From a virus, in IMG/VR virus record IMGVR_UViG_2718218475_000005, positions 5,418 to 69,417 of that record: a stretch of 64,000 bases of DNA; one strand, given 5' to 3'. Within the stretch, counting starts at the first letter, position 1. Each line of letters begins with the position of its first letter. The position numbers were made by a program, and so were the translations under genes. The notes under the pieces are model-generated. The model made no database searches. It saw only the letters and a list, made by a program, of their open reading frames with translations, and was not told the DNA's origin. This document shows positions 1 through 64,000 of this stretch, one piece after another.

Positions 1-388
1 CGTCCGTTGCCAATACTGCGCCCACTGGTAGTCTGGCCGCTTTGGCTGCCTGACCAGCAAAGTCAGCTTCGGCAATTGCTTGAGCCTTAGTTTTATAATG
101 GGCAAAGTGATAGCCGTTGACGTATAAGCCAGCTGCTTGACCATTAGCGATATTGCTAGCAGCATAGCCATCTTTGAAGGTTGTACCTTCACTAATCTTT
201 ACGGTAAGGGCCTTAACACCAAATTCATTACGCATCGAAACATACTCTGTCGTTGACATGTAGCCGTTGTTATTAGACACATCGACCATATCCATACGAG
301 CAGCCTGACTGGTAACGTTGATCATTAAAAAGGCCATAAAAATGGCGCCCATCATTAAGATGAGTGCCTTTAATTTACGTTTATTCAA
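1..388 (-). CDS. Endolysin A, N-terminal part (signal peptide + GH25 muramidase), truncated by window edge
   Basis: TTG at 388 after GGAGGT RBS; MNKRKLKALILMMGAIFMAF...RMDMVDVSNNNGY; colinear with 27723-28110. Confidence 0.93.
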   Translation of the reverse strand, partial: MNKRKLKALILMMGAIFMAFLMINVTSQAARMDMVDVSNNNGYMSTTEYVSMRNEFGVKALTVKISEGTTFKDGYAASNIANGQAAGLYVNGYHFAHYKTKAQAIAEADFAGQAAKAARLPVGAVLATD

Positions 389-515
389 TTGTCTACCTCC
401 TATTTGTCATTCCTGATTGAACGGTCAAAAGCATCCTAAAATACACTGGCCTAGTCGTTTTAACTTATTAATTTTCAATTCACCATCTCTTCAAAGTTCA
501 TCTTTCACTTAATAC

Positions 516-953
516 TTATGATGTTGGCAATTCATTCTTAAGAATGGATTGCAGCACACTCTGCGCCTCCGACATCGTAACATCGTCTAACTTCTTATCT
601 GAAAAATCTGATTCAGTGGCAGTAACATTCGCATTCACATATGTGCCAGTTTCAGACTGATTAAATTGAGTGGATACCGATGAAATCTTGCCAGCAGTAA
701 AACTCCACCCACCATTAACTGCAATTAGAGAGTCAATTACTGATGGAATCTTATCCACCGCACGTTTGGATAATTCTTTTTTGGTTAGATCATCGAAAGT
801 TTCATCTTTAGCTAAGTCAGTCGGATAAATAGTGACATTTGCTGTAATAGTTACTCGACCTTCTACTTCACCACGAAGGCCTGCAATTACAGAGCTCGTA
901 TTACCAGTTCCATCTATATTATAAGAGATGCTAGTGTTTAATAATTCCATCAT
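516..953 (-). CDS. Hypothetical phage protein (between fibre and lysin)
   Basis: 145-aa ORF, abuts upstream ORF. Confidence 0.75.
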   Translation of the reverse strand: MMELLNTSISYNIDGTGNTSSVIAGLRGEVEGRVTITANVTIYPTDLAKDETFDDLTKKELSKRAVDKIPSVIDSLIAVNGGWSFTAGKISSVSTQFNQSETGTYVNANVTATESDFSDKKLDDVTMSEAQSVLQSILKNELPTS

Positions 954-1402
954 TATTCCCCTTTTCCATATGCTTTATCGAACTGATCAAATACTAATGC
1001 GTATACTTGAGCTACTTGCCCTTCCATCTCATATGGATAGCCCTCAAGTGCATGAAATAAAGCTTTCATTCGTGCAGAATATGAGCTGATTTCAATGCTT
1101 ACAGGTTCGTTAACTAATTGATCAAACTCTTTTTGAGCTTCGTCCATGGTGTAGTCATCTTTCAGAATTAGAGTCTTTTTGTCTTTCTGATAAATAAAAT
1201 CTCCGGCTTCATCTGTTTTAAAAAAGTTCTTTTGTGTTGCTAATTGGTCAGCGTTAAATTGCTTGTTTAGGTCTTCAAGATGATTGATCAACCAGGTGCG
1301 CCCAAGAGAAGCTCGACCTTTAAGCTTGAACGCTGCTAAAGTGTTTCCAATGGTCACCAGTTGCCCATTTGTGAATGTTACTTCTTCTTTTCTTGCTGTC
1401 AT
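953..1402 (-). CDS. Hypothetical phage protein
   Basis: 149-aa ORF with GAGGC RBS, in operon after the fibre. Confidence 0.8.
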   Translation of the reverse strand: MTARKEEVTFTNGQLVTIGNTLAAFKLKGRASLGRTWLINHLEDLNKQFNADQLATQKNFFKTDEAGDFIYQKDKKTLILKDDYTMDEAQKEFDQLVNEPVSIEISSYSARMKALFHALEGYPYEMEGQVAQVYALVFDQFDKAYGKGE

Positions 1403-1423
1403 AATTAACTATGCCTCTTTCAT

Positions 1424-4400
1424 TTATTTGACTTTAGTTTCTAATTCAGTTATACGATCCCGATAATTACGAATCAACGGGATAAGAGCTAATGCGACTC
1501 GGTCATACTGGATACCCCTGACTGCCCCTTTGTCATCGTATTCAACAAGTTCGTTCAGACCAGCATCATCCAGATCATCGGCGATCATTCCAAAGTAAGT
1601 TTCTGGATTTTTAGCACTAGGATTGAGCGTCTTGGATAGTACTTCTTCTTTGTCTTTCCAATGCGCAACTGGAACTTCTAGGAGTTTGTCCCCCATCCCA
1701 GTTTCAAATGATCGAACAATGTCTGTTTTGTACTTAGCGGCGGAGTTCGACGGAACTAATGCACCGTCTGGGGCCAAATAGGCGTTTGCGCCATGAGATG
1801 TTGAATGGGTACTCTTTAGATAAATGTAACTAGCCTGCATACTGATGTTAGAACCATGTAGACCTGTCCCTGCATGACCAGGATCACCAACTCTTATATA
1901 CGGTGAGAGACCTATGCCATCAGTGAATTCACGACCACCGGATATAAGCACACCCCGTTCCGCACCGCCGATCTTGGTTACTTGCCATCCGGAGGTCGAA
2001 TGCCCTCCAGAAATACCTGCGAACTTTTCTTCTCCCATTGGCGAAGTAAAGATATTTCCATCGTTAGCTCCGTTAGTGACCACAAAATAGTCACGTCCCC
2101 AGAACGTTGCACCACCCCATGAGGCCCCCGCCTGAGCGTTACTGATGCGAACATACGGCGTAGATTGACTTGAGAATAATGTCGGTTGGATCATTTGAAT
2201 TTCCCCACCAGATATAAATACACGATTATCCTTGTCAGCAACTGAGATATACTTATTATTAATGTTAATATCAATTGCATTATCAGACGAATGGATACGT
2301 CCCGCCTGGAACTCAACATTACCAGTATTCAGATTAATTGATAGGTTACTGCCTTTAATTGTACCGGTCGTTATATTATTCGCATTCAAATTGATTACGT
2401 TTATATGCGCAGCATTGATAGTACCTGCAGTAATTTTACCAGCATCTATGCTTTCAATCATGGAGTTCTTAATGATTGCATTATCAATGTAGGTATCCGC
2501 CGTAATATGCAGTTTAGTACCGTATATCTTGGTTCCTTCAGGGGAAATATTAATTGCGTTAATAACCCCATTCTTTTCAACACGAAGATTAATCCGGTCA
2601 TTAGTTTGAAGTATAGCAGAATATGCGTGCTCAAGTTCTGCATTACTTACATTATCAGGAACATAGGCTGCAGCAGTAGCTCCTTGGTTGAGCATTGGGC
2701 ATATCATAGCAACATGGCCACCACCATGAACTTGGAATGCAAGGCAAACTGTTTCAGTTCCAGCCGGAGGAACAGCATTTTCAACTTTAATTAGTTCCAT
2801 TCCACGGCTGGTTTTATACGTTTCCTTAAGCCCAATACGATTACCCTTAGTGTCGTAAAATTCAATAGTAATTACCGCAGCGAGGCCAACGGTATCGATA
2901 TTCACATAAGCACTAGCCGACCAAGGAGTCGAGATATCTTGTCCAATAACAATTCTTCTAGAGTGCAAAGCATACCAGACACTATTGTCAGTCGTCGTTG
3001 GTTGATTGAAGCAAATACCTTGATACCCATTAACCCATGACCAAGCAAAATCTGATTTGTACCACATATCAGTAGTCGCACCAGTTGTAGTCCAAGATGG
3101 TCCGCTTAGATAGTCGTATTGGAACTGTGAGTTAGTCACAATATTTCTTGAACCAAAGGTATTGACCTGCCCTACAACAGAAGTTATCTGGTTACTTAAT
3201 TGATCTACCTTGGACTGATAGGTACTGCCATCAACTTTTCCACTAACAGTCGTTTGGATGCTGTTAATAGTTTGAGAGATACTTGAAACTGCATCAACTG
3301 TTGCGTTGTCCAATGGATTGGTGGAATAGTCCGTAGCATTTGAACCTAGCTCTAATTTCATATTGGAGAATGTAATAGTAGCTGTCGAAGGCACATTATC
3401 TAAGCGGAGATAAGCACCTTGCTGTGAATAGCCATCTAACTTGATTGTTGCTACATAATGCTTCTTTGTGGTACCAACGGCCGCATTATTAAGGTAGCCC
3501 ATCCAAGTCCCACCGTCTCCGCTAGCACTATTTTGGATTGTAAAGTTCGCAGAAGCCGTAGAAATGGCATCAAAACTTAGAGTTACTGTCGTTCCTTTTT
3601 CGAGTCTTCTGCTTAGTGCGTACATTAGTGTCGCCTGGTTAACCCCACCATTACCCGTCATAATGAATGGGTTATAGGTTTTCAATAACAGGTTAGTTCC
3701 CACAGCACTATCTATCACCTGTTGCTGAACAGTCAACAAAGTGCTATTAAATGCTGTAGCACTCGCTTGCAATTGACTAATATCATGCTTATTAGTGTTA
3801 TTGTCGGTGCTCAGAGAATCAAAGCTAGCAGACAAAGACTTAGTGGATGCCTGGAGCGTACCAATATCGGTAGTGTGCTTACCGATAGTGTTATTGACTG
3901 TCGTAAATTGAGCTTTAAACCCATTTGAATCAGCTTGGAGGTTATTGATACTGGTTGTATGGCCATCAACCGTACTCTTGACACTGGATATCGTGCCATT
4001 AATCCCATTAGCACTAATATTAATCTGATTTTGCGCCCAAGTTTCAGTAGCGTAACCGTTAAGGTCTTTCTTCTCAATCTTCTTGGAAATATCAGCTTTC
4101 ATACCGTCAACAGTTTGAGAAAGCTTGGATAAAGCAGTAACTGTAGCATTATCAGCTGGATTAGGGCACCAATCAGTAGATAGACTGCCTTTTTCTACCT
4201 TGATTCCGGCAATCTGCAGAGTGTTGGTATTTCCATTAGTTCGTTCAATCCGAGGACGTAAATAACCATCACTAGTGACAACTGTTGTTCCTGAAACTCT
4301 CTGCCATGAATCTGTTATAGTTACTGTGTTATGGCCTATATCTGTTGCAGCAGAGCTATAACTACCTTCAGTTGGATTGTTGAGTGGCCAGTAGATGCTG

Positions 4401-6679
4401 CTTGTTCCAGTACCACTTATATATTTTGCATATACACTATAAGTTAAAACATCACCTTTTTTAACTTGGATATATTGGCTTACCCCATTCCAATCTTCTG
4501 TTGTCTGCATTACAGCTAGTCCATTATAGGTATCCGTGATTTTTGTCCACAAACTGGCTGCGTACCATGATGCTGGGTTGTCAAAATTCTTGGTATCGGT
4601 ATACAAGTTTGTCCCCACAGCACTGTTTTGAACCTGTGTTTGAACCGTCGTCATCGTGCTATTCAGTTCTGTGGCAGTCTGCTGAAGTTGACTAATGTTG
4701 TTCTTATTAGTTGTATTATCCGTTGTTAACGTATTGAATCCGGTAGTCAGTTCTTTTGACGTGGCTTGCAAGGTACCAATGTCAGTAGTCTGCTTACCGA
4801 GAGTATTGTTAACTGTTGTAAACTGACTCTTAAAAGAACTTGAGTCAGCCTTGAGGTCATTTATACTGGTTGTCTGAGCATCAACAGTACTCTTGATACT
4901 GGACATGGTTCCGTTAATTCCATCAGCAGTCATTTTAATCTGATTTTGAGTCCAGGTCTGGGTGGCATATCCGTCGAGATCAGTCTTAGTCAGTTTGGCA
5001 GCTAGGCCATTCTGTAACTCAGCAATGGTCATAGTTGAACCATCAGTTAAAGTTTTATAACTCTGACTAACTGCTCCAGCAATTTGCTTAGCATCTTTAG
5101 AGTCAGCGGCAGCAGAAGAAGCCTGTTTAACTGCAGCACTAGCGTCACTTTGGGCACCAAGTGCACTAGCTAAGGCACTATCTGCCTTTTGGTCAACTTT
5201 TCCGAATTCCGAGGCTGTAGAGTTTGCTGTGGCAACTGCAGCACTAGCGTCACTTTGAGCACTTACAGCTTTGTCTAGTGCTTGATTAGCTAATGCATTT
5301 GTATCATCGTACTTGGCCGCAAGCTGGTCAGCTTTATCACTGGCCGCTTTAGCTGCATCTGTACTAGCCTTAGCTTCCAGTTCCACTTGGTCAACTTTTG
5401 CTTTCACTTCTTCCCCAGTAGCGTCCGACACAGTAAGTACCCATTTACCAGTTCCATCTGCCTGACGCTCGTAAGTCCACAATTCAACTTTATTACCGTT
5501 CTGCTTGTACCAGATATCGTTAAATTTAGCTCCGTATGGCGGTTCAGTTGTATCTGTACCATAGATATAGTTACCCGAAGCACCTTGCCGTCCACCTAAG
5601 TCAGCAACATATTGTGATAGCTCGCCTCGCCAAGCATAGCTACTACTAGAGGTTGAGGTCTGATCTGCTTTAGAAACAGCAGACAAACTGCCATCAAACG
5701 TCATAGTATAACCATTATTAGGCACGTTGAACTTGTTTCCTTTAGTATCCTGTAGTGTTAGCCAATCGCCAGCTTCTATTGCAGGATTGCCAAACCAATT
5801 CAAACTGAAAGGGTAGAAGGTCAAGCTTTGTAACTGTTGCCATATTGATGCTAAACGATCCATTGTCATCAAATTGTTGGTGAGTTTAATCTGTGATCCT
5901 AACGTTGCCCCTACTTGAAGCGTGTTTGTAGTTTCGGTACTCTGACCTGTTGAATCCGTAGTAGTCGTTGTGACCTCACACTGAATACCGCCAATTTTGT
6001 ATGGTGCTTCATTTTTTGTTAAGCCACCTTGTTCATATTGGCTCGGATCTAATGTATAATCTGGCTCTGTAATCGTGCGAATTGTTAATTTGCCGTCCCT
6101 ATCAAACGTTGCAAATCCAGCATAAAATTGAGCAATCATGCCAATTGCATTTCGATACGTTTGACCGGTAATAGCACTCGGTAAGTTAACTTGTACAGGC
6201 AAACGACTAATGTCAGTTGTATTGAGTAACACGCCAGCCAAATTTGCAATTTCTGCAATCACACTGGTCATTTTAGCAGGGTAAGTTAACTTAGAAGTGT
6301 AGGTACCCTCCAGTAGACACATCTGGTCATATGCCTTAATTGTTGTCTCATCGTTGTTTCGGTCCATTTGAATGTCATCTGATACGATAAAAAGACCAAG
6401 CGAGCTATACTCATAGCCATTAGATGTTTTTATACCAATCTTAGGCCATACCGTCATGCCGAGTTTAAGTCCTTCAATTAAGTGCGAAAACTTAATTGTC
6501 ACGCTGTTTTCATAATTCGAGCCAATACCAAACGTATCTCCAGTATAGCCACCTGCGTCATATGAAATGGATGCAATATCTGTCGTCTTATAGTCAATCT
6601 TGTTAATTGTGACAACTGCATCCAACGTCCGTTCAGTTGCCTTCCATGCAGCGAGGGCTAAATCAGATTGCTTAATCAT
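1424..6679 (-). CDS. Tail fibre / host-specificity protein with three CBM-like cassettes and C-terminal peptidase S74-type chaperone
   Basis: 1751 aa; coiled-coil repeats; GTNLY/GTNLL...KLExG..TDW cassettes; C-terminal S.AKYKTDI...GMIADDL...IQYDRV coiled-coil tail typical of intramolecular chaperones. Confidence 0.85.
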   Translation of the reverse strand: MIKQSDLALAAWKATERTLDAVVTINKIDYKTTDIASISYDAGGYTGDTFGIGSNYENSVTIKFSHLIEGLKLGMTVWPKIGIKTSNGYEYSSLGLFIVSDDIQMDRNNDETTIKAYDQMCLLEGTYTSKLTYPAKMTSVIAEIANLAGVLLNTTDISRLPVQVNLPSAITGQTYRNAIGMIAQFYAGFATFDRDGKLTIRTITEPDYTLDPSQYEQGGLTKNEAPYKIGGIQCEVTTTTTDSTGQSTETTNTLQVGATLGSQIKLTNNLMTMDRLASIWQQLQSLTFYPFSLNWFGNPAIEAGDWLTLQDTKGNKFNVPNNGYTMTFDGSLSAVSKADQTSTSSSSYAWRGELSQYVADLGGRQGASGNYIYGTDTTEPPYGAKFNDIWYKQNGNKVELWTYERQADGTGKWVLTVSDATGEEVKAKVDQVELEAKASTDAAKAASDKADQLAAKYDDTNALANQALDKAVSAQSDASAAVATANSTASEFGKVDQKADSALASALGAQSDASAAVKQASSAAADSKDAKQIAGAVSQSYKTLTDGSTMTIAELQNGLAAKLTKTDLDGYATQTWTQNQIKMTADGINGTMSSIKSTVDAQTTSINDLKADSSSFKSQFTTVNNTLGKQTTDIGTLQATSKELTTGFNTLTTDNTTNKNNISQLQQTATELNSTMTTVQTQVQNSAVGTNLYTDTKNFDNPASWYAASLWTKITDTYNGLAVMQTTEDWNGVSQYIQVKKGDVLTYSVYAKYISGTGTSSIYWPLNNPTEGSYSSAATDIGHNTVTITDSWQRVSGTTVVTSDGYLRPRIERTNGNTNTLQIAGIKVEKGSLSTDWCPNPADNATVTALSKLSQTVDGMKADISKKIEKKDLNGYATETWAQNQINISANGINGTISSVKSTVDGHTTSINNLQADSNGFKAQFTTVNNTIGKHTTDIGTLQASTKSLSASFDSLSTDNNTNKHDISQLQASATAFNSTLLTVQQQVIDSAVGTNLLLKTYNPFIMTGNGGVNQATLMYALSRRLEKGTTVTLSFDAISTASANFTIQNSASGDGGTWMGYLNNAAVGTTKKHYVATIKLDGYSQQGAYLRLDNVPSTATITFSNMKLELGSNATDYSTNPLDNATVDAVSSISQTINSIQTTVSGKVDGSTYQSKVDQLSNQITSVVGQVNTFGSRNIVTNSQFQYDYLSGPSWTTTGATTDMWYKSDFAWSWVNGYQGICFNQPTTTDNSVWYALHSRRIVIGQDISTPWSASAYVNIDTVGLAAVITIEFYDTKGNRIGLKETYKTSRGMELIKVENAVPPAGTETVCLAFQVHGGGHVAMICPMLNQGATAAAYVPDNVSNAELEHAYSAILQTNDRINLRVEKNGVINAINISPEGTKIYGTKLHITADTYIDNAIIKNSMIESIDAGKITAGTINAAHINVINLNANNITTGTIKGSNLSINLNTGNVEFQAGRIHSSDNAIDININNKYISVADKDNRVFISGGEIQMIQPTLFSSQSTPYVRISNAQAGASWGGATFWGRDYFVVTNGANDGNIFTSPMGEEKFAGISGGHSTSGWQVTKIGGAERGVLISGGREFTDGIGLSPYIRVGDPGHAGTGLHGSNISMQASYIYLKSTHSTSHGANAYLAPDGALVPSNSAAKYKTDIVRSFETGMGDKLLEVPVAHWKDKEEVLSKTLNPSAKNPETYFGMIADDLDDAGLNELVEYDDKGAVRGIQYDRVALALIPLIRNYRDRITELETKVK

Positions 6680-6693
6680 TAATTTTCACCCGC

Positions 6694-7056
6694 CTACTGT
6701 TCAATGAAATCCATTGAAACATTCTGCCAAATATAATCTGATGTCACTGGATTAAGTGTATAAATCGGTGCAGTCCGATCACCAACATAAAATGTCTTGG
6801 TCACTACTGCACCTTCTTGTGGGTCTAAATAACTGCAAGAAAAAAACTGTCCAGAGACAGCTTTTAGTATTGTGCTATTCTCGGCCAGTGTTAGCGGCCC
6901 CCATTTTACTGTTAACTTGCGTTTGATTGCGACACGGTCTCGATGCAAAAGTCCATTCGCGTCACGCGATGCTTTGGCATCGATATCTTGAATTGCAACT
7001 TCTAGGGACTGTGGTGCTTTAACCACTGTCCCACCAATCTTCAGTGAATATGTCAA
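6694..7056 (-). CDS. Short distal-tail (Dit-like) protein
   Basis: 120 aa directly after TMP; DxDA.ASRDANGLLHRDRVA motif. Confidence 0.7.
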   Translation of the reverse strand: MTYSLKIGGTVVKAPQSLEVAIQDIDAKASRDANGLLHRDRVAIKRKLTVKWGPLTLAENSTILKAVSGQFFSCSYLDPQEGAVVTKTFYVGDRTAPIYTLNPVTSDYIWQNVSMDFIEQ

Positions 7057-7069
7057 TCGTAATCATCTC

Positions 7070-10000
7070 CTATAGTCTCAACATGTTTTTACCATTCTTC
7101 TGATTTACCGCGTTAATGCCTTTAATAGCAGCATTACCGAACTTCTCATCACCAACTTGCAACGTCAAGTTCACATTGATCGGTTGATTGTTCATGCTGC
7201 CGCCAACGTTTGTCATTTGTAAGCCCTGTACAATCGCGTTAACGATGCTTGTTCCAAGCTCGTTAATGCCACCACTATTCATACTCTGTGTACTTGTATT
7301 ACTTGGCTGACTAGCCAGACTGCTCATATCCATCGACTGAGTTAAAGCTGCGGGCATTTGTAATCCATCACTGAACGTTTGTCCCATGAAGCTTAGTGCC
7401 TGCTTAATCAATTGCATTGACCGTGGAATGTTAGTTAAAGGTAAAACCATTTCCGGCTTATTCTGTTCAGCCACTTCGATCATTTGATGAGTATCAACAA
7501 GACCACCGTTAGCAAAACGGCGGTGCCCAATCGGTCCACTGTGCAACCAATCAAATTTAGGCGTGCCCCAAATGACTGTATGACCGGCAGCATTGTAATA
7601 GTCTGAGTTATTCAGATAAGCCAATACTTGGTCAAATGATGATCTGAAATTATGATGTCCAGGAAAAGAAAATGCATCAAAGGTTGACTTGACATACTGT
7701 AGTGGTCCACCTGCAGGATTACCAGCTAGCGAGTTCACATCAGTAATTGTCTGCATAATATTTCGATTCCCGGTCTCTGACTTAGCCACTTCAATGATAT
7801 CGTGTTGCATCTTTGACCACCGCGATTTAGGAACTTTAGTCATCTCGAGTGCGCGACTAATCATTGAATGAGTGATTGCACCACCATTTGGTCCTTCGCT
7901 CTCGCCGTATTCTTTGAGAATCTTACCGACCCAACTTTTAGCACTATCAACACTAAAATCCACCATACTTTTAGCAACATCTAGCGGATAGCCACCTAAG
8001 CCGGTAAATTTAACAAACTTGTTCATAGCAGCTTTCAATACTTTTTCAGGGTGCGTGACATCGTCCCAGATATCACTTGCCGTATCTTTCACACCATCGG
8101 CAAAACTGCCTACACTGTCCCCTATACCACTGAACAAATCACCAAAATTCGGCATGCTAAAGTTGAAACTTGGCAAATTGAAGTTACCAATACTTGAAAA
8201 GTCAAAATCAAAGTCTCCAATACCACCGGCATAGTGTGGCACCATTGCTGTTACTTTACGAGCCGTTTGTGCCGCATTGAGAATTTGAGTACCTCTCGGA
8301 AGATTGACCATCATATTGCGAACGGCTGGGAAAAGACCTGTTCGTCCATTTGGTAACTTGTATGCTTCACGATACTTATCACCAACCTGATCATTAACGA
8401 TTGCTGGACCACCTTTATGGCGACCACCAGTTGCAAATGAAGGAACACTCCAGTGGCTCAATGACTTTGCTTTGCTGGAGGCACCTACGTGATTGAGAAT
8501 CCATTTAATGCCATCGATAACGCCATTAACGGCTTTTCCAATCGTACCAATAATTGCATTAGCAACATCCGCAGAACCCTTTTTTACAGACTTCCAACCA
8601 GATGAAAGACCGCCACCAATTTTACCGCCTAAACCACCGGCCCATTTTGCAATTGTTTTACCCGTGCCAGTTCTAAACGAGGCAACCCAATTACCTAACT
8701 GAGTACCGGCTCTTAACGCAGCCGTCCTAGAACTCCCCATTCCAGAACTAGTCTTCGAGCCTAAACTTCCAGCCCAACTAGAGACAGTCTTACTTGCGCC
8801 AGTTCTAAAGTTATTAACCCATGAACCTAACTTACTACCCGCATTCTTGGCTAATCGTTTGCCATCTTCGACTTTAGTATTAACATTACTACCGATATTT
8901 GATGCCCATTTTCGAATACCGACGATTGCACCTTTAGATTTGCTCGTAAACTCAGACGTCCAGTTACCAATCTTTTTACCCGCTTCTTGAGCGGCCTTTT
9001 TACCATCAGAAACTTTCTTATGAACACCGCTGCCAATATTCGACGCCCAAGTATTAACGGTTCTTTTAGCGCCGCCAACAAAGCCAGTAGTCCAATTACC
9101 AATGTTCTTTCCTGCTTGTTGAAAATCCTTCTTGGCATTTGTTATATGAGTTCCAACTTTTTTACCAACACTCTTAGCCCAATCGGAGGCTTTACCCGGT
9201 AATTTCGATGCCCATTTAAGAATATTCTTACCTGTTTTTGTATCTTTAAGGAACCAGGAAGCAATCGTGCCAACCGGATTAATAATAAAACCAATTATTT
9301 TAGTCCAATTTTTAGAAATCCAATCGATTGAATCACCAAACCATTTGGTTATATTCTTCCAAACAGAATTACAAAAATCTCTAAATTTCTTATTATGTTT
9401 GTATAGCGCGACGAATCCAGCAACTAATGCAGCGATAGCCAATACCACTAATGCTACTGGATTCGCGTCCATAACTACATTCAATGCAGCTTGACCAACA
9501 GCAGCCAGTTTAGACCACACAGACCAACTCTTGAGCGCCTTCCAACCATCTGCTAATGCAGTAGCATAATCTGACCACTTCATTTTTGCAAGCGACCATA
9601 ATGTCTTCACGTTGCCAACAGCTTCTTCTAGCTTATCAATTCCAGTAATCCCTTTAAAAAAGTCTCTGAGAACATGCCCTTTACCACCAATAGTAGCCGC
9701 TTTGTCAGCTAATTTTCCAAGTAGTCCTATTCCATTACTTAGCCCCGTCATTGTTACTTTAAATGCAAACATAGTTACTAAGACTTTCGCCATTGCTTCA
9801 ACGGCCGTATGGTGTTTATCTACCCAACTGGAAATCCCACCTAATGCATCTGCTAACTTCTTAAGCATGCCAACGATAACTCCACCAGTCCACTTTGCTA
9901 ATGGCTCAAGGAACGAATCCCATATCCATTTAAAGGCTGGCTGTGAAGCTTGAATAATGCGGTGAAGCAACTTAAGCGCCGCAGCTAATGCATCGAAGAA

Positions 10001-12901
10001 AGTTGGGATTAAATTAGTAATCGTGTATTTGGCCAATGGTAACAGGATATTTTGATATCCCCAATCCAGGCCGTCCCATACATCTTTGACTACTGGTCTA
10101 ATCGCTTTTAGCAATCCATCAATCGATTGTAGTAAGGGTGTGAAATTAAGCTTAGAAGCCCACTTAACGGTTGCTCCTGTCATGTCGTTTAACGCACCCA
10201 AAATGTCATTAACCATACCGAGCAGCGTTTTAAAAATAGATGTACCAACGCCGCCATGTTGCCAAGCCTTGTCAAATTGGCCGCCAAGTGCACTAACAGT
10301 ATTAAAGATGTTTGTGAATATCTTGTAGAGATTTGATGCAATTTTCTCACCCGCACCACTATTCCAAGCATTACGAAATGCTACTGCAATATTATTAAGC
10401 ACTTTTACTACAGCGTTCAATGCATTTAAAATTGATTGAATAAGCTTGGTACCAGTGTTGCCATGATTCCATGCATTATCAAACGCCTTAGCGATATCAC
10501 CAATCAGCCCGACTAAATTTGTCACCAACGTAATGAGATTGGCAAAAATCCGTTCGCCCAGATTGCCGCCATTCCATGCACTACGGAATGAAGTGGCAAT
10601 ATCGTGGATCAGTTTCAATACATTATTCAGCGAATTGAAAATAGTTTGGACTAGCTTAGTACCACGACCGCCGCCACCTTCCCATGCTTGTGAGAACGCT
10701 TTGGCAATATCACCAATAATGTTAAGCATGTCTGCTAACAGCTGTAAGATAGCTTCTACTGTCTTCTGACCAGTACCGTTGTCCCATACATGCATAAACG
10801 ATCGTCCAACATCGCTGAGCGCTCGTTCAACCTCTTTCCAAGCATACTTAGCAGCATCCACTACTGAGTTACCCTTGGCGTCCCAAGCTGCCTTCATTGG
10901 GTCGAACAGCTCACCTAAAATTTTTTGCAGTTTTTTAGCTGCATCAGTTGCGCTGTTGAATGGCTGACCTAATGGTACGCCGAAATTGACACCATCATCA
11001 CCAGCTCCAGCATCAGTACCATCCGTCGATTGCAGTGGCGTACTTTCCGGTGCGTTTTGTGTTGGCGTTGAATCTGGTGCCGTTTGTGTTTCCTGCGGAG
11101 TAAAAGTCTCCTTTGGCTTTTTATCATAAGAGTAGTCTTCATCATCATTGCTCTTATCAAGAACATTCAGTTCATCAAAGCCCATCAAAGATTGCATGAG
11201 CTCTTTATTCTTTTTCTTGGTTGCTTCCATTGAGGCCTGGGACCGTTTATTTGCAGCCTCAATTGCTGCATTAGCAGCACGAACTTTGGCTGCACCTTGC
11301 TTATTAGACTCCGCAATTTGTCGATTTGCTTCACGAACTGAGGCTGCTTGAGCTTGATTTTGAGCGCGTATTTGTGCATTAGCCTCACGAACCGACTTTG
11401 CCTGGGCAGCGTTTTGTTTTCGAATCTCTTCGTTAGCCTTCTTAACAGAAGCAGAAGCTTTACTAGAAGCTGAGGCCGTGTCATTCAGTGCCTTAGACTG
11501 CTCATAAAGGCCCTGCGCACCTTGTCGAGCTTTGGAGTAACTCATACCCGTTAGTGCTGACGTGAACTGTGCCAACCATGATGTGGCTTTAGATAATGAT
11601 GACATTAACGCATTCACGGCCGGAAGAACAAAGTTATAAATCGGATAGAATGCTGTCAGTAAATTGACCTTGATTTGATTCAGACTACTTGCAAACTGCG
11701 CGTTCGTCTTAAATGCTGTCATCATCCCAGTAGCAAGTTGCGTCAAGCCTTGGTACAGCAACCCAAATACGATTAATTGTGATGGGAGGTACTTCAACTG
11801 CTGGGCAATGCCGCCCAGGGCCCCACTGGTCCGTCTAGCACTAGAAGAGGCTTTGTTCATTGAAGAACTACTACTATTTCCAAAATTGCGTATCCGACTT
11901 GTTGCACTTTGAATACCGTTGCTAATGCGACTGAACCAATTAGAAGGCCCCTTACCGGAACCTGATCCTTTATTCATTGCGCTACTTGCCGCACTGCCGA
12001 AACGATTATACGAACCTGCCGCTCGTGTAGCAGCCGTCCCGGATTCACCCATCTCAGTATTGAGCTTACCAATTACAGATTTAAGTTCGTCACCACGATC
12101 AGAAACATAAGCATAGCTCTTGTTCAGACTATCATTGGAATTAATGAGCTTGTTCATCTTATCGCGTGTGCTCATGATGCTCTTTTCAAGTGCCGTGCTT
12201 TGCTTGGTCAGCCGGTCGCTGGCACCCATCGTCTTCATAGAATCCTGAACATCACGATAGGAGCCCTGCAACGCCTTCAACTGACGCCGATAGGTTTCAA
12301 TTTTAACTTCGTTTTGATCCATAGCTTTAGAAATCTGCCGCAGTGAGTCCGGCACCGCTTTAAATTCTTGTCGCATTGATTGGGCTAGAGCTTTAGCTTG
12401 GTTTTGATAACGCGTCATCTGAGCTTGAGCGGACGCAACCTGATTATCAATTTTAATTCCTTGCGTCCCATTCTGTTGAGCGGTATTCAAGGACGTTTTT
12501 TGATTCATTAAGTCACGCATCTTGGCTTGAGCAGCTCGGGCCTGATCCATCTTTGCATTGATATCACTCAGCATGGCCTGTAAGTCCTGTTTTACCTTAA
12601 CCCGGCTACCGGTAAACATCTTGCCAGCATTCTGGTTGACCTTGCTAGCCCCGGTAGATGTCGAGCTACTCATTCGTTCGAATGCAGTTTTGATAGTCTC
12701 GTTCAAACCGGACAACTGGTCTTGCAACTTTTGAACACCTTTAGAAACATCCATCGACTGCTCGGTCTTGTCCATACCGGACTTCGCACTATCAGCGGTC
12801 TTCCCCATCAATTTATCAATCATCGGTTGAACCTTGGCAAATTGTTGTTCCATTTGTTCAGTGTTCACTTTGAATAGCAGTTCAATTTCTTCAAGTTCCA
12901 C
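7070..12901 (-). CDS. Tape measure protein A with C-terminal lytic-transglycosylase-like domain
   Basis: 1943 aa, Ala/Gly/Trp helical repeats, FATGG/FANGG motifs, AKSETG...AGGPLQY motif. Confidence 0.93.
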   Translation of the reverse strand: MELEEIELLFKVNTEQMEQQFAKVQPMIDKLMGKTADSAKSGMDKTEQSMDVSKGVQKLQDQLSGLNETIKTAFERMSSSTSTGASKVNQNAGKMFTGSRVKVKQDLQAMLSDINAKMDQARAAQAKMRDLMNQKTSLNTAQQNGTQGIKIDNQVASAQAQMTRYQNQAKALAQSMRQEFKAVPDSLRQISKAMDQNEVKIETYRRQLKALQGSYRDVQDSMKTMGASDRLTKQSTALEKSIMSTRDKMNKLINSNDSLNKSYAYVSDRGDELKSVIGKLNTEMGESGTAATRAAGSYNRFGSAASSAMNKGSGSGKGPSNWFSRISNGIQSATSRIRNFGNSSSSSMNKASSSARRTSGALGGIAQQLKYLPSQLIVFGLLYQGLTQLATGMMTAFKTNAQFASSLNQIKVNLLTAFYPIYNFVLPAVNALMSSLSKATSWLAQFTSALTGMSYSKARQGAQGLYEQSKALNDTASASSKASASVKKANEEIRKQNAAQAKSVREANAQIRAQNQAQAASVREANRQIAESNKQGAAKVRAANAAIEAANKRSQASMEATKKKNKELMQSLMGFDELNVLDKSNDDEDYSYDKKPKETFTPQETQTAPDSTPTQNAPESTPLQSTDGTDAGAGDDGVNFGVPLGQPFNSATDAAKKLQKILGELFDPMKAAWDAKGNSVVDAAKYAWKEVERALSDVGRSFMHVWDNGTGQKTVEAILQLLADMLNIIGDIAKAFSQAWEGGGGRGTKLVQTIFNSLNNVLKLIHDIATSFRSAWNGGNLGERIFANLITLVTNLVGLIGDIAKAFDNAWNHGNTGTKLIQSILNALNAVVKVLNNIAVAFRNAWNSGAGEKIASNLYKIFTNIFNTVSALGGQFDKAWQHGGVGTSIFKTLLGMVNDILGALNDMTGATVKWASKLNFTPLLQSIDGLLKAIRPVVKDVWDGLDWGYQNILLPLAKYTITNLIPTFFDALAAALKLLHRIIQASQPAFKWIWDSFLEPLAKWTGGVIVGMLKKLADALGGISSWVDKHHTAVEAMAKVLVTMFAFKVTMTGLSNGIGLLGKLADKAATIGGKGHVLRDFFKGITGIDKLEEAVGNVKTLWSLAKMKWSDYATALADGWKALKSWSVWSKLAAVGQAALNVVMDANPVALVVLAIAALVAGFVALYKHNKKFRDFCNSVWKNITKWFGDSIDWISKNWTKIIGFIINPVGTIASWFLKDTKTGKNILKWASKLPGKASDWAKSVGKKVGTHITNAKKDFQQAGKNIGNWTTGFVGGAKRTVNTWASNIGSGVHKKVSDGKKAAQEAGKKIGNWTSEFTSKSKGAIVGIRKWASNIGSNVNTKVEDGKRLAKNAGSKLGSWVNNFRTGASKTVSSWAGSLGSKTSSGMGSSRTAALRAGTQLGNWVASFRTGTGKTIAKWAGGLGGKIGGGLSSGWKSVKKGSADVANAIIGTIGKAVNGVIDGIKWILNHVGASSKAKSLSHWSVPSFATGGRHKGGPAIVNDQVGDKYREAYKLPNGRTGLFPAVRNMMVNLPRGTQILNAAQTARKVTAMVPHYAGGIGDFDFDFSSIGNFNLPSFNFSMPNFGDLFSGIGDSVGSFADGVKDTASDIWDDVTHPEKVLKAAMNKFVKFTGLGGYPLDVAKSMVDFSVDSAKSWVGKILKEYGESEGPNGGAITHSMISRALEMTKVPKSRWSKMQHDIIEVAKSETGNRNIMQTITDVNSLAGNPAGGPLQYVKSTFDAFSFPGHHNFRSSFDQVLAYLNNSDYYNAAGHTVIWGTPKFDWLHSGPIGHRRFANGGLVDTHQMIEVAEQNKPEMVLPLTNIPRSMQLIKQALSFMGQTFSDGLQMPAALTQSMDMSSLASQPSNTSTQSMNSGGINELGTSIVNAIVQGLQMTNVGGSMNNQPINVNLTLQVGDEKFGNAAIKGINAVNQKNGKNMLRL

Positions 12902-12916
12902 GTTGTTTCCCCCTTC

Positions 12917-13261
12917 CTATGTAGTTTTTTTGAATTTTCGGGCTGTCTTAATCTTTTGCGATTGCTGCATTAGAAGCAACTGGTCCCGTTTCCATTCAGG
13001 AACAGAATCCGACGATGTACTAGTCGCTGTTTTGATAAATGGATAAGCCTCTTCAACCGATGGCATTTTGCTAGGGTCGTTCAAAGCAAATGCCATCATC
13101 TCAGCTTGCTTGTGATCCATTACCGCTCTCATTCGCATATCATCTATACGGTTACGATTATTTGCGATTACTTGAACCATGAGTTCACCAAAATCAAGTT
13201 CCCAAAAGTGGTCAGAATCAATCCCAGATTGCACGGCCAATGGGTAAATAGCACTTAGCAA
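12917..13261 (-). CDS. Tail assembly chaperone, downstream part (gpT-like, probably made by -1 frameshift)
   Basis: FWELDFGEL motif; its frame is open back through the T TTT TTC site at 13372-13378. Confidence 0.8.
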   Translation of the reverse strand: MLSAIYPLAVQSGIDSDHFWELDFGELMVQVIANNRNRIDDMRMRAVMDHKQAEMMAFALNDPSKMPSVEEAYPFIKTATSTSSDSVPEWKRDQLLLMQQSQKIKTARKFKKTT

Positions 13262-13287
13262 CTCAGAAACAGTCTGGTAATTATTGC

Positions 13288-13686
13288 TTAAAGTGTCGTC
13301 TCGGTCGTTGGTTCGTTGTCCAGAGTGACTTCCGATTCCGTATTCGTCTTCGAAGCCGAAGCTGTCTTGCCGAAAAAACCAGATTCCTGGAATAAGTCTG
13401 TTAGCACTGTAAATAAATCCATTGGGGCATGACCTTCATCAAAATATTTTTCAAAGGCAGCAAAAATGTCGTTATCAGTAACGCCGTGAGTTTGGTTCGA
13501 ACCTTGCAATACGATAAGCATTTCATTCAATGGTGGCAATTTCATTCCGCCATCCGCACTCATAAAGAGCGACATCATAGATTTACCCAAGCGTTTTTCA
13601 ATATTCAAAATATCACGGCCTGTTAACTTTAATTCAAGTTGTAATCCACCCATTTCAAACTTCTTAGTTGCTTTCTTTACTGTCAT
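13288..13686 (-). CDS. Tail assembly chaperone (gpG-like)
   Basis: Position between major tail and TMP; contains slippery heptamer. Confidence 0.82.
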   Translation of the reverse strand: MTVKKATKKFEMGGLQLELKLTGRDILNIEKRLGKSMMSLFMSADGGMKLPPLNEMLIVLQGSNQTHGVTDNDIFAAFEKYFDEGHAPMDLFTVLTDLFQESGFFGKTASASKTNTESEVTLDNEPTTETTL

Positions 13687-13785
13687 AACGTAGTTCCTCC
13701 ATTTTTATTATTCGTCTCATATCAGCCTGCTGGCCTACTCGTCTCTTACTCAAGTTAATTATTATCTGGATAAAATGTGACGGTT

Positions 13786-14262
13786 CTAAGCTCCGGCGCT
13801 ACTACTGGCCGTTGCAAAGTCCGGTCCGTCCGATACGATAATCGAAATCGTGTATTCAAGTGCTCCGTTGACAGCAACGTTACCCATTTTGACGGTATAT
13901 GAGCCAGTGAAAGAAGCTGTCATCCCATCAGGATAAGTGACCTTCCATTTATATTGCTTATTGTCACCATTGTGCGTTAAAGCCGTTGCAAAGTTGCTGC
14001 CCTTGTACACAAAGGTAAAAGCTAACGTTGATGTATTTTCAATCCCAGGAACTGACTTCTTTTTCGTATCTGATAAATCAGTCACATCAATATTTTCTGG
14101 GTCTGAACCCATGTCAGGAACGGTCTTAATACCGCCAATTTCATCAAACTTAGTGCCATCCACTGACATTTCAAGCTTGGTCCCTGTTCCGGCAAGCCCG
14201 GCACTAGCGTCTGCAGCAAATCGTTGTAAATCAAATACTGTTAAATTCTTTTTCAATTTCAA
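13786..14262 (-). CDS. Major tail (tube) protein A
   Basis: GTKL...IGGIKTVPDMGSDPENIDVTDLSD...VPG lambda-type tube motif. Confidence 0.88.
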   Translation of the reverse strand: MKLKKNLTVFDLQRFAADASAGLAGTGTKLEMSVDGTKFDEIGGIKTVPDMGSDPENIDVTDLSDTKKKSVPGIENTSTLAFTFVYKGSNFATALTHNGDNKQYKWKVTYPDGMTASFTGSYTVKMGNVAVNGALEYTISIIVSDGPDFATASSSAGA

Positions 14263-14270
14263 TCATCCTT

Positions 14271-14639
14271 TCAACTTTCAAATACGCGGTGACTAGTGTT
14301 ATCAACAACACCAGTAAATCGTAATACAGTGCGATTCACACCCGCTAAATTGCTATCACCAATATCGCTTGAAAAGCCCATATCACCAAATGATGACATG
14401 AGCTTATTCGTGATTGCCGTTGTGCTACCTTCTTTTAAGAAGAGGTCAATTGTGATCGTCCATTCCGTTTGCAACTCTTGCTGATTAGCATCACGAAAAT
14501 AGGCTTTATGTGCCGTGTTGTATACAGCGATTGGGAACACCGTTAAATTATCTGGGTACGTGGTTGAGACCTGTTTAATTTCCGGTATAGCCGTTAGTGC
14601 TTGATACACTACTGACTTCACATTAATAATTACCATCAA
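14271..14639 (-). CDS. Tail terminator/completion protein
   Basis: Synteny; FPIAVY motif. Confidence 0.7.
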   Translation of the reverse strand: MMVIINVKSVVYQALTAIPEIKQVSTTYPDNLTVFPIAVYNTAHKAYFRDANQQELQTEWTITIDLFLKEGSTTAITNKLMSSFGDMGFSSDIGDSNLAGVNRTVLRFTGVVDNTSHRVFES

Positions 14640-15187
14640 CTACCCCCTAATTTGTTATGGAGTGCGGCCTCCACACTCTGCTTAATCATCTCTGGTGCCT
14701 CACGACTGGCTTGTTTGACGGCGGGGGTTAAAAACTGGCGGGCGGGTTGACCGCTTGTCCGATAGAATGTGTGTCCGTCGATTTCGATTTTAGGCATACC
14801 ATACAGTTCACTCAGGTCAGTATCAACGTCATCAGCAGGAATGAACCAAGGCGTTTGCCTGTACACTGGTGTAAATCCACCGGGTAAATCTTTTTGCGAC
14901 TCCTCACCTACTCGTCCAGTACCGAGCTCACGAAATAGCGCTACTGGGTCATCGGACCAGACACGACCGACAATCTTGCCATCACTATCGACAACCTCAT
15001 ATTTAATACTTCGAGCCAACTCACCATTTCCATACTTAACGCTGGATTGAAGTTCTTTGACTGCATAGCCCTCTGCTTTCTCAACAACATCAAAAGTAGC
15101 ATCCCAGATGGCATCGTGAACCACACTGGGCATTTTTTTGAGCTGAGCTTTCAGCTTATCACTGCCACGCCATTCAACTTCAGCCAT
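14636..15187 (-). CDS. HK97 gp10-family neck protein
   Basis: GELARSI, ELGTG, GQPARQFLTPAV motifs. Confidence 0.82.
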   Translation of the reverse strand: MAEVEWRGSDKLKAQLKKMPSVVHDAIWDATFDVVEKAEGYAVKELQSSVKYGNGELARSIKYEVVDSDGKIVGRVWSDDPVALFRELGTGRVGEESQKDLPGGFTPVYRQTPWFIPADDVDTDLSELYGMPKIEIDGHTFYRTSGQPARQFLTPAVKQASREAPEMIKQSVEAALHNKLGGS

Positions 15188-15188
15188 C

Positions 15189-15536
15189 CTATTCGCCTCG
15201 TTTACGTTGCTCTAAAGTGATATTTTTATGGGTGCTGAATGTTTGTATCGAATTGATAACGTAATCTGGCTCGCTATCTTTAGTAACATTGACACAAACA
15301 CCCCAATTTTCTTGTTGACCTTCATTGATCTGATTACCTTGATACTTACCAGATTTAATGTACTTAAGGTCTTTGCCCCAGATTTGCGCATTCACTGAAC
15401 CGCCAGCAGCTTGAATGTTCATCCTCACTGCAATTGGATTGCTCCATCCCGCCGTAATGACATTACCTTCATCATCGTGGCCTGATTGTTGTTGTCGTAA
15501 ATAAACAGTTGTCAGGTCTGTTGGTCTAAGGCGCAT
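15189..15536 (-). CDS. Head closure protein
   Basis: Synteny in neck cluster. Confidence 0.65.
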   Translation of the reverse strand: MRLRPTDLTTVYLRQQQSGHDDEGNVITAGWSNPIAVRMNIQAAGGSVNAQIWGKDLKYIKSGKYQGNQINEGQQENWGVCVNVTKDSEPDYVINSIQTFSTHKNITLEQRKRGE

Positions 15537-15868
15537 TAGAATCGCCTCGTTTTCGCGACTCGGTAAGGTGCTAGCGCGGTTTTAATTATGTTAGGTAGTC
15601 CCAGTTCAAACGATTGAGAAACGCCGCCTTCTGACCGCGATGCTTCGCCTTCTGTTCCTTGCTCGTTGTACATGATAATGGCAAGCCGTTTTGCCTGAAT
15701 TAGAATCGGTGTCGAGAGTGAAGACCGGGTATAATCCAAGCACGTTTGAACAGCATCATCAAAGATGTCATCAACCACCGCAGCATCCGGCGTGTCTTTC
15801 TTAACACCTAATCGCGTATATAGTCTTGTCAATTGTCCCGCCTTATCTGGTGGGCTTGGTTTAGCCAT
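15536..15868 (-). CDS. Head-tail connector protein
   Basis: GTEGEASRSEGGVSQSF motif. Confidence 0.82.
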   Translation of the reverse strand: MAKPSPPDKAGQLTRLYTRLGVKKDTPDAAVVDDIFDDAVQTCLDYTRSSLSTPILIQAKRLAIIMYNEQGTEGEASRSEGGVSQSFELGLPNIIKTALAPYRVAKTRRF

Positions 15869-15879
15869 ACGATCATCCT

Positions 15880-16062
15880 CTATTCTTCGTCGTCTGTTTC
15901 TAACTGAGCATTATCGGCAGTTTTCTCGTCCTTCTGCTTATCAAGACAAACAAAAAGCTCATCATTGAACGCGTCTTGCGTAATGCTGAGCTCATCACCT
16001 TTTTTATACCGAGTATCTTTATACCGAATTGGGTAATCTTTAACGCGAACCTTCATTATCAA
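15880..16062 (-). CDS. Small hypothetical protein after the capsid gene
   Basis: 60 aa with GAGGT RBS. Confidence 0.6.
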   Translation of the reverse strand: MIMKVRVKDYPIRYKDTRYKKGDELSITQDAFNDELFVCLDKQKDEKTADNAQLETDDEE

Positions 16063-16068
16063 TCACCT

Positions 16069-17091
16069 CTAGGCTAAAACCTGAGCTTGAAATACCTCAT
16101 CCGCCGCGGCAAACGCTGGAAGCGCAACTGCTGAGGCTTTTTCCCAAGTCCCAATTGGATCATTAGTTTCGGTATAAATCATATCGTAAACATTACCCAC
16201 AGCGTTAATTTGCGCTGGGCCACTGAATTGTGCTAACTCTTCTGGAGTTGGTCCAAACACTTTATTACCAATCGGGTCATCGTTCATTAAGACAAGTCGA
16301 TTTTCTGGGAAGTAACGACTCTTGGTAATCTTGCCATCTTTTCCGACTTGGGTATATTTTTGATCATAAGTCCGAAAAATTGGTAAACCTTGTGCCTGCA
16401 TGAAGGTGTCAAAGTCGGCTTGTCCAAGTGCCCGAGTAGAGTTACCATACACGGCTTGTAGAACTTTGGTATTAGTCGTAATCAATCGATAAATCTTCCG
16501 ACTAGTTAGCGCCCGGGTTGGTGTAATATCCATCTTATCGCACCAGCGCGTAATATTACCAAGGATATCCGCGTCGCCGTTATCCCATGTAGCAGCTCCA
16601 GTCAAAGCTTCCTGATGTTCAGTCGGAACTTGATAATCAAGTTGGACAGCAAGTTTACCACTTTCATCTGGCAAAATAGTCTTACCTGTTGCTAAAACGT
16701 CCATAGCGGTCTTTTCAATTCGTGCTAAAACGCCTTGATTGAGCACATCAAAGTCGTTATAAACGTGTTGTTGCAAGTAGCTAGCTTCTGCAGGCGTCCG
16801 CGGATTGAGCATCGCATACAAATCTTTTTCTTTAATCTGCATCTTGCGCTTAATCAAAGCCAGTTCGATGGCAGCGCCCGAGGCAGACCGACTGCCAATT
16901 TCGGCTTCACTATCAAAAGCCGCATAGGATGCAATCACTGGAATTCGATTTTGACGTTTCAAGATATCAACAGTTAGTGAGTTGACTTTGATTGCTGGGA
17001 ATAGTTCATCACCTTGCATCGCTGGATACTGCCGATTCAATGAAAAATCGATTAAATCATGTTGCGTGAATAAATCTGAAATTTGAGCCAT
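16069..17091 (-). CDS. Major capsid protein A (capsid protein E family)
   Basis: 340 aa after scaffold/decoration genes; FGPTPEE and SAVALP.F motifs. Confidence 0.9.
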   Translation of the reverse strand: MAQISDLFTQHDLIDFSLNRQYPAMQGDELFPAIKVNSLTVDILKRQNRIPVIASYAAFDSEAEIGSRSASGAAIELALIKRKMQIKEKDLYAMLNPRTPAEASYLQQHVYNDFDVLNQGVLARIEKTAMDVLATGKTILPDESGKLAVQLDYQVPTEHQEALTGAATWDNGDADILGNITRWCDKMDITPTRALTSRKIYRLITTNTKVLQAVYGNSTRALGQADFDTFMQAQGLPIFRTYDQKYTQVGKDGKITKSRYFPENRLVLMNDDPIGNKVFGPTPEELAQFSGPAQINAVGNVYDMIYTETNDPIGTWEKASAVALPAFAAADEVFQAQVLA

Positions 17092-17110
17092 TTGTTTTCT
17101 CCTCCTTTAA

Positions 17111-17458
17111 TTAGGCTTGTGATACGGCGGCGTCCGTATCAGTGAAAGTAATCTTCTTTAATGCCGTGATAGCCTCAGCTGTTGGCGCCACTGGTAAGCG
17201 TTGGCCAAATAAATAGCCTTCAACAATCACGCCAACCATTTGAGGACCATGTGTAACGTCCACTTCATTAATCGTGACTCCTTCCGCCTTAGCGTCATTA
17301 GTTGGATAAATCGTGCCGGCTGGAATAACTTTATGTCCAAAAGCATCCGTCTTCACCGCGTAACTGGTGTCATCAACCTGCCGTGAGAATGATACGAACT
17401 TTTCAGATGCCATGAAATTCTTTTGTTCTACTGTTCCTTTATCAAATACATAGGCCAT
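17111..17458 (-). CDS. Head decoration protein
   Basis: GHKVIPAGTIYP...EVDVTHG motif. Confidence 0.75.
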   Translation of the reverse strand: MAYVFDKGTVEQKNFMASEKFVSFSRQVDDTSYAVKTDAFGHKVIPAGTIYPTNDAKAEGVTINEVDVTHGPQMVGVIVEGYLFGQRLPVAPTAEAITALKKITFTDTDAAVSQA

Positions 17459-17472
17459 AATCTAGTACCTCC

Positions 17473-18150
17473 CTATTTTGTCGCCCATAAACTGGACTTT
17501 GCTGGCTTTTGCGAGTTATTTAATTTTTCAGCTGCTGTTGCACCTTCAGATTTATTTGCGGATGTATCAGCACCCGGCAATGTGGTCCCACTGCTTGCGA
17601 TTCGCTTATCGATTGCTTGCTGTAAGCTCTCTGTAAATGACTTACTGATTGCAGTGTAAGCCGCCTCCACGCCTTTATCATCTGCTAAAACATCATCACC
17701 AAAAGCCGCAATCAGCGCTGTCGGCAAATCGTCTGCACCCAGTCGGGCCGTAACTTTAGCTTTATTTTCAACAATAGTTCCATGGCGCTGTGATTCAGCA
17801 AGTTGCTTGGTTAATTGGTCTTTATCATAGTTAGCCTTTTCCAAGTCAGTCATCTTGTCGTAATCTTTTTGCTGCTGGGCTTCACTAGCCTGTTTTTCAT
17901 CATGTGTTTTAATTGCCGAAGCAATCAGCTTATCAACACTTGATTGCCAGTCCTTTTCACTAGCAAACGATTTAAACGGCGTATCTGCCTGATTGTCTTG
18001 GTCAGAGTCGTCATTGTTGCTATTTTGATTGGCGTCGGTTGTGTTAGGCGTGCTATCAGCCGTCTGATTGCCACCTTCATCCCCGCCAGTTCCATTATCA
18101 CCGTCAGCAAACATCTGTAAATTCATCTTTAGTTTGAGTAGCTTTTTCAT
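17473..18150 (-). CDS. Capsid scaffolding protein (DUF4355-like)
   Basis: KMNLQMFAD N-terminus, acidic linker, MTDLEK. Confidence 0.85.
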   Translation of the reverse strand: MKKLLKLKMNLQMFADGDNGTGGDEGGNQTADSTPNTTDANQNSNNDDSDQDNQADTPFKSFASEKDWQSSVDKLIASAIKTHDEKQASEAQQQKDYDKMTDLEKANYDKDQLTKQLAESQRHGTIVENKAKVTARLGADDLPTALIAAFGDDVLADDKGVEAAYTAISKSFTESLQQAIDKRIASSGTTLPGADTSANKSEGATAAEKLNNSQKPAKSSLWATK

Positions 18151-18322
18151 AATTAAATTCCTCCACGCCCACGCATTTCCGATAACTCAGGCCACAAAAA
18201 AAGCACCCCGTGCATTACTCTAAGAGCCCCACACATTGTGCTAAATTGACCGTGGCGTCATTATCAGACCCACGCATGCTATTTAGTTTGAGTAGTTTAG
18301 AGACGTGCTCAGGTCATCCATG

Positions 18323-18529
18323 CTAATCCTGATGGAACATTGTCGAAAGGATCATCGTGGCGGTTTGTATTGCTGTTACTTGATCATATCCTTTATTAAG
18401 TGCTTCTTCATAACATGTTAGAAATGCATCCGTCATGAGCTTAAAGCCTTGCTTCGTGTCATCATCAAACGTCAAGCCCTTCATTGCCATCTCGGTGTAA
18501 CGCATTAAATCCGAATTATCTTTACTCAT
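18323..18529 (-). CDS. Hypothetical protein
   Basis: 68 aa, GAGGAG RBS. Confidence 0.7.
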   Translation of the reverse strand: MSKDNSDLMRYTEMAMKGLTFDDDTKQGFKLMTDAFLTCYEEALNKGYDQVTAIQTATMILSTMFHQD

Positions 18530-18580
18530 CGTGTTCTCCTCGTCGTACTAAAAAACGCCCAATCAAAATGATTGAACGCC

Positions 18581-18859
18581 CTACATTGCAACAATAACGA
18601 TATCTTGCCATTGGTCACGGATTTTCTTGCCATCAATTACATAATCAAGAATCTCATCAACGTCGTCAGTATCTTTGAAGTGATAATCAAAATCACCATT
18701 ATCTTTAGAAATGATACGTTTGCCCTCACTGTCAAAGCCAATGTACCACTCAACATCATTGATTTTGATTTGAACCTCCATACGAACATCTAACGCAAAT
18801 CGAAGTTGCTCCAAAGACTCTAAGTGATCCGAATCAGCTTTTACTCGTCTTACCACCAT
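18581..18859 (-). CDS. Putative immunity protein of the MuF toxin
   Basis: 92-aa acidic ORF overlapping the toxin 3' end, followed by a terminator-like hairpin (18549-18581). Confidence 0.6.
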   Translation of the reverse strand: MVVRRVKADSDHLESLEQLRFALDVRMEVQIKINDVEWYIGFDSEGKRIISKDNGDFDYHFKDTDDVDEILDYVIDGKKIRDQWQDIVIVAM

Positions 18860-20519
18860 CTTTATTCACAATCCTTTCTGCAATCGTTAATTTCCGCCCA
18901 GGTTCTTCACGCCGGGGAACAATCTTGCCATTTTTCTTTGTAACGCGTAACCAGGGATGCGCGTGTGGCACAATCGTGTGCATTTTAGCATTACCATGGT
19001 CGGTAAAATCAATGTCCAGCCGGGCCTTTCCTGTCTTACCATAATATCTTCGTGTAACTAGTTGTCCATCGACATAACGGTCAAAAACTGAGTTGGCTTC
19101 CTGTTGATACGGAACACCGTGCACTTCACCAAAATTGTGTACATTGTTCAACGCAAATTGTTCGCGCCGAACCTCGCGCGCTACTTTCAACAGGTTCTGA
19201 TAACTATCACTGTCATTATACTTCATCGTTTGAAAATCTTCGAATGTTTCGGGTACGTTATCTCCACCTAAAATCCGTTTGTATTCATCATACTGGGTAG
19301 TATCATACCGACGATTGCCAACCCGATTATCTAAACTATCGAAAGCCTGCGGACCATGCTTTAAGATTACTGCCTGGCGCCAATCTTGATAAGTAGCATC
19401 AGGCTTCAACTTAAGTTTTTCGCCAGTAATTGGATCATTTGCCGTCCGTGGTAGCATGTACTTGCTATCTGACAAATAGATGATCGCAACAGTTCGGCAA
19501 AACGGATGCAACGGTGGAAAATTTACGTTTACTTCTGCTTCATTCACATTAAATATTCGCCCATCAATATTTCGACAAATCTTTGACGTTCGCATATCTA
19601 GCACAGCAACCAGTTGGTACGTTTTAACACCACGTCTTTTCCATTCATTGAGCTTCGTTTGATTATGAAAGTAGTTGGCTTCTGTTCTAATCAATCGTCG
19701 TGTATTGTAGCTGCTAGCTCCAAACTCCTTAGCTAAAGCTTGTACCATGTCACGCTCACGCATACCACTCATCTGCTGAGCCGTGAATAGTTCACTGAGT
19801 CGGTCGGCTAGTTGGTCCGTGTTATGCCAAATCCGTTTAGAGTAGTTCTTGCCTTTAAACGGCGCATCTAATGTAGCCTTAACGTACTTCCCTGACAACT
19901 CTTTAAACCGTGTTATTGGTTCGTCTGGGTTCACTTTAACTGTTACCATCTCTTTACCCGTTTTAGGGTCAAAGATAGTTCTAGTGTGCATTTTAGGCTG
20001 ACTATCAGCGCTCACGCCCGGAAGAATGACGTCTTTATCAAAGCCACCTATAATACTCTCGTTAGTTGCCTGATCAAGTGCTTCTTGAATTACCTTGGTA
20101 TAAAGGTCCGTGGACTTCTCAATCTCAACAGATGCCGCTTGTTTCACCGCAATGTAGCTCTTAGCCTTGAGCTCTTCCAATCTGGTAATACGGCCCTTAG
20201 CTGCCATCCGTGATAGATAGTTGGTAACCTGCTTCTTCGACTCTTTATCATTGATATTATCAGCCAGAGCCCGCAACGTTACTAGTTCAGTCGGACTGAC
20301 TTTCGTGTTAAGAATTTGCTGCGCCTCGGACCCCGTCGTTTTACCATCTGTAAAATATCTTTTATATATCTGTGATACCTCACCAGTCAAATAGTTCTGA
20401 GCACGCATGTACGCCCTCGCAATGATAGTCGCTTGTTTGGTTGCAGCATCATGTGATTTCTGTTCGCTCTGAACGGCTCGCAGTTGCCAGTAACTTAACT
20501 TGCGTTTGTCATCCGCCAC
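18834..20519 (-). CDS. Long MuF (SPP1 gp7-like) minor capsid protein with C-terminal putative RNase toxin domain
   Basis: RLIRTE...C...NFPPLHPFCR MuF core, then ~110-aa tail RRYYGKTGKARLDIDFTDHGNAKMHTIVPHAHPW resembling polymorphic toxin type 24. Confidence 0.75.
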   Translation of the reverse strand: MADDKRKLSYWQLRAVQSEQKSHDAATKQATIIARAYMRAQNYLTGEVSQIYKRYFTDGKTTGSEAQQILNTKVSPTELVTLRALADNINDKESKKQVTNYLSRMAAKGRITRLEELKAKSYIAVKQAASVEIEKSTDLYTKVIQEALDQATNESIIGGFDKDVILPGVSADSQPKMHTRTIFDPKTGKEMVTVKVNPDEPITRFKELSGKYVKATLDAPFKGKNYSKRIWHNTDQLADRLSELFTAQQMSGMRERDMVQALAKEFGASSYNTRRLIRTEANYFHNQTKLNEWKRRGVKTYQLVAVLDMRTSKICRNIDGRIFNVNEAEVNVNFPPLHPFCRTVAIIYLSDSKYMLPRTANDPITGEKLKLKPDATYQDWRQAVILKHGPQAFDSLDNRVGNRRYDTTQYDEYKRILGGDNVPETFEDFQTMKYNDSDSYQNLLKVAREVRREQFALNNVHNFGEVHGVPYQQEANSVFDRYVDGQLVTRRYYGKTGKARLDIDFTDHGNAKMHTIVPHAHPWLRVTKKNGKIVPRREEPGRKLTIAERIVNKDGGKTSKS

Positions 20520-20535
20520 TCCTACACCTCCGAGC

Positions 20536-20658
20536 TTATAAAATCAAATACAGCAAAATTAAAATGCCTGTAATTGGCTTCCATCCAAGCGAAACTAATC
20601 CAAGCATTTTAATTATCACGATCACAAATACACCAATCGTTTTAATGATTTTATTCAA
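20536..20658 (-). CDS. Possible 40-aa hydrophobic peptide
   Basis: TTG-NKIIKTIGVFVIVIIKMLGLVSLGWKPITGILILLYLIL fills the Prp-MuF gap; weak RBS. Confidence 0.4.
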   Translation of the reverse strand: MNKIIKTIGVFVIVIIKMLGLVSLGWKPITGILILLYLIL

Positions 20659-20665
20659 TTCTGAG

Positions 20666-20962
20666 TTAATTGCCCTTCACCACCACTTGCAAATTCTGAG
20701 GATATTGTGCTGAAATATCTTGTAGTCCGTGTAATAAGGTCTCACACAGAACTTTGTTATCAGCACTGGGCTCAATCAATCCAATAAACAAGCCACCATT
20801 TTCTTTAATAGTGGCGTTAGATAGCTCATTAGTGATGGCTTGACCAAGCACCGAAACAGCAGCACAAACTAGGTCATGGCCCTTAATAGCACTATTCGCG
20901 TGGCCCGTTATCTGATAACTCACTACCTGCTTTTTGTTTAAATGAAACGTTGCCAGAATCAT
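20666..20962 (-). CDS. prp: Prp-family (ribosomal L27-processing) cysteine protease
   Basis: GHA...GHDLVCAAVS catalytic motif; GAGGAGGT RBS inside portal 3' end. Confidence 0.88.
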   Translation of the reverse strand: MILATFHLNKKQVVSYQITGHANSAIKGHDLVCAAVSVLGQAITNELSNATIKENGGLFIGLIEPSADNKVLCETLLHGLQDISAQYPQNLQVVVKGN

Positions 20963-22400
20963 CCGCAGTTACCTCCTCGTTATCTGTGGCGGGCTCGCCG
21001 CCCATAGCTTTCTGCTGTAGCTTGAGTGATTTTTCCTTTTCCTGATCCAGCATCTTAATCAACTCTTGCGGGTCATTGGTCCCAGGCAACCACCCGAGTG
21101 ATACCAATTGCGGAATGACACCTTCAGCATTCTTGATATTGCTAATGACATCCGCCATGTTGACTGGAATATCAGGAACAATATTAATTGTCGCTCCGGA
21201 GGCATCTACTGACTGGCCTTTAAACGCTAAAATGTTCTGCATCAGTTGTAGACGCTGACGAATTCCACATGTTAAGTATCGCTGCTTAGTCGCTAACAAT
21301 TGGAGTAAACCGAACAGCTTGTATTTCATAGCTTCACCGCTAATCGTCCCTGCAAAGTTTTCGTCATTCATGTTAGGGACGTAAGACGTTTGATGAATGT
21401 CATCCTTAATCGACTTAACAAGTACTTGTAGCTGTGATTCGTCAAAGCTCTTGGTCAACCATTCAACGCTAGCACCCTGGTCGCCTTTACCAGGCGCTTC
21501 TAGAATACCGTCCTTCAAGTTAGCTCCTTCACCGTCCTCGCCCTCATCTAGGGTAAAGCCATAGACTACCAGCAAGGCATCCACGAAGTTCTTTTTATCG
21601 GTGATACGGTCTGACTGTAATTCGTTATAGGCGTTGATTAGGCTAATCGTTTGCTCAAAATCACCTTGACGCTCTTCGTTATTACGATACTCAATAAGTG
21701 GGACACCATTAAAATAATGTTGAATGGCCTTAGGTTTGCTTGCCAAATTAGCATCTGATAGCACTCGTCCTGTCTTGGTTCGATACTGAATAATCCAGTG
21801 GGCCGTATAGACAGTAATCAAATAACCCTTAGCATTACCAAGCAGGTCCTTCTTTTCCACGTAGTAAATACCAAACAGCGGATTTTTATCTAACGTGTCA
21901 TCCGTTACCAGCACACAGCCGCGCGGATCAATTTTTTCAATTGCCAACTCGGTAGTTGCGTCTGACACCTTTTTGATGTATAGCAGCTCATAGGCACACC
22001 CAAACACGCTTAAATCTTTCTCCATCTCCGTATTATGCGAATCAATATCCATTTGGTCCTGAGCATCCGTAATGGCTTTAATATCCTTACCGTTCGTCGG
22101 TGAAATGGATACCGGATTACCAGTTGTAAAGCCGGTAATCATGTCAGTAATGTATTTGGCGTGGTTCGTCATTACCTTTTCATCTGCACGATCCAACTTA
22201 GCCGCCATCTCAAGATTTCGGCTTAAGATGTGCTGATTACCCTCATAGTAGTGTTCCAACATGTTATAACGGTCAATACGTTGCTGTTGTTGATTGATAG
22301 CATAGTTAATTACATCAAAGCTAGGGTTTTCAATATTGCCAGCCAATTCACGGTCAATCGCAACGTTGGACCCGCGCTTCTTGTTCAAATCATACTGCAT
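20892..22400 (-). CDS. Portal protein A (SPP1 gp6-like)
   Basis: YYEGNQHI, NHAKYITD, EYRNNEERQGDFE, SGEAMKYKLFGL motifs. Confidence 0.93.
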   Translation of the reverse strand: MQYDLNKKRGSNVAIDRELAGNIENPSFDVINYAINQQQQRIDRYNMLEHYYEGNQHILSRNLEMAAKLDRADEKVMTNHAKYITDMITGFTTGNPVSISPTNGKDIKAITDAQDQMDIDSHNTEMEKDLSVFGCAYELLYIKKVSDATTELAIEKIDPRGCVLVTDDTLDKNPLFGIYYVEKKDLLGNAKGYLITVYTAHWIIQYRTKTGRVLSDANLASKPKAIQHYFNGVPLIEYRNNEERQGDFEQTISLINAYNELQSDRITDKKNFVDALLVVYGFTLDEGEDGEGANLKDGILEAPGKGDQGASVEWLTKSFDESQLQVLVKSIKDDIHQTSYVPNMNDENFAGTISGEAMKYKLFGLLQLLATKQRYLTCGIRQRLQLMQNILAFKGQSVDASGATINIVPDIPVNMADVISNIKNAEGVIPQLVSLGWLPGTNDPQELIKMLDQEKEKSLKLQQKAMGGEPATDNEEVTADDSGNVSFKQKAGSELSDNGPRE

Positions 22401-22411
22401 CCGCTCACCTC

Positions 22412-23650
22412 CTATCCTCTTAATCCCTTTGGCTTCTTAATTGTCCGTGCCTTGAGCCGTTCGTGTGTGTTATAGACGGCATACCGTAACGCGTCCATTA
22501 CGTCATCGTTAAGCTTGACGGGTAAGCCCGTAGCCTCATCCCAGACATACTGATAGATTTCATCTAAGAAGGCATCAATCGCTTCTTTGATAACAAAAAA
22601 GTGGCCTTGCTTCATGCACTTAGCCACCGACTCGATTCCTGATAAAACCGATTTTTTAGCATTGAACGCCTTGAGCCCTTCACGTTGGAAGCGTGCAACG
22701 TGTTCGGGTCTCGCGCTATCAGCCCAAAACTTAACATTTCGGCCATAGCGATGCTGAATATCTTTTGCAATCTCTACCCAGTAATCAATCTCTTCAAACT
22801 GACGTGTATGTTCTTCAATCAAATAAGTATTGCCAACTCGATCATCAGCCATTACAACAATCGTTCCTTTATGTTCATAGCCCCAGTCGACTCCCGCATA
22901 GTAAGTTAAGTCTGCTGGCAATTGAGCCCGTGGAATAATCATTTCGTCCTTATTAAAATCTTTATACACCATACCTTCACCAGATACCCATAGACCGAGT
23001 ATTGCACGGTCGTAAAACACTCCGGACGGCGTACCCGCTTTTTGATGTTCAACGTATTGTGGGGGCAAAAAGGTATTATCATCGATTGTAAAATGGAAAC
23101 TAACGGTTCCTGCTTTAGGATCATCGTTATCAATATAGCTGGCTTTCAAGTAGTGAGTCGGAACGTCTGGGTTCGTATCGCAAATAATTCGCGCACCTTG
23201 TGCTGAGCACCGATTAAGGATTTCATTGAATACCTCTTCATTAGCAAGGCTAGCTTCGTTAATATACGCCCCAAACGAGGTCATCCCACGAATGGCACCC
23301 AGCCCTGCAATAGACCCGGTAAACGTCTGCACAATTTTCACGCCAAACAGTGTGAAAGAGTTATGTTTGTCAAATTGAAAGTTAATGTCATATTTATTCG
23401 TCAGTTCCTGTAATACGTTGTTTTGTAGCGACTTGCTTGAATACCCCGCTAAAATGTACATTGGTTCCTTGACCCCTAATTTGTCAGCAACCTGACGAAC
23501 ACGCCGCAGTTCCATCAAGAAGGCGTCATTATCAACGACAGTTTTACCAGACCGAACAGCACCATAGTTTATCAGTAGTCGCCAGTCCGTCCGCCGCAAG
23601 GTTTTCAGCACTTGAACTTGTTTCGGCGTATATAGCTCACTAATTGCCAT
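22412..23650 (-). CDS. terL: Terminase large subunit A (PBSX-type)
   Basis: GAVRSGKT Walker A, DTNPD, DWGY, DDVMDALRYA. Confidence 0.95.
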   Translation of the reverse strand: MAISELYTPKQVQVLKTLRRTDWRLLINYGAVRSGKTVVDNDAFLMELRRVRQVADKLGVKEPMYILAGYSSKSLQNNVLQELTNKYDINFQFDKHNSFTLFGVKIVQTFTGSIAGLGAIRGMTSFGAYINEASLANEEVFNEILNRCSAQGARIICDTNPDVPTHYLKASYIDNDDPKAGTVSFHFTIDDNTFLPPQYVEHQKAGTPSGVFYDRAILGLWVSGEGMVYKDFNKDEMIIPRAQLPADLTYYAGVDWGYEHKGTIVVMADDRVGNTYLIEEHTRQFEEIDYWVEIAKDIQHRYGRNVKFWADSARPEHVARFQREGLKAFNAKKSVLSGIESVAKCMKQGHFFVIKEAIDAFLDEIYQYVWDEATGLPVKLNDDVMDALRYAVYNTHERLKARTIKKPKGLRG

Positions 23651-24167
23651 CGCTATCACCACCTAGGACGTCATCCAATTTATCCAGATATTCAGAAACT
23701 TTTGCTTCAGTACTATCGGTTGAGGCATTCATAATGCGAGCTTTAGCCTCCGCAATATCCGCGTCAGCCTCAGCTTTTCGAATTTGAGCTTTGACCAGCT
23801 TATCATCGCCCGGATACCGCTTAAGTATCTCCTTAACAGCACTTATCCGGGTCTTCAAGTCTGCCTCCTTCTGGCTCTCGTATACGCCTTCCGGGGTGCT
23901 CGATATAACCGTTTCTTTCTCTTCCCCTCTCGCTATCCGGGTAAGCAATTCGACGGCCTCTTTGGCGTCCATAATGCGTTTGGAAGCTATCTCGGCCATT
24001 CGCTCATCGATGTAAGATTTAATTCCAACATTTTCCAACAATTTGCTAGATTGTGCCTTTGCATAGTTGCGCGAATAACCAGCTTCAATAGCAGCTTGAT
24101 AAGCATTTCCAGACTTGATATACTCATCGGCAAACTTTTGCTGTTTGGGCGTTAACTTTCGTGCCAT
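23640..24167 (-). CDS. terS: Terminase small subunit A
   Basis: LTPKQQKFADEYIKSGNA..AAI.AGYS; start placed at ATG 24167. Confidence 0.93.
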   Translation of the reverse strand: MARKLTPKQQKFADEYIKSGNAYQAAIEAGYSRNYAKAQSSKLLENVGIKSYIDERMAEIASKRIMDAKEAVELLTRIARGEEKETVISSTPEGVYESQKEADLKTRISAVKEILKRYPGDDKLVKAQIRKAEADADIAEAKARIMNASTDSTEAKVSEYLDKLDDVLGGDSDGN

Positions 24168-24208
24168 TACATACCACCACACCTCCGTCTAATTGATATT
24201 TTCAGCGT

Positions 24209-24376
24209 CTAACGCTTGAGTAAGATGTCCTTAACCAATAGCCACGTTTCAGGTAAAGCCTTGACGTTTCTGCCCGTAACAATGGTACTAACTCGGCCTC
24301 CATCATAATATCCAACATCTTTATAATTGATTGGCTTTAAATAATTAATACCTCGTTGTCGTCTCATTCCCCGCAT
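24209..24376 (-). CDS. Small hypothetical protein (55 aa)
   Basis: ATG 24376 after GAGGTG; shorter than ORF-track call. Confidence 0.45.
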   Translation of the reverse strand: MRGMRRQRGINYLKPINYKDVGYYDGGRVSTIVTGRNVKALPETWLLVKDILLKR

Positions 24377-24524
24377 GTTGCACCTCATTATTTTTATCCA
24401 AACGAAAAGCGCCATGCTGTTTAGCACGACGCTTCTTATCCTTGTACCACCTATCTAGCCGAGCATCAGCCTGCACCCATTCAGGCGGCTCGTACCCATA
24501 TTTGCTGTGAATCATTACTGCCAT
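24345..24524 (-). CDS. Small pre-terS protein (59 aa, MAVMIHSKYGYEPPEW...KKRRAKQHGAFRLDKN...)
   Basis: AGGAGT RBS; C-terminal block identical to ORF 49306-49467. Confidence 0.65.
   Translation of the reverse strand: MAVMIHSKYGYEPPEWVQADARLDRWYKDKKRRAKQHGAFRLDKNNEVQHAGNETTTRY
24388..24439. repeat. 52-bp direct repeat, copy 1 (copy 2 at 49337-49388)
   Basis: ttatttttatccaaacgaaaagcgccatgctgtttagcacgacgcttcttat identical at both sites. Confidence 0.95.
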
Positions 24525-24551
24525 GACACCACTCCTAAATTTACGTAAAAT

Positions 24552-24572
24552 AAAAACGTCCCAAGGGACGTT
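24552..24572 (-). terminator. Intrinsic terminator, homologous to 49495-49516
   Basis: aacgtccc-ttg-ggacgtt then T-run on minus strand, followed by taaatttaggagtg linker. Confidence 0.7.
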
Positions 24573-24633
24573 GATTTCTATTTAACATTATTTCTCAAAA
24601 AAGAAACTATTCTCGAATTTTACCAATATAAAG

Positions 24634-24888
24634 TTAAACATTAGTGATATAAATTACATTACCCTCGACTTGTACCTCATACATAAAATCCTTTTTAGCA
24701 GAATAATACATATATCCGCTAATTCCCTTTTTACCTGTTTCTATTGCATCATTTTCCATATAATCTCGCATATGTTCAGACATAAACTCTTGATCTGAAC
24801 TAGCATCGACCCATTTCGGCAAGGTAACAACCGCCTGATAAATAACATTACAATTCTTGAATACTGTAAATTCAGTTCCTGTACCCAA
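24634..24888 (-). CDS. Hypothetical protein (start uncertain)
   Basis: 84-aa TTG ORF with no clear RBS; frame open ~20 more codons upstream. Confidence 0.4.
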   Translation of the reverse strand: MGTGTEFTVFKNCNVIYQAVVTLPKWVDASSDQEFMSEHMRDYMENDAIETGKKGISGYMYYSAKKDFMYEVQVEGNVIYITNV

Positions 24889-24931
24889 AGAAGCGTTATC
24901 GTCTAATTTATAGGTAACAGTATTATTTGCT

Positions 24932-24979
24932 TCTATGACAGTAGTTTAACAGGGACTGTACCAGAACCGTACCAGAATA
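24932..24979 (-). promoter_or_regulatory. Candidate late promoter of module A: two TTCTGGTAC boxes 11 bp apart + extended -10 TGtTAAACT
   Basis: gtaccagaa at 24958 and 24969 (+); -10 region aligns 12/17 with 50681-50697; integrase arm site is an alternative reading. Confidence 0.45.
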
Positions 24980-25113
24980 CAGTTAAAATAAATTTTTATT
25001 ATATTGCCGGTGCTTCAAATTAACAGGCTTACGCTTGTTTAGGTAAAAAAAGAACATAGCCAGTGTAAATTATGATCTATTGATATTACACTAACAAAAT
25101 TAAACTTGCTAAT

Positions 25114-25162
25114 AAAAAAAAAGTATGAGAAGATAATCTTGTCAAGGAATTATCTCTCATAC
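25114..25162 (-). terminator. Terminator after mazF
   Basis: gtatgagagataat / attatcttctcatac stem followed by T-run on minus strand. Confidence 0.75.
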
Positions 25163-25198
25163 ATATGCTAAGCGATATTCAAATGGATATCGCTTTTT

Positions 25199-25576
25199 TT
25201 ATTGCTGAAATGTCTCGTTAATCATAGTTTGCACCTTTTTTAAAATATCCGGTGGACACATTTCAATAAATTCGGGATTACGCTTACTCAAGTCAAGCGT
25301 TAATAAATGCTCCGTTAAAACACAACCCCTGGTAGTAGTGCGACTATCTAAAGGCAAGTGTAAGGGGAAGTTCTTAGTATTAGTCGTAATGGGTACCACG
25401 TGTACTAATCTGCTTACTTTCTCAAAATCTGAGATAGATAGCACTAGTACTGGTCGTCGTCCATCCTGCTCATGCCCCCTCACTGGACCTAAATCTGCCC
25501 AAATAATCGCTCCACGTTCGAAATTTTTTTCCAATTCAAACACCTGATTCCATTTATTTTTTTGCCCAAACATCAA
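25199..25576 (-). CDS. mazF: MazF/PemK-family endoribonuclease toxin (true start probably TTG 25534)
   Basis: RGAIIWADLGPVRGHEQDGRRPVLVLS...VVPITT PemK signature. Confidence 0.93.
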   Translation of the reverse strand: MMFGQKNKWNQVFELEKNFERGAIIWADLGPVRGHEQDGRRPVLVLSISDFEKVSRLVHVVPITTNTKNFPLHLPLDSRTTTRGCVLTEHLLTLDLSKRNPEFIEMCPPDILKKVQTMINETFQQ

Positions 25577-25611
25577 TAAATCCCAACATGTTTGGGCAAG
25601 TGTTTTTTTGG

Positions 25612-25893
25612 TTAAAAAATTTCATTTCCTACTGGGTCACCCCAGTCAAATTCAGCTTGATCCTGACTAGCCAAATAATCATGTACATCGAACCCTGCAA
25701 ACCGTTGCATCAATCGTGACTCTTCCTTTTGTGGTGAAATCAAAATCTTGCCATCCTCTACAGAGATTTGAACTGGCGTATTAATTGGGTTAACAATTCC
25801 AATCTCTTTGAGGATTGACTTTTTTAGTCTGATTCCTTGCGAGTTGCCTAATTTAACAATCTTTGCGGATAACAACATAATAATCCACCCCAT
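25612..25893 (-). CDS. mazE: MazE/AbrB-family antitoxin
   Basis: KIVKLGNSQGIRL AbrB motif, C-terminal DWGDPVGNEI; lies upstream of the toxin. Confidence 0.92.
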   Translation of the reverse strand: MGWIIMLLSAKIVKLGNSQGIRLKKSILKEIGIVNPINTPVQISVEDGKILISPQKEESRLMQRFAGFDVHDYLASQDQAEFDWGDPVGNEIF

Positions 25894-25987
25894 TCTAAAA
25901 CTTTATTGTTGAAAAGCATATAAACGACTTAATTTTCACCTTCACAGACATAATGTATTCCTCCTAGACAATAATTGATACAAAATT

Positions 25988-26017
25988 AGTATACACCCCC
26001 TGTATACATTATGTCAA
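25988..26017 (-). promoter_or_regulatory. mazEF promoter TTGACA-18-TATACT with overlapping GTATAC palindromes (autorepression operator)
   Basis: -35 at 26012-26017, -10 at 25988-25993; gtatac at 25989-25994 and 26002-26007. Confidence 0.75.
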
Positions 26018-26041
26018 AAAGTCTTATCCTATATCTAAATA

Positions 26042-26081
26042 AAAATCCCACACCGGCCAATTAAGGCTAGTGTGGGATTTT
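26042..26081 (-). terminator. Hairpin/terminator insulating mazEF from upstream transcription
   Basis: aaaatcccacac...gtgtgggatttt perfect 12-bp stem. Confidence 0.7.
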
Positions 26082-26185
26082 ATAAATGGCTTTACATTTT
26101 TTACTAAAGGGCAAAGTGTTAACATTGCATCTACTTGCTTCATTTTTCCGGTTCTACATCTTTTCACCTTTTTTGTAAACCTGTC

Positions 26186-26215
26186 AAAAAATCCCCCACG
26201 CCGAAACGCAGGGGA
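26186..26215 (-). terminator. Terminator of lysis cassette B
   Basis: tcccctgcg-tttcgg-cgtggggga then TTTTTT. Confidence 0.8.
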
Positions 26216-26288
26216 AGTGTTGTAGAGTGATCAAGCTCAACAACAAATGAAACTCTATATCAAGTTATAGCCAATAATTATTATAGCA

Positions 26289-26663
26289 CTATTTTGACGC
26301 TTGTGAGGCGGATTCTGACGCCGCTTCAGTGTCAGATGATGCAGAACTCACTACATCAACTGTGGACGTTGGTGTTTGCGCTTCGTCAGCAACCTTATTA
26401 GCTGTTGCTTCGACTTGGCTTTTTTCGTCATTCGTTACATTAGTTGGTGCCGACACAGTTTGAACATCGGTCACAACACCGAGCATACCAAGAATCGTTA
26501 ATACGGTATTCGCGACTGCGACAATGGCTGACCAATCACCGGTGAACTTAATGCCAAACATGGCTAAGACTTGTTGGATCAAAACGATTAACAATGAAAT
26601 AATCCCAGCAATTAACTTACCGTTCAAACTTCCGTCAGCATTCTTAAAACTAATTTTTTTCAT
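26289..26663 (-). CDS. Holin
   Basis: Start at ATG 26663 (MKKISFKNADG); two TM segments, acidic Ser/Ala tail. Confidence 0.85.
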   Translation of the reverse strand: MKKISFKNADGSLNGKLIAGIISLLIVLIQQVLAMFGIKFTGDWSAIVAVANTVLTILGMLGVVTDVQTVSAPTNVTNDEKSQVEATANKVADEAQTPTSTVDVVSSASSDTEAASESASQASK

Positions 26664-26946
26664 TTCCTTTGGCTTCCTTTTCATATAGGTGTTTAAATTC
26701 AATGTCATGACCATCTAACCGACCTTCTACCTTAATGACCCGATTTTCAATCGCGTTCATTGTGTCGGCATTTTGCTGTCTCACTTTTAAACTTTCATCG
26801 GTAAAACGGCTAAGGCGCTTACCTAAATCGTTAAGCGGGATACGGACCGTCTTATTGAGAATCCAATTAGCCAGTACGCAAATGCTAGTGACAATGGCAA
26901 CAATGGATCCCCATTCATCCCAACCTAATCCTAATAGTGTATGCAA
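26650..26946 (-). CDS. Holin-like membrane protein
   Basis: N-terminal TM segment (WGSIVAIVTSICVLANWIL) + coiled coil, directly after lysin. Confidence 0.7.
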   Translation of the reverse strand: MHTLLGLGWDEWGSIVAIVTSICVLANWILNKTVRIPLNDLGKRLSRFTDESLKVRQQNADTMNAIENRVIKVEGRLDGHDIEFKHLYEKEAKGNEKN

Positions 26947-28110
26947 TTACCGCACCACCAATCGCTGGCCAGGATAGATAGTGGTGTAAATCGTCTTGCC
27001 GTTCTGGCTAGCTAATGTAGTCATACTTAGGCCGTTGTGCTGAGCGATTGACCACCAGCTGTCGCCAGACTTGACTGTGTAATACGTGTGAGAAGCACCG
27101 GTTTTGACGTACTCCAGTGAATTATTTGCTGGACCAGTTGCTAGATAGCCATATCCACTAAATCGTGGCTGGCGTACCCAGCGATACCCACCCTGAATAA
27201 TGGCTTGATCAGTCTTGACCGTAGTCCCGGCTGGCAGGATAGTGATGGCTATTGATGACGTCGACGCGCCAGTGCGTAGCTTAACCGCCGTCTTGAGCGT
27301 GTAGGTCTTTTTTTCCTTGACCCACTTGGCTGCCGCAGATGGCTTGGAAGTGTGTTTGTTGGCTGCCTGGTTGTTGGCCTTAACTGCATCCTTATCAGTC
27401 GGTTTGACCGTTGATTTCTGACCAGCTGTGTAGTAATTAGTATAAAGTTGACTGACATCAAAACCACCGTAACTAATCCGAAAATGGGCAGAACCCGACC
27501 ATTGCCAGGCATTGTTATTCGTATACCATTGCTTGCCAGCTGGCACAAACGGATATCCAGCAACCCAACCCGTTTTGCCCTTGATGGTCATCTTATTGTT
27601 AGCCCATGACCCAGACGTGTAAATGTCGGCTCGATAACCAAACTTCTGAATCTCTTGCATGAAGGCCACATTATTGCGGTCATTGGTCGCTTTGGACAAG
27701 TTGCCTTGCTCTTCGGCCTCCACGTCCGTTGCCAGTACTGCGCCCACCGGTAGACCGGCCGCTTTAGCCGTTTGACCGGCAAAGTCAGCTTCAGCAATCG
27801 CTTGTGCCTTAGTCGTATAATGCGCAAAGTGGTAGCCGTTGACGTATAAGCCAGCCGCTTGACCATTAGCGATATTACTAGCAGCGTAGCCATCTTTGAA
27901 GGTTGTGCCTTCACTAATCTTGACGGTGAGGGCCTTAACACCAAACTCGTTACGCATCGAAACATACTCCGCCGTTGACATGTAGCCGTTGTTATTCGAC
28001 ACATCGACCATATCCATACGAGCAGCCTGACTGGTAACATTGACCATTAAAAAGGCCATAAAAATAGCCCCCACCATTAAGATGAGCGCCTTTAGCTTAC
28101 TTTTATTCAC
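26947..28110 (-). CDS. Endolysin B (signal peptide, GH25, SH3-like, LysM)
   Basis: DVSNNNG, GYHFAH, DVE, WQW; YTVKSGDSWWSIA LysM. Confidence 0.95.
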   Translation of the reverse strand: MNKSKLKALILMVGAIFMAFLMVNVTSQAARMDMVDVSNNNGYMSTAEYVSMRNEFGVKALTVKISEGTTFKDGYAASNIANGQAAGLYVNGYHFAHYTTKAQAIAEADFAGQTAKAAGLPVGAVLATDVEAEEQGNLSKATNDRNNVAFMQEIQKFGYRADIYTSGSWANNKMTIKGKTGWVAGYPFVPAGKQWYTNNNAWQWSGSAHFRISYGGFDVSQLYTNYYTAGQKSTVKPTDKDAVKANNQAANKHTSKPSAAAKWVKEKKTYTLKTAVKLRTGASTSSIAITILPAGTTVKTDQAIIQGGYRWVRQPRFSGYGYLATGPANNSLEYVKTGASHTYYTVKSGDSWWSIAQHNGLSMTTLASQNGKTIYTTIYPGQRLVVR

Positions 28111-28122
28111 TTGTCTACCCCC

Positions 28123-28335
28123 CTATTGTACGCTGTTATTATCTACGGTAGCTGATACCTGTGCAGCTTTGTATGCTGTAATTGCATCGGATACTTGAGT
28201 AACCTGGGCTTGGGTAATCAGTGATTTTACTAGATAATTGCCAGCATATACAGTTGCTAAGTCCGATGGAATCAATCCATTGTTAATACTGTTAATTAAC
28301 CCTTCTGTTAAAAACTCGCTTAAATCAAAACTCAT
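28123..28335 (-). CDS. Hypothetical protein
   Basis: 70 aa in operon. Confidence 0.65.
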   Translation of the reverse strand: MSFDLSEFLTEGLINSINNGLIPSDLATVYAGNYLVKSLITQAQVTQVSDAITAYKAAQVSATVDNNSVQ

Positions 28336-29360
28336 TTCAAAGAACCTCCTAGTGCTACAATAGCTGCTTGTATTTTTGCGTAATCTGATTGTGTCAAAAT
28401 TTCAGATGGATTAAGAGACCAATCAGTAGCTACTGAACCTTTTTCTAATTTAAATTCCTTGTATGATACAGTTGAACCTGTTGATTGTTTTGCAGCAAAA
28501 ACAATTGTGACATACTGTATAGAACTGCCAGATGGCAGTGTCCCCGTCCATGTGCTATATCCAGATGTTCCAGCTGATATAATATTGCCAGTTTCATAGT
28601 TCCATGCACCTGATGAGTCTGCCCACGCCAGTTGAATACGCGTGTCATATGAAGCTGGTGCTATCCATGCCCTAACTGTATAAGTTGTATTGCTATCAAC
28701 TGTTGTAACTGCTGGAGTAAACCTCCGAAAATTAGAGTTCCAACCAGAAGCATTAGTCGAAGCATTTAATGTTCCACTAGTCCCTATCAGTAAGTTAGTC
28801 CCAATTGCACTATTATCAACTTGCGTTTGAAGCGCAACAAAAGCTGGTGCTGTGGTTAGCCCAGCATTGTCAACAGTACCAGTGTCACCTTTGTCGCCCT
28901 TAGCGATTGTGCTGGCAGCCTTATTCATTGCTTCAACAAAGTCATCAAAAGCTATCGTGGTAATACTCGCACCGGAACTATTCTCGATGTTGTTTGTAAT
29001 GGTAAAGCCGAGTGGTGCATCACTAGGATAAATACTTGTGCCTGCCTGGTCAGTCACCCATATTTCTAGCTGATAATTTCCAGCCGGCAGTCCTGAAATC
29101 AAATCCGGCATAGGCTGTAAATTAAGCCAGCCTGGGTTTAGACCAGCCAAACTAGTAATCGTGATAGGCTGGCTTCTTAAATAACCACTTGCATTGCCAA
29201 TTTTAGCGGTAATGTTAGTGGCCTGAGTTAAGTCGACAACTGATCCAGCGTTCTTGCAGATGAAGGTAAAGGTCGTCTCAGTGTCGCCTTGTTTTATTTG
29301 CCGAGGTGAATTAATTGTAAACTCTAACGTTTTAGCCATCTGATAGCCTCCTTTAATCAC
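28332..29360 (-). CDS. BppU-like baseplate protein with CBM-like cassette
   Basis: IKQGDT...YQLEIWV..IYPSD N-terminus, GDKGDTG, NSAIGTNLL...KLEKGSVATDW. Confidence 0.7.
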   Translation of the reverse strand: MIKGGYQMAKTLEFTINSPRQIKQGDTETTFTFICKNAGSVVDLTQATNITAKIGNASGYLRSQPITITSLAGLNPGWLNLQPMPDLISGLPAGNYQLEIWVTDQAGTSIYPSDAPLGFTITNNIENSSGASITTIAFDDFVEAMNKAASTIAKGDKGDTGTVDNAGLTTAPAFVALQTQVDNSAIGTNLLIGTSGTLNASTNASGWNSNFRRFTPAVTTVDSNTTYTVRAWIAPASYDTRIQLAWADSSGAWNYETGNIISAGTSGYSTWTGTLPSGSSIQYVTIVFAAKQSTGSTVSYKEFKLEKGSVATDWSLNPSEILTQSDYAKIQAAIVALGGSLK

Positions 29361-29506
29361 AATGCGGGAGATGGCGCTACATAGTCCTCACCAGTAATTT
29401 CTTTGTACTGATCCGTTGTTAGGCCGACCCCTACAAATACCTTATAATAATTAGCGTCATTTTGACCCCAGGACTTAAATAATTTGCATTCTTCATAAAT
29501 CGTCAT
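29357..29506 (-). CDS. XkdX-family small protein (49 aa)
   Basis: MTIYEECKLFKSWG...GLTTDQYKEITGEDY read by hand. Confidence 0.8.
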   Translation of the reverse strand: MTIYEECKLFKSWGQNDANYYKVFVGVGLTTDQYKEITGEDYVAPSPAL

Positions 29507-29835
29507 TACTTAGCACTTCCTTTACTTAAAGTTGCCATTTGACTAGCTTGAGCCATTACTAACTGACGTAATTGCATAATATCAGCTGCTTGCTGCATTA
29601 ATGTTTGTTGTTCAATCGTTGGCGCTGGCGCTGGTGGCTGTTCACTTTGCTTAGCGTATTCATCAGCGGAGATACCAGTCCAAGCTTGCCCATCAAAGGT
29701 CGGTTGATACAAGCCATCTGGAACAGCCACTGTGGTAGCATTATCTGGCTGTACCATCGCTGATACCGCACCGGCAAAGATTTTCGTCTCTGGATCATAT
29801 AAATAATAAGTTGTCATTGTTATTCCTCCTACCAA
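29506..29835 (-). CDS. Tail-fibre-assembly-like protein
   Basis: YYLYDPETKIFAG...NATTVAVP..LYQPTFDG..W motif. Confidence 0.65.
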   Translation of the reverse strand: MVGGITMTTYYLYDPETKIFAGAVSAMVQPDNATTVAVPDGLYQPTFDGQAWTGISADEYAKQSEQPPAPAPTIEQQTLMQQAADIMQLRQLVMAQASQMATLSKGSAK

Positions 29836-31988
29836 TGAATCCAGTCAATTACGGCAGAAAATTGATCTGTTGTCTCGGTACTAGCTGTTGTCCCCGCAAA
29901 AATCACGCCACCAGCAGTCACCCACAAACTAATGTATTTGCTTGGACTACTCAGAGCGCTATAAGCCGGAATAACAAAAGTCGTCGGCACCATTGGTGCC
30001 ACTTCCGCCGGAACTCGGCCAACTGTGATATATTTTCCAGCTGATAAATTAGTTAACTTGTTAATCCGCAACTCAACATGCTTAGCGAAATAGCCACGGG
30101 TCTCAACATAGTAAACAAAGCTATCTGCATTGGTTCCATTTTCTGTTGGAATGGTAGTGTTAGTAAACGTTGCCCCGGTCGTCACTAGCCAATCACCACT
30201 GCCGCCTTTACCGTCAGTGTGGACGGTCTTGGTCCATTGATTGCCACTGTAACTCTGAACTGCCGTTAATACTTTACGCCCAGCAGTATTAGTTTCAACA
30301 CGAACGCGTAGCAATGAGCTATCACCAGCTGCTAAAGGCCCATTTTTAAAATTAGACCCTTCATATTGACCACTAGGTAAGCCTAGAATATCTTGCCCAT
30401 CATCCAACAATTGACTGTCAGTTTTTTCGTTGCTCTGGGGAATATTTGTTTGAATTTTGGTGCCATCTAATCTACCGGCTGCCATCAAATAGAACTTACC
30501 ATTGGCCACCACACCCAGCATGAGCGTATGGTCTAACGTATAGGCACCTTCGGCTTCTAGTAGATAATTCTCAACATCAGTAATTGAATTTGGATAATTC
30601 TCATTGATGAACTCTGCTAAGCCTGACTTACTAAATTCAGCTTTAGTCACAATTTTGCCATCAATGTCGTAGGCTTGCAGCGCAATCTTTGTGCCATATG
30701 CTCCCATCGTCAAATAAACTTTGCCATTTGACATTGTAATGCCTTGTGGCTTACGGTCAAGATTACCATTTGGTTCTACATAGACATCCTGCTCAAAAAC
30801 TGGCTTACCAGCTTGAATTGAATCCCAGGCGTAAACCGAATATTTAGCAATTTTGCCTGGAGTTGCTTCGGTGGCAACGAAATTATTGCCCTCAACGCCC
30901 CATTTAAATTTGCCATTGATTGGGATGTTGTCACCAACTTTGCCCGTATCGTAATTGAAGATGGCATAGCCATCATCATTCACAACCGAAACAATGAAAC
31001 ACAGCTCGCCATTGGCGTTATAGAAATATGGAATGCCTTCTGAAAATGAGTTTGCTTCATTTACAAAGGACTTCATTCCCTTTAACTCACCAGTCTTCAA
31101 ATCGTGGATCTCAATCCGTGTTTCGGTGCCACCAGTAATTTCGGTCGATAAGTATAATTCATTCTTGTCATTGTTGACTGAGAAGCCCTGCGGGTACCAA
31201 CCAGACGTAGTCGATTCTTGCCAATCAGTCTTCAGCATAATCTTCAGATTAGTGATGTAAGCATCACTGGAATTAGTGGCCAAATTAGCAATATCGGCAG
31301 TCATGCCATCGAGTTTGCCCTGCACAGTTGTATTAAATTGGTCACTCCACGTCTTTAAATCAGCGTTAGTGACGACATTGCCATCTTTAATTTTCTGGGC
31401 TAATTCATCTAACTGCGCAGTAAGAGCCAGGACTGTAGCTTGAATTTTTGTATAGGATTGCGTGACGGTGCTAATTTCTTGATTTAGTTTGTCTTTGTAT
31501 GCATTAATTGTAGCCTCCCCTTCGTCAAGTAACTTTTGTAACTCTGTCCGAAAGGGGGCCTTATTAACAAACATATCAGGGTTGCCATTGTAGACATGGA
31601 ACCAGACACTAAAGGTGGTAACGCGTTTGCCATCAGCATTCTGCAAGCCCAAAAAGCCGTAGAAATATCCTTCTTGTGGAAACATATTCCCAGGTAGATT
31701 CATCTTCACCCGGCCCAAGCCAACAACATCATCACTAGAGCCGACATAGCTGACCGCTTCACCGGTTTCGGCAGTCACCTGGCTATTCTCATCAAGGCTA
31801 CCCACAAAGCCGGTTATAAACGGCACTAACCCATCTTCAAATTGGTGCGCTAATCCGCGTTCTTTAAAATGGACGACCAGCGGGACTTGTTCATCGCCCA
31901 CCCGGCCATTAAAGCTGTCACTCAAGTCGAACGCATCACCCGAGCTGATCTGTTGTTTATACGTATCTAGCGTAATTGTACTAACCAT
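29829..31988 (-). CDS. BppU-family upper baseplate / receptor-binding protein with beta-propeller-like region
   Basis: BppU N-terminus, coiled coil, repeated PQG motifs (YPQGFSV, PQGITMS). Confidence 0.75.
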   Translation of the reverse strand: MVSTITLDTYKQQISSGDAFDLSDSFNGRVGDEQVPLVVHFKERGLAHQFEDGLVPFITGFVGSLDENSQVTAETGEAVSYVGSSDDVVGLGRVKMNLPGNMFPQEGYFYGFLGLQNADGKRVTTFSVWFHVYNGNPDMFVNKAPFRTELQKLLDEGEATINAYKDKLNQEISTVTQSYTKIQATVLALTAQLDELAQKIKDGNVVTNADLKTWSDQFNTTVQGKLDGMTADIANLATNSSDAYITNLKIMLKTDWQESTTSGWYPQGFSVNNDKNELYLSTEITGGTETRIEIHDLKTGELKGMKSFVNEANSFSEGIPYFYNANGELCFIVSVVNDDGYAIFNYDTGKVGDNIPINGKFKWGVEGNNFVATEATPGKIAKYSVYAWDSIQAGKPVFEQDVYVEPNGNLDRKPQGITMSNGKVYLTMGAYGTKIALQAYDIDGKIVTKAEFSKSGLAEFINENYPNSITDVENYLLEAEGAYTLDHTLMLGVVANGKFYLMAAGRLDGTKIQTNIPQSNEKTDSQLLDDGQDILGLPSGQYEGSNFKNGPLAAGDSSLLRVRVETNTAGRKVLTAVQSYSGNQWTKTVHTDGKGGSGDWLVTTGATFTNTTIPTENGTNADSFVYYVETRGYFAKHVELRINKLTNLSAGKYITVGRVPAEVAPMVPTTFVIPAYSALSSPSKYISLWVTAGGVIFAGTTASTETTDQFSAVIDWIHW

Positions 31989-32264
31989 TTACTCACCTTC
32001 CTCTGTTCTTGTAACTTTGCCATCCACAATTGCAATTGGCACATCATAATCAGACAAGATATTAATAAGCTCATGCATGTTAGCTTCGTAAGTATTTATT
32101 TTGCCAGATATATCGTCAAATTTATTTTTAAGATCATCTACTCCAAGCTCATCAGTATCTAGTTTATCCAGGTAGGGCTGTATAATCTCAAAATTAGAGA
32201 TTAAAGTATTTCGTAAATTACGATTATCGGTGGGCATATTTTTAGAAACTAATTTATCAGCCAT
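31989..32264 (-). CDS. Hypothetical baseplate-region protein
   Basis: 91 aa in operon. Confidence 0.65.
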   Translation of the reverse strand: MADKLVSKNMPTDNRNLRNTLISNFEIIQPYLDKLDTDELGVDDLKNKFDDISGKINTYEANMHELINILSDYDVPIAIVDGKVTRTEEGE

Positions 32265-32640
32265 TTACATCATCCTTTATCACTGAAACTGCACCATTAG
32301 AAATACTGAGCTTGAAAATAGTACCCGTAACACTATCTTTGATCCTAATAGCATCAATCGGCTCTGCTTTTAGACTATCTAGCTTTTGCTTATCACTAGC
32401 ACTTAATAAGCCCTCTGTTGTATCTGTAGCAGCTCCATACTCTTTTAAATTGTTGATTTTTTGCTTATCTGCTGCGGACATTAATCCATCTTGCTTGTCC
32501 GTTGCAACCACTGGCAAAAGTTTAGCCAAGCCGATAACTGAATCTACCGAAGTCATTGGCCAATATACATTGCCGTCATCATCTTTTAGATAGCGTTTAT
32601 GCGTCTGGTTGATAACTGACACTTGATACACCTCCATCAA
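32257..32640 (-). CDS. Tail-associated protein with two GL(M/L)SA(A/S)DKQK repeats
   Basis: Repeats visible in translation. Confidence 0.65.
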   Translation of the reverse strand: MMEVYQVSVINQTHKRYLKDDDGNVYWPMTSVDSVIGLAKLLPVVATDKQDGLMSAADKQKINNLKEYGAATDTTEGLLSASDKQKLDSLKAEPIDAIRIKDSVTGTIFKLSISNGAVSVIKDDVNG

Positions 32641-33802
32641 TAGTTCTTAGACCTACAAAATGATTTTCAGCATTTCTTAATCCATTGGCTACTGCTTTTA
32701 AATCAGTTAAAGACTTGTCATGCTTATTAACCCGATTGTTCAGAGTCAGCGAAATGCTTTTAAGCGCCGCAGCTGTATTATCTAATGTAATCGTCGGTAA
32801 TGTTGACGGGTTATACGGATTTTGTGTGATTCCAGTAATTGTTACTTCACGCTCTAACCCCATACTGGGGACACGCAAAAACCAACCATCACCTCTAGCA
32901 ATATTTGTACGCGATAAATATTGCATTGTTAGTTGAATGGTTGGCTCTGTCTGCATATTACTGTCCATATATGATTGCATTGAGGCTTGATCAGTAAAAC
33001 GCTCATCTGATATGGCAGCCCCACGTTGCAAACCGTATTTTTGAATACTACTCTGATTGTTCCAGATAAACTTAACCAAATACTTTCCTTTTGTGGTGTC
33101 ATTGCTGCTATCACTGTTATCTGTATCAACTGGTTTTCCATAACACCAACATTGGTTAATCAAACTAGTAGAATCGAATGATAGATGCACTGCATCCGTA
33201 TTACCGCCATAAACAAACATATTACCCGTATCATGGCGGAATGTATCTCGTGAGCAAAAGTGAATCATCAAGTTGTCTGGTATCATTGCTGCTCCAAACT
33301 TATCCAAATAACTCGTTAAAAAATCAAGGAAGGAACTATTACCTAAGTTTTCAATTTGAACTTTTTGAAAATCCCCCGTAAAGTCAATTTGCACACCTTG
33401 ATCATTATCTGCTACAAAAGCATTACAAGCACTTTGAAAAGTATAAGTAAGTGTACCTGCATTAATATCTTCTTTACGAATGTTTTTAAGCGCCTCATAC
33501 ATAACATGAACTGCTTTAACTTGATTAGTCAGTATTCCATTATCAATCGCTGGAACAGCCTGTTGTATGACATACCGTTGACCACCATAAATGATATAAT
33601 TTTGAACTTGCAACAAATTGAAGGCCTGTTCGTATTGTGGTAGTAAACGTGCAGTAAATGATATTTCCATTGATTGATTTAAAACCCATGCATCTTGAAA
33701 CGTATCTTGCGCATCATTAATGTTAAGTCGTTCTTCATGGCTGCCTGACCGATCTCTTACTAATAACATTGGATACTTAAACATAGTAGAACGGCGTATC
33801 AA
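32597..33802 (-). CDS. Tal-like tail protein (prophage endopeptidase tail family)
   Basis: Follows Dit; SI.KYGL.RG.AISDERFTD..SM motif. Confidence 0.8.
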   Translation of the reverse strand: MIRRSTMFKYPMLLVRDRSGSHEERLNINDAQDTFQDAWVLNQSMEISFTARLLPQYEQAFNLLQVQNYIIYGGQRYVIQQAVPAIDNGILTNQVKAVHVMYEALKNIRKEDINAGTLTYTFQSACNAFVADNDQGVQIDFTGDFQKVQIENLGNSSFLDFLTSYLDKFGAAMIPDNLMIHFCSRDTFRHDTGNMFVYGGNTDAVHLSFDSTSLINQCWCYGKPVDTDNSDSSNDTTKGKYLVKFIWNNQSSIQKYGLQRGAAISDERFTDQASMQSYMDSNMQTEPTIQLTMQYLSRTNIARGDGWFLRVPSMGLEREVTITGITQNPYNPSTLPTITLDNTAAALKSISLTLNNRVNKHDKSLTDLKAVANGLRNAENHFVGLRTIDGGVSSVSYQPDA

Positions 33803-34688
33803 AGCTAATATTGGAATCTGTACAGCCGGTTAACGTAAATTGATTGTCACCTAGTTGTAACGAGATAACCCCATGGTTTGTGTCCGATCCACATTGCTGC
33901 CCGTTTATAAACGGATTAACACCACTTAATTTCAACTCGTCATTTGTCGTTAAAATACGATTACAACTGAACGTTTGACCAGTAGTCGTATTAGTTAATG
34001 TTGGTTTACCATTGCAATGAATCGTAATAATTAATGGATGTTGCTTTATATCCGGTTCAATCATAATATCGCCGATATTTACAACCGTGAATCTATCCAT
34101 ATTCTGAAAACTATATTGCAGGTCTTGATCTAATCTTAAATTTTGACCAAGTGCCCATAATTCAGAATCAAAGTCTTCAACATCTAGAGTAGTACCAAGA
34201 GACTGACCTAGCCCCGCTGAATTATTAAATGTGACAGTAGCGTAGAAATCTTTTTCATTAGGGTACGTCGGCTTAAAAGTCTTAGTCTTTACACGAAATT
34301 TAATTCCAGGATGATTACTAAATGTAATCCAGAATTCATCGCGTGCATACAAGAATCGTTCCAGTGCTTGATAGCCTAGCGACTGATCAGCTTCATCGAT
34401 ACCAAATGAATAAAACTGGCAAGTAATGTCACGTTGATCATATCGTGAACTCATTAGCGTTTGCCCATCTTGTTGTCCTAGTGCTTGGTAGGTATCAGCC
34501 GGATTAACATCCGGCAAAGTTGCGTCATACATATAAACGCCCTGCAAATTCGGCACATCAAAACAAGACACCCAATTAGTTCCATCTGCACTGATAGCAT
34601 ATTCAATCGGATTAAACGGCAATTTATTATCAGTCTCACCAAATCGATAAGCATGGGGCCTATCAGTTCGTGTGGAAAATATTTGCAT
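33777..34688 (-). CDS. Distal tail protein (Dit)
   Basis: 303 aa after TMP; GDNQF C-terminal motif. Confidence 0.8.
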   Translation of the reverse strand: MQIFSTRTDRPHAYRFGETDNKLPFNPIEYAISADGTNWVSCFDVPNLQGVYMYDATLPDVNPADTYQALGQQDGQTLMSSRYDQRDITCQFYSFGIDEADQSLGYQALERFLYARDEFWITFSNHPGIKFRVKTKTFKPTYPNEKDFYATVTFNNSAGLGQSLGTTLDVEDFDSELWALGQNLRLDQDLQYSFQNMDRFTVVNIGDIMIEPDIKQHPLIITIHCNGKPTLTNTTTGQTFSCNRILTTNDELKLSGVNPFINGQQCGSDTNHGVISLQLGDNQFTLTGCTDSNISFDTPFYYV

Positions 34689-34755
34689 GATACGCTCCTC
34701 CTTTCTATTCTGATTTTGTTGGATTATACTAAGAATATACTAATTAAGTGAGGTA

Positions 34756-35028
34756 ATGACGATGCCGCTATTTGGTAAAAGTGGTTCTGAAACACAGCAA
34801 CTAATTGAAACTACTGGCCCTCTACCACAAGGCTATCATGTTGTAAAAATACTCAATACTGAAGTAATCGCTTCTACAGGTATTGGATTACAACAAAAAG
34901 TAATAGCAGAGTTCAGAAAACAGTGCAAAGACAACAATTTAGATGGATTTGCTAATCTTAAATTCACGGCAAGTGGTGAAGTCAAAACGACATTATTTGG
35001 CTGTGCAGATGGAATTAAAGCTGATTAA
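34756..35028 (+). CDS. Antisense moron, small YbjQ/UPF0145-like protein (start probably 34762)
   Basis: GAGGT RBS, own AT-rich upstream region, terminator downstream; TT..LP.GY.V...and F...C...G.DG...LKF pattern. Confidence 0.6.
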   Translation: MTMPLFGKSGSETQQLIETTGPLPQGYHVVKILNTEVIASTGIGLQQKVIAEFRKQCKDNNLDGFANLKFTASGEVKTTLFGCADGIKAD

Positions 35029-35055
35029 AAAGCGACCCAAATCGGGGCGCTTTTT
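35027..35055. terminator. Bidirectional terminator between moron and TMP B
   Basis: aaaaagcgaccc-aaatc-ggggcgcttttt. Confidence 0.8.
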
Positions 35056-38000
35056 ATATCTGACCCTGAACACCAGCTAAGCGAAAATTACTAGCCCCGA
35101 CTCGCTCATTACTTGCTGAAATCTTTTCGCCATCTAAATACATATCATTATCCTTATCGCGAATCTCTTCCAGTCGTTCAATAACTCGTTCCAACAATGA
35201 ATTATTAAGTTGCCCAGACTCATTGCTCTGTGTGCTTTGCATTTGTGGCAAAACACCCACGCTATTAGGTTTAGTTGCATTACGTAATTGTGGTTGTTCT
35301 TGTATTGTGCGTTCATAAGCATCATTTAACAATTGCATTGCATTACTTCTACGCGGATTAACAACAAACTCGTCACCATCTTCTGCAATCGTCGCAAGTT
35401 GTGGTGTTAAAGGATGACCACCAGTAGCAAATGAGCTTAACCGACGACTACCTTGTGGACCACTATGCAGCCAATCAACCTTTGGAACACCCCAAATAAC
35501 GGTGTGTCCAATACTGTTTCGCCAATCAGAGTTATTGAAGAAAGCTAATAGTTCATCGAGCGGATTCATCCGATTAGTATGTCCTGGCATCGCAAAGGCA
35601 CCAAATGTCCCTGGTGTGAATTGTAGAATCCCCCCAGCTTCATTACCGCCGCTATTGCCATCGTGAATAGTTTGAATCACAGACTTACCACCAGATTCAC
35701 TCATGATAGTTGCTTGCAAAAGCTCACTGAAACCTAGCGGAAGACTATCAATGTGCATCATCTTAGCGGCTTTTTCAATTAAACCCGGGTTGTAATGACC
35801 GGCTTTACCGTCAGATACTTCCAGTGTTTTTTTGGTGCTATTTAACATTTCCTTGAACTTATCCACTGCTATGCTTGATAGCTTGCTAATGGTGCCGCTA
35901 GCTAAGTCGCCAAAACTAGCTGCCCCTTTAAATAAACCATCAGTAGCTTTATGAAGTAGCTTGGAGATATTTCCAAGCGGATCTTTAAGGAACTTCTCAA
36001 CAGCTTCAGTTTTGTCACCAATCCAAGAGCCAATGTCAGATAGCTTACCCTTAGTCCAATTAATCGCATCTCCAACAATCCCACCGTTTGCGTAATGATC
36101 GACCCCGGCAGACGCCATAATAGAAGCCGTTTCATCGCCATTGTATACTCGTGTGCCAACTGGCAAAGGTAGCACTGCATTACGTTGATGAGTCATCTTG
36201 AGTTCACCAGAAGGTAGTTGTAACAGTTCCTTCCAGTTCTGACCGGCACCATCGTTAACCATCGATAGACGAGTATGCACGACACCACCTTGAGCAAATT
36301 TGACTGGCTCTAAATGGTGAACACTGGTTTTATGACCAGTGAAAAATTTCCAGACCGAATCAATCGCATCTACACCGGCATTAATAACGCTCAAAACACC
36401 GTTAATACCGTCTTGTGCGGCCTGCTTGATACCTTTCCAGATATTCTTGAAGAAGTCTCCTAATCCCTGCCACATACCATGCCAAACGGTGCTAATTGCA
36501 TCTAATACTGATGAAATTATATCGTGCATCCCGTTCATGTAAGCTTTAATCGCTTGCGATAGGGCTTTCCAAATATCTGAAAAGATGTTTTTGATATCTC
36601 CCCAGACTTTACTCCAGTTACCATGAATAATATCAAGGACAGTCTGAATTACGTCAGAAATGACATTCATTGCCCCAATAATTAGTGGCTTAATCACATT
36701 CCAAACAGATTTGACTACCGTGCTAATAACCTTCCAAGCAGCTTTCCAGACGGCTTTGATAATATCCATTCCAGCTGATATAAGGCCCTTAATTACAGCC
36801 ATACCTATATCAATGATCGGCTTAATAATCGCCCAAGTTTCTTTTACTTCAAGTGATAGATAGCCCCAGGCAATCTTCCAGAGTGCGCTTACCACAGCCA
36901 TACCAAGCTTAAGAACTTTCTGAACCATCTTAATCCCAGCCGAAACCACTGGTTCAATCTCTTTCCAGACTGACTGAATTGATTTAACCGCCTCTTTGAA
37001 AAAGGGCCCAAATGTTTTTTTGATCCACGTTACAGCATTGCCGAGCCACTTAGTAGCATCCTTATACCAATCTTTGATTGTATCAACAAGTCCATTTACG
37101 AACTCACGGAACTTTTTATTATGCTTATACAACTCAACTAAAGCTAACACGATTGCCGCAATAGCTGTAATCCAGATGGTAAACGGAACTGTTTTTAGTG
37201 CTGCCCCAAATGCAGGTAAAACCTTTTTAGTTTCATTTAGTTTTGTTGAAAATGCGGTAAAGGACTTCATAATCCCTGAACCTATAGCCGTCTTTCCAAG
37301 TGTAGCTGACAACTCTTGAAATCCTTTAACAAATTCCGTTAGCTTTTTCACAGCAAATGCAGCAACCAGAATCTTGCCAAAGTCTTGAATCGCACTCTTG
37401 TGTTTCAAAATGCTATCTAAAGCAGATTCAACCTGCTTCAGTGGATCATTAGTTTTTTTAGCATTATCGCTGACTAAGCCAAAGGCATTTGCAATACCTT
37501 TGAACATGCCGCTGATAGTAGACCAGATAGACTTGGTTAGGATGACCATGATTGAAGTCAAACTCTCAATAATGGCATTAATATCTTTTTGGTGCGCTGC
37601 TATATACCCAATTAAGCCAGATGCTTTGCCAGCCATAAATGCTAATCCTTCACCAACAGAATGGGCTAACGCAGTCATGTCCTTAGATTGTAACAAGTTT
37701 CTAACGGACTCTAAACCAGATGTCTTAGTATCCACCAGTGGTTGCATCAGGGTTGATTTAATCCCCGTCCAGCTACCCTTAATCTGAGCCATGACCCCTT
37801 CACCAGTTTTACCAAAATCTGCAAAAACTTGTTTGGAATTGTTTCCAATTTTGGCGATGGCTGTTTCAAATTCGCTTGAAGATACTTTGCCATCAGCAAC
37901 CGCTTTTTTCAATTGGCTTTGACTCATGTCTAAGGCAGCTGCAAGTTGCTTAGGCAAAGCCGGGGCCTCAGCAGTCATCCGAGTAAATGCCATACTGGTT

Positions 38001-39067
38001 AACTTGCCTTGTGATTCAATCTTTTTAAATGAACCTGTCAAGCCATCCGCAGTCTCCACACCTTTACCAGAAGCTACCGCTAAGGCAGTTACCCCAGTAG
38101 TCAACGCTTCAGTGTCTTTCACATTATCTGTAAATCCATAAAATTGCTTCTGGATATTCTTGATATCGCCCGCCGCAAAACCAGTTTCATTCCGCAAAGT
38201 CACCATGTTGCCAGATAGATCTTTAATCTTATTCTGAGGCACATCCATAGCTGACCAAGCCCGAACGGTTTGCTCACCAGATTCGGCTAGTTCTAATCCA
38301 TCTTTAGCTGACTCGATTAGCTTGCTCCCCAAAGAAGCAATCCCATTTGAAACAATGTTTCCAGCAAATGTACCAACTAATACACTTCTCAGACTACTAG
38401 TTTTTTGAGTCGTTTCTTCAGTTTTAGTAGTCAAAGACTTAATTGGTGCTGATACCTTGTCTTCAACTTCCAATATCGTCCGCTTAGTTTCAGGAATCTT
38501 TGACAAAACTTTTTCAAAATCAATTATCTTGCCATCATTAACGTTAGCGGTCAGATCTGTCTTGACCTTTCGCGGAACTTTATCCAAAATAGCGTCAAAG
38601 TTCTTGATGCCAGCATCATTGGCCTGTGCCAAAATTTCAGTCTTAACGTCTTTTGGGATCTTTCCCAGCAGTGAAACTTGTTCTTTGACTTTAGCTACTG
38701 CATCAGTCGTATTGACTTTGACATCAGCATCAGTTGTCTTCGGAATATCCCCTAAACCATCCTTTACCTTCTTGGCATCATCAATGGCTTTTTGTGCATT
38801 ACTTGTTACATCAACTTTAGTATCTTTGGGAATTGAATTCATTGATGACTGTAGTTCTTTAGCGTCAGTGACTATCTTTTGAACCGAATCAGCACCGCTG
38901 GTTCCTAATGTTCTATATGCGTCTTCCAGTGCTTTCGTTGGATTCACTGATCCATTAACTAAGCTCTGGGCATCCGTTAACATTTGCTTAACACGCGTCA
39001 ATGGAGCCGTGACATCATCCACAAACGACCAACGAACCTTATCATCAACTACATAATCTGCGCCCAC
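35054..39067 (-). CDS. Tape measure protein B with C-terminal lytic-transglycosylase-like domain
   Basis: 1337 aa; Trp-spaced repeats; FAQGG/YANGG/FATGG; MSESGG...AGGILQF. Confidence 0.93.
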   Translation of the reverse strand: MGADYVVDDKVRWSFVDDVTAPLTRVKQMLTDAQSLVNGSVNPTKALEDAYRTLGTSGADSVQKIVTDAKELQSSMNSIPKDTKVDVTSNAQKAIDDAKKVKDGLGDIPKTTDADVKVNTTDAVAKVKEQVSLLGKIPKDVKTEILAQANDAGIKNFDAILDKVPRKVKTDLTANVNDGKIIDFEKVLSKIPETKRTILEVEDKVSAPIKSLTTKTEETTQKTSSLRSVLVGTFAGNIVSNGIASLGSKLIESAKDGLELAESGEQTVRAWSAMDVPQNKIKDLSGNMVTLRNETGFAAGDIKNIQKQFYGFTDNVKDTEALTTGVTALAVASGKGVETADGLTGSFKKIESQGKLTSMAFTRMTAEAPALPKQLAAALDMSQSQLKKAVADGKVSSSEFETAIAKIGNNSKQVFADFGKTGEGVMAQIKGSWTGIKSTLMQPLVDTKTSGLESVRNLLQSKDMTALAHSVGEGLAFMAGKASGLIGYIAAHQKDINAIIESLTSIMVILTKSIWSTISGMFKGIANAFGLVSDNAKKTNDPLKQVESALDSILKHKSAIQDFGKILVAAFAVKKLTEFVKGFQELSATLGKTAIGSGIMKSFTAFSTKLNETKKVLPAFGAALKTVPFTIWITAIAAIVLALVELYKHNKKFREFVNGLVDTIKDWYKDATKWLGNAVTWIKKTFGPFFKEAVKSIQSVWKEIEPVVSAGIKMVQKVLKLGMAVVSALWKIAWGYLSLEVKETWAIIKPIIDIGMAVIKGLISAGMDIIKAVWKAAWKVISTVVKSVWNVIKPLIIGAMNVISDVIQTVLDIIHGNWSKVWGDIKNIFSDIWKALSQAIKAYMNGMHDIISSVLDAISTVWHGMWQGLGDFFKNIWKGIKQAAQDGINGVLSVINAGVDAIDSVWKFFTGHKTSVHHLEPVKFAQGGVVHTRLSMVNDGAGQNWKELLQLPSGELKMTHQRNAVLPLPVGTRVYNGDETASIMASAGVDHYANGGIVGDAINWTKGKLSDIGSWIGDKTEAVEKFLKDPLGNISKLLHKATDGLFKGAASFGDLASGTISKLSSIAVDKFKEMLNSTKKTLEVSDGKAGHYNPGLIEKAAKMMHIDSLPLGFSELLQATIMSESGGKSVIQTIHDGNSGGNEAGGILQFTPGTFGAFAMPGHTNRMNPLDELLAFFNNSDWRNSIGHTVIWGVPKVDWLHSGPQGSRRLSSFATGGHPLTPQLATIAEDGDEFVVNPRRSNAMQLLNDAYERTIQEQPQLRNATKPNSVGVLPQMQSTQSNESGQLNNSLLERVIERLEEIRDKDNDMYLDGEKISASNERVGASNFRLAGVQGQI

Positions 39068-39324
39068 TAGTCGCCACCTCCATTACCGTGCATTAATTGA
39101 TACAGTGCCATTGTCTGTTCGTTTTTATTTTGCTGCTGTTTGATGAAATACGGGTCAAACTGTCGTTTTATCTGCGATTCTTGTCGCTTCAAATTCTCTG
39201 TTATTTCTTGGTCGTACTGTTGGTTCTTCTCACCGTCCGCAATAAGAACCGGTCTAGTAAAACTAGCAGCTTGCCTCTGTGCATGTAAATCATCAATTCT
39301 AGCCAGCAACGCTCCTTTGAGCAT
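39067..39324 (-). CDS. Tail assembly chaperone, downstream part (-1 frame; FYDLTVSEYNAMLKG begins upstream of the ATG)
   Basis: Frame open back to slippery site 39615-39621. Confidence 0.78.
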   Translation of the reverse strand: MLKGALLARIDDLHAQRQAASFTRPVLIADGEKNQQYDQEITENLKRQESQIKRQFDPYFIKQQQNKNEQTMALYQLMHGNGGGD

Positions 39325-39398
39325 GGCATTATATTCTGAGACTGTTAAATCATAAAAAACATTAATATCAGTAATGCCGATATAACGACGAGCGCCTT

Positions 39399-39917
39399 CT
39401 AACCATTGACTGAGGCTGTCTGACTGTTTGCTACTGGTGCTGTCATTTTGTCGAAAGCGTTCTCCGCTTCGTTGATCTGATCGAGGCCAACTTGAATCCC
39501 GGTCTTCTGCGTTGCTGCCCGTTGATCGTCTTGGTCGGCCAAGGCGTCGAGCTGTGCTTGCAAGACGGTTCGCAATTGATCGTTGCGCTTCTTCCAGGCT
39601 TTGGCCTTGATCTTGAAAAAACCACTGTTGTTTAGTGCGTTAACCGCATCTTTAAAGGCAGCTTCTTCGGAATCAGTATCTTTGAATACTTGATCATCTA
39701 AAGCATCATACAAATCACTGTCGCTTGGGTGATCACTTGCTAGTGCTGCTTCATAGAATGCTAACAAAGCATCTGGATCTGATTGTACCAATCCAGTAAT
39801 TAGGTTTGAAAATCCAGACTTATCTTGTTCATCACCCATCTTTTTACCTAGTACCGACCGGAAGCGAAAATTGATAACTGGCGTTAATGACTTACCGTTA
39901 ATATTTAAAGATTGCAT
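39399..39917 (-). CDS. Tail assembly chaperone (gpG-like)
   Basis: Between major tail and TMP; SGFF slippery site. Confidence 0.82.
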   Translation of the reverse strand: MQSLNINGKSLTPVINFRFRSVLGKKMGDEQDKSGFSNLITGLVQSDPDALLAFYEAALASDHPSDSDLYDALDDQVFKDTDSEEAAFKDAVNALNNSGFFKIKAKAWKKRNDQLRTVLQAQLDALADQDDQRAATQKTGIQVGLDQINEAENAFDKMTAPVANSQTASVNG

Positions 39918-39945
39918 AATTTAAAATCCTTTCTTTCTTAAAAAG

Positions 39946-40599
39946 TTACTTACCTGTGTTGGCTGAACCATTACTTCCTGTGTTATCAGATGGCTGTGAT
40001 TCATCAGGAATATTAGTTGTCGCACTATTGTCGCCGACATCTTGACCATGACTGAAGGCATATAGGGCTTTGTCCAACACATCAAATGAACCATCAACTA
40101 AGTCAGCTTCTGTAACCCGAGCTGGTTTCCCATCTTCATCATCAACGGCTTCACCTTGAACTTCAAACGTTGCATTTGATTGCGTGATAGCACCAATGCC
40201 TTCAGTGATTGGTAGTTGTGGTACAAGGCATTGCGAATACTCAGCTTCTGCACTGCGATTAGGCTTAGTACCTTGTAACGTATTAAAGTCAACACGCCAT
40301 AAATGAATCACTTCGCCTTTTGACCAAGCATCATTTAATTCACGATATAGGCTGTCATTTTGGGTATAAACCAAATTAACAACTCGTTGCTGTGTTTTAG
40401 CACCCAACGATTTCAACGTGACCGTTTTGGTTTGGACGTTTGAAGCCGTCCGTGTGTTCGTTCCGGAACTAGCACCTTGTAAGCCCATTACCTCTGGTTT
40501 ACGTGATTTTGGCCAGCTATCACGCTTCCAAAAGTACATAAATTTATCGGCAAATTTTGGACTGATAACTTCTGTTGTTGTTCCAATTCCTGTTGGCAT
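39946..40599 (-). CDS. Major tail protein B (TP901-1-like)
   Basis: Position; MGLQ...VQTKT...IHLWRVD pattern. Confidence 0.8.
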   Translation of the reverse strand: MPTGIGTTTEVISPKFADKFMYFWKRDSWPKSRKPEVMGLQGASSGTNTRTASNVQTKTVTLKSLGAKTQQRVVNLVYTQNDSLYRELNDAWSKGEVIHLWRVDFNTLQGTKPNRSAEAEYSQCLVPQLPITEGIGAITQSNATFEVQGEAVDDEDGKPARVTEADLVDGSFDVLDKALYAFSHGQDVGDNSATTNIPDESQPSDNTGSNGSANTGK

Positions 40600-40647
40600 A
40601 TTTCTGCCCCTTTCTAAATAAAAAGACGCCTAAGCGTCAGTAAGTGA

Positions 40648-41043
40648 TTAGTAATTAACTTGATAGTCTACAAGAATCGGCACATGAAATAAGGCCCGAT
40701 CTTGTAGTGAATTGTCGGTAAGAATCCGACTAGAATAATGCAGCGCCATGAAGGGATAATTCTGACCAACTAATGATTTCAACCGATCTGTGATAGCTTG
40801 CTGTAAGTTCAGTGCATCACCGTATGAATCATGGCCTACGTACAAATCAGCATGCAAGGTTAGCTGATTCTGGCTAATAAACTTTAATTGACTAGTATCT
40901 GTAACATTATCAAGTTGCAGAGTAACTTGTGGAAACGTCAAATTATCTTCTTCATCGCTCGGTAGCAATACCAGCAGATTAAGGTCAGTTAAAGACGCTT
41001 GGGCACTTAATAATAGGTCTACGGCCGGATATATTGGTTCCAC
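40648..41043 (-). CDS. Tail terminator protein
   Basis: Synteny; FPQVTLQ. Confidence 0.7.
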   Translation of the reverse strand: MEPIYPAVDLLLSAQASLTDLNLLVLLPSDEEDNLTFPQVTLQLDNVTDTSQLKFISQNQLTLHADLYVGHDSYGDALNLQQAITDRLKSLVGQNYPFMALHYSSRILTDNSLQDRALFHVPILVDYQVNY

Positions 41044-41045
41044 AG

Positions 41046-41537
41046 CTACGCCTCCTTAATGGCTTGTTTAAGAGCTTCCCTGACGGTCTCGTTCAGCTTG
41101 CTACCAATTTCATCACCAGCAGGCTTCATAAATGGCTGTGCAGGCATTCTACCATCCTTCGTGCCGAACTCAACAGCTTGACCGTATTCATAATCTTGCT
41201 TAGTCATTGCTTCTGGTGCAATTTCAGTCTGCATTCCTTCTGAATTGTCATGTGCATCAATACTTCGCATTAAATTTCCTGTAGGTTTGTATCCTGATTT
41301 TTTGCCACCAACATTAACACGCTCAATTTCTCGAGCTTTCTTCTGCGCATCAACACCTGCATTATGAATAACTTTCTTAGCATTTGTATCTAGTGAGTAT
41401 TGCAGTCGTTGTAAGCGCGTAACGCCTTGCCCACTGCCAACCTTCGCCATGGTATGCATTAATTGATTAATAGGGCTCGACCAACTGTCTGTCATACTAA
41501 ACCTAACTGTTGGGATATGCTCATTATCAGTTGACAT
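41046..41537 (-). CDS. HK97 gp10-family neck protein
   Basis: TGNLMRSI, YGQAVEFGT..MPAQPFMKPA. Confidence 0.85.
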   Translation of the reverse strand: MSTDNEHIPTVRFSMTDSWSSPINQLMHTMAKVGSGQGVTRLQRLQYSLDTNAKKVIHNAGVDAQKKAREIERVNVGGKKSGYKPTGNLMRSIDAHDNSEGMQTEIAPEAMTKQDYEYGQAVEFGTKDGRMPAQPFMKPAGDEIGSKLNETVREALKQAIKEA

Positions 41538-41870
41538 CTAGTCACCTCCAACTTGCTTTTTATCAACAATGATATAAAAATCGGTTCGATATTGGTGATA
41601 AGCTGTCTTAGTGATGGCGTAATTTGGCGTGAACGTTTTAAGACTCATATTTGCAAGCCCAATATTATCGGCAGTATGCTCTCCCATTATTCGAACAATT
41701 CTAGCGTCCGCATATACTTTGCCAAAAACAGTCATCTGTCGTTGAGCACCCATCTGATTAATTCGTGCATCCGCAATCATTTCAAGCAAAGTTGGCTCAG
41801 CTTTACGATTTAATGAACCCGCTGACGTTGAAGTTTTGTTAGCCAACAGATAGGCCCTTTCAATTTTCAA
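41538..41870 (-). CDS. Head closure protein
   Basis: Synteny. Confidence 0.65.
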   Translation of the reverse strand: MKIERAYLLANKTSTSAGSLNRKAEPTLLEMIADARINQMGAQRQMTVFGKVYADARIVRIMGEHTADNIGLANMSLKTFTPNYAITKTAYHQYRTDFYIIVDKKQVGGD

Positions 41871-42235
41871 TCCCAGGTCACCACCGATCCTAACCGGTTA
41901 GCACCAGACTGATTGTCTACATACTTATTTAGTAACGTAGCGAACGGTTTCATGTCGTCATCTGAAAAAGTAAAAGATAGTCCTTCTTCTGATGTAGCCG
42001 TAGTTCCCTCTGCACCTTCTTGGACAAACTTAGACGCAGCCATCTTGCGCACGACTCCATCTAATTGTTGTGGTACCTCAGCCTGGTTAATATAAATGCC
42101 AATTGCATCTAATGCGTCACCAATATAAAGTTCCAGCTTATCATCAAGAACATTGTCATCATCTTTTAAATCACGCATCAGTTTTATCCCATACAGTAAA
42201 GATTTAATTCGTTCAGTTCGCTCTTCATCATTCAT
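41867..42235 (-). CDS. Head-tail connector protein
   Basis: GAEGTTATSEEGLSFTF motif. Confidence 0.85.
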   Translation of the reverse strand: MNDEERTERIKSLLYGIKLMRDLKDDDNVLDDKLELYIGDALDAIGIYINQAEVPQQLDGVVRKMAASKFVQEGAEGTTATSEEGLSFTFSDDDMKPFATLLNKYVDNQSGANRLGSVVTWD

Positions 42236-42252
42236 AAAAAGCCCTCCGTGAA

Positions 42253-43362
42253 CTACTTTCCTGAACCTGTCGTTGTACTACTTGTGGCAACAGATCCTGA
42301 GGTATTTGTAGTGGTTGTCGCCCCTGCGGTCGTATCTAATACATAAACCGAATCAGCCTGTTCAAATGAAGGCAAAGACATCATAGATACTTTAGTTTCA
42401 ACATTCACTGGGTCAGTTTTCGTAGTCGTTGTAACTGCGACACCGGTATCAACAATACGAACTTGTGCCGCATTGGAAGATAACAGGTCTGCTTCTTCTG
42501 GGGTCGTCCCAAAATGCGTATTACCAAGATCAACAGCTGGCATAAAGACGGCTTTACCGTCTGGAATAAACTTAACTAATTTACCATCCGCACCAAGGTA
42601 CCCTTTATCATAAATAGCAAAACTCAAGCCATATTCATCTTCCAGGTAAGTCATAATAACGGACTTGGGTAATACCACATTAGTCTTACTTGCAGAACTA
42701 GCCAGCAAAGTAGACTTAATAGCATCATTACTTGCAAGTGTATTCCAAGTTACCCGGTTCATAACAACACGTGAGATTGTGGCTCCCGTTTTATTACCAA
42801 TTTGTGTCGTAATCCGATCAAAGTCTTCAAATGGATTACCCTTGGCATCCCCCCAAGCAACCTTGGAGGCACCAATATTTTCAGTTGGCATATCGTAGTC
42901 AATAGTCATATCAACACCATTCCCAGTCACCTTAGCTTTACCGGTTGTCAAAGCTTCCATCCGGATAATCTCACGCCGCAATGCAGCGCCCTTAATCAAC
43001 TCGATGTCATCATCGAAAATATGAGCAATAATCGTATCACGTAGTGTTTGGTCAGCACTATTGCCTAGCATTAATAACTGCTGACGTAACTTTTCATCAA
43101 CATATTTAGATTCCTTGAAGAAAGCCATATCTTGAGTTAACTTGCTTAGTCCCTTACGTCCCCGTGGTACAACATTAGTATCGAGTGCTGATGGTGCTAA
43201 AGCAACGGGTGCTCCGGTTGCACCTTTCAACCAGTCCATCGTCATACCTACTTGGCGAACATTTGGAAAAATAGTTTCACCAAAATATGGCGCTTCTTGC
43301 TGCGCAATCGTTTCCCAATATGCGGCAATATTAGTTGCATTTACTAAATCAAAAATATTCAT
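42253..43362 (-). CDS. Major capsid protein B (capsid protein E family)
   Basis: 369 aa; FGTTPEE, DPVNVETKVSM..LPSF. Confidence 0.9.
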   Translation of the reverse strand: MNIFDLVNATNIAAYWETIAQQEAPYFGETIFPNVRQVGMTMDWLKGATGAPVALAPSALDTNVVPRGRKGLSKLTQDMAFFKESKYVDEKLRQQLLMLGNSADQTLRDTIIAHIFDDDIELIKGAALRREIIRMEALTTGKAKVTGNGVDMTIDYDMPTENIGASKVAWGDAKGNPFEDFDRITTQIGNKTGATISRVVMNRVTWNTLASNDAIKSTLLASSASKTNVVLPKSVIMTYLEDEYGLSFAIYDKGYLGADGKLVKFIPDGKAVFMPAVDLGNTHFGTTPEEADLLSSNAAQVRIVDTGVAVTTTTKTDPVNVETKVSMMSLPSFEQADSVYVLDTTAGATTTTNTSGSVATSSTTTGSGK

Positions 43363-43377
43363 TATTTATCAGTCCTC

Positions 43378-43749
43378 CTATGGTCGATTGAAGAATGTAA
43401 CTTTACCAGCTAATGCTGTTTTAGCATCGGCTGAAACATCTCCACTAGCAATACGAGCAGTATTAATAAAGCCAAAAACAATGACTGTACCAGTCGCATC
43501 ACCAGCTGTAACATCTACATCGTGCTCTAATACACCTTGTGCTTTGGCGTCTTGTCCTACTGACAATACAGCTTGTGAATCGTCTAAAAACGAACTAGCA
43601 CCACCAACTACCGTCCCAGCCGGAATAACTTTCCGGCCAAAACTGTTAGGCGTTACACCAGTTGCACTAATCAGTCCCGGCAACGCTACCTTCTGTTGTA
43701 CATTCCCCAGCACTTGGGTTTCTGAAATAAAATCACGTTTAATCGTCAT
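43378..43749 (-). CDS. Head decoration protein
   Basis: GRKVIPAGTVVG...HDVDVTAG. Confidence 0.75.
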   Translation of the reverse strand: MTIKRDFISETQVLGNVQQKVALPGLISATGVTPNSFGRKVIPAGTVVGGASSFLDDSQAVLSVGQDAKAQGVLEHDVDVTAGDATGTVIVFGFINTARIASGDVSADAKTALAGKVTFFNRP

Positions 43750-43762
43750 TGATTAAACCTCC

Positions 43763-44422
43763 TTATTTTTTATGACCAAAGAAATCACTTGCAGGCTTCT
43801 TTGGATGTGCCATTGCAGCTAACTCTTGCGCGAATTTAGTATCTTCACGATCATTGCCGTTATTTACAGTTTGGCCTGGAGTTTGTTTACCCTTCAAGCG
43901 TTCCTCAACACCAGCTTGAACGGCTTTATTAAAAGCTTTTCCAAAGTTTTCGACATGTTGTGCGCGCTTATCAGTATCGACATCGTTCAGCACTTCTGCA
44001 AAATCTTCTGGTAAGTTTTCCTTGGCCAGCAAATCGCGTGTTGCATTAATTGATTCACGGCGATTCAATTCAGATTCACGCTTGTCTAACTCAGCTTGAC
44101 GGGCTTTCTGATCTGCTGATTCACGTTGCTCTGCAGTCATATTGGCACGGTTTTCACCATCTTGGCGTGCTTGCTCCAATAGATCTGGAAGAGACTTCTT
44201 TTTAAAATCATCAATAGCGCTTGAAATTAACCCCCGGACCTCTTTACGGTCAAACTGCTTGCCGGTACCTTGAGACCCATTTTCACCATTGTTATCCTTA
44301 TTTCCACCATCACCATTACCATTTTGAGAATTATTAGCTGACTCGGCATCTGCCTCATTACCACTGCCAGGTACTGGTTCAGCGAAGTACTGTAAATTCA
44401 TTGGTAATAATCGTTTAAACAT
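43763..44422 (-). CDS. Capsid scaffolding protein (DUF4355-like)
   Basis: MNLQYFAE N-terminus, MTAEQR, V..RLKGK.TP. Confidence 0.88.
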   Translation of the reverse strand: MFKRLLPMNLQYFAEPVPGSGNEADAESANNSQNGNGDGGNKDNNGENGSQGTGKQFDRKEVRGLISSAIDDFKKKSLPDLLEQARQDGENRANMTAEQRESADQKARQAELDKRESELNRRESINATRDLLAKENLPEDFAEVLNDVDTDKRAQHVENFGKAFNKAVQAGVEERLKGKQTPGQTVNNGNDREDTKFAQELAAMAHPKKPASDFFGHKK

Positions 44423-44532
44423 AAAAATTCCTCCTAAAATACTTTCTAAGTGGTATAACTGTCAGCTGTTCTTTAACGCCCGCTGCCGAAAAAAGGGCAA
44501 ATTAAAAGACCACTTACATAATTTAAGTGGCC

Positions 44533-45444
44533 CTAATCCAATCCATAATTCTTTGGCATTTGACTAAAATCAACACTGTAATCATTATCAGCGACTTCAA
44601 TAATTGTGCACTGACAATTAGGATGAAATGGTGGCAGTGTCACCCCTTCACTAGCTTCATCAATATTATATTCTGTTCCGTCCAGCGCCTCACATTCCTC
44701 GCACGTCGTTACTGACAGAGCTGCTTCAATTTGATAACGTTTGACGCTTCGTTGACCAAAATCATCAATTAATTGCCTTGACAGTTCGCCGCTTGATTCA
44801 GTTCTAAGAATGCGTTCTGCACGTCCTTCCGACGCACCAAGCTTAGTTGCAATCTCTTTGCTGAAATCCTGCGGCTTATAGTGATTCTTCAATACATCGT
44901 CTACTTGATCGTCTAACTGACGCATTAACGCAGACTTCTCTTTATAGATTCGATCCTGCCAAGAAGCTCCCTGCCAACCCTGATGATTATCACCCACAAT
45001 TTTTTGCACCGCTATGTCTGACTTATGCCTTGAATACACAGCACGATCCGGTTGCGGATTTACTAGTGGTGCCCGGTCAATATGATTTAGATTACTTTGG
45101 ATAACTTGTTTTTGATCTATAGCCAGCTGGGTAACGATTAGGTTAACTCGCTGCTTAGCCACATCACCATAAGTCTTAACTCGTTCATCTCTAAATGTTT
45201 GATTAACAAACGGGCGTTCATCAATAGCGGCAGACACGGCTAATTTGGCGATGTCGTCCATCAGCTCCTGTATTTGGGCTTTGGGGGCTGGAGCTGACCA
45301 ATTAACCTCATCAGCAATAAAGGTGCTTAGAACGTCCACAATTTCGTTATTAGCGTGTTTAAATAATTCATTCAATTTTTTTACACGTTTGTCGTTCTCA
45401 CCATAAACACGTTGTGCCAGTTGCAGAACAGCCTTTCGTTCCAT
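44533..45444 (-). CDS. Short MuF minor capsid protein (no toxin extension)
   Basis: RILRTE...TCEEC...LPPFHPNCQC then ends. Confidence 0.88.
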   Translation of the reverse strand: MERKAVLQLAQRVYGENDKRVKKLNELFKHANNEIVDVLSTFIADEVNWSAPAPKAQIQELMDDIAKLAVSAAIDERPFVNQTFRDERVKTYGDVAKQRVNLIVTQLAIDQKQVIQSNLNHIDRAPLVNPQPDRAVYSRHKSDIAVQKIVGDNHQGWQGASWQDRIYKEKSALMRQLDDQVDDVLKNHYKPQDFSKEIATKLGASEGRAERILRTESSGELSRQLIDDFGQRSVKRYQIEAALSVTTCEECEALDGTEYNIDEASEGVTLPPFHPNCQCTIIEVADNDYSVDFSQMPKNYGLD

Positions 45445-47180
45445 TAACTAGCACCACCTTGCTGTGCTTGTCGCTGATTAACAATTGCCTGTACTAAAGT
45501 GTCCTGTTGTTCCTCGCCAACTGATCGAACTCCTGTTGGCTGTGACTCGTCAGGTTCAGCAGTATGGGATTCTACTTGACGTTCAGTTTCATTAGATGGC
45601 TTATTAAATGTATCAGGGTAGTCGCCTGGCATGGTCATTGTTGGTTCAGATTCAGTTTGAGCATTCATTCGGGACTGTTCCTCATCCGGTTTAATTCCAG
45701 TTACAGCTTGTGCCATCTCCCATAAAGTTTGCTGGCTGAACTCACCTGTTTGAGAAAGTTTTTGCACGTTGTCGACGATTTCGGTGTCGTTCTTAGGCAA
45801 GTTAGGGGTAAACACAGGCGTTACATTTTCAATCAAATTAGAATCTTTGATTTTTCCGAGTGTATACCAGTAGTTTCCCAATAATCGCAATCGACGCATT
45901 AGACCACGAGCATACAGTTCTTGTTGAGTAGCTCGTTCCTGGTCACTGCCCCATAACTTATATGACATTGCTACACCTGAAGCATTACTGGCAAAGTTCT
46001 CATCTGCTACATTGGGTGAATTGGTAAACTTATGCATATTGTCATTGAGCGTCTTAACGTATGCATTCCAAGCATCGATAGGTAAATTCTTAGTCAGATA
46101 CTGAACAGAAGGTTGAATAACATTATCGCTGTTCATCCCCTGTGCCCGTGCAGGCTTAAGCCACATATAACGATTGCTTCCATCAACGTCTGGATGAGTC
46201 TTGGGTTTCCCACTGGAATCAGTACCAAAGTCAAACTCACCCGTAATTACTAACGTGGCATTGCTAAAATCTTCCTCACTGTTAGCCATCTCAGAGATTG
46301 CTTTATCATAAGCATCGAAGTTATCCATTTCACCTTCCCAGTCGCCGAGTCTTTCATCATTGTTAACGTACTCAGTGACGGGCACACCACCAAAGTAATG
46401 TTCCTCGTAGTTGTCCGGATTACCATCATCGAAAGTCAATTGTGAATTAGGATAGCCGTTAGGTTCATATCGAATCGTATGATCATCTGTATAGACTTCA
46501 ACATACCATACTGGAGTTTCATCATCCTCAACATAGTAATAATGCACAGCAAATAGTGAGTGCTGCTCTGGATCAGTGTCATAAACAACAAATGTTTCAC
46601 TTGGATCTAAAGCCATGACATATAAGTCTGTTGTGTCGCGTTTGACATACTCTAATTCATAAGCACGACCAGTTACGGATAGATTTTTCTTCATCACTTT
46701 CTCGTGATAAGCTTCATTGGTCCGCTGATTAAACTCATCAATAGCCGCATTAACTTCATCACGGTTAGTGTCCGTTTGACTTGAATCGTCATTGTATTGG
46801 AAACGAATTGGATTCCCAAAGGTATACCCAACCCGCATATTCGTAATATATTTTGGCATCTCATTAGCAATCCGGTTATCAGCACGATTAGTTGCTTTAC
46901 CGGACTGCCAAAACTTAATATCATTCACACCAATGTAATAACGTTGCATGGTTAAAATACGTTTTAACTGATGTGTAAAATGCCGATTGATAAAGCGACT
47001 GACTACAATTCCCAGTGCATTAGGGTCATTCTTAATAGACTCAAATTTATCTGCATTCATTTTGAATACCCGGTTAGCATCTTGATCAAACCGTGGACCA
47101 TTCAGCATTTTTACATCCGCATTCTTGGGATAAAACGCCCATGGTGTCATGGTTGTGGGTGCATTTGCATCGTTTACCAT
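45444..47180 (-). CDS. Portal protein B (SPP1 gp6-like)
   Basis: YYIG, EYVNNDERLGDWE, SGVAMSYKLWG. Confidence 0.92.
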   Translation of the reverse strand: MVNDANAPTTMTPWAFYPKNADVKMLNGPRFDQDANRVFKMNADKFESIKNDPNALGIVVSRFINRHFTHQLKRILTMQRYYIGVNDIKFWQSGKATNRADNRIANEMPKYITNMRVGYTFGNPIRFQYNDDSSQTDTNRDEVNAAIDEFNQRTNEAYHEKVMKKNLSVTGRAYELEYVKRDTTDLYVMALDPSETFVVYDTDPEQHSLFAVHYYYVEDDETPVWYVEVYTDDHTIRYEPNGYPNSQLTFDDGNPDNYEEHYFGGVPVTEYVNNDERLGDWEGEMDNFDAYDKAISEMANSEEDFSNATLVITGEFDFGTDSSGKPKTHPDVDGSNRYMWLKPARAQGMNSDNVIQPSVQYLTKNLPIDAWNAYVKTLNDNMHKFTNSPNVADENFASNASGVAMSYKLWGSDQERATQQELYARGLMRRLRLLGNYWYTLGKIKDSNLIENVTPVFTPNLPKNDTEIVDNVQKLSQTGEFSQQTLWEMAQAVTGIKPDEEQSRMNAQTESEPTMTMPGDYPDTFNKPSNETERQVESHTAEPDESQPTGVRSVGEEQQDTLVQAIVNQRQAQQGGAS

Positions 47181-47194
47181 GATTCATCATCTCC

Positions 47195-48508
47195 TTAAAT
47201 ACCAAAGTTTCTAAGCGTATTAGCTTGAACAGAATGATTATTAGTTTGGTTTATCCGCGTCATTCTCATCTGTGAAGCAACTGCATACCGCATAGCATCC
47301 ATAACATCATCATTCTGCTTCACAGGTTCGCCAGTCTTCTCGTCCCAAACATATTGATAAACTTCATCTAAGAAATAATGATAACCATCTTGACCGGTAC
47401 TAAACTGACGATTATCAATTGCCTCTTTGGCAACAAAAAAGTGGCTAGCTTTCATCAAACTTGCCACATTCTCTACGCCGGTCAACCGACTTTTATACCC
47501 ATTAATTGCATTGATTCCATGTTCGCTAAATGCTGCAACATGTTCTGGCCGGGCACTATCACAGTAAAATGGAATCCGTTGCCCGTACCATTCCTGAATA
47601 TTTGATGCTATATTCAACCAATAGTCAATTTCACGGAACTGCTGCGTATGCTCCTCAAGTAAATACCAAGTATCATCTTCACTAATGCCAAACACTACAA
47701 TGGAACCCTTATGTTCATATCCCCAATCGACGCCAACAACGTAGCTCAGTCCGCTCGGGATCATATCATTTGAAACAACCATCTTACGCTCGTCAAAATC
47801 ACGATACACGGCACCTTCACCACTAACCCACAGCCCTAATATTGACCGATCGTAAAACATGCCGCTAGGCGTTGTTTCCTTTTTCGTCTGGATATAATCA
47901 TCATCTAAAAAAGTATTATCAGTTAGTACAAAATGATTGCTGATAATACTCTTAGAATGGCCGGGATTATCAATATAATTTCGTTTAAGCCAATGTGTTG
48001 GAATATCAGGGTTAGTATCACAAATAATGCGCTTAGAGCCCTTAGAACAGCGATCACGGATTTCATTAAACACTTCTTCATTGGCAAGACTGGCTTCGTT
48101 AATATATGCTCCCCATGCCGTCATACCACGAATAGCCCCAAGGCCACTAATTGAACCGGTATACGCCTGAACGACCGTGACACCATATAAATTAAAGTTG
48201 CCATAACGGTCAAACTTAAAATCAATGCCGAAATCATTGGCTAATGGATTCAGCACATTATTCCAGATTGTTTTACTAGATACCCCAGCAAGAATATAAA
48301 GAGGATTATCATAACCTTGTTGGCTTGCTAATTTAGCAGTCTGTTTCAATTCATAAAGGAACAGGTAGTTATCAACGATTGTCTTACCAGATCGAACAGC
48401 TCCATAATTAACCATTAATTTCCATTCAGAGTTAAAAAGCCCTTGACGTAGCACTGTCTGCTGTTTGCCAGTTAATATTTGGTTTAGTATGTTTTGCTTT
48501 TTATTCAT
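47195..48508 (-). CDS. terL: Terminase large subunit B (PBSX-type)
   Basis: GAVRSGKT, DTNPD, DWGY, DDVMDAMRYA. Confidence 0.95.
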   Translation of the reverse strand: MNKKQNILNQILTGKQQTVLRQGLFNSEWKLMVNYGAVRSGKTIVDNYLFLYELKQTAKLASQQGYDNPLYILAGVSSKTIWNNVLNPLANDFGIDFKFDRYGNFNLYGVTVVQAYTGSISGLGAIRGMTAWGAYINEASLANEEVFNEIRDRCSKGSKRIICDTNPDIPTHWLKRNYIDNPGHSKSIISNHFVLTDNTFLDDDYIQTKKETTPSGMFYDRSILGLWVSGEGAVYRDFDERKMVVSNDMIPSGLSYVVGVDWGYEHKGSIVVFGISEDDTWYLLEEHTQQFREIDYWLNIASNIQEWYGQRIPFYCDSARPEHVAAFSEHGINAINGYKSRLTGVENVASLMKASHFFVAKEAIDNRQFSTGQDGYHYFLDEVYQYVWDEKTGEPVKQNDDVMDAMRYAVASQMRMTRINQTNNHSVQANTLRNFGI

Positions 48509-49016
48509 CCTTAAGTATCGCCTTCAATCCTTCCAAATACTCATCAGTCTTAACTTGTCGATTATCCTTACCACCTCGTAACAATTTAGCCTTAGCCTCT
48601 GCAATATCTGCATCAGCTTTGAACTTTCGAATCTGTTGTTCAACAAGCTTATCGTTGCCCGGATAACGCTTTAGTATTTCCTTAGCAACAGCCGTTTTGT
48701 CCTTGGTAGTTGGTGGACGTTCAATAGATTCAGCACCGTCAGCAGTACCCACCACTACAGTTTCTAGCTCTTCACCACGAAGCACTCTAGTGTAAAATTC
48801 CATAACCTCTTTGGCGTCTGCAATCTTGCTAGATTCTATCTCGACCATCTGTTCATCGATGTATTTTTTGATGTCAGGTTTTGTCAGGTTTTCTTGTCCA
48901 ACTGAGCGGGCTGAGCGCTTACTATACCCCGCTTTACGAGCCGCATCAGCAGCATTACCAGACTTGATATACTCGTCGGCGAATCTCTGCTGTTTGGGCG
49001 TTAACTTTCGTGTCAT
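48501..49016 (-). CDS. terS: Terminase small subunit B
   Basis: LTPKQQRFADEYIKSGNA..AAR.AGYS; start at ATG 49016. Confidence 0.93.
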   Translation of the reverse strand: MTRKLTPKQQRFADEYIKSGNAADAARKAGYSKRSARSVGQENLTKPDIKKYIDEQMVEIESSKIADAKEVMEFYTRVLRGEELETVVVGTADGAESIERPPTTKDKTAVAKEILKRYPGNDKLVEQQIRKFKADADIAEAKAKLLRGGKDNRQVKTDEYLEGLKAILKDE

Positions 49017-49055
49017 TACATACCACCACACCTCCATTTATTGGAATTAATTAGT

Positions 49056-49319
49056 CTAAATTTTGTAGCATCGATTCTCAAACTTTTTGTAGGCATCTAG
49101 GTAGATTTCACCCTTATCACCGTTATAAGTAAGCTCGTAGTACATACCATCACTTAACGTCGTGCTGAGTAACGCTTTGCTATTCTGTAATGCTTTCGCT
49201 TGCCAAACAATAAAGACATCATCGACAGTGATCTGTTTTCTATCGGTTACATCTAAATGTTCATTAGCGTAGTCCAGCACTAAGGCTTTGCATTTACTTG
49301 TAAATTCAACATCGTTCAT
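49056..49319 (-). CDS. DUF6275-like hypothetical protein
   Basis: VFIVWQAKALQNSKALLST...DGMYYELTYNGDK.EIYLDAYKK. Confidence 0.75.
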   Translation of the reverse strand: MNDVEFTSKCKALVLDYANEHLDVTDRKQITVDDVFIVWQAKALQNSKALLSTTLSDGMYYELTYNGDKGEIYLDAYKKFENRCYKI

Positions 49320-49467
49320 TCTTAATTACCACCTTTTTATTTTTATCCAAACGAAAAGCGCCATGCTGTTTAGCACGACGCTTCTTATGCTCCGGCCAAT
49401 TACGCAAGTCATAGTTTATCTTGCGGTCAATCGACCACTCTAAGCCTTCTGGAGTTCGCTTAATCAT
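49306..49467 (-). CDS. Small pre-terS protein (53 aa, MIKRTPEGLEW...KKRRAKQHGAFRLDKN...)
   Basis: AGGAGT RBS; shares block with 24345-24524. Confidence 0.6.
   Translation of the reverse strand: MIKRTPEGLEWSIDRKINYDLRNWPEHKKRRAKQHGAFRLDKNKKVVIKNERC
49337..49388. repeat. 52-bp direct repeat, copy 2
   Basis: Identical to 24388-24439. Confidence 0.95.
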
Positions 49468-49494
49468 TTCAATCACTCCTAAATTTATGCATCA

Positions 49495-49516
49495 AAAAAA
49501 CGCCCCGAAGGACGTT
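49495..49516 (-). terminator. Intrinsic terminator
   Basis: aacgtcc-ttcg-gggcgtt then T-run. Confidence 0.75.
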
Positions 49517-49718
49517 ACTGCATTTCCAACGCAACTAGCTCACTTGCCTTAATGGTCAAGTTCCAATCATTTATGTTAATTGTAATGTATCGCCTAAATG
49601 GACTGCAGTGTTCAATAACTTCATTTTTAACTGCCATCATTGTTGCCTTAGTGTCAGAATCGTCAGCGTAAATAGGCGACTTGATAGTTTGATTTTTTAA
49701 ATAGACAACTAATTGCAT
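49515..49718 (-). CDS. Hypothetical protein (moron slot)
   Basis: 67 aa, AGGAG RBS, own terminator. Confidence 0.7.
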   Translation of the reverse strand: MQLVVYLKNQTIKSPIYADDSDTKATMMAVKNEVIEHCSPFRRYITININDWNLTIKASELVALEMQ

Positions 49719-49744
49719 GCTAACATCTCCTAATCGTATGTATC

Positions 49745-49772
49745 AAAAACCCCCGCCAATAAGCGAGAACTA
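49745..49772 (-). terminator. Terminator at end of tRNA/ncRNA array
   Basis: ttctcgc-ttattg-gcggggg then TTTTTG. Confidence 0.65.
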
Positions 49773-49812
49773 GTTTGAAGATTGTCCGTTTTGGAGCCGC
49801 GGACGTGTTTAA

Positions 49813-49959
49813 TGTGTTTGGTAGGGATTTGCACCCTACATGTTGGATATATTCAGCATCTTTACCAATTACTTACAAGTGTCGCGACGCCCTTGTAAAA
49901 CCAACAGTCACACCCTGAAACAGGGCCGCCACAGCGTCTACCTATTCCGCCACAAGCAC
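49813..49959 (-). ncRNA. tRNA-Leu-like RNA with ~90-nt structured insert replacing anticodon/variable arms
   Basis: Acceptor gtgcttg/caaacac, D arm TGGCGGAATAGGTAGACGC, T arm gtaggg-tgcaaat-ccctac; no 7-nt anticodon loop. Confidence 0.6.
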
Positions 49960-50003
49960 ACGTTATACGAATGGTCTATCGTGGACGCTAACATTGTATA
50001 ACT

Positions 50004-50065
50004 ATATCGCCGGTAGGCCTCGAACCTACATCCCATTGTGGCTTGCCAATTAGCCCACAGCGATA
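50004..50065 (-). ncRNA. tRNA-like RNA lacking an anticodon arm
   Basis: Acceptor tatcgct/ggcgata, D arm ggc-taattggcaa-gcc, T arm gtagg-ttcgagg-cctac; only ~10 nt between D and T arms. Confidence 0.65.
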
Positions 50066-50150
50066 CTCGCATTTAACGGCCGACATTAAACACGAAGACT
50101 AATGCCGGCGGCAGAGAGGAGCGCATCACCCCTTATAAATCCGCCGGCTA

Positions 50151-50222
50151 CACAGATAGCTGGATTTGAACCAACATAGACGGTTTTGGAGACCGCCATC
50201 TTGCCAATTAGATCATATCTGC
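50151..50222 (-). tRNA. tRNA-Trp(CCA)
   Basis: gcggt-ctCCAaa-accgt anticodon arm, ttcaaat T loop, gcagata/tatctgt acceptor; no encoded CCA end. Confidence 0.92.
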
Positions 50223-50291
50223 TTAATAGACGGGCCATCATATCAACTTAATCAAGGAGGCAACACAAACTGTACATCTGTGCCCGTCTAA

Positions 50292-50364
50292 CGTAGCCTG
50301 CTGGGCTCGAACCAACGACAACCTGATTAACAGTCAGGTGCTCTACCAACTGAGCTAAAGCTAC
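50292..50364 (-). tRNA. tRNA-Asn(GTT)
   Basis: cctga-ctGTTaa-tcagg, agctcagttggtagagc D arm, ttcgagc T loop. Confidence 0.95.
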
Positions 50365-50557
50365 AACTAGTAAGTGGACTTGTTGTTTCCTCGTTGGCCG
50401 ACTAGAAATTAACAATTGCGCATTTGCGACTTGTCCGCCCACTTACTAATTTGAACAATGTTCCCCGTACCAATCGTAGGAACTCTGGCACCTTCGATTA
50501 GGTAAGATGCACGTCTTCTGCCTGCAGAGCTGTTCAGTACCCTGCAGTACACGGTTA

Positions 50558-50640
50558 TGGCGGTGGTAGGAATCGAACCTACTCACCCAATGGGATCGGT
50601 TTTACAGACCGACACAGCTCTCCATCTCTGACGCACCGCC
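50558..50640 (-). tRNA. tRNA-Tyr(GTA)
   Basis: gtcggt-ctGTAaa-accgat, long variable arm cccattggg, gtagg-ttcgatt-cctac. Confidence 0.88.
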
Positions 50641-50680
50641 GTGATGATAGGCTAACAAGCTGGGGTGGCTTACCTATCTA

Positions 50681-50768
50681 TCGATAATACTAATTTACTC
50701 CCCTTTTTGACTAATTTACCGGAATCAACACGGAAACTTGTCGGAATTTACTCGGAATTTTGTCGGAG
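50681..50768 (-). promoter_or_regulatory. Late promoter B: five TTCCG boxes at exact 11-bp period + -10-like TAAATT
   Basis: CGGA(+) at 50720, 50731, 50742, 50753, 50764, directly after the arpU stop. Confidence 0.75.
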
Positions 50769-50773
50769 TAAAT

Positions 50774-51250
50774 TCAGTCTTCGTCGTAGTGAGCAATAAT
50801 CTCTGGCTCATACTTTTTAACGATCAGGTCTTCCACACCATCCGGATATATCTCAGCGAACATTAACTGAGCTTGTTTCAAATACTTATTAAACGTTTTG
50901 TCGGAGATATTCAGGCTAATCATGCACTTAGTTTTCGAATACCGTTTAACATAGAGCAACATTAATAGCTCTGAATATTTTTCTGTTTCTTCATCAATCG
51001 TGATAGCTTCAATGACCTTGACAACTAAATTAGCCATAAAATCATCATTAGCTTTACTAACTTGCTTGTCTTCAATACGGTTGCCATAGCTAGGACTTTT
51101 AGGCATTCCGTCCATTACTGGGCTTTGCAGGTTGAAATTAACCCTGCGAGCTCGTAGCCGCCATTTCCAATAGCCCTTTAGCACCCGTTCCGCATTAGCA
51201 ATTGTTCGTTCTTCATCCACGTCCTTAAAAATGCTCTCCATCACTGCCAC
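50774..51250 (-). CDS. arpU: ArpU-family late transcriptional activator
   Basis: LQSPVMDGMPKS, Y...LLMLLY...LNIS.KTF...L..A...FAE. Confidence 0.9.
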   Translation of the reverse strand: MAVMESIFKDVDEERTIANAERVLKGYWKWRLRARRVNFNLQSPVMDGMPKSPSYGNRIEDKQVSKANDDFMANLVVKVIEAITIDEETEKYSELLMLLYVKRYSKTKCMISLNISDKTFNKYLKQAQLMFAEIYPDGVEDLIVKKYEPEIIAHYDED

Positions 51251-51322
51251 CCCTTGTTTTGACTGTGCTATAATTAATTTATTCGGAATTAGTTGTAGCG
51301 GCGTCAGTGATGGCGGCGCTTT

Positions 51323-51514
51323 TTAGTGTTTTTGTTTATAAATATCAATACTCATAGCAATCCCAATTGCTACAAAAACTAACGACAAAATAAAACTAAA
51401 AACTATCATTCCAATGTCTACTGGCTTGATATTAAAATCGCTCAGAACACTTAACCCACTTAATGCGCTTATGCCTGAACCGAAAAGCACTAGAATTACA
51501 GGAAAATAATCCAT
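51323..51514 (-). CDS. Small membrane protein
   Basis: 63 aa, two hydrophobic segments, AGGAGT RBS. Confidence 0.7.
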   Translation of the reverse strand: MDYFPVILVLFGSGISALSGLSVLSDFNIKPVDIGMIVFSFILSLVFVAIGIAMSIDIYKQKH

Positions 51515-51543
51515 TGTCGGTACTCCTGACTTAATTAGAAATT

Positions 51544-51852
51544 TTATTTAAGCTCAACTTGTTCAGTAGATTCGTAGTTCATGGTGTAAGTTTGAATCGT
51601 TTGATTAATGATCTTTAAATCTGCACCGTTAGCAATGCGCTTAAGATCAGGTAAGCACTTTTTAATTTCTCGTTGCCACGCATGATTCCAATCGCTTTGA
51701 GTGTCGATTACAAATTGAGCAGCGTTGTGAATGGTTGCCTTCGATTTGGCAATTCCGTTTTTTTGGAGCCATCTATCATAAGGGACGAACGTAGCCAATT
51801 GAAAAATCGCGTCCACAAGACCATCACCCGCATGTGCCGTTACAATACTCAT
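51544..51852 (-). CDS. Hypothetical protein
   Basis: 102 aa, AGGAGG RBS. Confidence 0.75.
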   Translation of the reverse strand: MSIVTAHAGDGLVDAIFQLATFVPYDRWLQKNGIAKSKATIHNAAQFVIDTQSDWNHAWQREIKKCLPDLKRIANGADLKIINQTIQTYTMNYESTEQVELK

Positions 51853-51864
51853 TAATAATTCCTC

Positions 51865-52050
51865 CTAAAGTTTCCGCCCACACATTGGGCAATAATAAAT
51901 TAATCGGACACTATCAGACCTTTGACTTCCAAAATTAGCAGTCAAGGAATTTCCGTACACCATTCTTAACTCAAACCACCCATCGTTAATAATTGGCGCT
52001 TTTTTTGAACAATATTTACAACCTTTGTGATGTCTAAAAATACCAATCAC
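51865..52050 (-). CDS. Small Zn-finger protein
   Basis: CKYC...YCPMCGRKL. Confidence 0.7.
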   Translation of the reverse strand: MIGIFRHHKGCKYCSKKAPIINDGWFELRMVYGNSLTANFGSQRSDSVRLIYYCPMCGRKL

Positions 52051-52079
52051 TTGATCACTCCCTGTATAAAATAAAAGCT

Positions 52080-52325
52080 TTATTCAACGAAGTTTTCGAT
52101 CCCCAAAACAACATACCCCGGTCGCTGCTTAAAATCGGTCATATACATTATTTGATAAACCATCATATTACCCGTATACACACCGAACTGTGGTACGAAT
52201 TCACGCAATATTAGCAAATCATCGACCTGATAGTCACGGTCATTTTTTCGAATTTCAAATCTTTTATGTCCATGTGCTACATCGTTGAAATAATTTGCAT
52301 ACAGCTTTAAAACATGAGCTTTCAC
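52080..52325 (-). CDS. DUF3850/ASCH-domain protein
   Basis: YFNDV..G.KRFEIRKNDRDYQVDDLLILREF. Confidence 0.88.
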   Translation of the reverse strand: MKAHVLKLYANYFNDVAHGHKRFEIRKNDRDYQVDDLLILREFVPQFGVYTGNMMVYQIMYMTDFKQRPGYVVLGIENFVE

Positions 52326-52397
52326 TTTTCTTCCTCCTGTTTACGTTTTCCGATAAAAGGTGTAGATGTGAATACTTTTCCTAGAAACACTTTAAAA

Positions 52398-52814
52398 TCA
52401 GCCTTTCAGTAGTTCCGGGTTCTCGTGCACATTGCCAACTGTCTGAATTTCATTGTTGAAATAGCACCCATCTACGCGAAATTCTTTGCTAGAAACATCA
52501 TTTGCAATCCATTTACCGTATATATAATTTCCTTTATTAACTTCAAAAGGCTTGCCACGTTTTAAACGAACATGAGAACTAACGGGTTGAACAATGTCGC
52601 CCTCATAAATTTCCTTATAGTTCACGTCTTTCAGGCCGGTAAACTGTTCAACATCGTACCGCTCATTATTTAAGAAATCTCCAAAACAACACTCGTCATA
52701 GTTAGCATCCTCACCATCAGCATATTTTACGAACCCGCTCAACATGTCATAAGCGTTTTGTACATCGTAAAGATAGGTTTCATTTTCATTGTCCCATGCC
52801 CTAAACTTAATCAT
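52398..52814 (-). CDS. YopX-family protein
   Basis: IKFRAWD...QFTGLKD..KEIYEGDI...VGNVHENPELL. Confidence 0.92.
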   Translation of the reverse strand: MIKFRAWDNENETYLYDVQNAYDMLSGFVKYADGEDANYDECCFGDFLNNERYDVEQFTGLKDVNYKEIYEGDIVQPVSSHVRLKRGKPFEVNKGNYIYGKWIANDVSSKEFRVDGCYFNNEIQTVGNVHENPELLKG

Positions 52815-52838
52815 CGTCGCTATCTCCAATCATCTGTT

Positions 52839-52988
52839 CTAGTCTAATAGTTTCAGTGCTATCACAACATATGCTGTAATACCGATAAAAACAATCCCAT
52901 GCCAGAATCCGTCTAAAAAGTTTCCGACGATCGTGACTAAAATAAATAAGGCTATCATGCCAAGTCCAATTTTATTTCTAATACTCAT
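52839..52988 (-). CDS. 49-aa two-TM protein
   Basis: MSIRNKIGLG...; GGGGAG RBS. Confidence 0.65.
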   Translation of the reverse strand: MSIRNKIGLGMIALFILVTIVGNFLDGFWHGIVFIGITAYVVIALKLLD

Positions 52989-53005
52989 TTTCAATTCTCC
53001 CCGAA

Positions 53006-53155
53006 CTAAATTTCCATGCCTAATCCAAATGCCATTATCACAATGAAAGCAATAACCCAACCATCAGGATTAGTTCCCACATGAGGTAAAATTATTACAG
53101 ATGCTATCCAGGCTACAGCAGATATTAAATAGCCAATTCTATTTTTAGTGTCCAT
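53006..53155 (-). CDS. 49-aa two-TM protein
   Basis: MDTKNRIGYL... read by hand; GGGGAGG RBS. Confidence 0.6.
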   Translation of the reverse strand: MDTKNRIGYLISAVAWIASVIILPHVGTNPDGWVIAFIVIMAFGLGMEI

Positions 53156-53228
53156 TTTTAATCCTCCCCGAACGCTTCGAACGCCCGCTTGCGTTCCTCG
53201 TTAGTTGGTTCCTTGACAATTATCATGA

Positions 53229-53825
53229 TTAATCCTCTGGAATTAAATCAACATAGTCGCCTTTAAACTTTGCATGAGAATAATCAATGCCATGCTTATC
53301 AAGATACTTTTTGATGTCTGGGATTGTGTCATAAGCATCCGGCTTCTCTGGATCATCTGACCGGGTAAACATCTTGGAAAAATCATCATCACTGTTTTCA
53401 GGGGCATGACTAATAAATTCTCGATTAGCTTTGTAGTAAAATCCATTTGCGTCTTTTTCTCCACGAGTACCTGTTGCATACGCAAGAAACAATCTGATTC
53501 CACATCCAGGGCAATTCCAACGGTTATAGCCGAACTTAACATGCGTTACTTTATCGTAACCACACTGTGGACACATAAATTCAGCCTTTACCATCTCGCC
53601 ATCTTTAGGCATGCTTGCCGGAATGGACTCAGGATCGGTATTAGTATCCTTAACTAGTCCATCTGAGTCTTCAGGAACGAACGTCTGTTTTTCTTCACGG
53701 CCGGTGCTCAATTCATCATCACGGCCAGTAGCCAGCTGATGTGACTTAAAAACTTCCTCAAAACTCAATTCACGAGTTGCTTCAACTATTACCGTCAAAT
53801 CATTATTTTCAATCTTTAATTTCAT
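53229..53825 (-). CDS. Hypothetical protein with Zn ribbon and C-terminal HeH/LEM-like motif
   Basis: CPQC...CPGC; TIPDIKKYLDKHGIDY. Confidence 0.7.
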   Translation of the reverse strand: MKLKIENNDLTVIVEATRELSFEEVFKSHQLATGRDDELSTGREEKQTFVPEDSDGLVKDTNTDPESIPASMPKDGEMVKAEFMCPQCGYDKVTHVKFGYNRWNCPGCGIRLFLAYATGTRGEKDANGFYYKANREFISHAPENSDDDFSKMFTRSDDPEKPDAYDTIPDIKKYLDKHGIDYSHAKFKGDYVDLIPED

Positions 53826-53924
53826 AATTACTTTCCGTCCTCTTTGGTTGACTTTTTATTTTCTTCTGCGTGTTGCTTCATGCGCCGGTGCTTCCGTTTA
53901 ATCGTTGAACGCTTCTTAGTGTGT

Positions 53925-54680
53925 TTAGGCATCTTCGTTCTCCTCAATCAACTTGTTTAAATACCACTGTGCCTTTTTTAGGTCTTCCAGCAGCTTGCCT
54001 TTGTATGGTGCGCGGTCGATGTATTTATACACGTTAAACAGCAAACCACCCTCATACGCGTTCCAGTCGCTATTTTCAAGGTGTGCCTTGATGTCGTCGA
54101 TTGTTTCGCGTCCGCCATGGTTGTAATGCTGCGGGTGGTCGACGTTGCTGGATTTTGGTTTACTTTCTTTTGGTAAGTTGTCGTGCATGTACTGAATCAT
54201 CTCGGAAATAATATATTCAACATCGCGATATTTGCCATCTTCAAGCACAATCGTGCCATCGCCTTTTACTTGCAATACTTTATGCCACGTACTGTCTGAA
54301 AAGGGCAGCCAATCAAACTTATGGATTGAAATTGGCGAACGATACTTTTCCGTATTATAAATAACACTTTGCCAACGCATGCTAGTTGTTACATTTCCGT
54401 ACCTTACTAGATCGCCGGTTTCGTCACGCATGTAATGATTAACACAACTTACATACTTCTTGGCTTCCTTAACCAATTGTTCAGTTTCGTATGAGTTACC
54501 GACACCAGTGTGAACAGCTGATCCAAATTCATATTTATCCGTGCCAACAATGTTGTACCAAAACGTTCCCGGTACGCGAACAATTGGACGGCCTTGTTCA
54601 TTTCTAGTAATTGCCATTATTTCAATCCTCCATAATGTAGTATCTATTTTCGTCAATCGAATCAATGTACTTATTACCAC
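53925..54680 (-). CDS. Protein with C-terminal DUF3310 domain
   Basis: VDHPQHYNHGGRETID...NVYKYI.RAPYKG..EDLKKAQWYL. Confidence 0.8.
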   Translation of the reverse strand: MVISTLIRLTKIDTTLWRIEIMAITRNEQGRPIVRVPGTFWYNIVGTDKYEFGSAVHTGVGNSYETEQLVKEAKKYVSCVNHYMRDETGDLVRYGNVTTSMRWQSVIYNTEKYRSPISIHKFDWLPFSDSTWHKVLQVKGDGTIVLEDGKYRDVEYIISEMIQYMHDNLPKESKPKSSNVDHPQHYNHGGRETIDDIKAHLENSDWNAYEGGLLFNVYKYIDRAPYKGKLLEDLKKAQWYLNKLIEENEDA

Positions 54681-54916
54681 ATTGATATTGCCAATCCGGC
54701 AATTAAAACGTAAATCGTTAAGGCTTTGGCAAACCCGTGTTTCTCATCTTCAAACGTCATTGAAACAAATAGCACGATCAAGATTAGAAAAACATACGCC
54801 CACATCCAACCATCCCCTATCGATGTGTATACCGCTAAAATAGCCATCCTAGGACAACCACAAATAGCTTGATGCCGCCGACAACTACGAAACAAATCGC
54901 AGTCCATGCTACCCAA
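54674..54916 (-). CDS. Small membrane protein (start uncertain)
   Basis: Hydrophobic C-terminal half. Confidence 0.45.
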   Translation of the reverse strand: MGSMDCDLFRSCRRHQAICGCPRMAILAVYTSIGDGWMWAYVFLILIVLFVSMTFEDEKHGFAKALTIYVLIAGLAISMW

Positions 54917-55075
54917 TCAGCAAGCAAATCTTTAATCGTCATCATTCGCCCTCCATTGACTCTGCCATCGCCATGATCAGTGGATAGTCTTCCCACGCTA
55001 CTTCCGATTCATCTGCGTAGCCCATAGCCTCACAGGCCGCTTGTATGGCCCATGCCGGAATTTCAGTATCCATAT

Positions 55076-55306
55076 CTAATCCCCCTTGTCATTCGGTTCA
55101 ATATCATACCAGCCCTTAGCACACATCAATTTCCAGCGATAATCATCGCTCTTAATAACATGATTTAAGTACTCACAACGCTTGAAGGCGTCACCATAAC
55201 GCTTATAAATCTTTGGGTAGTTTTTCATGATTTCGCCTTGAAAGGTCAGGACGACCATGTAGGCCACTACCGCTTCTTTACCCAATACCATTGATAAACT
55301 TGTCAT
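55076..55306 (-). CDS. Hypothetical protein
   Basis: 76 aa, overlapping rusA stop. Confidence 0.6.
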   Translation of the reverse strand: MTSLSMVLGKEAVVAYMVVLTFQGEIMKNYPKIYKRYGDAFKRCEYLNHVIKSDDYRWKLMCAKGWYDIEPNDKGD

Positions 55307-55722
55307 CCTTGTTCAATCTCCTTAACCTCAATCTCAATCCTCGGCTGCCGGCCATAACGTTTACTAGCGACAATATCTGTTATCAGTGCATCATCTTGCC
55401 AGTAAATACCGTGTAATGCGTCAAGAAACGACTTGATATAATTGTCTAAGTCTGGCTTAACGACTGGTAAGTGTCTGCCATCAATTCGGCGCTGTTTTTC
55501 GACCTTAGACAAGCTTTGCTGTACCGGCCGATAAAATACCAAGGTAACTGCCAAACTGCCTGACAACGGCTGATTTCGATACGTGAGCATGGCTTCCTCA
55601 GCGACAGTCTCTTTGAATTGCTTGACTGCTTTAGGATCATACAGCCGAATCGATCGACCATAGCGTGTAGCTCGCGGTCGTTGCTGCTGAACTGGTGTCA
55701 GCATGAAAGTATGCTTAATCAT
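55303..55722 (-). CDS. rusA: RusA-family Holliday junction resolvase
   Basis: RPR...KPDLDNYIKSFLDAL..IYWQDDALI. Confidence 0.93.
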   Translation of the reverse strand: MIKHTFMLTPVQQQRPRATRYGRSIRLYDPKAVKQFKETVAEEAMLTYRNQPLSGSLAVTLVFYRPVQQSLSKVEKQRRIDGRHLPVVKPDLDNYIKSFLDALHGIYWQDDALITDIVASKRYGRQPRIEIEVKEIEQG

Positions 55723-56299
55723 GTTTATTTTTCAGCCCCGGTACCCAACTAATGTAATAGCCATTAACGACCCCGTTAGACATACTGGCCTGTCTAATCG
55801 AAAACTCTGGGGCGTCAATCTTCTCGCATAATCGTGCCAGGGTTTGATAGGCGATCACTTCGTCAGGATTGTTATACTTCTCAGCACGCCAGTAACCGTT
55901 ATTCAGTGGCAGGCTGTATTTGTGGACTAAATCCTTTACCCGCTTGAATTCAATTGCCGTAGTTTCAGCTATCTGCCTGAGGGAACGTTTGCCATGTTTA
56001 CGTGCTTGCCGAATGGCTTTGATGTCTTCACGCTCTCCCTGCTTCGGGTCTTGTTTCATACTGGCTAGGTAGGCTGCGTCATCCCATAGCTTAGCTGCTT
56101 CCTCTTCAATGACTACTGGGAACTGCCATTCGCCTTGTTGGTACTTTGCCAGTACCAAGCGATGTAGCTCTGGTTCATCGCCAGTAGCTAGCACCCTATG
56201 CTCCTCATCAAACGTCTTGATTGCATACATCTGGAATACCTCCTTATTCTTTTGAAACCAGCTTATTAACGCGTTCAGCCAGCTGCTTCCGTTGTTCAT
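55715..56299 (-). CDS. Hypothetical replication-region protein with HTH-like segment
   Basis: SLRQIAETT.IEFKRV. Confidence 0.65.
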   Translation of the reverse strand: MNNGSSWLNALISWFQKNKEVFQMYAIKTFDEEHRVLATGDEPELHRLVLAKYQQGEWQFPVVIEEEAAKLWDDAAYLASMKQDPKQGEREDIKAIRQARKHGKRSLRQIAETTAIEFKRVKDLVHKYSLPLNNGYWRAEKYNNPDEVIAYQTLARLCEKIDAPEFSIRQASMSNGVVNGYYISWVPGLKNKHD

Positions 56300-57149
56300 C
56301 GGTCAAGGACTTACCTGACTTAGGATTAGAATCCGCCTGAGAAGCGCCATCCTGCGCCCACTTTGGCATAATTTCCTTACGGCGTGGTTTCGAATAACCA
56401 CCCGGCTTATTAGCATTAGCCAATCGTTTGTCGTGATCAGCGGTTGCTTGTTGAGCTTGCGCCAACGTCGTAATCTTTCGTTGCTGCCAACCCTTGATTA
56501 CCGCACGCAAATATTTCAAAGCCCCCCGCGGCTGCACATCGTGTTCACCAGCAATTTGAATGGCGTAAGCCACCAATTCAGGTTTAAACGCCACGAGCCA
56601 TTCATCAATTTCAGGACGAGCAACCCCGTTCGGGAATCCCCACAGGTTGGTCCAGTCGTTAATGACCTGCTCGCGTGTGACCCCCGCGTCATCATCATAA
56701 GAGTCAGTATCAGTCAAGTCAGGGTCAGTACTAGTAAGTTCTTTATGTTCTACTGGTTGACCTCCACCTTGCCCAACCAGTTGACCTACCTCATCTAAAC
56801 CAGTTGGCCTACTTTTATGACTTGTAGTTGGGTTACTGGTTTGGTAACCAGCTGACCTACTATATAAATTAATAATGCGATATTCAGGTGGTTTCACATT
56901 TTTCTTGCCTCTAACGTATTTAATTAGTCCTAGTTGCACTAATGAGTTGCGTGCTTTATCAAGGCCGGGTTCGGATAGTCCTGTCAGACTGAGTAATGCC
57001 GAATTTTTCATGCGAAACTGAACGTCCAACTTGCCTTCGTCGTTCGCATAGTCTAGTAACTCGCGATACAGATTATTTTGGCCGTTAGAGACACTCGCTT
57101 CATACATTTTAAAATTACGGTAGGCCCGTCGTTGTTTGAAGTAATCCAA
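56244..57149 (-). CDS. Replication initiator (N-terminal wHTH + DnaD domain)
   Basis: ARNSLVQLGLIKY; KYLRAVIKGWQQRKITTLAQ DnaD motif. Confidence 0.88.
   Translation of the reverse strand: MDYFKQRRAYRNFKMYEASVSNGQNNLYRELLDYANDEGKLDVQFRMKNSALLSLTGLSEPGLDKARNSLVQLGLIKYVRGKKNVKPPEYRIINLYSRSAGYQTSNPTTSHKSRPTGLDEVGQLVGQGGGQPVEHKELTSTDPDLTDTDSYDDDAGVTREQVINDWTNLWGFPNGVARPEIDEWLVAFKPELVAYAIQIAGEHDVQPRGALKYLRAVIKGWQQRKITTLAQAQQATADHDKRLANANKPGGYSKPRRKEIMPKWAQDGASQADSNPKSGKSLTDEQRKQLAERVNKLVSKE
56775..56860. repeat. Iteron-like repeats (phage origin) inside initiator
   Basis: aaccagytgrcctac at 56775, 56798, 56846. Confidence 0.75.
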
Positions 57150-57228
57150 ATTCGTCCCTCCTTTACTAATGGGCCTTTCACCCGTTCGGTGGATTCAGTC
57201 ACTGCTGCATTCAAGCCAATTCGAATGG

Positions 57229-58194
57229 TTATTTCTTATCAAATGCTGCTAACAATCCTTGTAGCTGACTCTTAGCATCCTCTGCTTGTGCTACTGTCAG
57301 ATTCTTCCAATCGTCGTCAGTCCCTTTCCAATCAGGGACAATTTGTTGAATAACCTCATTAGTCACTGATAATGGTGTGCCATTCTTGGTTTGGGTGGCC
57401 AGTTCACCAGCAAGGTTAGCAATCTCACTCGTCTGTTTTGAACTAGCAATGATAGTGGTAGGATCAAAATCTTCATTTACTTCATCGTCAGTTGCGGGCT
57501 GTTGCTTGCCAGCTAGTAATAATTTAGCAGCTGTCTTAAATTCGGCCTTCTTGGCGTTTTCAGCGAGCCATTCGATATAGCCTCGATTTTCGTTCATAAC
57601 TTCGCCCATGGTCTTGCCATTATTTTTACCGAAGTTCAGTTTCAAATTGAAGGCTTCATCGTACGTCATGGTTTCGTTATTCTCACGTTGGTTAAAGTTC
57701 TGCATATCTTCGACATCTTGCGTGAAGACATTTGATAAACTAGCGATGGTCAGTGTGGCATCAACTTGAGCTCGCTTTTTTGCCATCTTCAATACCGTGT
57801 TTTTCATTGAAAAGCCATCACGAGAAACGTACTTACTCTCTTTGGTATTTGCCGACCCTAATCCCTCAGTTAATTGCATACCGCTCTTGTATAGCACGCA
57901 CTTGACGGTGTAGTCGAAATAACCCGAATCGTAGTCCTCAACCTTATCAATGACGTTATACTCGCTATTAACGCCCATCAGCATTTGAATCTTCTCGGCT
58001 CCAGGCTTCAACAATGTGGGTTTCTGTGTACCAGGGACGACCCCAAAATCTTGACCATCTTTTAGTTGATGTTGAACCATCGTTTGAAAATTAGAGATAG
58101 CCTGTAGTTCGCTAGCCATCTTGTTTTGATCAGTACCCATGATTAGGGATAGACTGTTCGTTTGATCTTCTGCTTTCGCGATTGCTTCACTCAT
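57229..58194 (-). CDS. Probable single-strand annealing recombinase
   Basis: KPTLLKPGAEKI...G.GSANTKE...NTVLKMAKKRA pattern; position next to Gam-like gene. Confidence 0.55.
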   Translation of the reverse strand: MSEAIAKAEDQTNSLSLIMGTDQNKMASELQAISNFQTMVQHQLKDGQDFGVVPGTQKPTLLKPGAEKIQMLMGVNSEYNVIDKVEDYDSGYFDYTVKCVLYKSGMQLTEGLGSANTKESKYVSRDGFSMKNTVLKMAKKRAQVDATLTIASLSNVFTQDVEDMQNFNQRENNETMTYDEAFNLKLNFGKNNGKTMGEVMNENRGYIEWLAENAKKAEFKTAAKLLLAGKQQPATDDEVNEDFDPTTIIASSKQTSEIANLAGELATQTKNGTPLSVTNEVIQQIVPDWKGTDDDWKNLTVAQAEDAKSQLQGLLAAFDKK

Positions 58195-58196
58195 AA

Positions 58197-58709
58197 TTAA
58201 TCCTCCTTAGCTTTCACAGAAATTTTGGGCTTTTTGAGTGACCCAGAATATCCTGGCAGCGCCTTTAGATTTGAGTCCATGATTTTGCCATCAGGGGTTG
58301 CATAGAGCTCTCCACTTGCTAATCGATTCTTGATTTCCGTTTCGTTTACACTCCGGGACGTCTTAATCAAGGTATCGTCAAAGCGTTCAAAGACTGCTGT
58401 AAGCTCTTTGGGTGTCGCGTCCTTATCTCGTTCAAGGTTCCAGTTACGAGACGTATTAGGATTAACGGTGCCCATTTTGAAGCGAAAGAACTCAGTATCA
58501 ACTTGTTCTTGATCACCCATTGCCATTCGCTGTAATTCTTGTAGTTGGTCAATTTGCTCATCGACCGTCTTGATGGCCTTTCGATACTTATCAACTTCAA
58601 TTTGCGGTTTTAGCATGGCCTTTTTAAAAGCCTTCTTATCTCGGGTAGCCTGCTCAAGCTTGGCTTCCATTTCATCGAGCGTCATGCCCGCAGTTTCTTC
58701 TTTAATCAT
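58197..58709 (-). CDS. Gam-like / Gp157-like coiled-coil protein
   Basis: Coiled-coil N-terminus, IKT...VNETEIK. Confidence 0.6.
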   Translation of the reverse strand: MIKEETAGMTLDEMEAKLEQATRDKKAFKKAMLKPQIEVDKYRKAIKTVDEQIDQLQELQRMAMGDQEQVDTEFFRFKMGTVNPNTSRNWNLERDKDATPKELTAVFERFDDTLIKTSRSVNETEIKNRLASGELYATPDGKIMDSNLKALPGYSGSLKKPKISVKAKED

Positions 58710-58833
58710 TCTCATCGTCCTCCTCATCAGCAATGACGCCACTTTCAATCAGCTCTTCCTCAGTAGGTTCATCATCACGCCAGCCTTCCGCAGCTTCTTC
58801 TTGGTCAACCAGCCAGCTATCGTAGCCGTTCAT
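58702..58833 (-). CDS. Small acidic protein
   Basis: MNGYDSWLVDQEE...; GGAGGT RBS. Confidence 0.5.
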   Translation of the reverse strand: MNGYDSWLVDQEEAAEGWRDDEPTEEELIESGVIADEEDDEND

Positions 58834-59203
58834 TTGGCCCACCTCCGTGCTAAACGTTGTCTTAGTGACTGTTTCGGAGTACAATAGAATTCGAAAATGA
58901 AATTGTTAAGCGTCTTAGCTGCACGGGTACTACCAATACTCGAGCAGCTTTTTTCGTACTCAAATTTAGGCTTTAGCGATACTTTGCGTACTTCCAATTC
59001 GTTCAGCCTCCTTAAACGTGTCAAAAAGATTATCTAACTCCTGAATCGTGAGCTGTTTGTAAAGCACATTTCCAATCCTGAATGTAAATTTCATCGTCTT
59101 CATCTCCTTAAACACCAAACAAGTTACTAATTTCATGTCGTTTGTACCAAAGAACAGTCGATATCCAGCCTACTATTGCTCCTTCAATCATTTTGAATCC
59201 TCC

Positions 59204-59500
59204 TTACGCTCGTATTTGATTGTCGGCCATCCACTTTTCTAAAGCTTTTTGTGAAAATGAATCTTTTGTACCCTTCTTGAAATGTGGGAATCCAGGCTGA
59301 TAGTAATAAAAATCTTTTAATGTATCCACACTGCATCCAAGCATACTAGCAGCTTGCTGTTGGTTTAATCCCTGATCCGGTGTGTAATACTTTTTTACCA
59401 ATAATTCCAGTTGTGGCATGATTCTATCAGCTACAGCAACGGCTACAGCATCAATAAACTCAGTATCGTCATTTTGCGTTGAGATCATCATCTCTATCAC
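59204..59500 (-). CDS. Excisionase-like HTH protein
   Basis: LNQQQAASMLGCSVDTL...FSQKALEKW. Confidence 0.7.
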   Translation of the reverse strand: MIEMMISTQNDDTEFIDAVAVAVADRIMPQLELLVKKYYTPDQGLNQQQAASMLGCSVDTLKDFYYYQPGFPHFKKGTKDSFSQKALEKWMADNQIRA

Positions 59501-60093
59501 TCCTTCCTATGTTTAACAACGCCATCTTTAAACCACTTTTTCATGCGCTGCTTAAGTTGATCTTGCATGGACAAATCAAAGCCACGACATACATATGCGA
59601 TTAGGTTTAACAAGTAAAGCACTGCATCGAAACATTCAGCCACTAATTTCTTGGGATCATCAAAGTCATTTGGCTTCAAATCCTCTTTGGGTATCGTTAG
59701 CTCGTCAAGCGAATCCTGAATAGCCGCTAGTGCTTGACTTAATTCCGGCATAGTTTTCACGGCCATTGCTAGTGGTTCCTTCATAATTCGATCGCCATCA
59801 ATTACCGGTGTCGTAACGCCGACAAATCGATGAGCCAGTTCAATTGCAAAAAATTGATTTTGATTGGGCAATGCTGCTAGAAATGCGGGCACCGACTCTA
59901 TTCGAATGCGGGCCTGATCATGCCTTTGTTTGTAAATTAACGTTACCGAGTAGCCTACCTTGCCGCTCAGTTCAATAGGCGCTACGCTGTTATGATTCAT
60001 TACATCAGTCAACGTGCTACCTGCAAATACTGAGCTAGACTGTGTTGACATTCCATCACCACCTTTCAGTTTTATGGGTTTAACCTGAATCAA
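59497..60093 (-). CDS. Hypothetical early DNA-binding protein
   Basis: 198-aa ORF; start probably MSTQSS after GGTG. Confidence 0.7.
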   Translation of the reverse strand: MIQVKPIKLKGGDGMSTQSSSVFAGSTLTDVMNHNSVAPIELSGKVGYSVTLIYKQRHDQARIRIESVPAFLAALPNQNQFFAIELAHRFVGVTTPVIDGDRIMKEPLAMAVKTMPELSQALAAIQDSLDELTIPKEDLKPNDFDDPKKLVAECFDAVLYLLNLIAYVCRGFDLSMQDQLKQRMKKWFKDGVVKHRKE

Positions 60094-60111
60094 AAACGCC
60101 GGATAATATAA

Positions 60112-60294
60112 TTAAGAATTAATCATTTCATAGAACTCGTTTCGGTCCCCATCGTGAATCATAGCTATCAGCTCTTGAAGCTCGTCTTCCGACATCCAAA
60201 ATGTCTTAGCATTAATCAGACTCGGCGACACTGCTGGGAGTAGTTCGATGATTGAATCGACAAGTTCACGTTTGCGATTTTTAATTGCTTGCAT
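60112..60294 (-). CDS. Hypothetical protein
   Basis: 60 aa, GGAGG RBS. Confidence 0.7.
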   Translation of the reverse strand: MQAIKNRKRELVDSIIELLPAVSPSLINAKTFWMSEDELQELIAMIHDGDRNEFYEMINS

Positions 60295-60373
60295 GTTGTT
60301 TCCTCCGTTCCTTGAAAAATTAATAGTTTTATTTGCTCCTTATGCGATAATTGAGCATGAGGAGGTGATTAAA

Positions 60374-60652
60374 ATGTCAGGCAGAAAAAATTATTTAATT
60401 TCATTTGATCCAACTGTAAATAAGTGGGAATCTGTTAAAAATTCTGTAATTCTTCATCCAAGTGATAGATTTATAAAGATTTTTGAGGGAGCTATTATCG
60501 TTAGTTCCTATACATCTTCTAAAGAAGATGTTCTAAAAAGTCTTTTAAGCCATTCGCTCACTCAGTTTTTAATTACACCAGTTTCAATGCCACCACTGGA
60601 TGGTGCTACAAATGAATATAACTGGGATTATCTAAAGAAAAATATGTTTTAG
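60374..60652 (+). CDS. Antisense moron, 92-aa hypothetical
   Basis: GAGGAGGTG RBS before ATG 60374. Confidence 0.7.
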   Translation: MSGRKNYLISFDPTVNKWESVKNSVILHPSDRFIKIFEGAIIVSSYTSSKEDVLKSLLSHSLTQFLITPVSMPPLDGATNEYNWDYLKKNMF

Positions 60653-60909
60653 ATAGCTGTTCGAGTTTCACAAACATCAATAATTAAGTGAACATCATAT
60701 TTAGTTTGAAGAGTTGCTATTTGTGGTAGTAACTCTTTAATTTTGTCTACTGACTCTAAATGGATTCTTAACTCCATTTGTCGTTTCATCTGCTCACCTC
60801 CTTTCCCCACCTCCTGCGATATAATGATTGCAAGGAGGTGAATAATTATGAACTTAGAAGATAAAGCCAGAGAAGATAAAGCCAGAGAGATTCTTAAGAC
60901 TAAGGGCAT
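60649..60909 (-). CDS. Small early protein (start probably MKRQMEL near 60789)
   Basis: GGAGGTG RBS before internal ATG. Confidence 0.5.
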   Translation of the reverse strand: MPLVLRISLALSSLALSSKFIIIHLLAIIISQEVGKGGEQMKRQMELRIHLESVDKIKELLPQIATLQTKYDVHLIIDVCETRTAI

Positions 60910-61012
60910 TGAAATTACATGTCCTTCTTGCCATCAAAAATTCACGGCATTTGCAGATCCAGCTCTATACCCACACTGTCATAAATCATTTACAGTGAAA
61001 TTTAATTTTTGA
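60848..61012 (+). CDS. Antisense moron, 54-aa Zn-ribbon-like peptide
   Basis: AAGGAGGTG RBS; MNLEDKAREDKARE...CPSC...YPHC. Confidence 0.6.
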   Translation: MNLEDKAREDKAREILKTKGIEITCPSCHQKFTAFADPALYPHCHKSFTVKFNF

Positions 61013-61160
61013 CTTTTTGATGGAATCTTAGATTCATATGAGTTATCTCGTCTGCCAACGAGGTAGCTTTTTTTAAATAACGATCATGTTTTCTTTTCAA
61101 ACGTTCATACTTACACTTGTCGCGCCAATCTACGAAAAGTTCTATCGTATTTTGTTTCAT
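61002..61160 (-). CDS. 52-aa early protein after Cro
   Basis: MKQNTIELFVDW... read by hand; AGGAGG RBS overlapping cro stop. Confidence 0.55.
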   Translation of the reverse strand: MKQNTIELFVDWRDKCKYERLKRKHDRYLKKATSLADEITHMNLRFHQKVKN

Positions 61161-61411
61161 TTTGCCGCCTCCTTTGGTTTTGTATAACTTTTGTCAACAT
61201 TAGGAATAAAAAAAATATCCGTCACTTCAACTCCCAGCTTGTCTGCAATCTTTTTTGCTGTCCTTTTACCAACTGGTTTCTTCCCATTGATAATTGAAGA
61301 CATATAACTAGGGCCAATGTTAACATGGCTTGACAATGATTTCTGAGTATATCCATGCCATGCCAATAAAACATCGATTTTCTTTTTGCCAACTACATAT
61401 AGTTGAACCAT
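61157..61411 (-). CDS. Cro-like XRE repressor
   Basis: YTQKSLS..VNIGPSYMSSIING HTH; divergent from repressor. Confidence 0.88.
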   Translation of the reverse strand: MVQLYVVGKKKIDVLLAWHGYTQKSLSSHVNIGPSYMSSIINGKKPVGKRTAKKIADKLGVEVTDIFFIPNVDKSYTKPKEAAK

Positions 61412-61442
61412 CCGATTACCTCCTTTCTTAACTTACATTTAT

Positions 61443-61527
61443 ATAATACCATCCGTAAAACTTTTGTCAACGATTTTTATATAAAAGTTTTACAAATCAT
61501 TTAAGTATTTTTGACTTTTGTTATACT
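61443..61527. promoter_or_regulatory. Genetic switch: divergent promoters with repeated operator TAAAACTTTTGTC
   Basis: Motif at 61455-61471, inverted variant 61481-61494, variant 61511-61527, extra copy in cro at 61182-61198; TTGACA-16-TATTAT toward cro. Confidence 0.7.
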
Positions 61528-61552
61528 AAAATCATTAGGAGGACTGATATGA

Positions 61553-62071
61553 ATGGATTCAATAACACCGGAAGAGTTCGGGAACTCATTGAAAGAGATT
61601 CGTCTGCGGAAACATTTTTCATTGCGACAAGTCTCACAACAATCTAAAACCGATAGTAAACCTGCAATTTCACCATCTTATTGGTCACTTGTTGAACGTG
61701 GAGAAAGGAACATACCTAAAGTAGATACTTTGGTTCGCATGGCTAAAGGGCTGAGAATTACGCGAGAAGAAATTCTTAATCTTGCTGGCCTATCTTCTGC
61801 AAACAACAGCATAAACAGTGAATCCTCTGATAATAAAAAACATTACTACGATCTAACGGAAAAAGATGAAAAAAGCATCGATAAGGAACTTGAAGATATG
61901 ATGAACGGGCTCGACTCTAAACATTCACTATCATTTTTCCAAAATGGACAAGAGCTATCTGATCAGGACAAAGAACTACTCAAAGCGTCCATGCGTCAAA
62001 CATTAGAATTATCCAAACAATTAGCAAAAAGAAAATTCACTCCTAAAAAATATCGTAATGGAGAGGAATAA
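61553..62071 (+). CDS. CI/ImmR-like XRE repressor
   Basis: SLRQVS...ISPSYWSLVERGERN HTH; adjacent to ImmA. Confidence 0.9.
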   Translation: MDSITPEEFGNSLKEIRLRKHFSLRQVSQQSKTDSKPAISPSYWSLVERGERNIPKVDTLVRMAKGLRITREEILNLAGLSSANNSINSESSDNKKHYYDLTEKDEKSIDKELEDMMNGLDSKHSLSFFQNGQELSDQDKELLKASMRQTLELSKQLAKRKFTPKKYRNGEE

Positions 62072-62085
62072 TAGGAGCTGGTTAT

Positions 62086-62508
62086 ATGGAACGGTGGATT
62101 GAAGAAGATATTGACCACTTAACCAACAGGTTTGGGATTCAAAGTGCTTTTGATTTGGCGCGTGACTTGGGTATTAACGTGCAATTCAATAACCTTGGCA
62201 ACAATATTTACGGCTACAATAACAACTCACATCGAATCCCAATGATTGTCATTAACAACACAATTGATGAACGAACTCAAGATGGTGTTTGCTATCATGA
62301 AATTTTTCATATACGACATCACAAGGGATTTAATACGCAGTTTTTTGCGGTAAATACGACAAGCTTTCTATCCGATGGTAATGAAACTGAGGCTAATAAG
62401 TTTATGCTGGCCATGTTGAAAGATGAATATGGTTGGAGCAAACAAGAAGATGTTTTAGACTTCTTAGATTTTTTCAAGTTACCACACGAACTGGCTTCGC
62501 TGATCTAA
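62086..62508 (+). CDS. ImmA/IrrE-family metallopeptidase (anti-repressor)
   Basis: HEIFH HExxH, ETEANKF. Confidence 0.92.
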   Translation: MERWIEEDIDHLTNRFGIQSAFDLARDLGINVQFNNLGNNIYGYNNNSHRIPMIVINNTIDERTQDGVCYHEIFHIRHHKGFNTQFFAVNTTSFLSDGNETEANKFMLAMLKDEYGWSKQEDVLDFLDFFKLPHELASLI

Positions 62509-62610
62509 AAGTGCTGACCAGATAGGAAGTCATTAAAAGCTAGGGGGTTAGAATTTAATCGTCATGGGGATTTCTATTTGGGGAAATATTAATTTGGAGG
62601 AGTTAAAAAC

Positions 62611-63822
62611 ATGTCTACATTAGGTTTATTGTCATTTTTGGGAGGCATTATTTGTCTGTTCGGCTTTATATTTTCTAAAAAGAAACTATGGAGTCAGATA
62701 CTTGCCATCTTTGGTATTATTATAGTTCTGACATCTTTCCATGCACCAGCAGCTTTAATCATGGGAATACTTTTTATTCTATTAGGATTGTATGGCTCGG
62801 AGATAATTACTATCACTAACTTTAAATTTTTTAACAATAGCAAAAAGTCTAAAGTGATTTTAGCAATTTGTAGTATTTTCATTGTTATTCTCGTAGCGAT
62901 TTTTACATCTGACCCTACTTCTGAAACTTCAAGCAAAACAACTAGCACATCAGATAGCCAGAACACAAAAGTTTATAGCACTCAGGATTTGAAAGTTACT
63001 GTTTCAAAAGCAATTGTCCACAACACAGATTGGCTTATTAAGGGAAAAACAAAAGCCCCAAATAACTCAAAAATTGCAGCTGTCATAATAGATAATTCTA
63101 GTGATGCAATAACTGACATGCCGATTTCAACATCTGATGATATTAAGTGGGCTAAGGTCAAAGACGGTAATTTTTCAGCATATATTGAACCATTACAAGC
63201 CTTTAATGCAAGCAAACGACATGCAGGAGATACAGTAACTGTCTATATTGTTGCCCTAGAAAATTATGAAAAAAAAGACACGGATACTATCCCTGCCCAT
63301 GTACGTAAACAAATTAAGAAAACAAAACCATATACGTTAACCTTGACTAAGGCCCAAGCAGATTATCAGAATAGTCTGGATGACTCCAAAAAAGATTCTA
63401 AAAAAGCAAGTTCTTCAAGTTCCAAAGAGACTAGCTCATCATCTAATATTGATAAAAATGATGATTCTGAATCGTTATCTTCCAGCAACAGCTCAACTAG
63501 CTCCAGTAAAGTCAGCTCAGAGGATAAAGCTGCTTTAGAAAAAGCTCAGGATTATGCAACCGAAATGAACATGTCAAAACAAGGCGTATACGAACAGCTT
63601 ACTTCAGATTCCGGTGAAGGCTTTACTACGGAATCTGCTCAATATGCTATTAACCACTTAACTAATATTGATTGGAATGCTAACGCTCTAGCAAAAGCTA
63701 AAGATTACCAAAGTGAAATGTCCATGTCACGTAGTGCAATTCTTGACCAATTAACATCGTCAGCTGGTGAGCAATTTACTCAGTCTCAAGCACAATACGC
63801 TGTGGATCACTTACCAAAATAA
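62611..63822 (+). CDS. Membrane-anchored Ltp-family superinfection exclusion protein
   Basis: About four N-terminal TM segments, Ser-rich linker, two ALxKAxDY...MS...I(Y/L)xQLTS..GE.FT...AQYA Ltp repeats. Confidence 0.85.
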   Translation: MSTLGLLSFLGGIICLFGFIFSKKKLWSQILAIFGIIIVLTSFHAPAALIMGILFILLGLYGSEIITITNFKFFNNSKKSKVILAICSIFIVILVAIFTSDPTSETSSKTTSTSDSQNTKVYSTQDLKVTVSKAIVHNTDWLIKGKTKAPNNSKIAAVIIDNSSDAITDMPISTSDDIKWAKVKDGNFSAYIEPLQAFNASKRHAGDTVTVYIVALENYEKKDTDTIPAHVRKQIKKTKPYTLTLTKAQADYQNSLDDSKKDSKKASSSSSKETSSSSNIDKNDDSESLSSSNSSTSSSKVSSEDKAALEKAQDYATEMNMSKQGVYEQLTSDSGEGFTTESAQYAINHLTNIDWNANALAKAKDYQSEMSMSRSAILDQLTSSAGEQFTQSQAQYAVDHLPK

Positions 63823-63852
63823 TGTTCACAAGGCCCCTTACCGGGCTTTCAC

Positions 63853-63923
63853 GCGAGTGTAGTTTAGTGGTAAAACGACAGCCTTCCAAGCTGTAGTCGC
63901 GGGTCCGATTCCCGTCACTCGCT
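63853..63923 (+). tRNA. tRNA-Gly(TCC)
   Basis: gcgagtg/cactcgc acceptor, acagc-ctTCCaa-gctgt; variant T loop tccgatt. Confidence 0.9.
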
Positions 63924-63960
63924 TATACCCCATGGTGGGGTATATATTTTCAGTTCACAA

Positions 63961-63972
63961 GAACATACGTTT
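63961..63972 (+). promoter_or_regulatory. Putative LexA (SOS) box
   Basis: GAAC-ATAC-GTTT matches Firmicute GAAC-N4-GTTY, upstream of AGGAGG (63981) and ATG (63994). Confidence 0.6.
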
Positions 63973-64000
63973 GCAATCTTAGGAGGACTAATAATGAAAA

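Follow-up and report, generated by a model that had tools for sequence, protein, structure and literature searches.

Does the minor head protein gene of a Lactobacillaceae prophage also encode a toxin that phage particles could carry into other bacteria? The question is raised by a provirus in IMG/VR (IMGVR_UViG_2718218475_000005), of which we analyzed a 64,000-nt stretch (positions 5,418 to 69,417; hereafter the window). The record contains an integrase and two sets of prophage head genes, here called modules A and B, each with a MuF gene (MuF-A and MuF-B). Module A follows the order TerS, TerL, portal, Prp-like protease, MuF, immunity gene, scaffold and capsid, and in this record no early genes lie directly upstream of it. 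We also searched for loose-end sequences of other strains' contigs (24.2–24.5 kb) to address whether prophage B had inserted into prophage A, and these were not found in the right flank of the record or in the window.

Layout of the MuF gene and its neighbors

MuF-A was assigned to a family of minor head proteins (phrog_115, E = 2.5e-102), and its Phage_Mu_F core (PF04233) was detected with E = 2.5e-15 at 57.6 bits (cut-off, 29.6; Table 1). The LHPFCRT motif of MuF-A aligns to FHPNCQC of MuF-B, and ~215 residues of MuF-A remain past the core. The initial annotation described this extension as a ~110-aa C-terminal domain with four histidines (DIDFTDHG..MH..VPHAHPW); the extension, the motif and the histidines were all recovered, but the size needed correction, as the region divides into a ~95-aa linker and a ~120-aa module. 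The linker can be aligned to the MuF protein of Clostridioides phage phiCDKH02 and shares 28–43% identity with relatives; in five of six comparisons this value lies below that of the toxin module. A possible Prp-type cleavage site (QF↓A, aa 452–454) was rejected, being kept in the closest relatives only and lying inside a confidently modeled helix.

MuF-B ends 25 aa past FHPNCQC with the scaffold gene directly next, and no minus-strand ORF of at least 30 aa lies between the two, in agreement with the earlier description of a toxin-less MuF that stops after its HPNCQC motif. MuF-B, SPP1 gp7 and other short MuF proteins share with MuF-A the MuF core and the place after the portal gene but, unlike MuF-A, have neither a C-terminal extension nor a partner gene. 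Behind MuF-A, the acidic 92-aa ORF reported to overlap the end of the gene was confirmed, with a pI of 4.50.

Table 1 Features of the MuF-A locus and the corresponding gene of module B (positions in the window)
Feature	Position	Strand	Description
MuF-A gene	18834..20519	(-)	GTG start, 561 aa; from ORF list
MuF core domain, aa 250-346	19482..19772	(-)	terminates at LHPFCRT motif; Pfam
Linker, aa 347-439	19203..19481	(-)	between MuF core and toxin module; common to other MuF-toxin proteins
Ntox24-like toxin module, aa 440-561	18837..19202	(-)	N-terminal helix and beta core; from homologs, AF2 and fold matches
Candidate internal promoter TGGACA-16-TATTAT	19041..19068	(-)	10/12 matches; in toxin module, ~180 nt upstream of immunity start
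Putative active-site stretch D502-x-D504-x-T-D-H508-G ... H514 ... P-H519-x-H521	18957..19016	(-)	columns invariant or ≥90% conserved
Predicted cognate immunity gene, 92 aa	18581..18859	(-)	26-nt overlap with toxin gene; phrog_3711, E = 6e-23
Terminator-like hairpin	18550..18578 (about)	(-)	10-bp core stem, 3-nt loop, then U6; folding; just past immunity stop codon
MuF-B, 303 aa, short form	44533..45444	(-)	no toxin extension, no downstream small ORF

The cassette was also said to be closed by a terminator. A hairpin with a U-tract is present at this position and folds with -19.5 kcal/mol over a 66-nt stretch (z = -3.5; 0 of 200 shuffles as good), and we regard it as a terminator-like cassette boundary; however, it was not listed by a simple terminator scan and is bridged by an RNA-library contig. 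Such contigs cannot show transcription, its starts, its strand or its level, and the lack of cover at 27.1–29 kb has no meaning. The internal promoter candidate is a lead only: promoter-like sites occur in the region at chance level (6 found versus 6.5 expected), and its -10 hexamer is retained in the L010 orphan cassette. A contig break near 19092–19121 and unequal contig depths in X6 were also observed, neither of which is used as evidence.

Relationship of the C-terminal module to Ntox24

The C-terminal module is basic (pI 10.09) and mostly beta, and its AF2 model (pLDDT 91.4, pTM 0.84) has six strands. Sequence searches returned 383 homologs at E ≤ 1e-3, and among the matches listed the domain was C-terminal in 150 of 150. 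Two alignments, one with 96 homologs and one with 110, show conservation of 90% or more at H508, H514, H519, H521, R491, G497, D502, D504 and G509, and the conserved Asp/His stretch may be catalytic.

Likeness to toxin type 24 had initially been proposed, and it held up as a relationship but not as formal membership. Ntox24 (PF15529) was the only toxin family in Pfam that the module matched; the domain alone scored 15.8 bits (E = 0.017) and the full-length protein 12.7, both below the gathering score of 24. Intermediate sequences narrow this gap: relatives P0046 and P0122 score 23.6 and 23.7 bits, and 55 of the 110 homologs hit Ntox24 with E ≤ 0.1 (lowest E, 1.3e-6), compared with at most three for any other family. 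With Foldseek, the model resembled AFDB clusters that bear the name 'Bacterial toxin 24 domain-containing protein' (six clusters; TM 0.44–0.58, E = 3.9e-6 to 1e-3) and an Atlas cluster with PT-HINT/Ntox24 (26% Ntox24), and the AFDB and Atlas matches also included MuF, LXG and PT-HINT clusters, all of these being comparisons of one predicted structure with another. The intermediates and fold matches thus back a Pfam match that lies below the cut-off, and support treating the module as a divergent branch of the Ntox24 superfamily.

Zhang et al. 2012 (PMC3482391) describe Ntox24 as a C-terminal, all-beta toxin domain in which Tyr and His are conserved, and this module appears to be of the same kind. 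Ntox24 shares with the MuF-A clade a range of carriers (T5SS/FilH, T7SS LXG/WXG, RHS, HINT and MuF) as well as stand-alone, toxin-antitoxin-like versions. MuF proteins are among the Ntox24 carriers named in that study; the toxin-bearing MuF architecture was therefore already listed in 2012, and the annotation itself is ordinary. The putative active-site signature appears to differ: the MuF-A clade has four His and two Asp (DxDxTDHG...H...PHxH), and its alignments conserve the four histidines together with an RRYY consensus, whereas the 2012 text gives one conserved His and its Table 2 lists Y, H, H.

Solved structures offered little guidance. When the toxin domain, the partner and the profiles of both were compared with PDB sequences, nothing meaningful was returned; by fold, the top Foldseek match to the toxin-module model had E = 0.11, and VIA-align against 48,161 chains reached a top Z of 4.2 with OspA/OspB-type sheets, within the noise range. 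A missing PDB match does not prove that the predicted fold is novel, and because no solved structure resembles the model, the chemistry of the module is a guess. In the literature searched we found neither experiments on an Ntox24-like domain nor a published activity or structure for Ntox24, and a Pseudomonas CDI paper that labels PF15529 'Toxin_49' does so in a table only, without functional data.

A partner family that accompanies the predicted toxin across carriers

Starting from the 92-aa protein, iterative searching of 2,075 six-frame ORFs taken from 80 genomic loci yielded 79 matches (median pI 4.48). Among the 73 loci with an ORF downstream of the toxin domain, 70 have a homolog of this protein in that place. 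Members of this ~80-aa family adjoin the toxin in Bacillota, Saccharibacteria, Treponema and one Neisseriaceae genome and sit behind MuF, PT-TG and LXG carriers, and the profiles of Lactobacillaceae partners and LXG/PT-TG partners matched each other with a probability of 84% (E = 7.6e-6). The toxin domain itself was found on proteins with Phage_Mu_F (27 of 96), Phage_min_cap2, LXG, PT-HINT, DUF637, RHS, DUF4417 and PT-TG domains, the last in Paenibacillus phage 'toxin' genes. It also stands alone, and most genomic relatives are such stand-alone toxin genes of 100–150 aa with a ~81-aa partner. Fusion to MuF or Phage_min_cap2 recurs in many lineages, and relative to Levilactobacillus the toxin module is more conserved (75% identity) than its carrier (40–54%).

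Toxin and partner are thus linked near-obligatorily across unrelated carriers, and this linkage, together with the domain architecture, strongly supports the original reading of a MuF polymorphic toxin with a cognate immunity gene. As judged from sequence, the toxin–immunity identity of the module and the 92-aa ORF is well supported, and the two have complementary charges, the module being basic and the partner acidic. The partner matched no Pfam family and no PDB entry, and no DNA-binding domain was recognized in it. Imm50 and Imm53 are the immunity families reported for Ntox24 (PMC3482391); assignment to either was rejected, as 0 of 30 diverse partners matched them at E ≤ 0.1, and the MuF-A partner thus differs from both. 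An AF2 model of the partner, built from only 9 close sequences, had a pLDDT of 64 and was therefore too poor for fold search, and an Atlas feature search with the partner returned unnamed clusters only.

The Paenibacillus larvae phage 'toxin-like' proteins (Fernvirus; for example, Tadhana gp25, NC_048691) carry the same C-terminal domain, with 42% identity over the core, and the next gene encodes a 73-aa relative of the 92-aa protein; the Tadhana carrier, unlike MuF-A, is not a head protein, has 676 aa and a PT-TG pre-toxin domain, and adjoins lysis and lysogeny genes. In Lactiplantibacillus plantarum EGD-AQ4, an intact immunity gene lies beside a truncated, frameshifted toxin fragment, which indirectly suggests that immunity is selected or useful in trans.

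MuF toxins were defined by Jamet et al. 2017 (PMC5576092), 89% of them being followed by an ORF of <150 aa. MuF-A has the same makeup: a MuF domain in the head/packaging module of a Firmicutes prophage, a C-terminal toxin domain common to other polymorphic toxin families and an ORF of this size directly downstream (here 92 aa). It differs in its Ntox24-like domain from the MuF toxins that the literature consulted names as studied by experiment, an ADP-ribosyltransferase (EFV, PMC5576092) and a (p)ppApp-synthetase (Apk2, PMC12226406). The terms Ntox24, PF15529 and 'plantarum' do not occur in the accessible part of the supplementary text of the 2017 study (PMC5576092).

Proposed action and competing readings

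Taken as a whole, we consider it probable that MuF-A is an Ntox24-like MuF polymorphic toxin that is neutralized by its partner and carried by virions into new cells. Residues 1–346 would serve as a portal-associated minor head protein, joined through the linker to the toxin module. This module most likely cleaves nucleic acids, as an RNase according to published prediction, and may be metal-dependent given its four His and two Asp. The 92-aa protein would be the cognate immunity protein, translated from the late operon along with the toxin; it would most likely neutralize the toxin by direct binding and so allow the producing cell to complete its virions. If MuF-A behaves as SPP1 gp7 does, a few copies of it may be packed per capsid and exit with the DNA, and a newly infected cell would then receive the toxin without the immunity, which would make the particle a weapon of the lysogen. 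That module A particles inject the toxin, that it serves as a weapon in competition and that module A is retained for this purpose follow a published, unproven hypothesis of Jamet et al. 2017 (PMC5576092), and as late as 2025 delivery by virions was described as hypothetical for every MuF toxin.

An injected domain could instead serve the phage, through host takeover, anti-defense or a bias of the lysis–lysogeny decision, with immunity only shielding the producer during assembly. MuF-linked effector domains have reportedly been discussed as injected polyvalent proteins, which we count in favor of such a role, and only 2–3 MuF copies per head are expected. The immunity gene lies in the late operon without a proven promoter of its own, the nearby promoter-like sites being at chance level, and uninduced lysogens may therefore not be immune. 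A phage-serving role is also one of the two models of Jamet et al. 2017 (PMC5576092). However, the same toxin–partner pair also serves in interbacterial systems of the LXG, RHS and CdiA-like types, and the intact orphan immunity gene beside a dead toxin points to selection in trans; we judge this explanation credible but unlikely. A toxin-antitoxin type addiction or abortive-infection module, acting in the carrying cell to stabilize the prophage or block phages, would make the MuF fusion incidental. The predominance of stand-alone relatives with small partners fits this idea, as do the Ntox24 versions that Zhang et al. 2012 (PMC3482391) reported in apparent type II systems with an uncharacterized antitoxin family. 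Yet type II modules usually have a DNA-binding antitoxin upstream in an autoregulated two-gene operon, whereas here the partner lies downstream, in the order usual for immunity genes, and has no recognized DNA-binding domain. The toxin, moreover, is fused in frame to a virion protein whose gene belongs to a late structural operon, and such fusions recur in many MuF and Phage_min_cap2 lineages, all of which makes an addiction role improbable.

MuF proteins such as SPP1 gp7 bind DNA and the portal, and the basic module might accordingly be a non-toxic structural, DNA-binding or portal-binding extension, with the small ORF encoding an assembly chaperone or head protein. This is very hard to reconcile with the occurrence of the same domain and partner behind LXG, RHS, PT-HINT, PT-TG and DUF637 secretion-system carriers and, away from phage head modules, as two-gene cassettes, or with a conserved His/Asp constellation typical of an enzyme, and we give it hardly any weight.

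The virion-borne toxin reading can be extended further, although the extension is doubtful when all of its parts are taken jointly. The 92-aa protein would define an uncatalogued immunity family, almost always paired with the four-His Ntox24 clade, and this clade would be a small metal-dependent nuclease whose fold has no solved relative. In Lactobacillaceae, a promoter within the toxin module would drive the immunity gene whether or not the prophage is induced, and lysogens as well as orphan-immunity strains would resist toxin brought by phage particles. Were all of this to hold, the locus would provide the first direct example of an interbacterial toxin delivered by virions and countered by immunity in trans.

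MuF toxins are common in Firmicutes prophages, yet in the literature consulted their delivery by virions is still only a hypothesis. The locus offers a compact testable pair (122 aa and 92 aa) in a growable, inducible organism, with natural controls in the toxin-less MuF-B of the same record and in an 'immunity only' strain. The conserved ~80-aa partner family could join the catalogs of immunity proteins.

Two head–tail modules and their MuF proteins

The IMG/VR provirus record to which the window belongs spans 84 kb, and close relatives of its proteins are found in Lactiplantibacillus plantarum and Levilactobacillus. It contains two complete head–tail gene sets, modules A and B, with all structural genes on the minus strand, and exactly two occurrences of Pfam Phage_Mu_F, corresponding to MuF-A and MuF-B. 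Module A is a complete late region rather than a fragment: in the left flank of the record (L007:3978–5391), its tail genes are followed by a holin (phrog_13404) and an endolysin (phrog_291) belonging to the module. Upstream of its terS (24183–26946) are small ORFs, a MazE/MazF-like pair and the module B holins; early genes are absent there. RecT, exonuclease and DnaD-like genes mark a second early region in the other flank (L008:4544–7286), past the module B integrase. Prophage B may lie inside or beside prophage A; tests with the sequences at which contigs of other strains part from the window were negative.

Features of modules A and B (window positions unless a flank is named)
Feature	Position	Strand	Remarks
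Module A tail protein	1424–6679	−	module end
Module A tape measure	7070–12901	−	after capsid
Module A scaffold	17473–18150	−	after MuF-A, before capsid
68-aa ORF	18323–18529	−	between hairpin and scaffold gene; weak phrog_25186 match, E 0.003
Partner ORF	18581–18859	−	92 aa; starts 26 nt ahead of the MuF-A stop codon
MuF-A	18834–20519	−	561 aa; MuF core aa 250–346, then ~215 aa more
Module A Prp-like cysteine protease	20666–20962	−	PF04327, E 1e-19; between portal and MuF-A
Module A portal	20892–22400	−	
Module A TerS	23640–24182	−	then TerL
MazE/MazF-like pair	25199–25893		recognised from translations
Module B endolysin	26947–28110	−	module end
MuF-B	44533–45444	−	303 aa; stops 25 aa past homologous FHPNCQC
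Module B TerS	48501–49037	−	module start
Module B integrase	L008:234–1472	+	

Module A from 10000 to ~24180, including the toxin–immunity stretch, is near-identical to RNA-seq library contigs from four studies, with one contig bridging the hairpin described below. As transcription is not provable from contigs, they were taken only as evidence that the organisms studied there carry the element. Contigs from three runs, in three studies of other strains, leave the window sequence at ~24186–24503 and continue past terS into unrelated DNA, so in those strains terS of module A adjoins different DNA on its upstream side, and the A/B junction is specific to the present genome.

The sequence-level statements of the initial annotation all hold. 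MuF-A carries a C-terminal extension that MuF-B lacks; the final ~120 aa of MuF-A include DIDFTDHGNAKMHTIVPHAHPW, and MuF-B is followed directly by a scaffold gene. The ORF overlapping the end of MuF-A is indeed acidic (pI 4.50, versus 10.09 for the basic toxin module, aa 440–561, 18837–19202). The expected terminator-like structure closing the cassette was recovered as a hairpin at the partner stop codon (10-bp core stem followed by U6; −19.5 kcal/mol and z −3.5 over 66 nt), a candidate terminator that a simple terminator scan did not list. The scaffold N terminus reads MKKLLKLKMNLQMF|ADGD, which resembles the Prp cleavage motif known for L27 and phage 80alpha. The only candidate Prp-type site in MuF-A is QF|A at aa 452–454.

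A divergent Ntox24-like domain

A library-wide phmmer search with the toxin module identified 383 homologous proteins (E ≤ 1e-3), and in nearly all of the 150 listed the domain reaches the C terminus or stops a few residues short. The N-terminal parts of 96 full-length homologs included Phage_Mu_F (27), Phage_min_cap2 (4), LXG (2), PT-HINT (2), DUF637, Hint_2 and others, while genomic loci added RHS-repeat proteins of >1000 aa, DUF4417 proteins and many stand-alone 100–150-aa genes. In Paenibacillus larvae phages, a homologous domain closes a 676-aa annotated 'toxin' straight after a PT-TG pre-toxin domain. Such a carrier spread, together with the C-terminal position, is what defines the C-terminal cassettes of polymorphic toxins. 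Ten residues (R491, G497, D502, D504, H508, G509, H514, P518, H519 and H521) are either fully invariant or conserved at 90% or more, and AlphaFold2, given a 110-sequence alignment, confidently predicts one helix followed by six strands (pLDDT 91.4, pTM 0.84).

Likeness to toxin type 24, suggested in the initial annotation, holds at the level of the superfamily. Ntox24 (PF15529) was the only Pfam toxin family matching the toxin module, but the isolated module scored 15.8 bits (E 0.017), under the 24-bit cut-off. Ntox24 was nevertheless detected at E ≤ 0.1 in 55 of 110 homologs (best 1.3e-6), with every other family in three or fewer. In AFDB, the predicted structure finds its counterparts in clusters named 'Bacterial toxin 24 domain-containing protein' and in a filamentous-haemagglutinin C terminus; it also matches Atlas clusters with Phage_min_cap2, Phage_Mu_F, LXG, PT-HINT/Ntox24, DUF4417 and viral DUF7211; nothing similar was found in the PDB by sequence or by fold. 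We therefore interpret the module as belonging to a divergent Ntox24-superfamily clade that falls short of membership by Pfam's own threshold.

Ntox24 has been described as an all-beta domain with Y, H and H, carried by T2SS, T5SS, T7SS (WXG, LXG) and MuF proteins, with Imm50 and Imm53 as immunity proteins, and with further TA-like versions in which the antitoxin is uncharacterised (Zhang et al. 2012, PMC3482391). Our literature search found no experimental work on Ntox24. Those authors suggested a metal-independent endoRNase. In our reading, a metal-dependent mechanism is possible given the four His and two Asp conserved in the present clade.

A partner family linked to the toxin domain

The 92-aa partner matches phrog_3711 (function not annotated) and has no match in Pfam or among PDB chains. 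Direct comparison revealed homology to the ORF 3' of the MuF toxin in Clostridioides phage phiCDKH02 (E 8e-10) and, more weakly, to the ORFs that follow the Paenibacillus PT-TG toxin and one LXG toxin; the ORF behind a second LXG toxin did not align in BLASTP. All five aligned partners have the pattern W/Y-I ... I-[DEN]GK-x-[IL]-x-[DE]-x-W-x-x-I in common, and profile–profile comparison of partner groups gave a probability of 84% (E 7.6e-6).

We then searched all 2075 six-frame ORFs of at least 45 aa from 80 toxin-domain loci, running jackhmmer from the window's partner to convergence. Partner homologs occur at 70 of the 73 loci having a downstream ORF (79 hits overall), and, of the remaining seven, four lie at or overlap the toxin gene end, with differing start calls, and one (L055) falls within the toxin ORF. 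Median values for the partners are 81 aa in length and 4.48 in pI, and 30 diverse partners matched neither the PDB nor Imm50 or Imm53, the published Ntox24 immunity proteins. The pairing persists regardless of carrier, which argues for a specific toxin–neutraliser relationship rather than a phage-assembly role.

Most genomic copies are stand-alone 100–150-aa toxin genes followed by a ~246-nt partner ORF, often with a few-base overlap, in Lachnospiraceae, Clostridia, Erysipelotrichaceae, Saccharibacteria, Treponema and one Neisseriaceae MAG; these look like TA-type two-gene modules. A profile of MuF-A's own core, which misses Phage_min_cap2 and other MuF-like families, matched 8 of the 80 loci. 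In Paenibacillus algorifonticola (L055:2746–3453), the toxin-domain ORF is 235 aa long, running 100 aa past the toxin match, and the immunity profile matches within it; this could be a toxin–immunity fusion or a lost stop codon.

Signs of cassette mobility and a proposed role

Conservation against Levilactobacillus acidifarinae is higher in the toxin module (75%) than elsewhere in MuF (40–54%). The domain occurs in 3 of 201 species genomes sampled from the family of L. plantarum EGD-AQ4, a sparse distribution suggesting mobile, accessory DNA. In EGD-AQ4 itself, a contig end (L010:2984–3734) aligns to window 19175–18423 at 93.8% over 753 nt; homology begins abruptly at ~aa 449, just within the toxin module, and spans the immunity gene, the hairpin and part of the next ORF, with no MuF upstream. 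That next ORF, the 68-aa one, lies partly within the conserved stretch (down to 18423), and its phrog_25186 match fails at E 0.001. In the toxin remnant, one nucleotide is missing after RRYYG, and the resulting frameshift removes the DxD/His region; P0007, which represents a protein cluster, is a product with this frameshift too. The immunity ORF of 92 aa has stayed intact, and this orphan gene favours a trans-protective role. The late-operon location of the immunity gene in the window, with an upstream promoter candidate (19041–19068) of a kind found at chance level, argues for caution.

By analogy with polymorphic toxins and SPP1 gp7, toxin and inhibitor would be produced side by side late in the cycle, MuF would carry the toxin into the procapsid via portal binding, a few copies would exit with the DNA and, in a recipient without the partner, the domain would cleave nucleic acid. 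Two models place the benefit with the phage (takeover, lysogeny decision) or with the lysogen population (competition) (Jamet et al. 2017, PMC5576092); as of 2025, MuF toxin delivery still stood as a hypothesis. The weapon role is likewise hypothetical. With its observed architecture, homologies and toxin–partner linkage, the locus itself appears to be a real, well-formed MuF polymorphic toxin–immunity cassette with an Ntox24-like domain. The MuF and Ntox24 architecture is already catalogued; what is added here is that the partner is one of a widespread family of putative immunity proteins without a Pfam entry, and that a natural 'immunity-only' strain, EGD-AQ4, exists.

Follow-up and report, generated by a model that had tools for sequence, protein, structure and literature searches.

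Anatomy of the locus

The minus strand of a Lactobacillus prophage carries, from position 50683 to 49743 of the window (the 64,000-nucleotide stretch of DNA analyzed here), an ORF-free string of RNA modules, about 14 in all and each closed at its ends. The chain is bounded by an ArpU/RinA-type late activator gene and by a terminator directly adjoining the first late gene. Three of its modules are canonical tRNAs, one is a tRNA-like RNA without an anticodon arm (the armless tRNA), one is a tRNA-Leu-shaped frame that holds an insert (the Leu shell), and the remainder are hairpins. Linkers between modules are 0 to 3 nt long, with a single linker of about 14 nt inside a 190-nt spacer. In order of transcription, the features are as follows.

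50774-51250, ArpU/RinA-like activator ORF (phrog_248), directly preceding the promoter-like region
50684-50772, minus strand, late-promoter-like region with TTCCG-type boxes in ~11-nt phasing, a −35-like TAGTCA and a −10 TATTAT at 50689-50684 (promoter scan)
50643-50682, minus strand, 40-nt leader hairpin 2 nt ahead of tRNA-Tyr (MFE −12.8 kcal/mol, z −4.41)
50558-50640, minus strand, class II tRNA-Tyr(GUA), CCA not encoded (ARAGORN; RF00005, 40.7 bits)
50366-50557, minus strand, 190-nt spacer made of two end-closed domains, 50554-50465 (z −2.83) and 50450-50366 (z −4.37)
50291-50365, minus strand, tRNA-Asn(GUU), CCA not encoded (ARAGORN; RF00005, 68.3 bits)
50227-50290, minus strand, 64-nt closed hairpin with a 9-bp closing stem (z −2.44) and GCCUCCUU in the loop of the minimum-energy fold
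50151-50222, minus strand, tRNA-Trp(CCA), CCA not encoded (ARAGORN; RF00005, 59.8 bits)
50104-50148, minus strand, 45-nt closed hairpin with an 8-bp outer stem (gccggcgg/ccgccggc) and a 7-bp inner stem (z −3.27)
50066-50096, minus strand, 13-bp hairpin between the 45-nt hairpin and the armless tRNA (z −4.26)
50005-50064, minus strand, anticodon-armless tRNA-like RNA, 60 nt (read from the sequence)
49962-50002, minus strand, 41-nt hairpin with stem gttatac/gtataac, filling the variable slot that separates the armless tRNA from the Leu shell (z −2.27)
49813-49959, minus strand, tRNA-Leu-shaped shell, 147 nt, in which a ~95-nt insert (49934-49840) replaces the anticodon and variable arms
49784-49804, minus strand, small hairpin behind the shell (fold), part of a "tail" module present in about half of related loci
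49743-49778, minus strand, intrinsic terminator with a G+C stem and a U run (fold and sequence reading)
49718-49515, first late ORF, close behind the terminator

The z scores compare fold energies with those of dinucleotide shuffles, and the canonical tRNAs, at 40.7 to 68.3 bits, pass the RF00005 gathering score of 29. An earlier note on this DNA had listed a tRNA-linked hairpin array without a credible ORF, including an armless tRNA and a 147-nt tRNA-like RNA. ARAGORN, Rfam, sequence reading, and folds place all of these elements on the minus strand where the note had put them, both non-decoding tRNA shapes (50064-50005 and 49959-49813) are real, and the only ORFs overlapping the tRNAs and hairpins encode 41 to 64 aa. 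The list was incomplete, having left out the 13-bp hairpin (50096-50066) and the 40-nt leader hairpin (50682-50643). Hairpins do start 1 to 2 nt past a tRNA discriminator, as the note had described; its ~190-nt structured spacer is indeed structured (z −2.8 and −4.4) but consists of two separately closed domains.

Placement of the array at the head of the late transcript, also proposed earlier, is supported by the promoter-like site behind the activator gene and by gene order. The genes for TerS, TerL, and portal lie downstream, and the position between activator and packaging genes is retained in 98 of 129 related loci, across two activator families and two terminase types. The promoter-like region contains direct repeats with a 22-nt period, and the promoter module is 94 to 96% identical across 14 related loci. 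A second array is present in the same record, where the promoter module is 90% identical. At the other end of the array, the terminator stem is kept in 32 variants; a simple sequence scan did not return the terminator at 49743-49778. Expression data consist of two metatranscriptome contig sets that hold related versions only, with DNA admixture possible, and of two single-cell RNA-seq runs, one with seven partial reads, three of them on a shell with a different insert, and the other with none.

Canonical tRNAs and processing signals

RNase Z prefers U after its cut. One mapped case agrees with this preference, and CCA-less tRNAs of the Lactobacillales are cleaved by RNase Z immediately 3′ of the discriminator (PMC8549757). 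Every tRNA-shaped unit in the window lacks an encoded CCA and has T next to the discriminator, in agreement with such cleavage; T follows the discriminator in 9 of 9 shell, 24 of 24 armless, and 42 of 50 canonical tRNA contexts. The tRNA-Tyr gene was found in seven related loci. In plant mitochondria, RNase P and RNase Z are guided by non-decoding tRNA-like elements (PMC1920247), and the combination of acceptor stem and T arm by which t-element-like units can be recognized is present in both the armless tRNA and the shell.

Non-decoding tRNA shapes

The armless tRNA consists of a 7-bp acceptor stem, a 4-bp D arm with GG, a 9-nt linker replacing the anticodon arm, and the T arm GTAGG-TTCGAGG-CCTAC (GGTTCGAGGCC), followed by discriminator A and then T. 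It gave no RF00005 match at E ≤ 10, and ARAGORN found no tRNA there. It is conserved in 102 of 124 related contigs, and its 46 distinct variants are 97.8% paired, with three pairs doubly changed. The D-loop GG and the T-loop TTCGA are invariant throughout; a C:A mismatch recurs in the T stem of 8 of the 46. Depending on the measure, 3 to 40 of 500 shuffles matched the observed values, a weak covariation signal. The same architecture was built from another sequence in four loci that carry a second, unrelated 58-nt armless family, and in Levilactobacillus versions the anticodon arm is replaced by either a GNRA mini-hairpin or a palindromic hairpin of 10 bp.

The frame of the Leu shell has a 7-bp acceptor stem (GTGCTTG/CAAaCAC), a Leu-type D arm, a 6-bp T stem with a TGCAAAT loop, and discriminator A. 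In the window, the acceptor stem contains a C:A mismatch at 49817, where most relatives have G. Two bases of the D arm differ from host tRNA-Leu, and the shell T loop carries G55, whereas the host T loop is canonical. Like the armless tRNA, the 147-nt element had no RF00005 match at E ≤ 10 and was not called as a tRNA by ARAGORN. Shells occur in more than 119 IMG/VR contigs, in the genomes of five species (Levilactobacillus and Lactiplantibacillus), and in phages Sha1, phiJL-1, and Lenus, a range that spans two genera and includes virulent phages. Because these relatives were gathered with an exact 3′-half pattern, the invariance of the shell 3′ half is partly an artifact, and the true diversity of shells is underestimated.

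Inserts are exchanged as modules. The 62 distinct shell sequences, 84 to 214 nt long, carry about 22 unrelated insert clusters on one frame, and insert cluster showed no link to the neighboring activator or terminase family, a pattern of free assortment. A 108-nt insert type has compensatory pairs. The window's insert type forms a hairpin with the conserved loop GCGUCGCGAC, seen at 49891-49880 as GCGTCGCGAC, and its stems in four lineages (TTTACAAG/CTTGTAAG, TTGGT/ACTGA, TCTGTGGG/CCCACGGG, and TATATCAGT/GCTGATATG) are always paired. This comparison was anchored on the loop motif; an RNAalifold alignment with Lenus was poor and was replaced. As a whole, the window insert folds no better than shuffles (z −1.56). 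The palindromic conserved loop GUCGCGAC of this insert type could drive RNA dimerization.

Other identities for the shell were rejected. ARAGORN, allowing introns of 0 to 300 nt, read none of the 62 variants as an intron-containing tRNA. A tmRNA, which has G3:U70 in its tRNA-like domain plus a tag reading frame and pseudoknots, conflicts with the true D arm, the G:C pair at 3:70, and a length of 147 nt, which is too short, and ARAGORN found no tmRNA. YrlA or another bacterial Y RNA (RF02553) had no Rfam match at E ≤ 10; in those RNAs the two ends pair into a Ro-binding stem that bears the tRNA-like module, whereas the 5′ and 3′ ends of the shell are the acceptor stem itself. Rfam was searched at permissive thresholds with the window and 11 loci holding other insert types. 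These searches returned tRNAs alone, except for sub-threshold rli62 and istR matches outside the inserts, the rli62 match overlapping the shell 3′ end in Lenus. At Rfam 15 curated thresholds, neither non-decoding tRNA shape, no examined insert type, and no examined hairpin gave a match; in the window, matches are limited to the three tRNAs, in line with the earlier description of the other RNAs as uncharacterized. Shells and armless RNAs are thus outside Rfam 15, and they are unannotated in the inspected records of Sha1, phiJL-1, phig1e, and Lenus.

Hairpins and the 190-nt spacer

Whether the segments between the tRNA shapes are conserved as structures, a point raised in the earlier note, received a divided answer. 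The hairpins recur in 29 to 49 related contigs with changes that are almost all pair-preserving (in one tally, 13 types of change keep pairing and 1 disrupts it); the 190-nt spacer had no homolog in INPHARED, the 129 loci, IMG/VR (two exact probes), or three host genomes, and within these searches it appears to be unique to this phage. The 64-nt hairpin has 17 distinct variants with 96.4% of cells paired, and its loop CCUCCU is retained in most of them. Stem cells of the 45-nt hairpin are 100% paired over 18 variants, a GC-to-AU change included. This hairpin is found behind three different tRNAs (Trp, Asn, and Ile); the homolog in phig1e follows tRNA-Ile and has the compensated stem GCCAGCGG/CCGCTGGC. 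In the 13-bp hairpin, 99.1% of cells are paired over 18 variants, and the leader hairpin is shared with phig1e at 97%. The slot flanked by the armless tRNA and the Leu shell holds 56 distinct spacers, the main short types being closed by GTTAT(R)...(Y)ATAAC.

Statistical covariation is shallow, since identity among most relatives exceeds 90%. The values observed for the 64-nt hairpin were matched by 11 to 492 of 500 shuffles, which is weak, and those for the 45-nt and 13-bp hairpins by 136 of 500, which is nonsignificant. Derivation of the hairpins from host tRNA operons was rejected, as only the tRNA parts match in three host genomes. An anti-Shine-Dalgarno theme was also rejected, CTCC and CCTCC being unenriched on the transcribed strand, and target complementarity was not identified for the hairpins.

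ROOL in sister phages

In eight sister loci, ROOL (RF03087; 119.7 to 144 bits) occupies the position behind the armless tRNA and ahead of the shell. In four of these, ROOL starts directly behind the armless tRNA, with ~240 nt separating it from the shell downstream, a placement that agrees with tRNA shapes framing other RNAs. The space between the two core RNAs can hold ROOL, hairpins, or small genes. The window itself had no ROOL or GOLLD match to the Rfam models.

A probable tRNA-framed RNA cassette in the late leader

The array is probably an RNA cassette of the prophage "tRNA-island" kind, located in the late (packaging) operon leader. Transcription would start at an activator-dependent promoter just past the ArpU/RinA-type gene, cross ~14 independently folding end-closed modules, and end for the most part at the intrinsic terminator abutting the first late gene. 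RNase P would cleave the 5′ end of each tRNA-shaped unit, and RNase Z would cleave after each discriminator, where U is next, with CCA added afterwards. The expected products are decoding tRNAs for Tyr, Asn, and Trp, hairpins released from between them as co-products or stabilizing insulators, and two presumably stable non-decoding RNAs, the 60-nt armless tRNA and the Leu shell with its structured insert. The shell would then be a natural carrier, supplying processing, folding, and stability, with specificity coming from the exchangeable insert, and the array RNAs might act in trans.

The earlier note had cast the tRNAs as signals that release the RNAs between them. A structured, strand-specific chain, CCA-less ends, and the placement of ROOL fit that proposal, but the constant core consists of two tRNA shapes that do not decode, not of hairpins, so the tRNA shapes are probably products and not mere cut signals. 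These two shapes form the conserved core of the array and are likely its functional products. A decoy role against anticodon nucleases is speculation.

Four other accounts were weighed. The array might act in cis, with tRNA shapes setting the 5′ end of the late mRNA and leader and terminator tuning read-through by attenuation or antitermination. We consider this unlikely but credible: the short gap that separates the terminator from the first late gene downstream contains no credible promoter, the final module ahead of the terminator is usually the shell, t-elements provide a precedent (PMC1920247), and two loci of other lineages repeat the design of terminator-like hairpin, RBS, and ATG with different sequences. 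Such a leader leaves unexplained the 22 exchangeable structured inserts and the conservation of an armless tRNA upstream of other modules; an alternative antiterminator pairing was not found, and some virulent or large phages (three loci) hold the shell within tRNA arrays, off the late leader. Rather more doubtful is a division of labor in which the tRNAs and tRNA-like units are only cut signals and the payload consists of discrete small RNAs or decoys formed by the hairpins. The hairpins are closed at both ends 1 to 2 nt off tRNA ends, conserve pairing, and are phage specific, being absent from three host genomes; the 45-nt hairpin occurs after Trp, Asn, and Ile tRNAs, and the 64-nt hairpin mostly keeps its CCUCCU loop. 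They are rarer than the tRNA shapes, however (29 to 49 against 102 loci), and in many phages the minimal array is an armless tRNA, one hairpin, and a shell. CUCC motifs are unenriched, no target complementarity was identified, and the largest spacer is confined to one phage.

It is improbable that the tRNA-like sequences serve at the DNA level, as recombination linkers or as part of a pac or cos site, with incidental RNA folds. Module ends do coincide with mosaic boundaries, the array always adjoins the terminase genes, and the phiJL-1 record ends 3 nt past the shell discriminator, which may mark a packaging cut site. Changes that keep G-U pairs and wholly different stems around a conserved loop nevertheless point to selection on RNA, the array accompanies both Terminase_2-type and P27/HNH-type terminase modules, and the palindrome GTCGCGAC has a single copy in the window, which led to its rejection as a dispersed DNA site. 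We give very little credence to decay, in which deletion and insertion within a tRNA cluster would have turned the armless tRNA and the 147-nt element into pseudogenes. Phage tRNA arrays hold many odd tRNAs, and acceptor-stem and C:A mismatches occur in the window shell and in some armless variants, respectively. Against this, more than 100 contigs retain the armless architecture, which arose in two or more unrelated sequence families, bases that make tertiary contacts are invariant, inserts are structured and covary, and the shell persists in two genera and in virulent phages.

Relation to known RNAs

Several known systems resemble the tRNA-framed cassette in part. The species 1 and 2 RNAs of phage T4 (rnaC and rnaD) are stable non-tRNA transcripts, cotranscribed with phage tRNAs and matured by tRNA-processing enzymes; they have no known function and are not known as a family of many inserts in one shell. 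The array shares their tRNA-cluster setting without any sequence relation, and the T4 host is Escherichia coli. The TMERs of murine gammaherpesvirus 68 consist of a non-aminoacylated tRNA-like unit followed by hairpins freed by RNase Z, the same layout of tRNA and then closed hairpin; they depend on eukaryotic polymerase III and the miRNA pathway, and the likeness is an analogy only. In engineered "tRNA scaffolds," an RNA of interest is substituted for the anticodon arm. The shell likewise carries an insert, at the place of the anticodon and variable arms, but it occurs naturally and its inserts are exchanged from phage to phage. With class II tRNA-Leu (RF00005) the shell shares a Leu-type acceptor stem and D arm as well as discriminator A; it differs in having no anticodon loop and in its T loop, UGCAAAU with G at 55.

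Plant mitochondrial t-elements, like the array units, are non-decoding tRNA-like structures within longer transcripts, where they direct RNase P and Z cuts, and the freed RNA can be stable and gain non-encoded C or CCA (Forner 2007, PMC1920247). They differ in being organellar, flanking mRNAs, and lacking an exchangeable insert. Closest in setting are the ROOL and GOLLD loci, known to occur in phage tRNA islands (Weinberg 2017, PMC5737381; Kretsch 2025, PMC12286853), which share with the array a phage-borne, ORF-free niche adjoining tRNAs. The non-tRNA modules of the window are small by comparison (31 to 147 nt) and are tRNA-shaped or simple hairpins, and these two accounts make no mention of armless tRNAs or insert-bearing shells. 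Taken jointly with the cassette explanation as a whole, the array is probably the Lactobacillaceae-phage counterpart of ROOL/GOLLD tRNA islands, in a version without ROOL. A broader idea, which we hold only tentatively, is that Firmicute siphophages possess a late-leader RNA toolkit of anticodon-less tRNAs and a Leu-shaped carrier (with its unique G55 T loop, possibly leucylated or at least CCA-tailed), whose exchangeable inserts, of at least 22 types, might target host defense proteins or tRNA-binding proteins in trans, serving as aptamers or decoys; such a toolkit would replace or accompany the ROOL nanocage RNA.

Few bacterial RNAs that still lack an assigned function are as striking as ROOL and GOLLD, whose setting had been known merely as phage, next to tRNAs. 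The loci described here give the ROOL-type setting an organization: a fixed position between late activator and packaging genes and a constant core of armless tRNA and Leu shell. If processed and stable, the shells would be a natural "tRNA scaffold" and a new class of phage small RNA. Lactiplantibacillus plantarum lysogens and phages grow easily, and the array may offer a handle on the role of ROOL.

Organization of the array

The window comes from an IMG/VR provirus record of 84 kb; among cultured phages, its nearest relatives are the Lactobacillus plantarum phages phig1e, Sha1, and phiJL-1. Between an activator ORF and a 67-aa ORF there is no ORF longer than 64 aa, and the ORFs present overlap tRNAs or hairpins. 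This interval contains a chain of RNA modules, all on the minus strand, and the genes beyond the 67-aa ORF encode a DUF6275 protein, both terminase subunits, small and large, and a portal of the SPP1 type.

Features of the array and its flanking ORFs (window coordinates)
50774-51250, minus: activator ORF, 158 aa, phrog_248 (phage transcriptional-activator family, ArpU/RinA type), upstream of the array
50682-50643, minus: leader hairpin
50640-50558, minus: tRNA-Tyr(GUA), ARAGORN and Rfam agree
50554-50465 and 50450-50366, minus: "190-nt spacer," two closed domains
50365-50291, minus: tRNA-Asn(GUU), ARAGORN and Rfam agree
50290-50227, minus: 64-nt hairpin
50222-50151, minus: tRNA-Trp(CCA), ARAGORN and Rfam agree
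50148-50104, minus: 45-nt hairpin
50096-50066, minus: 13-bp hairpin
50064-50005, minus: armless tRNA, 60 nt
50002-49962, minus: 41-nt hairpin
49959-49813, minus: 147-nt tRNA-like RNA (shell)
49804-49784, minus: small hairpin
49778-49743, minus: intrinsic terminator
49718-49515, minus: first ORF downstream of the array, 67 aa

In each module other than the three tRNAs the 5′ end pairs with the 3′ end of the same module, and linkers are 0 to 3 nt, apart from one of ~14 nt inside the 190-nt spacer. Hairpins folded better than dinucleotide shuffles (z of −2.3 to −4.4). The tRNA calls, the module chain, and these z-scores confirm the RNA elements described in an earlier note, with small additions; the 13-bp hairpin was absent from its list. 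The array is real and structured, and it is widespread among the phages of the Lactiplantibacillus-Levilactobacillus group. Its non-tRNA RNAs are absent from Rfam 15, and the feature is unannotated in the records of Sha1, phiJL-1, and phig1e, while that of phage Lenus annotates a neighboring tRNA-Gly only. The array is a novel variant among known tRNA mimics and phage tRNA-island RNAs.

Related loci differ in what fills the chain. In L084:2766-3227 (also L073 and L095), the 64-nt hairpin between tRNA-Asn and tRNA-Trp gives way to a 462-nt insert in which two small ORFs converge, one of 55 aa with a GGAGG ribosome-binding site and the other of ~69 aa; thus, protein-coding cassettes use the same inter-tRNA slots. 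Larger shell-bearing arrays contain further odd tRNAs (L091:2028-2144, L091:3239-3329, and L106:4617-4704): one, of 117 nt, combines a 3-nt "anticodon" loop with a long extra arm; another is a tRNA-Ile(UAU) whose variable arm is class II; and a third has an anticodon loop of 5 nt.

Predicted promoter and a second array

TTCCG-type boxes with ~11-nt phasing lie immediately 3′ of the activator gene and are followed by TAGTCA-18-TATTAT, a promoter core that recurs in 14 related loci. The earlier note's description of the array as the "first late transcript" is a reasonable, if provisional, reading of the sequence. A second, shorter array lies outside the window in the same provirus record (L002:1400-1900; record G000:C1:71630-72130), 97% identical to the first and ordered promoter, leader hairpin, tRNA-Asn, 64-nt hairpin, tRNA-Trp, 45-nt hairpin, and terminator. 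Its promoter core is the same, with boxes CCGAAC/CCGGAC instead of TTCCG, a difference that suggests tandem prophages with late activators of different specificity.

The armless tRNA

The armless tRNA has a 7-bp acceptor stem, U8 and G9, a 4-bp D stem with a GG loop, a normal T arm (TTCGAGG loop), and discriminator A, with only nine bases in place of the anticodon arm and variable loop. It occurs in 102 of 124 related loci. Among 46 distinct variants, 97.8% of stem cells are paired, both sides have changed at three pairs, and the D-loop GG and T-loop TTCGA do not vary. The shuffle control for this pairing was moderately convincing only, and the T stem carries a recurrent C:A mismatch. Stronger support comes from a second armless family (58 nt, ACGTGCA...TGCACGT), unrelated in sequence and identical in architecture, which sits in arrays without the first (L038, L031, L074, and L133). 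Prophages of Levilactobacillus replace the anticodon arm with either a GNRA hairpin of four pairs or a perfect palindromic hairpin of 10 bp. In the Levilactobacillus yiduensis locus L129 (~1880-1960, minus strand), the anticodon arm of a tRNA-shaped unit is a perfect 24-nt palindrome, AAACTGGTCGAATTCGACCAGTTT, containing an EcoRI site.

The tRNA-Leu shell and its inserts

The 147-nt shell, shaped like tRNA-Leu, has acceptor strands GTGCTTG/CAAaCAC and discriminator A. Its D arm differs from that of host tRNA-Leu at two bases, and its T loop, TGCAAAT, has G in place of the nearly universal U55; the T loops of host tRNA-Leu genes are normal. Exact matching of the shell 3′ half placed it in >119 IMG/VR contigs among the matches listed and in six stretches of five species genomes (Levilactobacillus yiduensis, L. 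lindianensis, L. mulengensis, Lactiplantibacillus fabifermentans, and a Lactobacillus MAG). Part of the 3′-half invariance is ascertainment, as that half served as the query for collecting relatives; the 5′ half, outside the search pattern, varies modestly. Cultured phages with the shell are Sha1, phiJL-1, Lenus, and "Hujiaoplasma phage zrk29-2." The last record (OP650937, UNVERIFIED_ORG; L005), for which a Tenericutes host is stated, has the armless tRNA, at 98% identity, and a 108-nt shell type typical of Lactobacillus plantarum phages, and its host assignment looks doubtful.

A constant frame surrounds a variable middle: the 62 distinct sequences span 84 to 214 nt, and their inserts form 22 clusters at 75% similarity, which assort freely with two activator families and two terminase types. 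No insert type examined matched Rfam. An intron-bearing tRNA was ruled out, as ARAGORN, run so as to permit introns, called no tRNA among the 62 sequences. The common 108-nt type has a hairpin and a closing helix with compensatory changes (UA to CG or GC; GC to UG). The window's insert type is rarer; besides three close copies, it was seen in Lenus, a virulent phage, and in one prophage each of Levilactobacillus lindianensis and Lactiplantibacillus fabifermentans. Its loop, (G)GCGUCGCGAC(A), is conserved in four of four lineages, while the surrounding stem is wholly different in each and always paired (TTTACAAG/CTTGTAAG, TTGGT/ACTGA, TCTGTGGG/CCCACGGG, and TATATCAGT/GCTGATATG). An upstream GYGAC could pair with this loop, and a helix beside the T stem closes the domain (GTTGG/CCAAC; CTGG/CCAG in the Levilactobacillus lineage). 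Alone, the window's insert folded no better than shuffles (z of −1.56); support for its predicted structure is comparative and does not come from its own folding energy.

Two phage records show further features near the shell. In Lenus (L008), positions 1599-1738, overlapping the shell 3′ end and running downstream, gave sub-threshold Rfam matches to rli62 (38.3 bits; gathering score, 83; E of 1.4e-5, local search) and Bacilli-1 (17.5 bits), and a second giant tRNA-like unit lies upstream at ~1320-1490, with T arm GTGGGTTCGATACCCAC. The linear phiJL-1 record (L006, AY236756; 1609-1719) stops 3 nt past the shell's discriminator base, and its packaging cut site may lie in the interval separating the shell from the terminator module that follows it.

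Hairpins, spacers, and ROOL

The 64-nt, 45-nt, and 13-bp hairpins each recur, in 29 to 49 related loci; in three host genomes the hairpins are absent, and matches there are to tRNA parts only. Among 18 variants of the 45-nt and 13-bp pair, 99.6% of stem cells are paired, with 13 pair-preserving change types versus one disruptive type; owing to their shallow divergence, the shuffle control on these variants did not reach significance. In phig1e, the homologue of the 45-nt hairpin has a doubly compensated stem and sits after tRNA-Ile instead of Trp or Asn. For the ~190-nt spacer, which the earlier note called structured, only folding energy speaks for structure; no relatives were found in INPHARED, the 129 fetched loci, three host genomes, or, with two exact probes, IMG/VR.

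The slot between armless tRNA and shell holds 56 distinct spacers, and the two main short types enclose different interiors within a shared closing stem, GTTAT(R)...(Y)ATAAC. In eight fetched loci this interval is ~700 to 800 nt and contains ROOL (RF03087; 119.7 to 144 bits versus a gathering score of 99.1), located upstream of the shell at L065:1616-2148 and also in L011, L079, L100, L105, L014, L035, and L106. ROOL starts directly 3′ of the armless tRNA in L065, L011, L079, and L100. The order in L065 is armless tRNA, ROOL, a noncanonical tRNA-Tyr-like unit, spacer, shell, and terminator; the tRNA-Tyr-like unit (~2149-2233) has anticodon loop CUGUAAA and a D loop without GG, and is called by neither ARAGORN nor Rfam. 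Given these sister loci, the window represents a ROOL-less version of the locus, with the 41-nt hairpin at the site where ROOL begins. ROOL and GOLLD are sited in phage and prophage tRNA islands, with function unknown (PMC5737381, PMC12286853, PMC12990946), and the literature searched describes neither armless tRNAs nor tRNA shells that bear inserts.

Proposed processing and alternative explanations

RNase P requires an acceptor and T-arm half with its elbow, and nothing more. None of the five tRNA-shaped units in the window (tRNA-Tyr, tRNA-Asn, and tRNA-Trp included) encodes CCA, and T follows each of them, as is also the case in 9 of 9 shell, 24 of 24 armless, and 42 of 50 canonical tRNA contexts in related loci. 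RNase Z of Lactobacillales cleaves precursors that lack CCA directly after the discriminator (PMC8549757). Together, these unit ends and enzyme requirements make processing plausible: the transcript would be cut at each tRNA-shaped unit, and the armless tRNA and shell would become stable, CCA-tailed, non-decoding RNAs. Hairpins would be freed as by-products or small RNAs and, being paired at both ends, would be expected to resist exonucleases.

Four alternatives were considered. One gives the array a cis-acting leader role alone. The window terminator (49743-49778) lies a short way upstream of the first late ORF (start, 49718), a promoter scan of the window sequence found no credible promoter between them, and late genes seem to depend on terminator read-through; this layout is kept in other lineages with unrelated sequences (L133 and L128). 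Another is a role at the DNA level; the palindrome GUCGCGAC inside the conserved insert loop occurs only once in the window and is therefore not a dispersed DNA site.

A third possibility considered, decay of tRNA genes to pseudogenes, can be set beside the two unrelated armless families and the Levilactobacillus arm replacements, which indicate that decoding was lost repeatedly and the loss maintained while the upper tRNA half was kept. The fourth is the reading of the earlier note, with the hairpins as the payload. Across phages, the constant core is the two non-decoding tRNA shapes, while the presence of hairpins and true tRNAs varies; the tRNA shapes are therefore taken as the likely functional products and the shell as a carrier for its insert. 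Candidate actions of these products are binding or titrating proteins that recognize the upper half of tRNA, or defense proteins.
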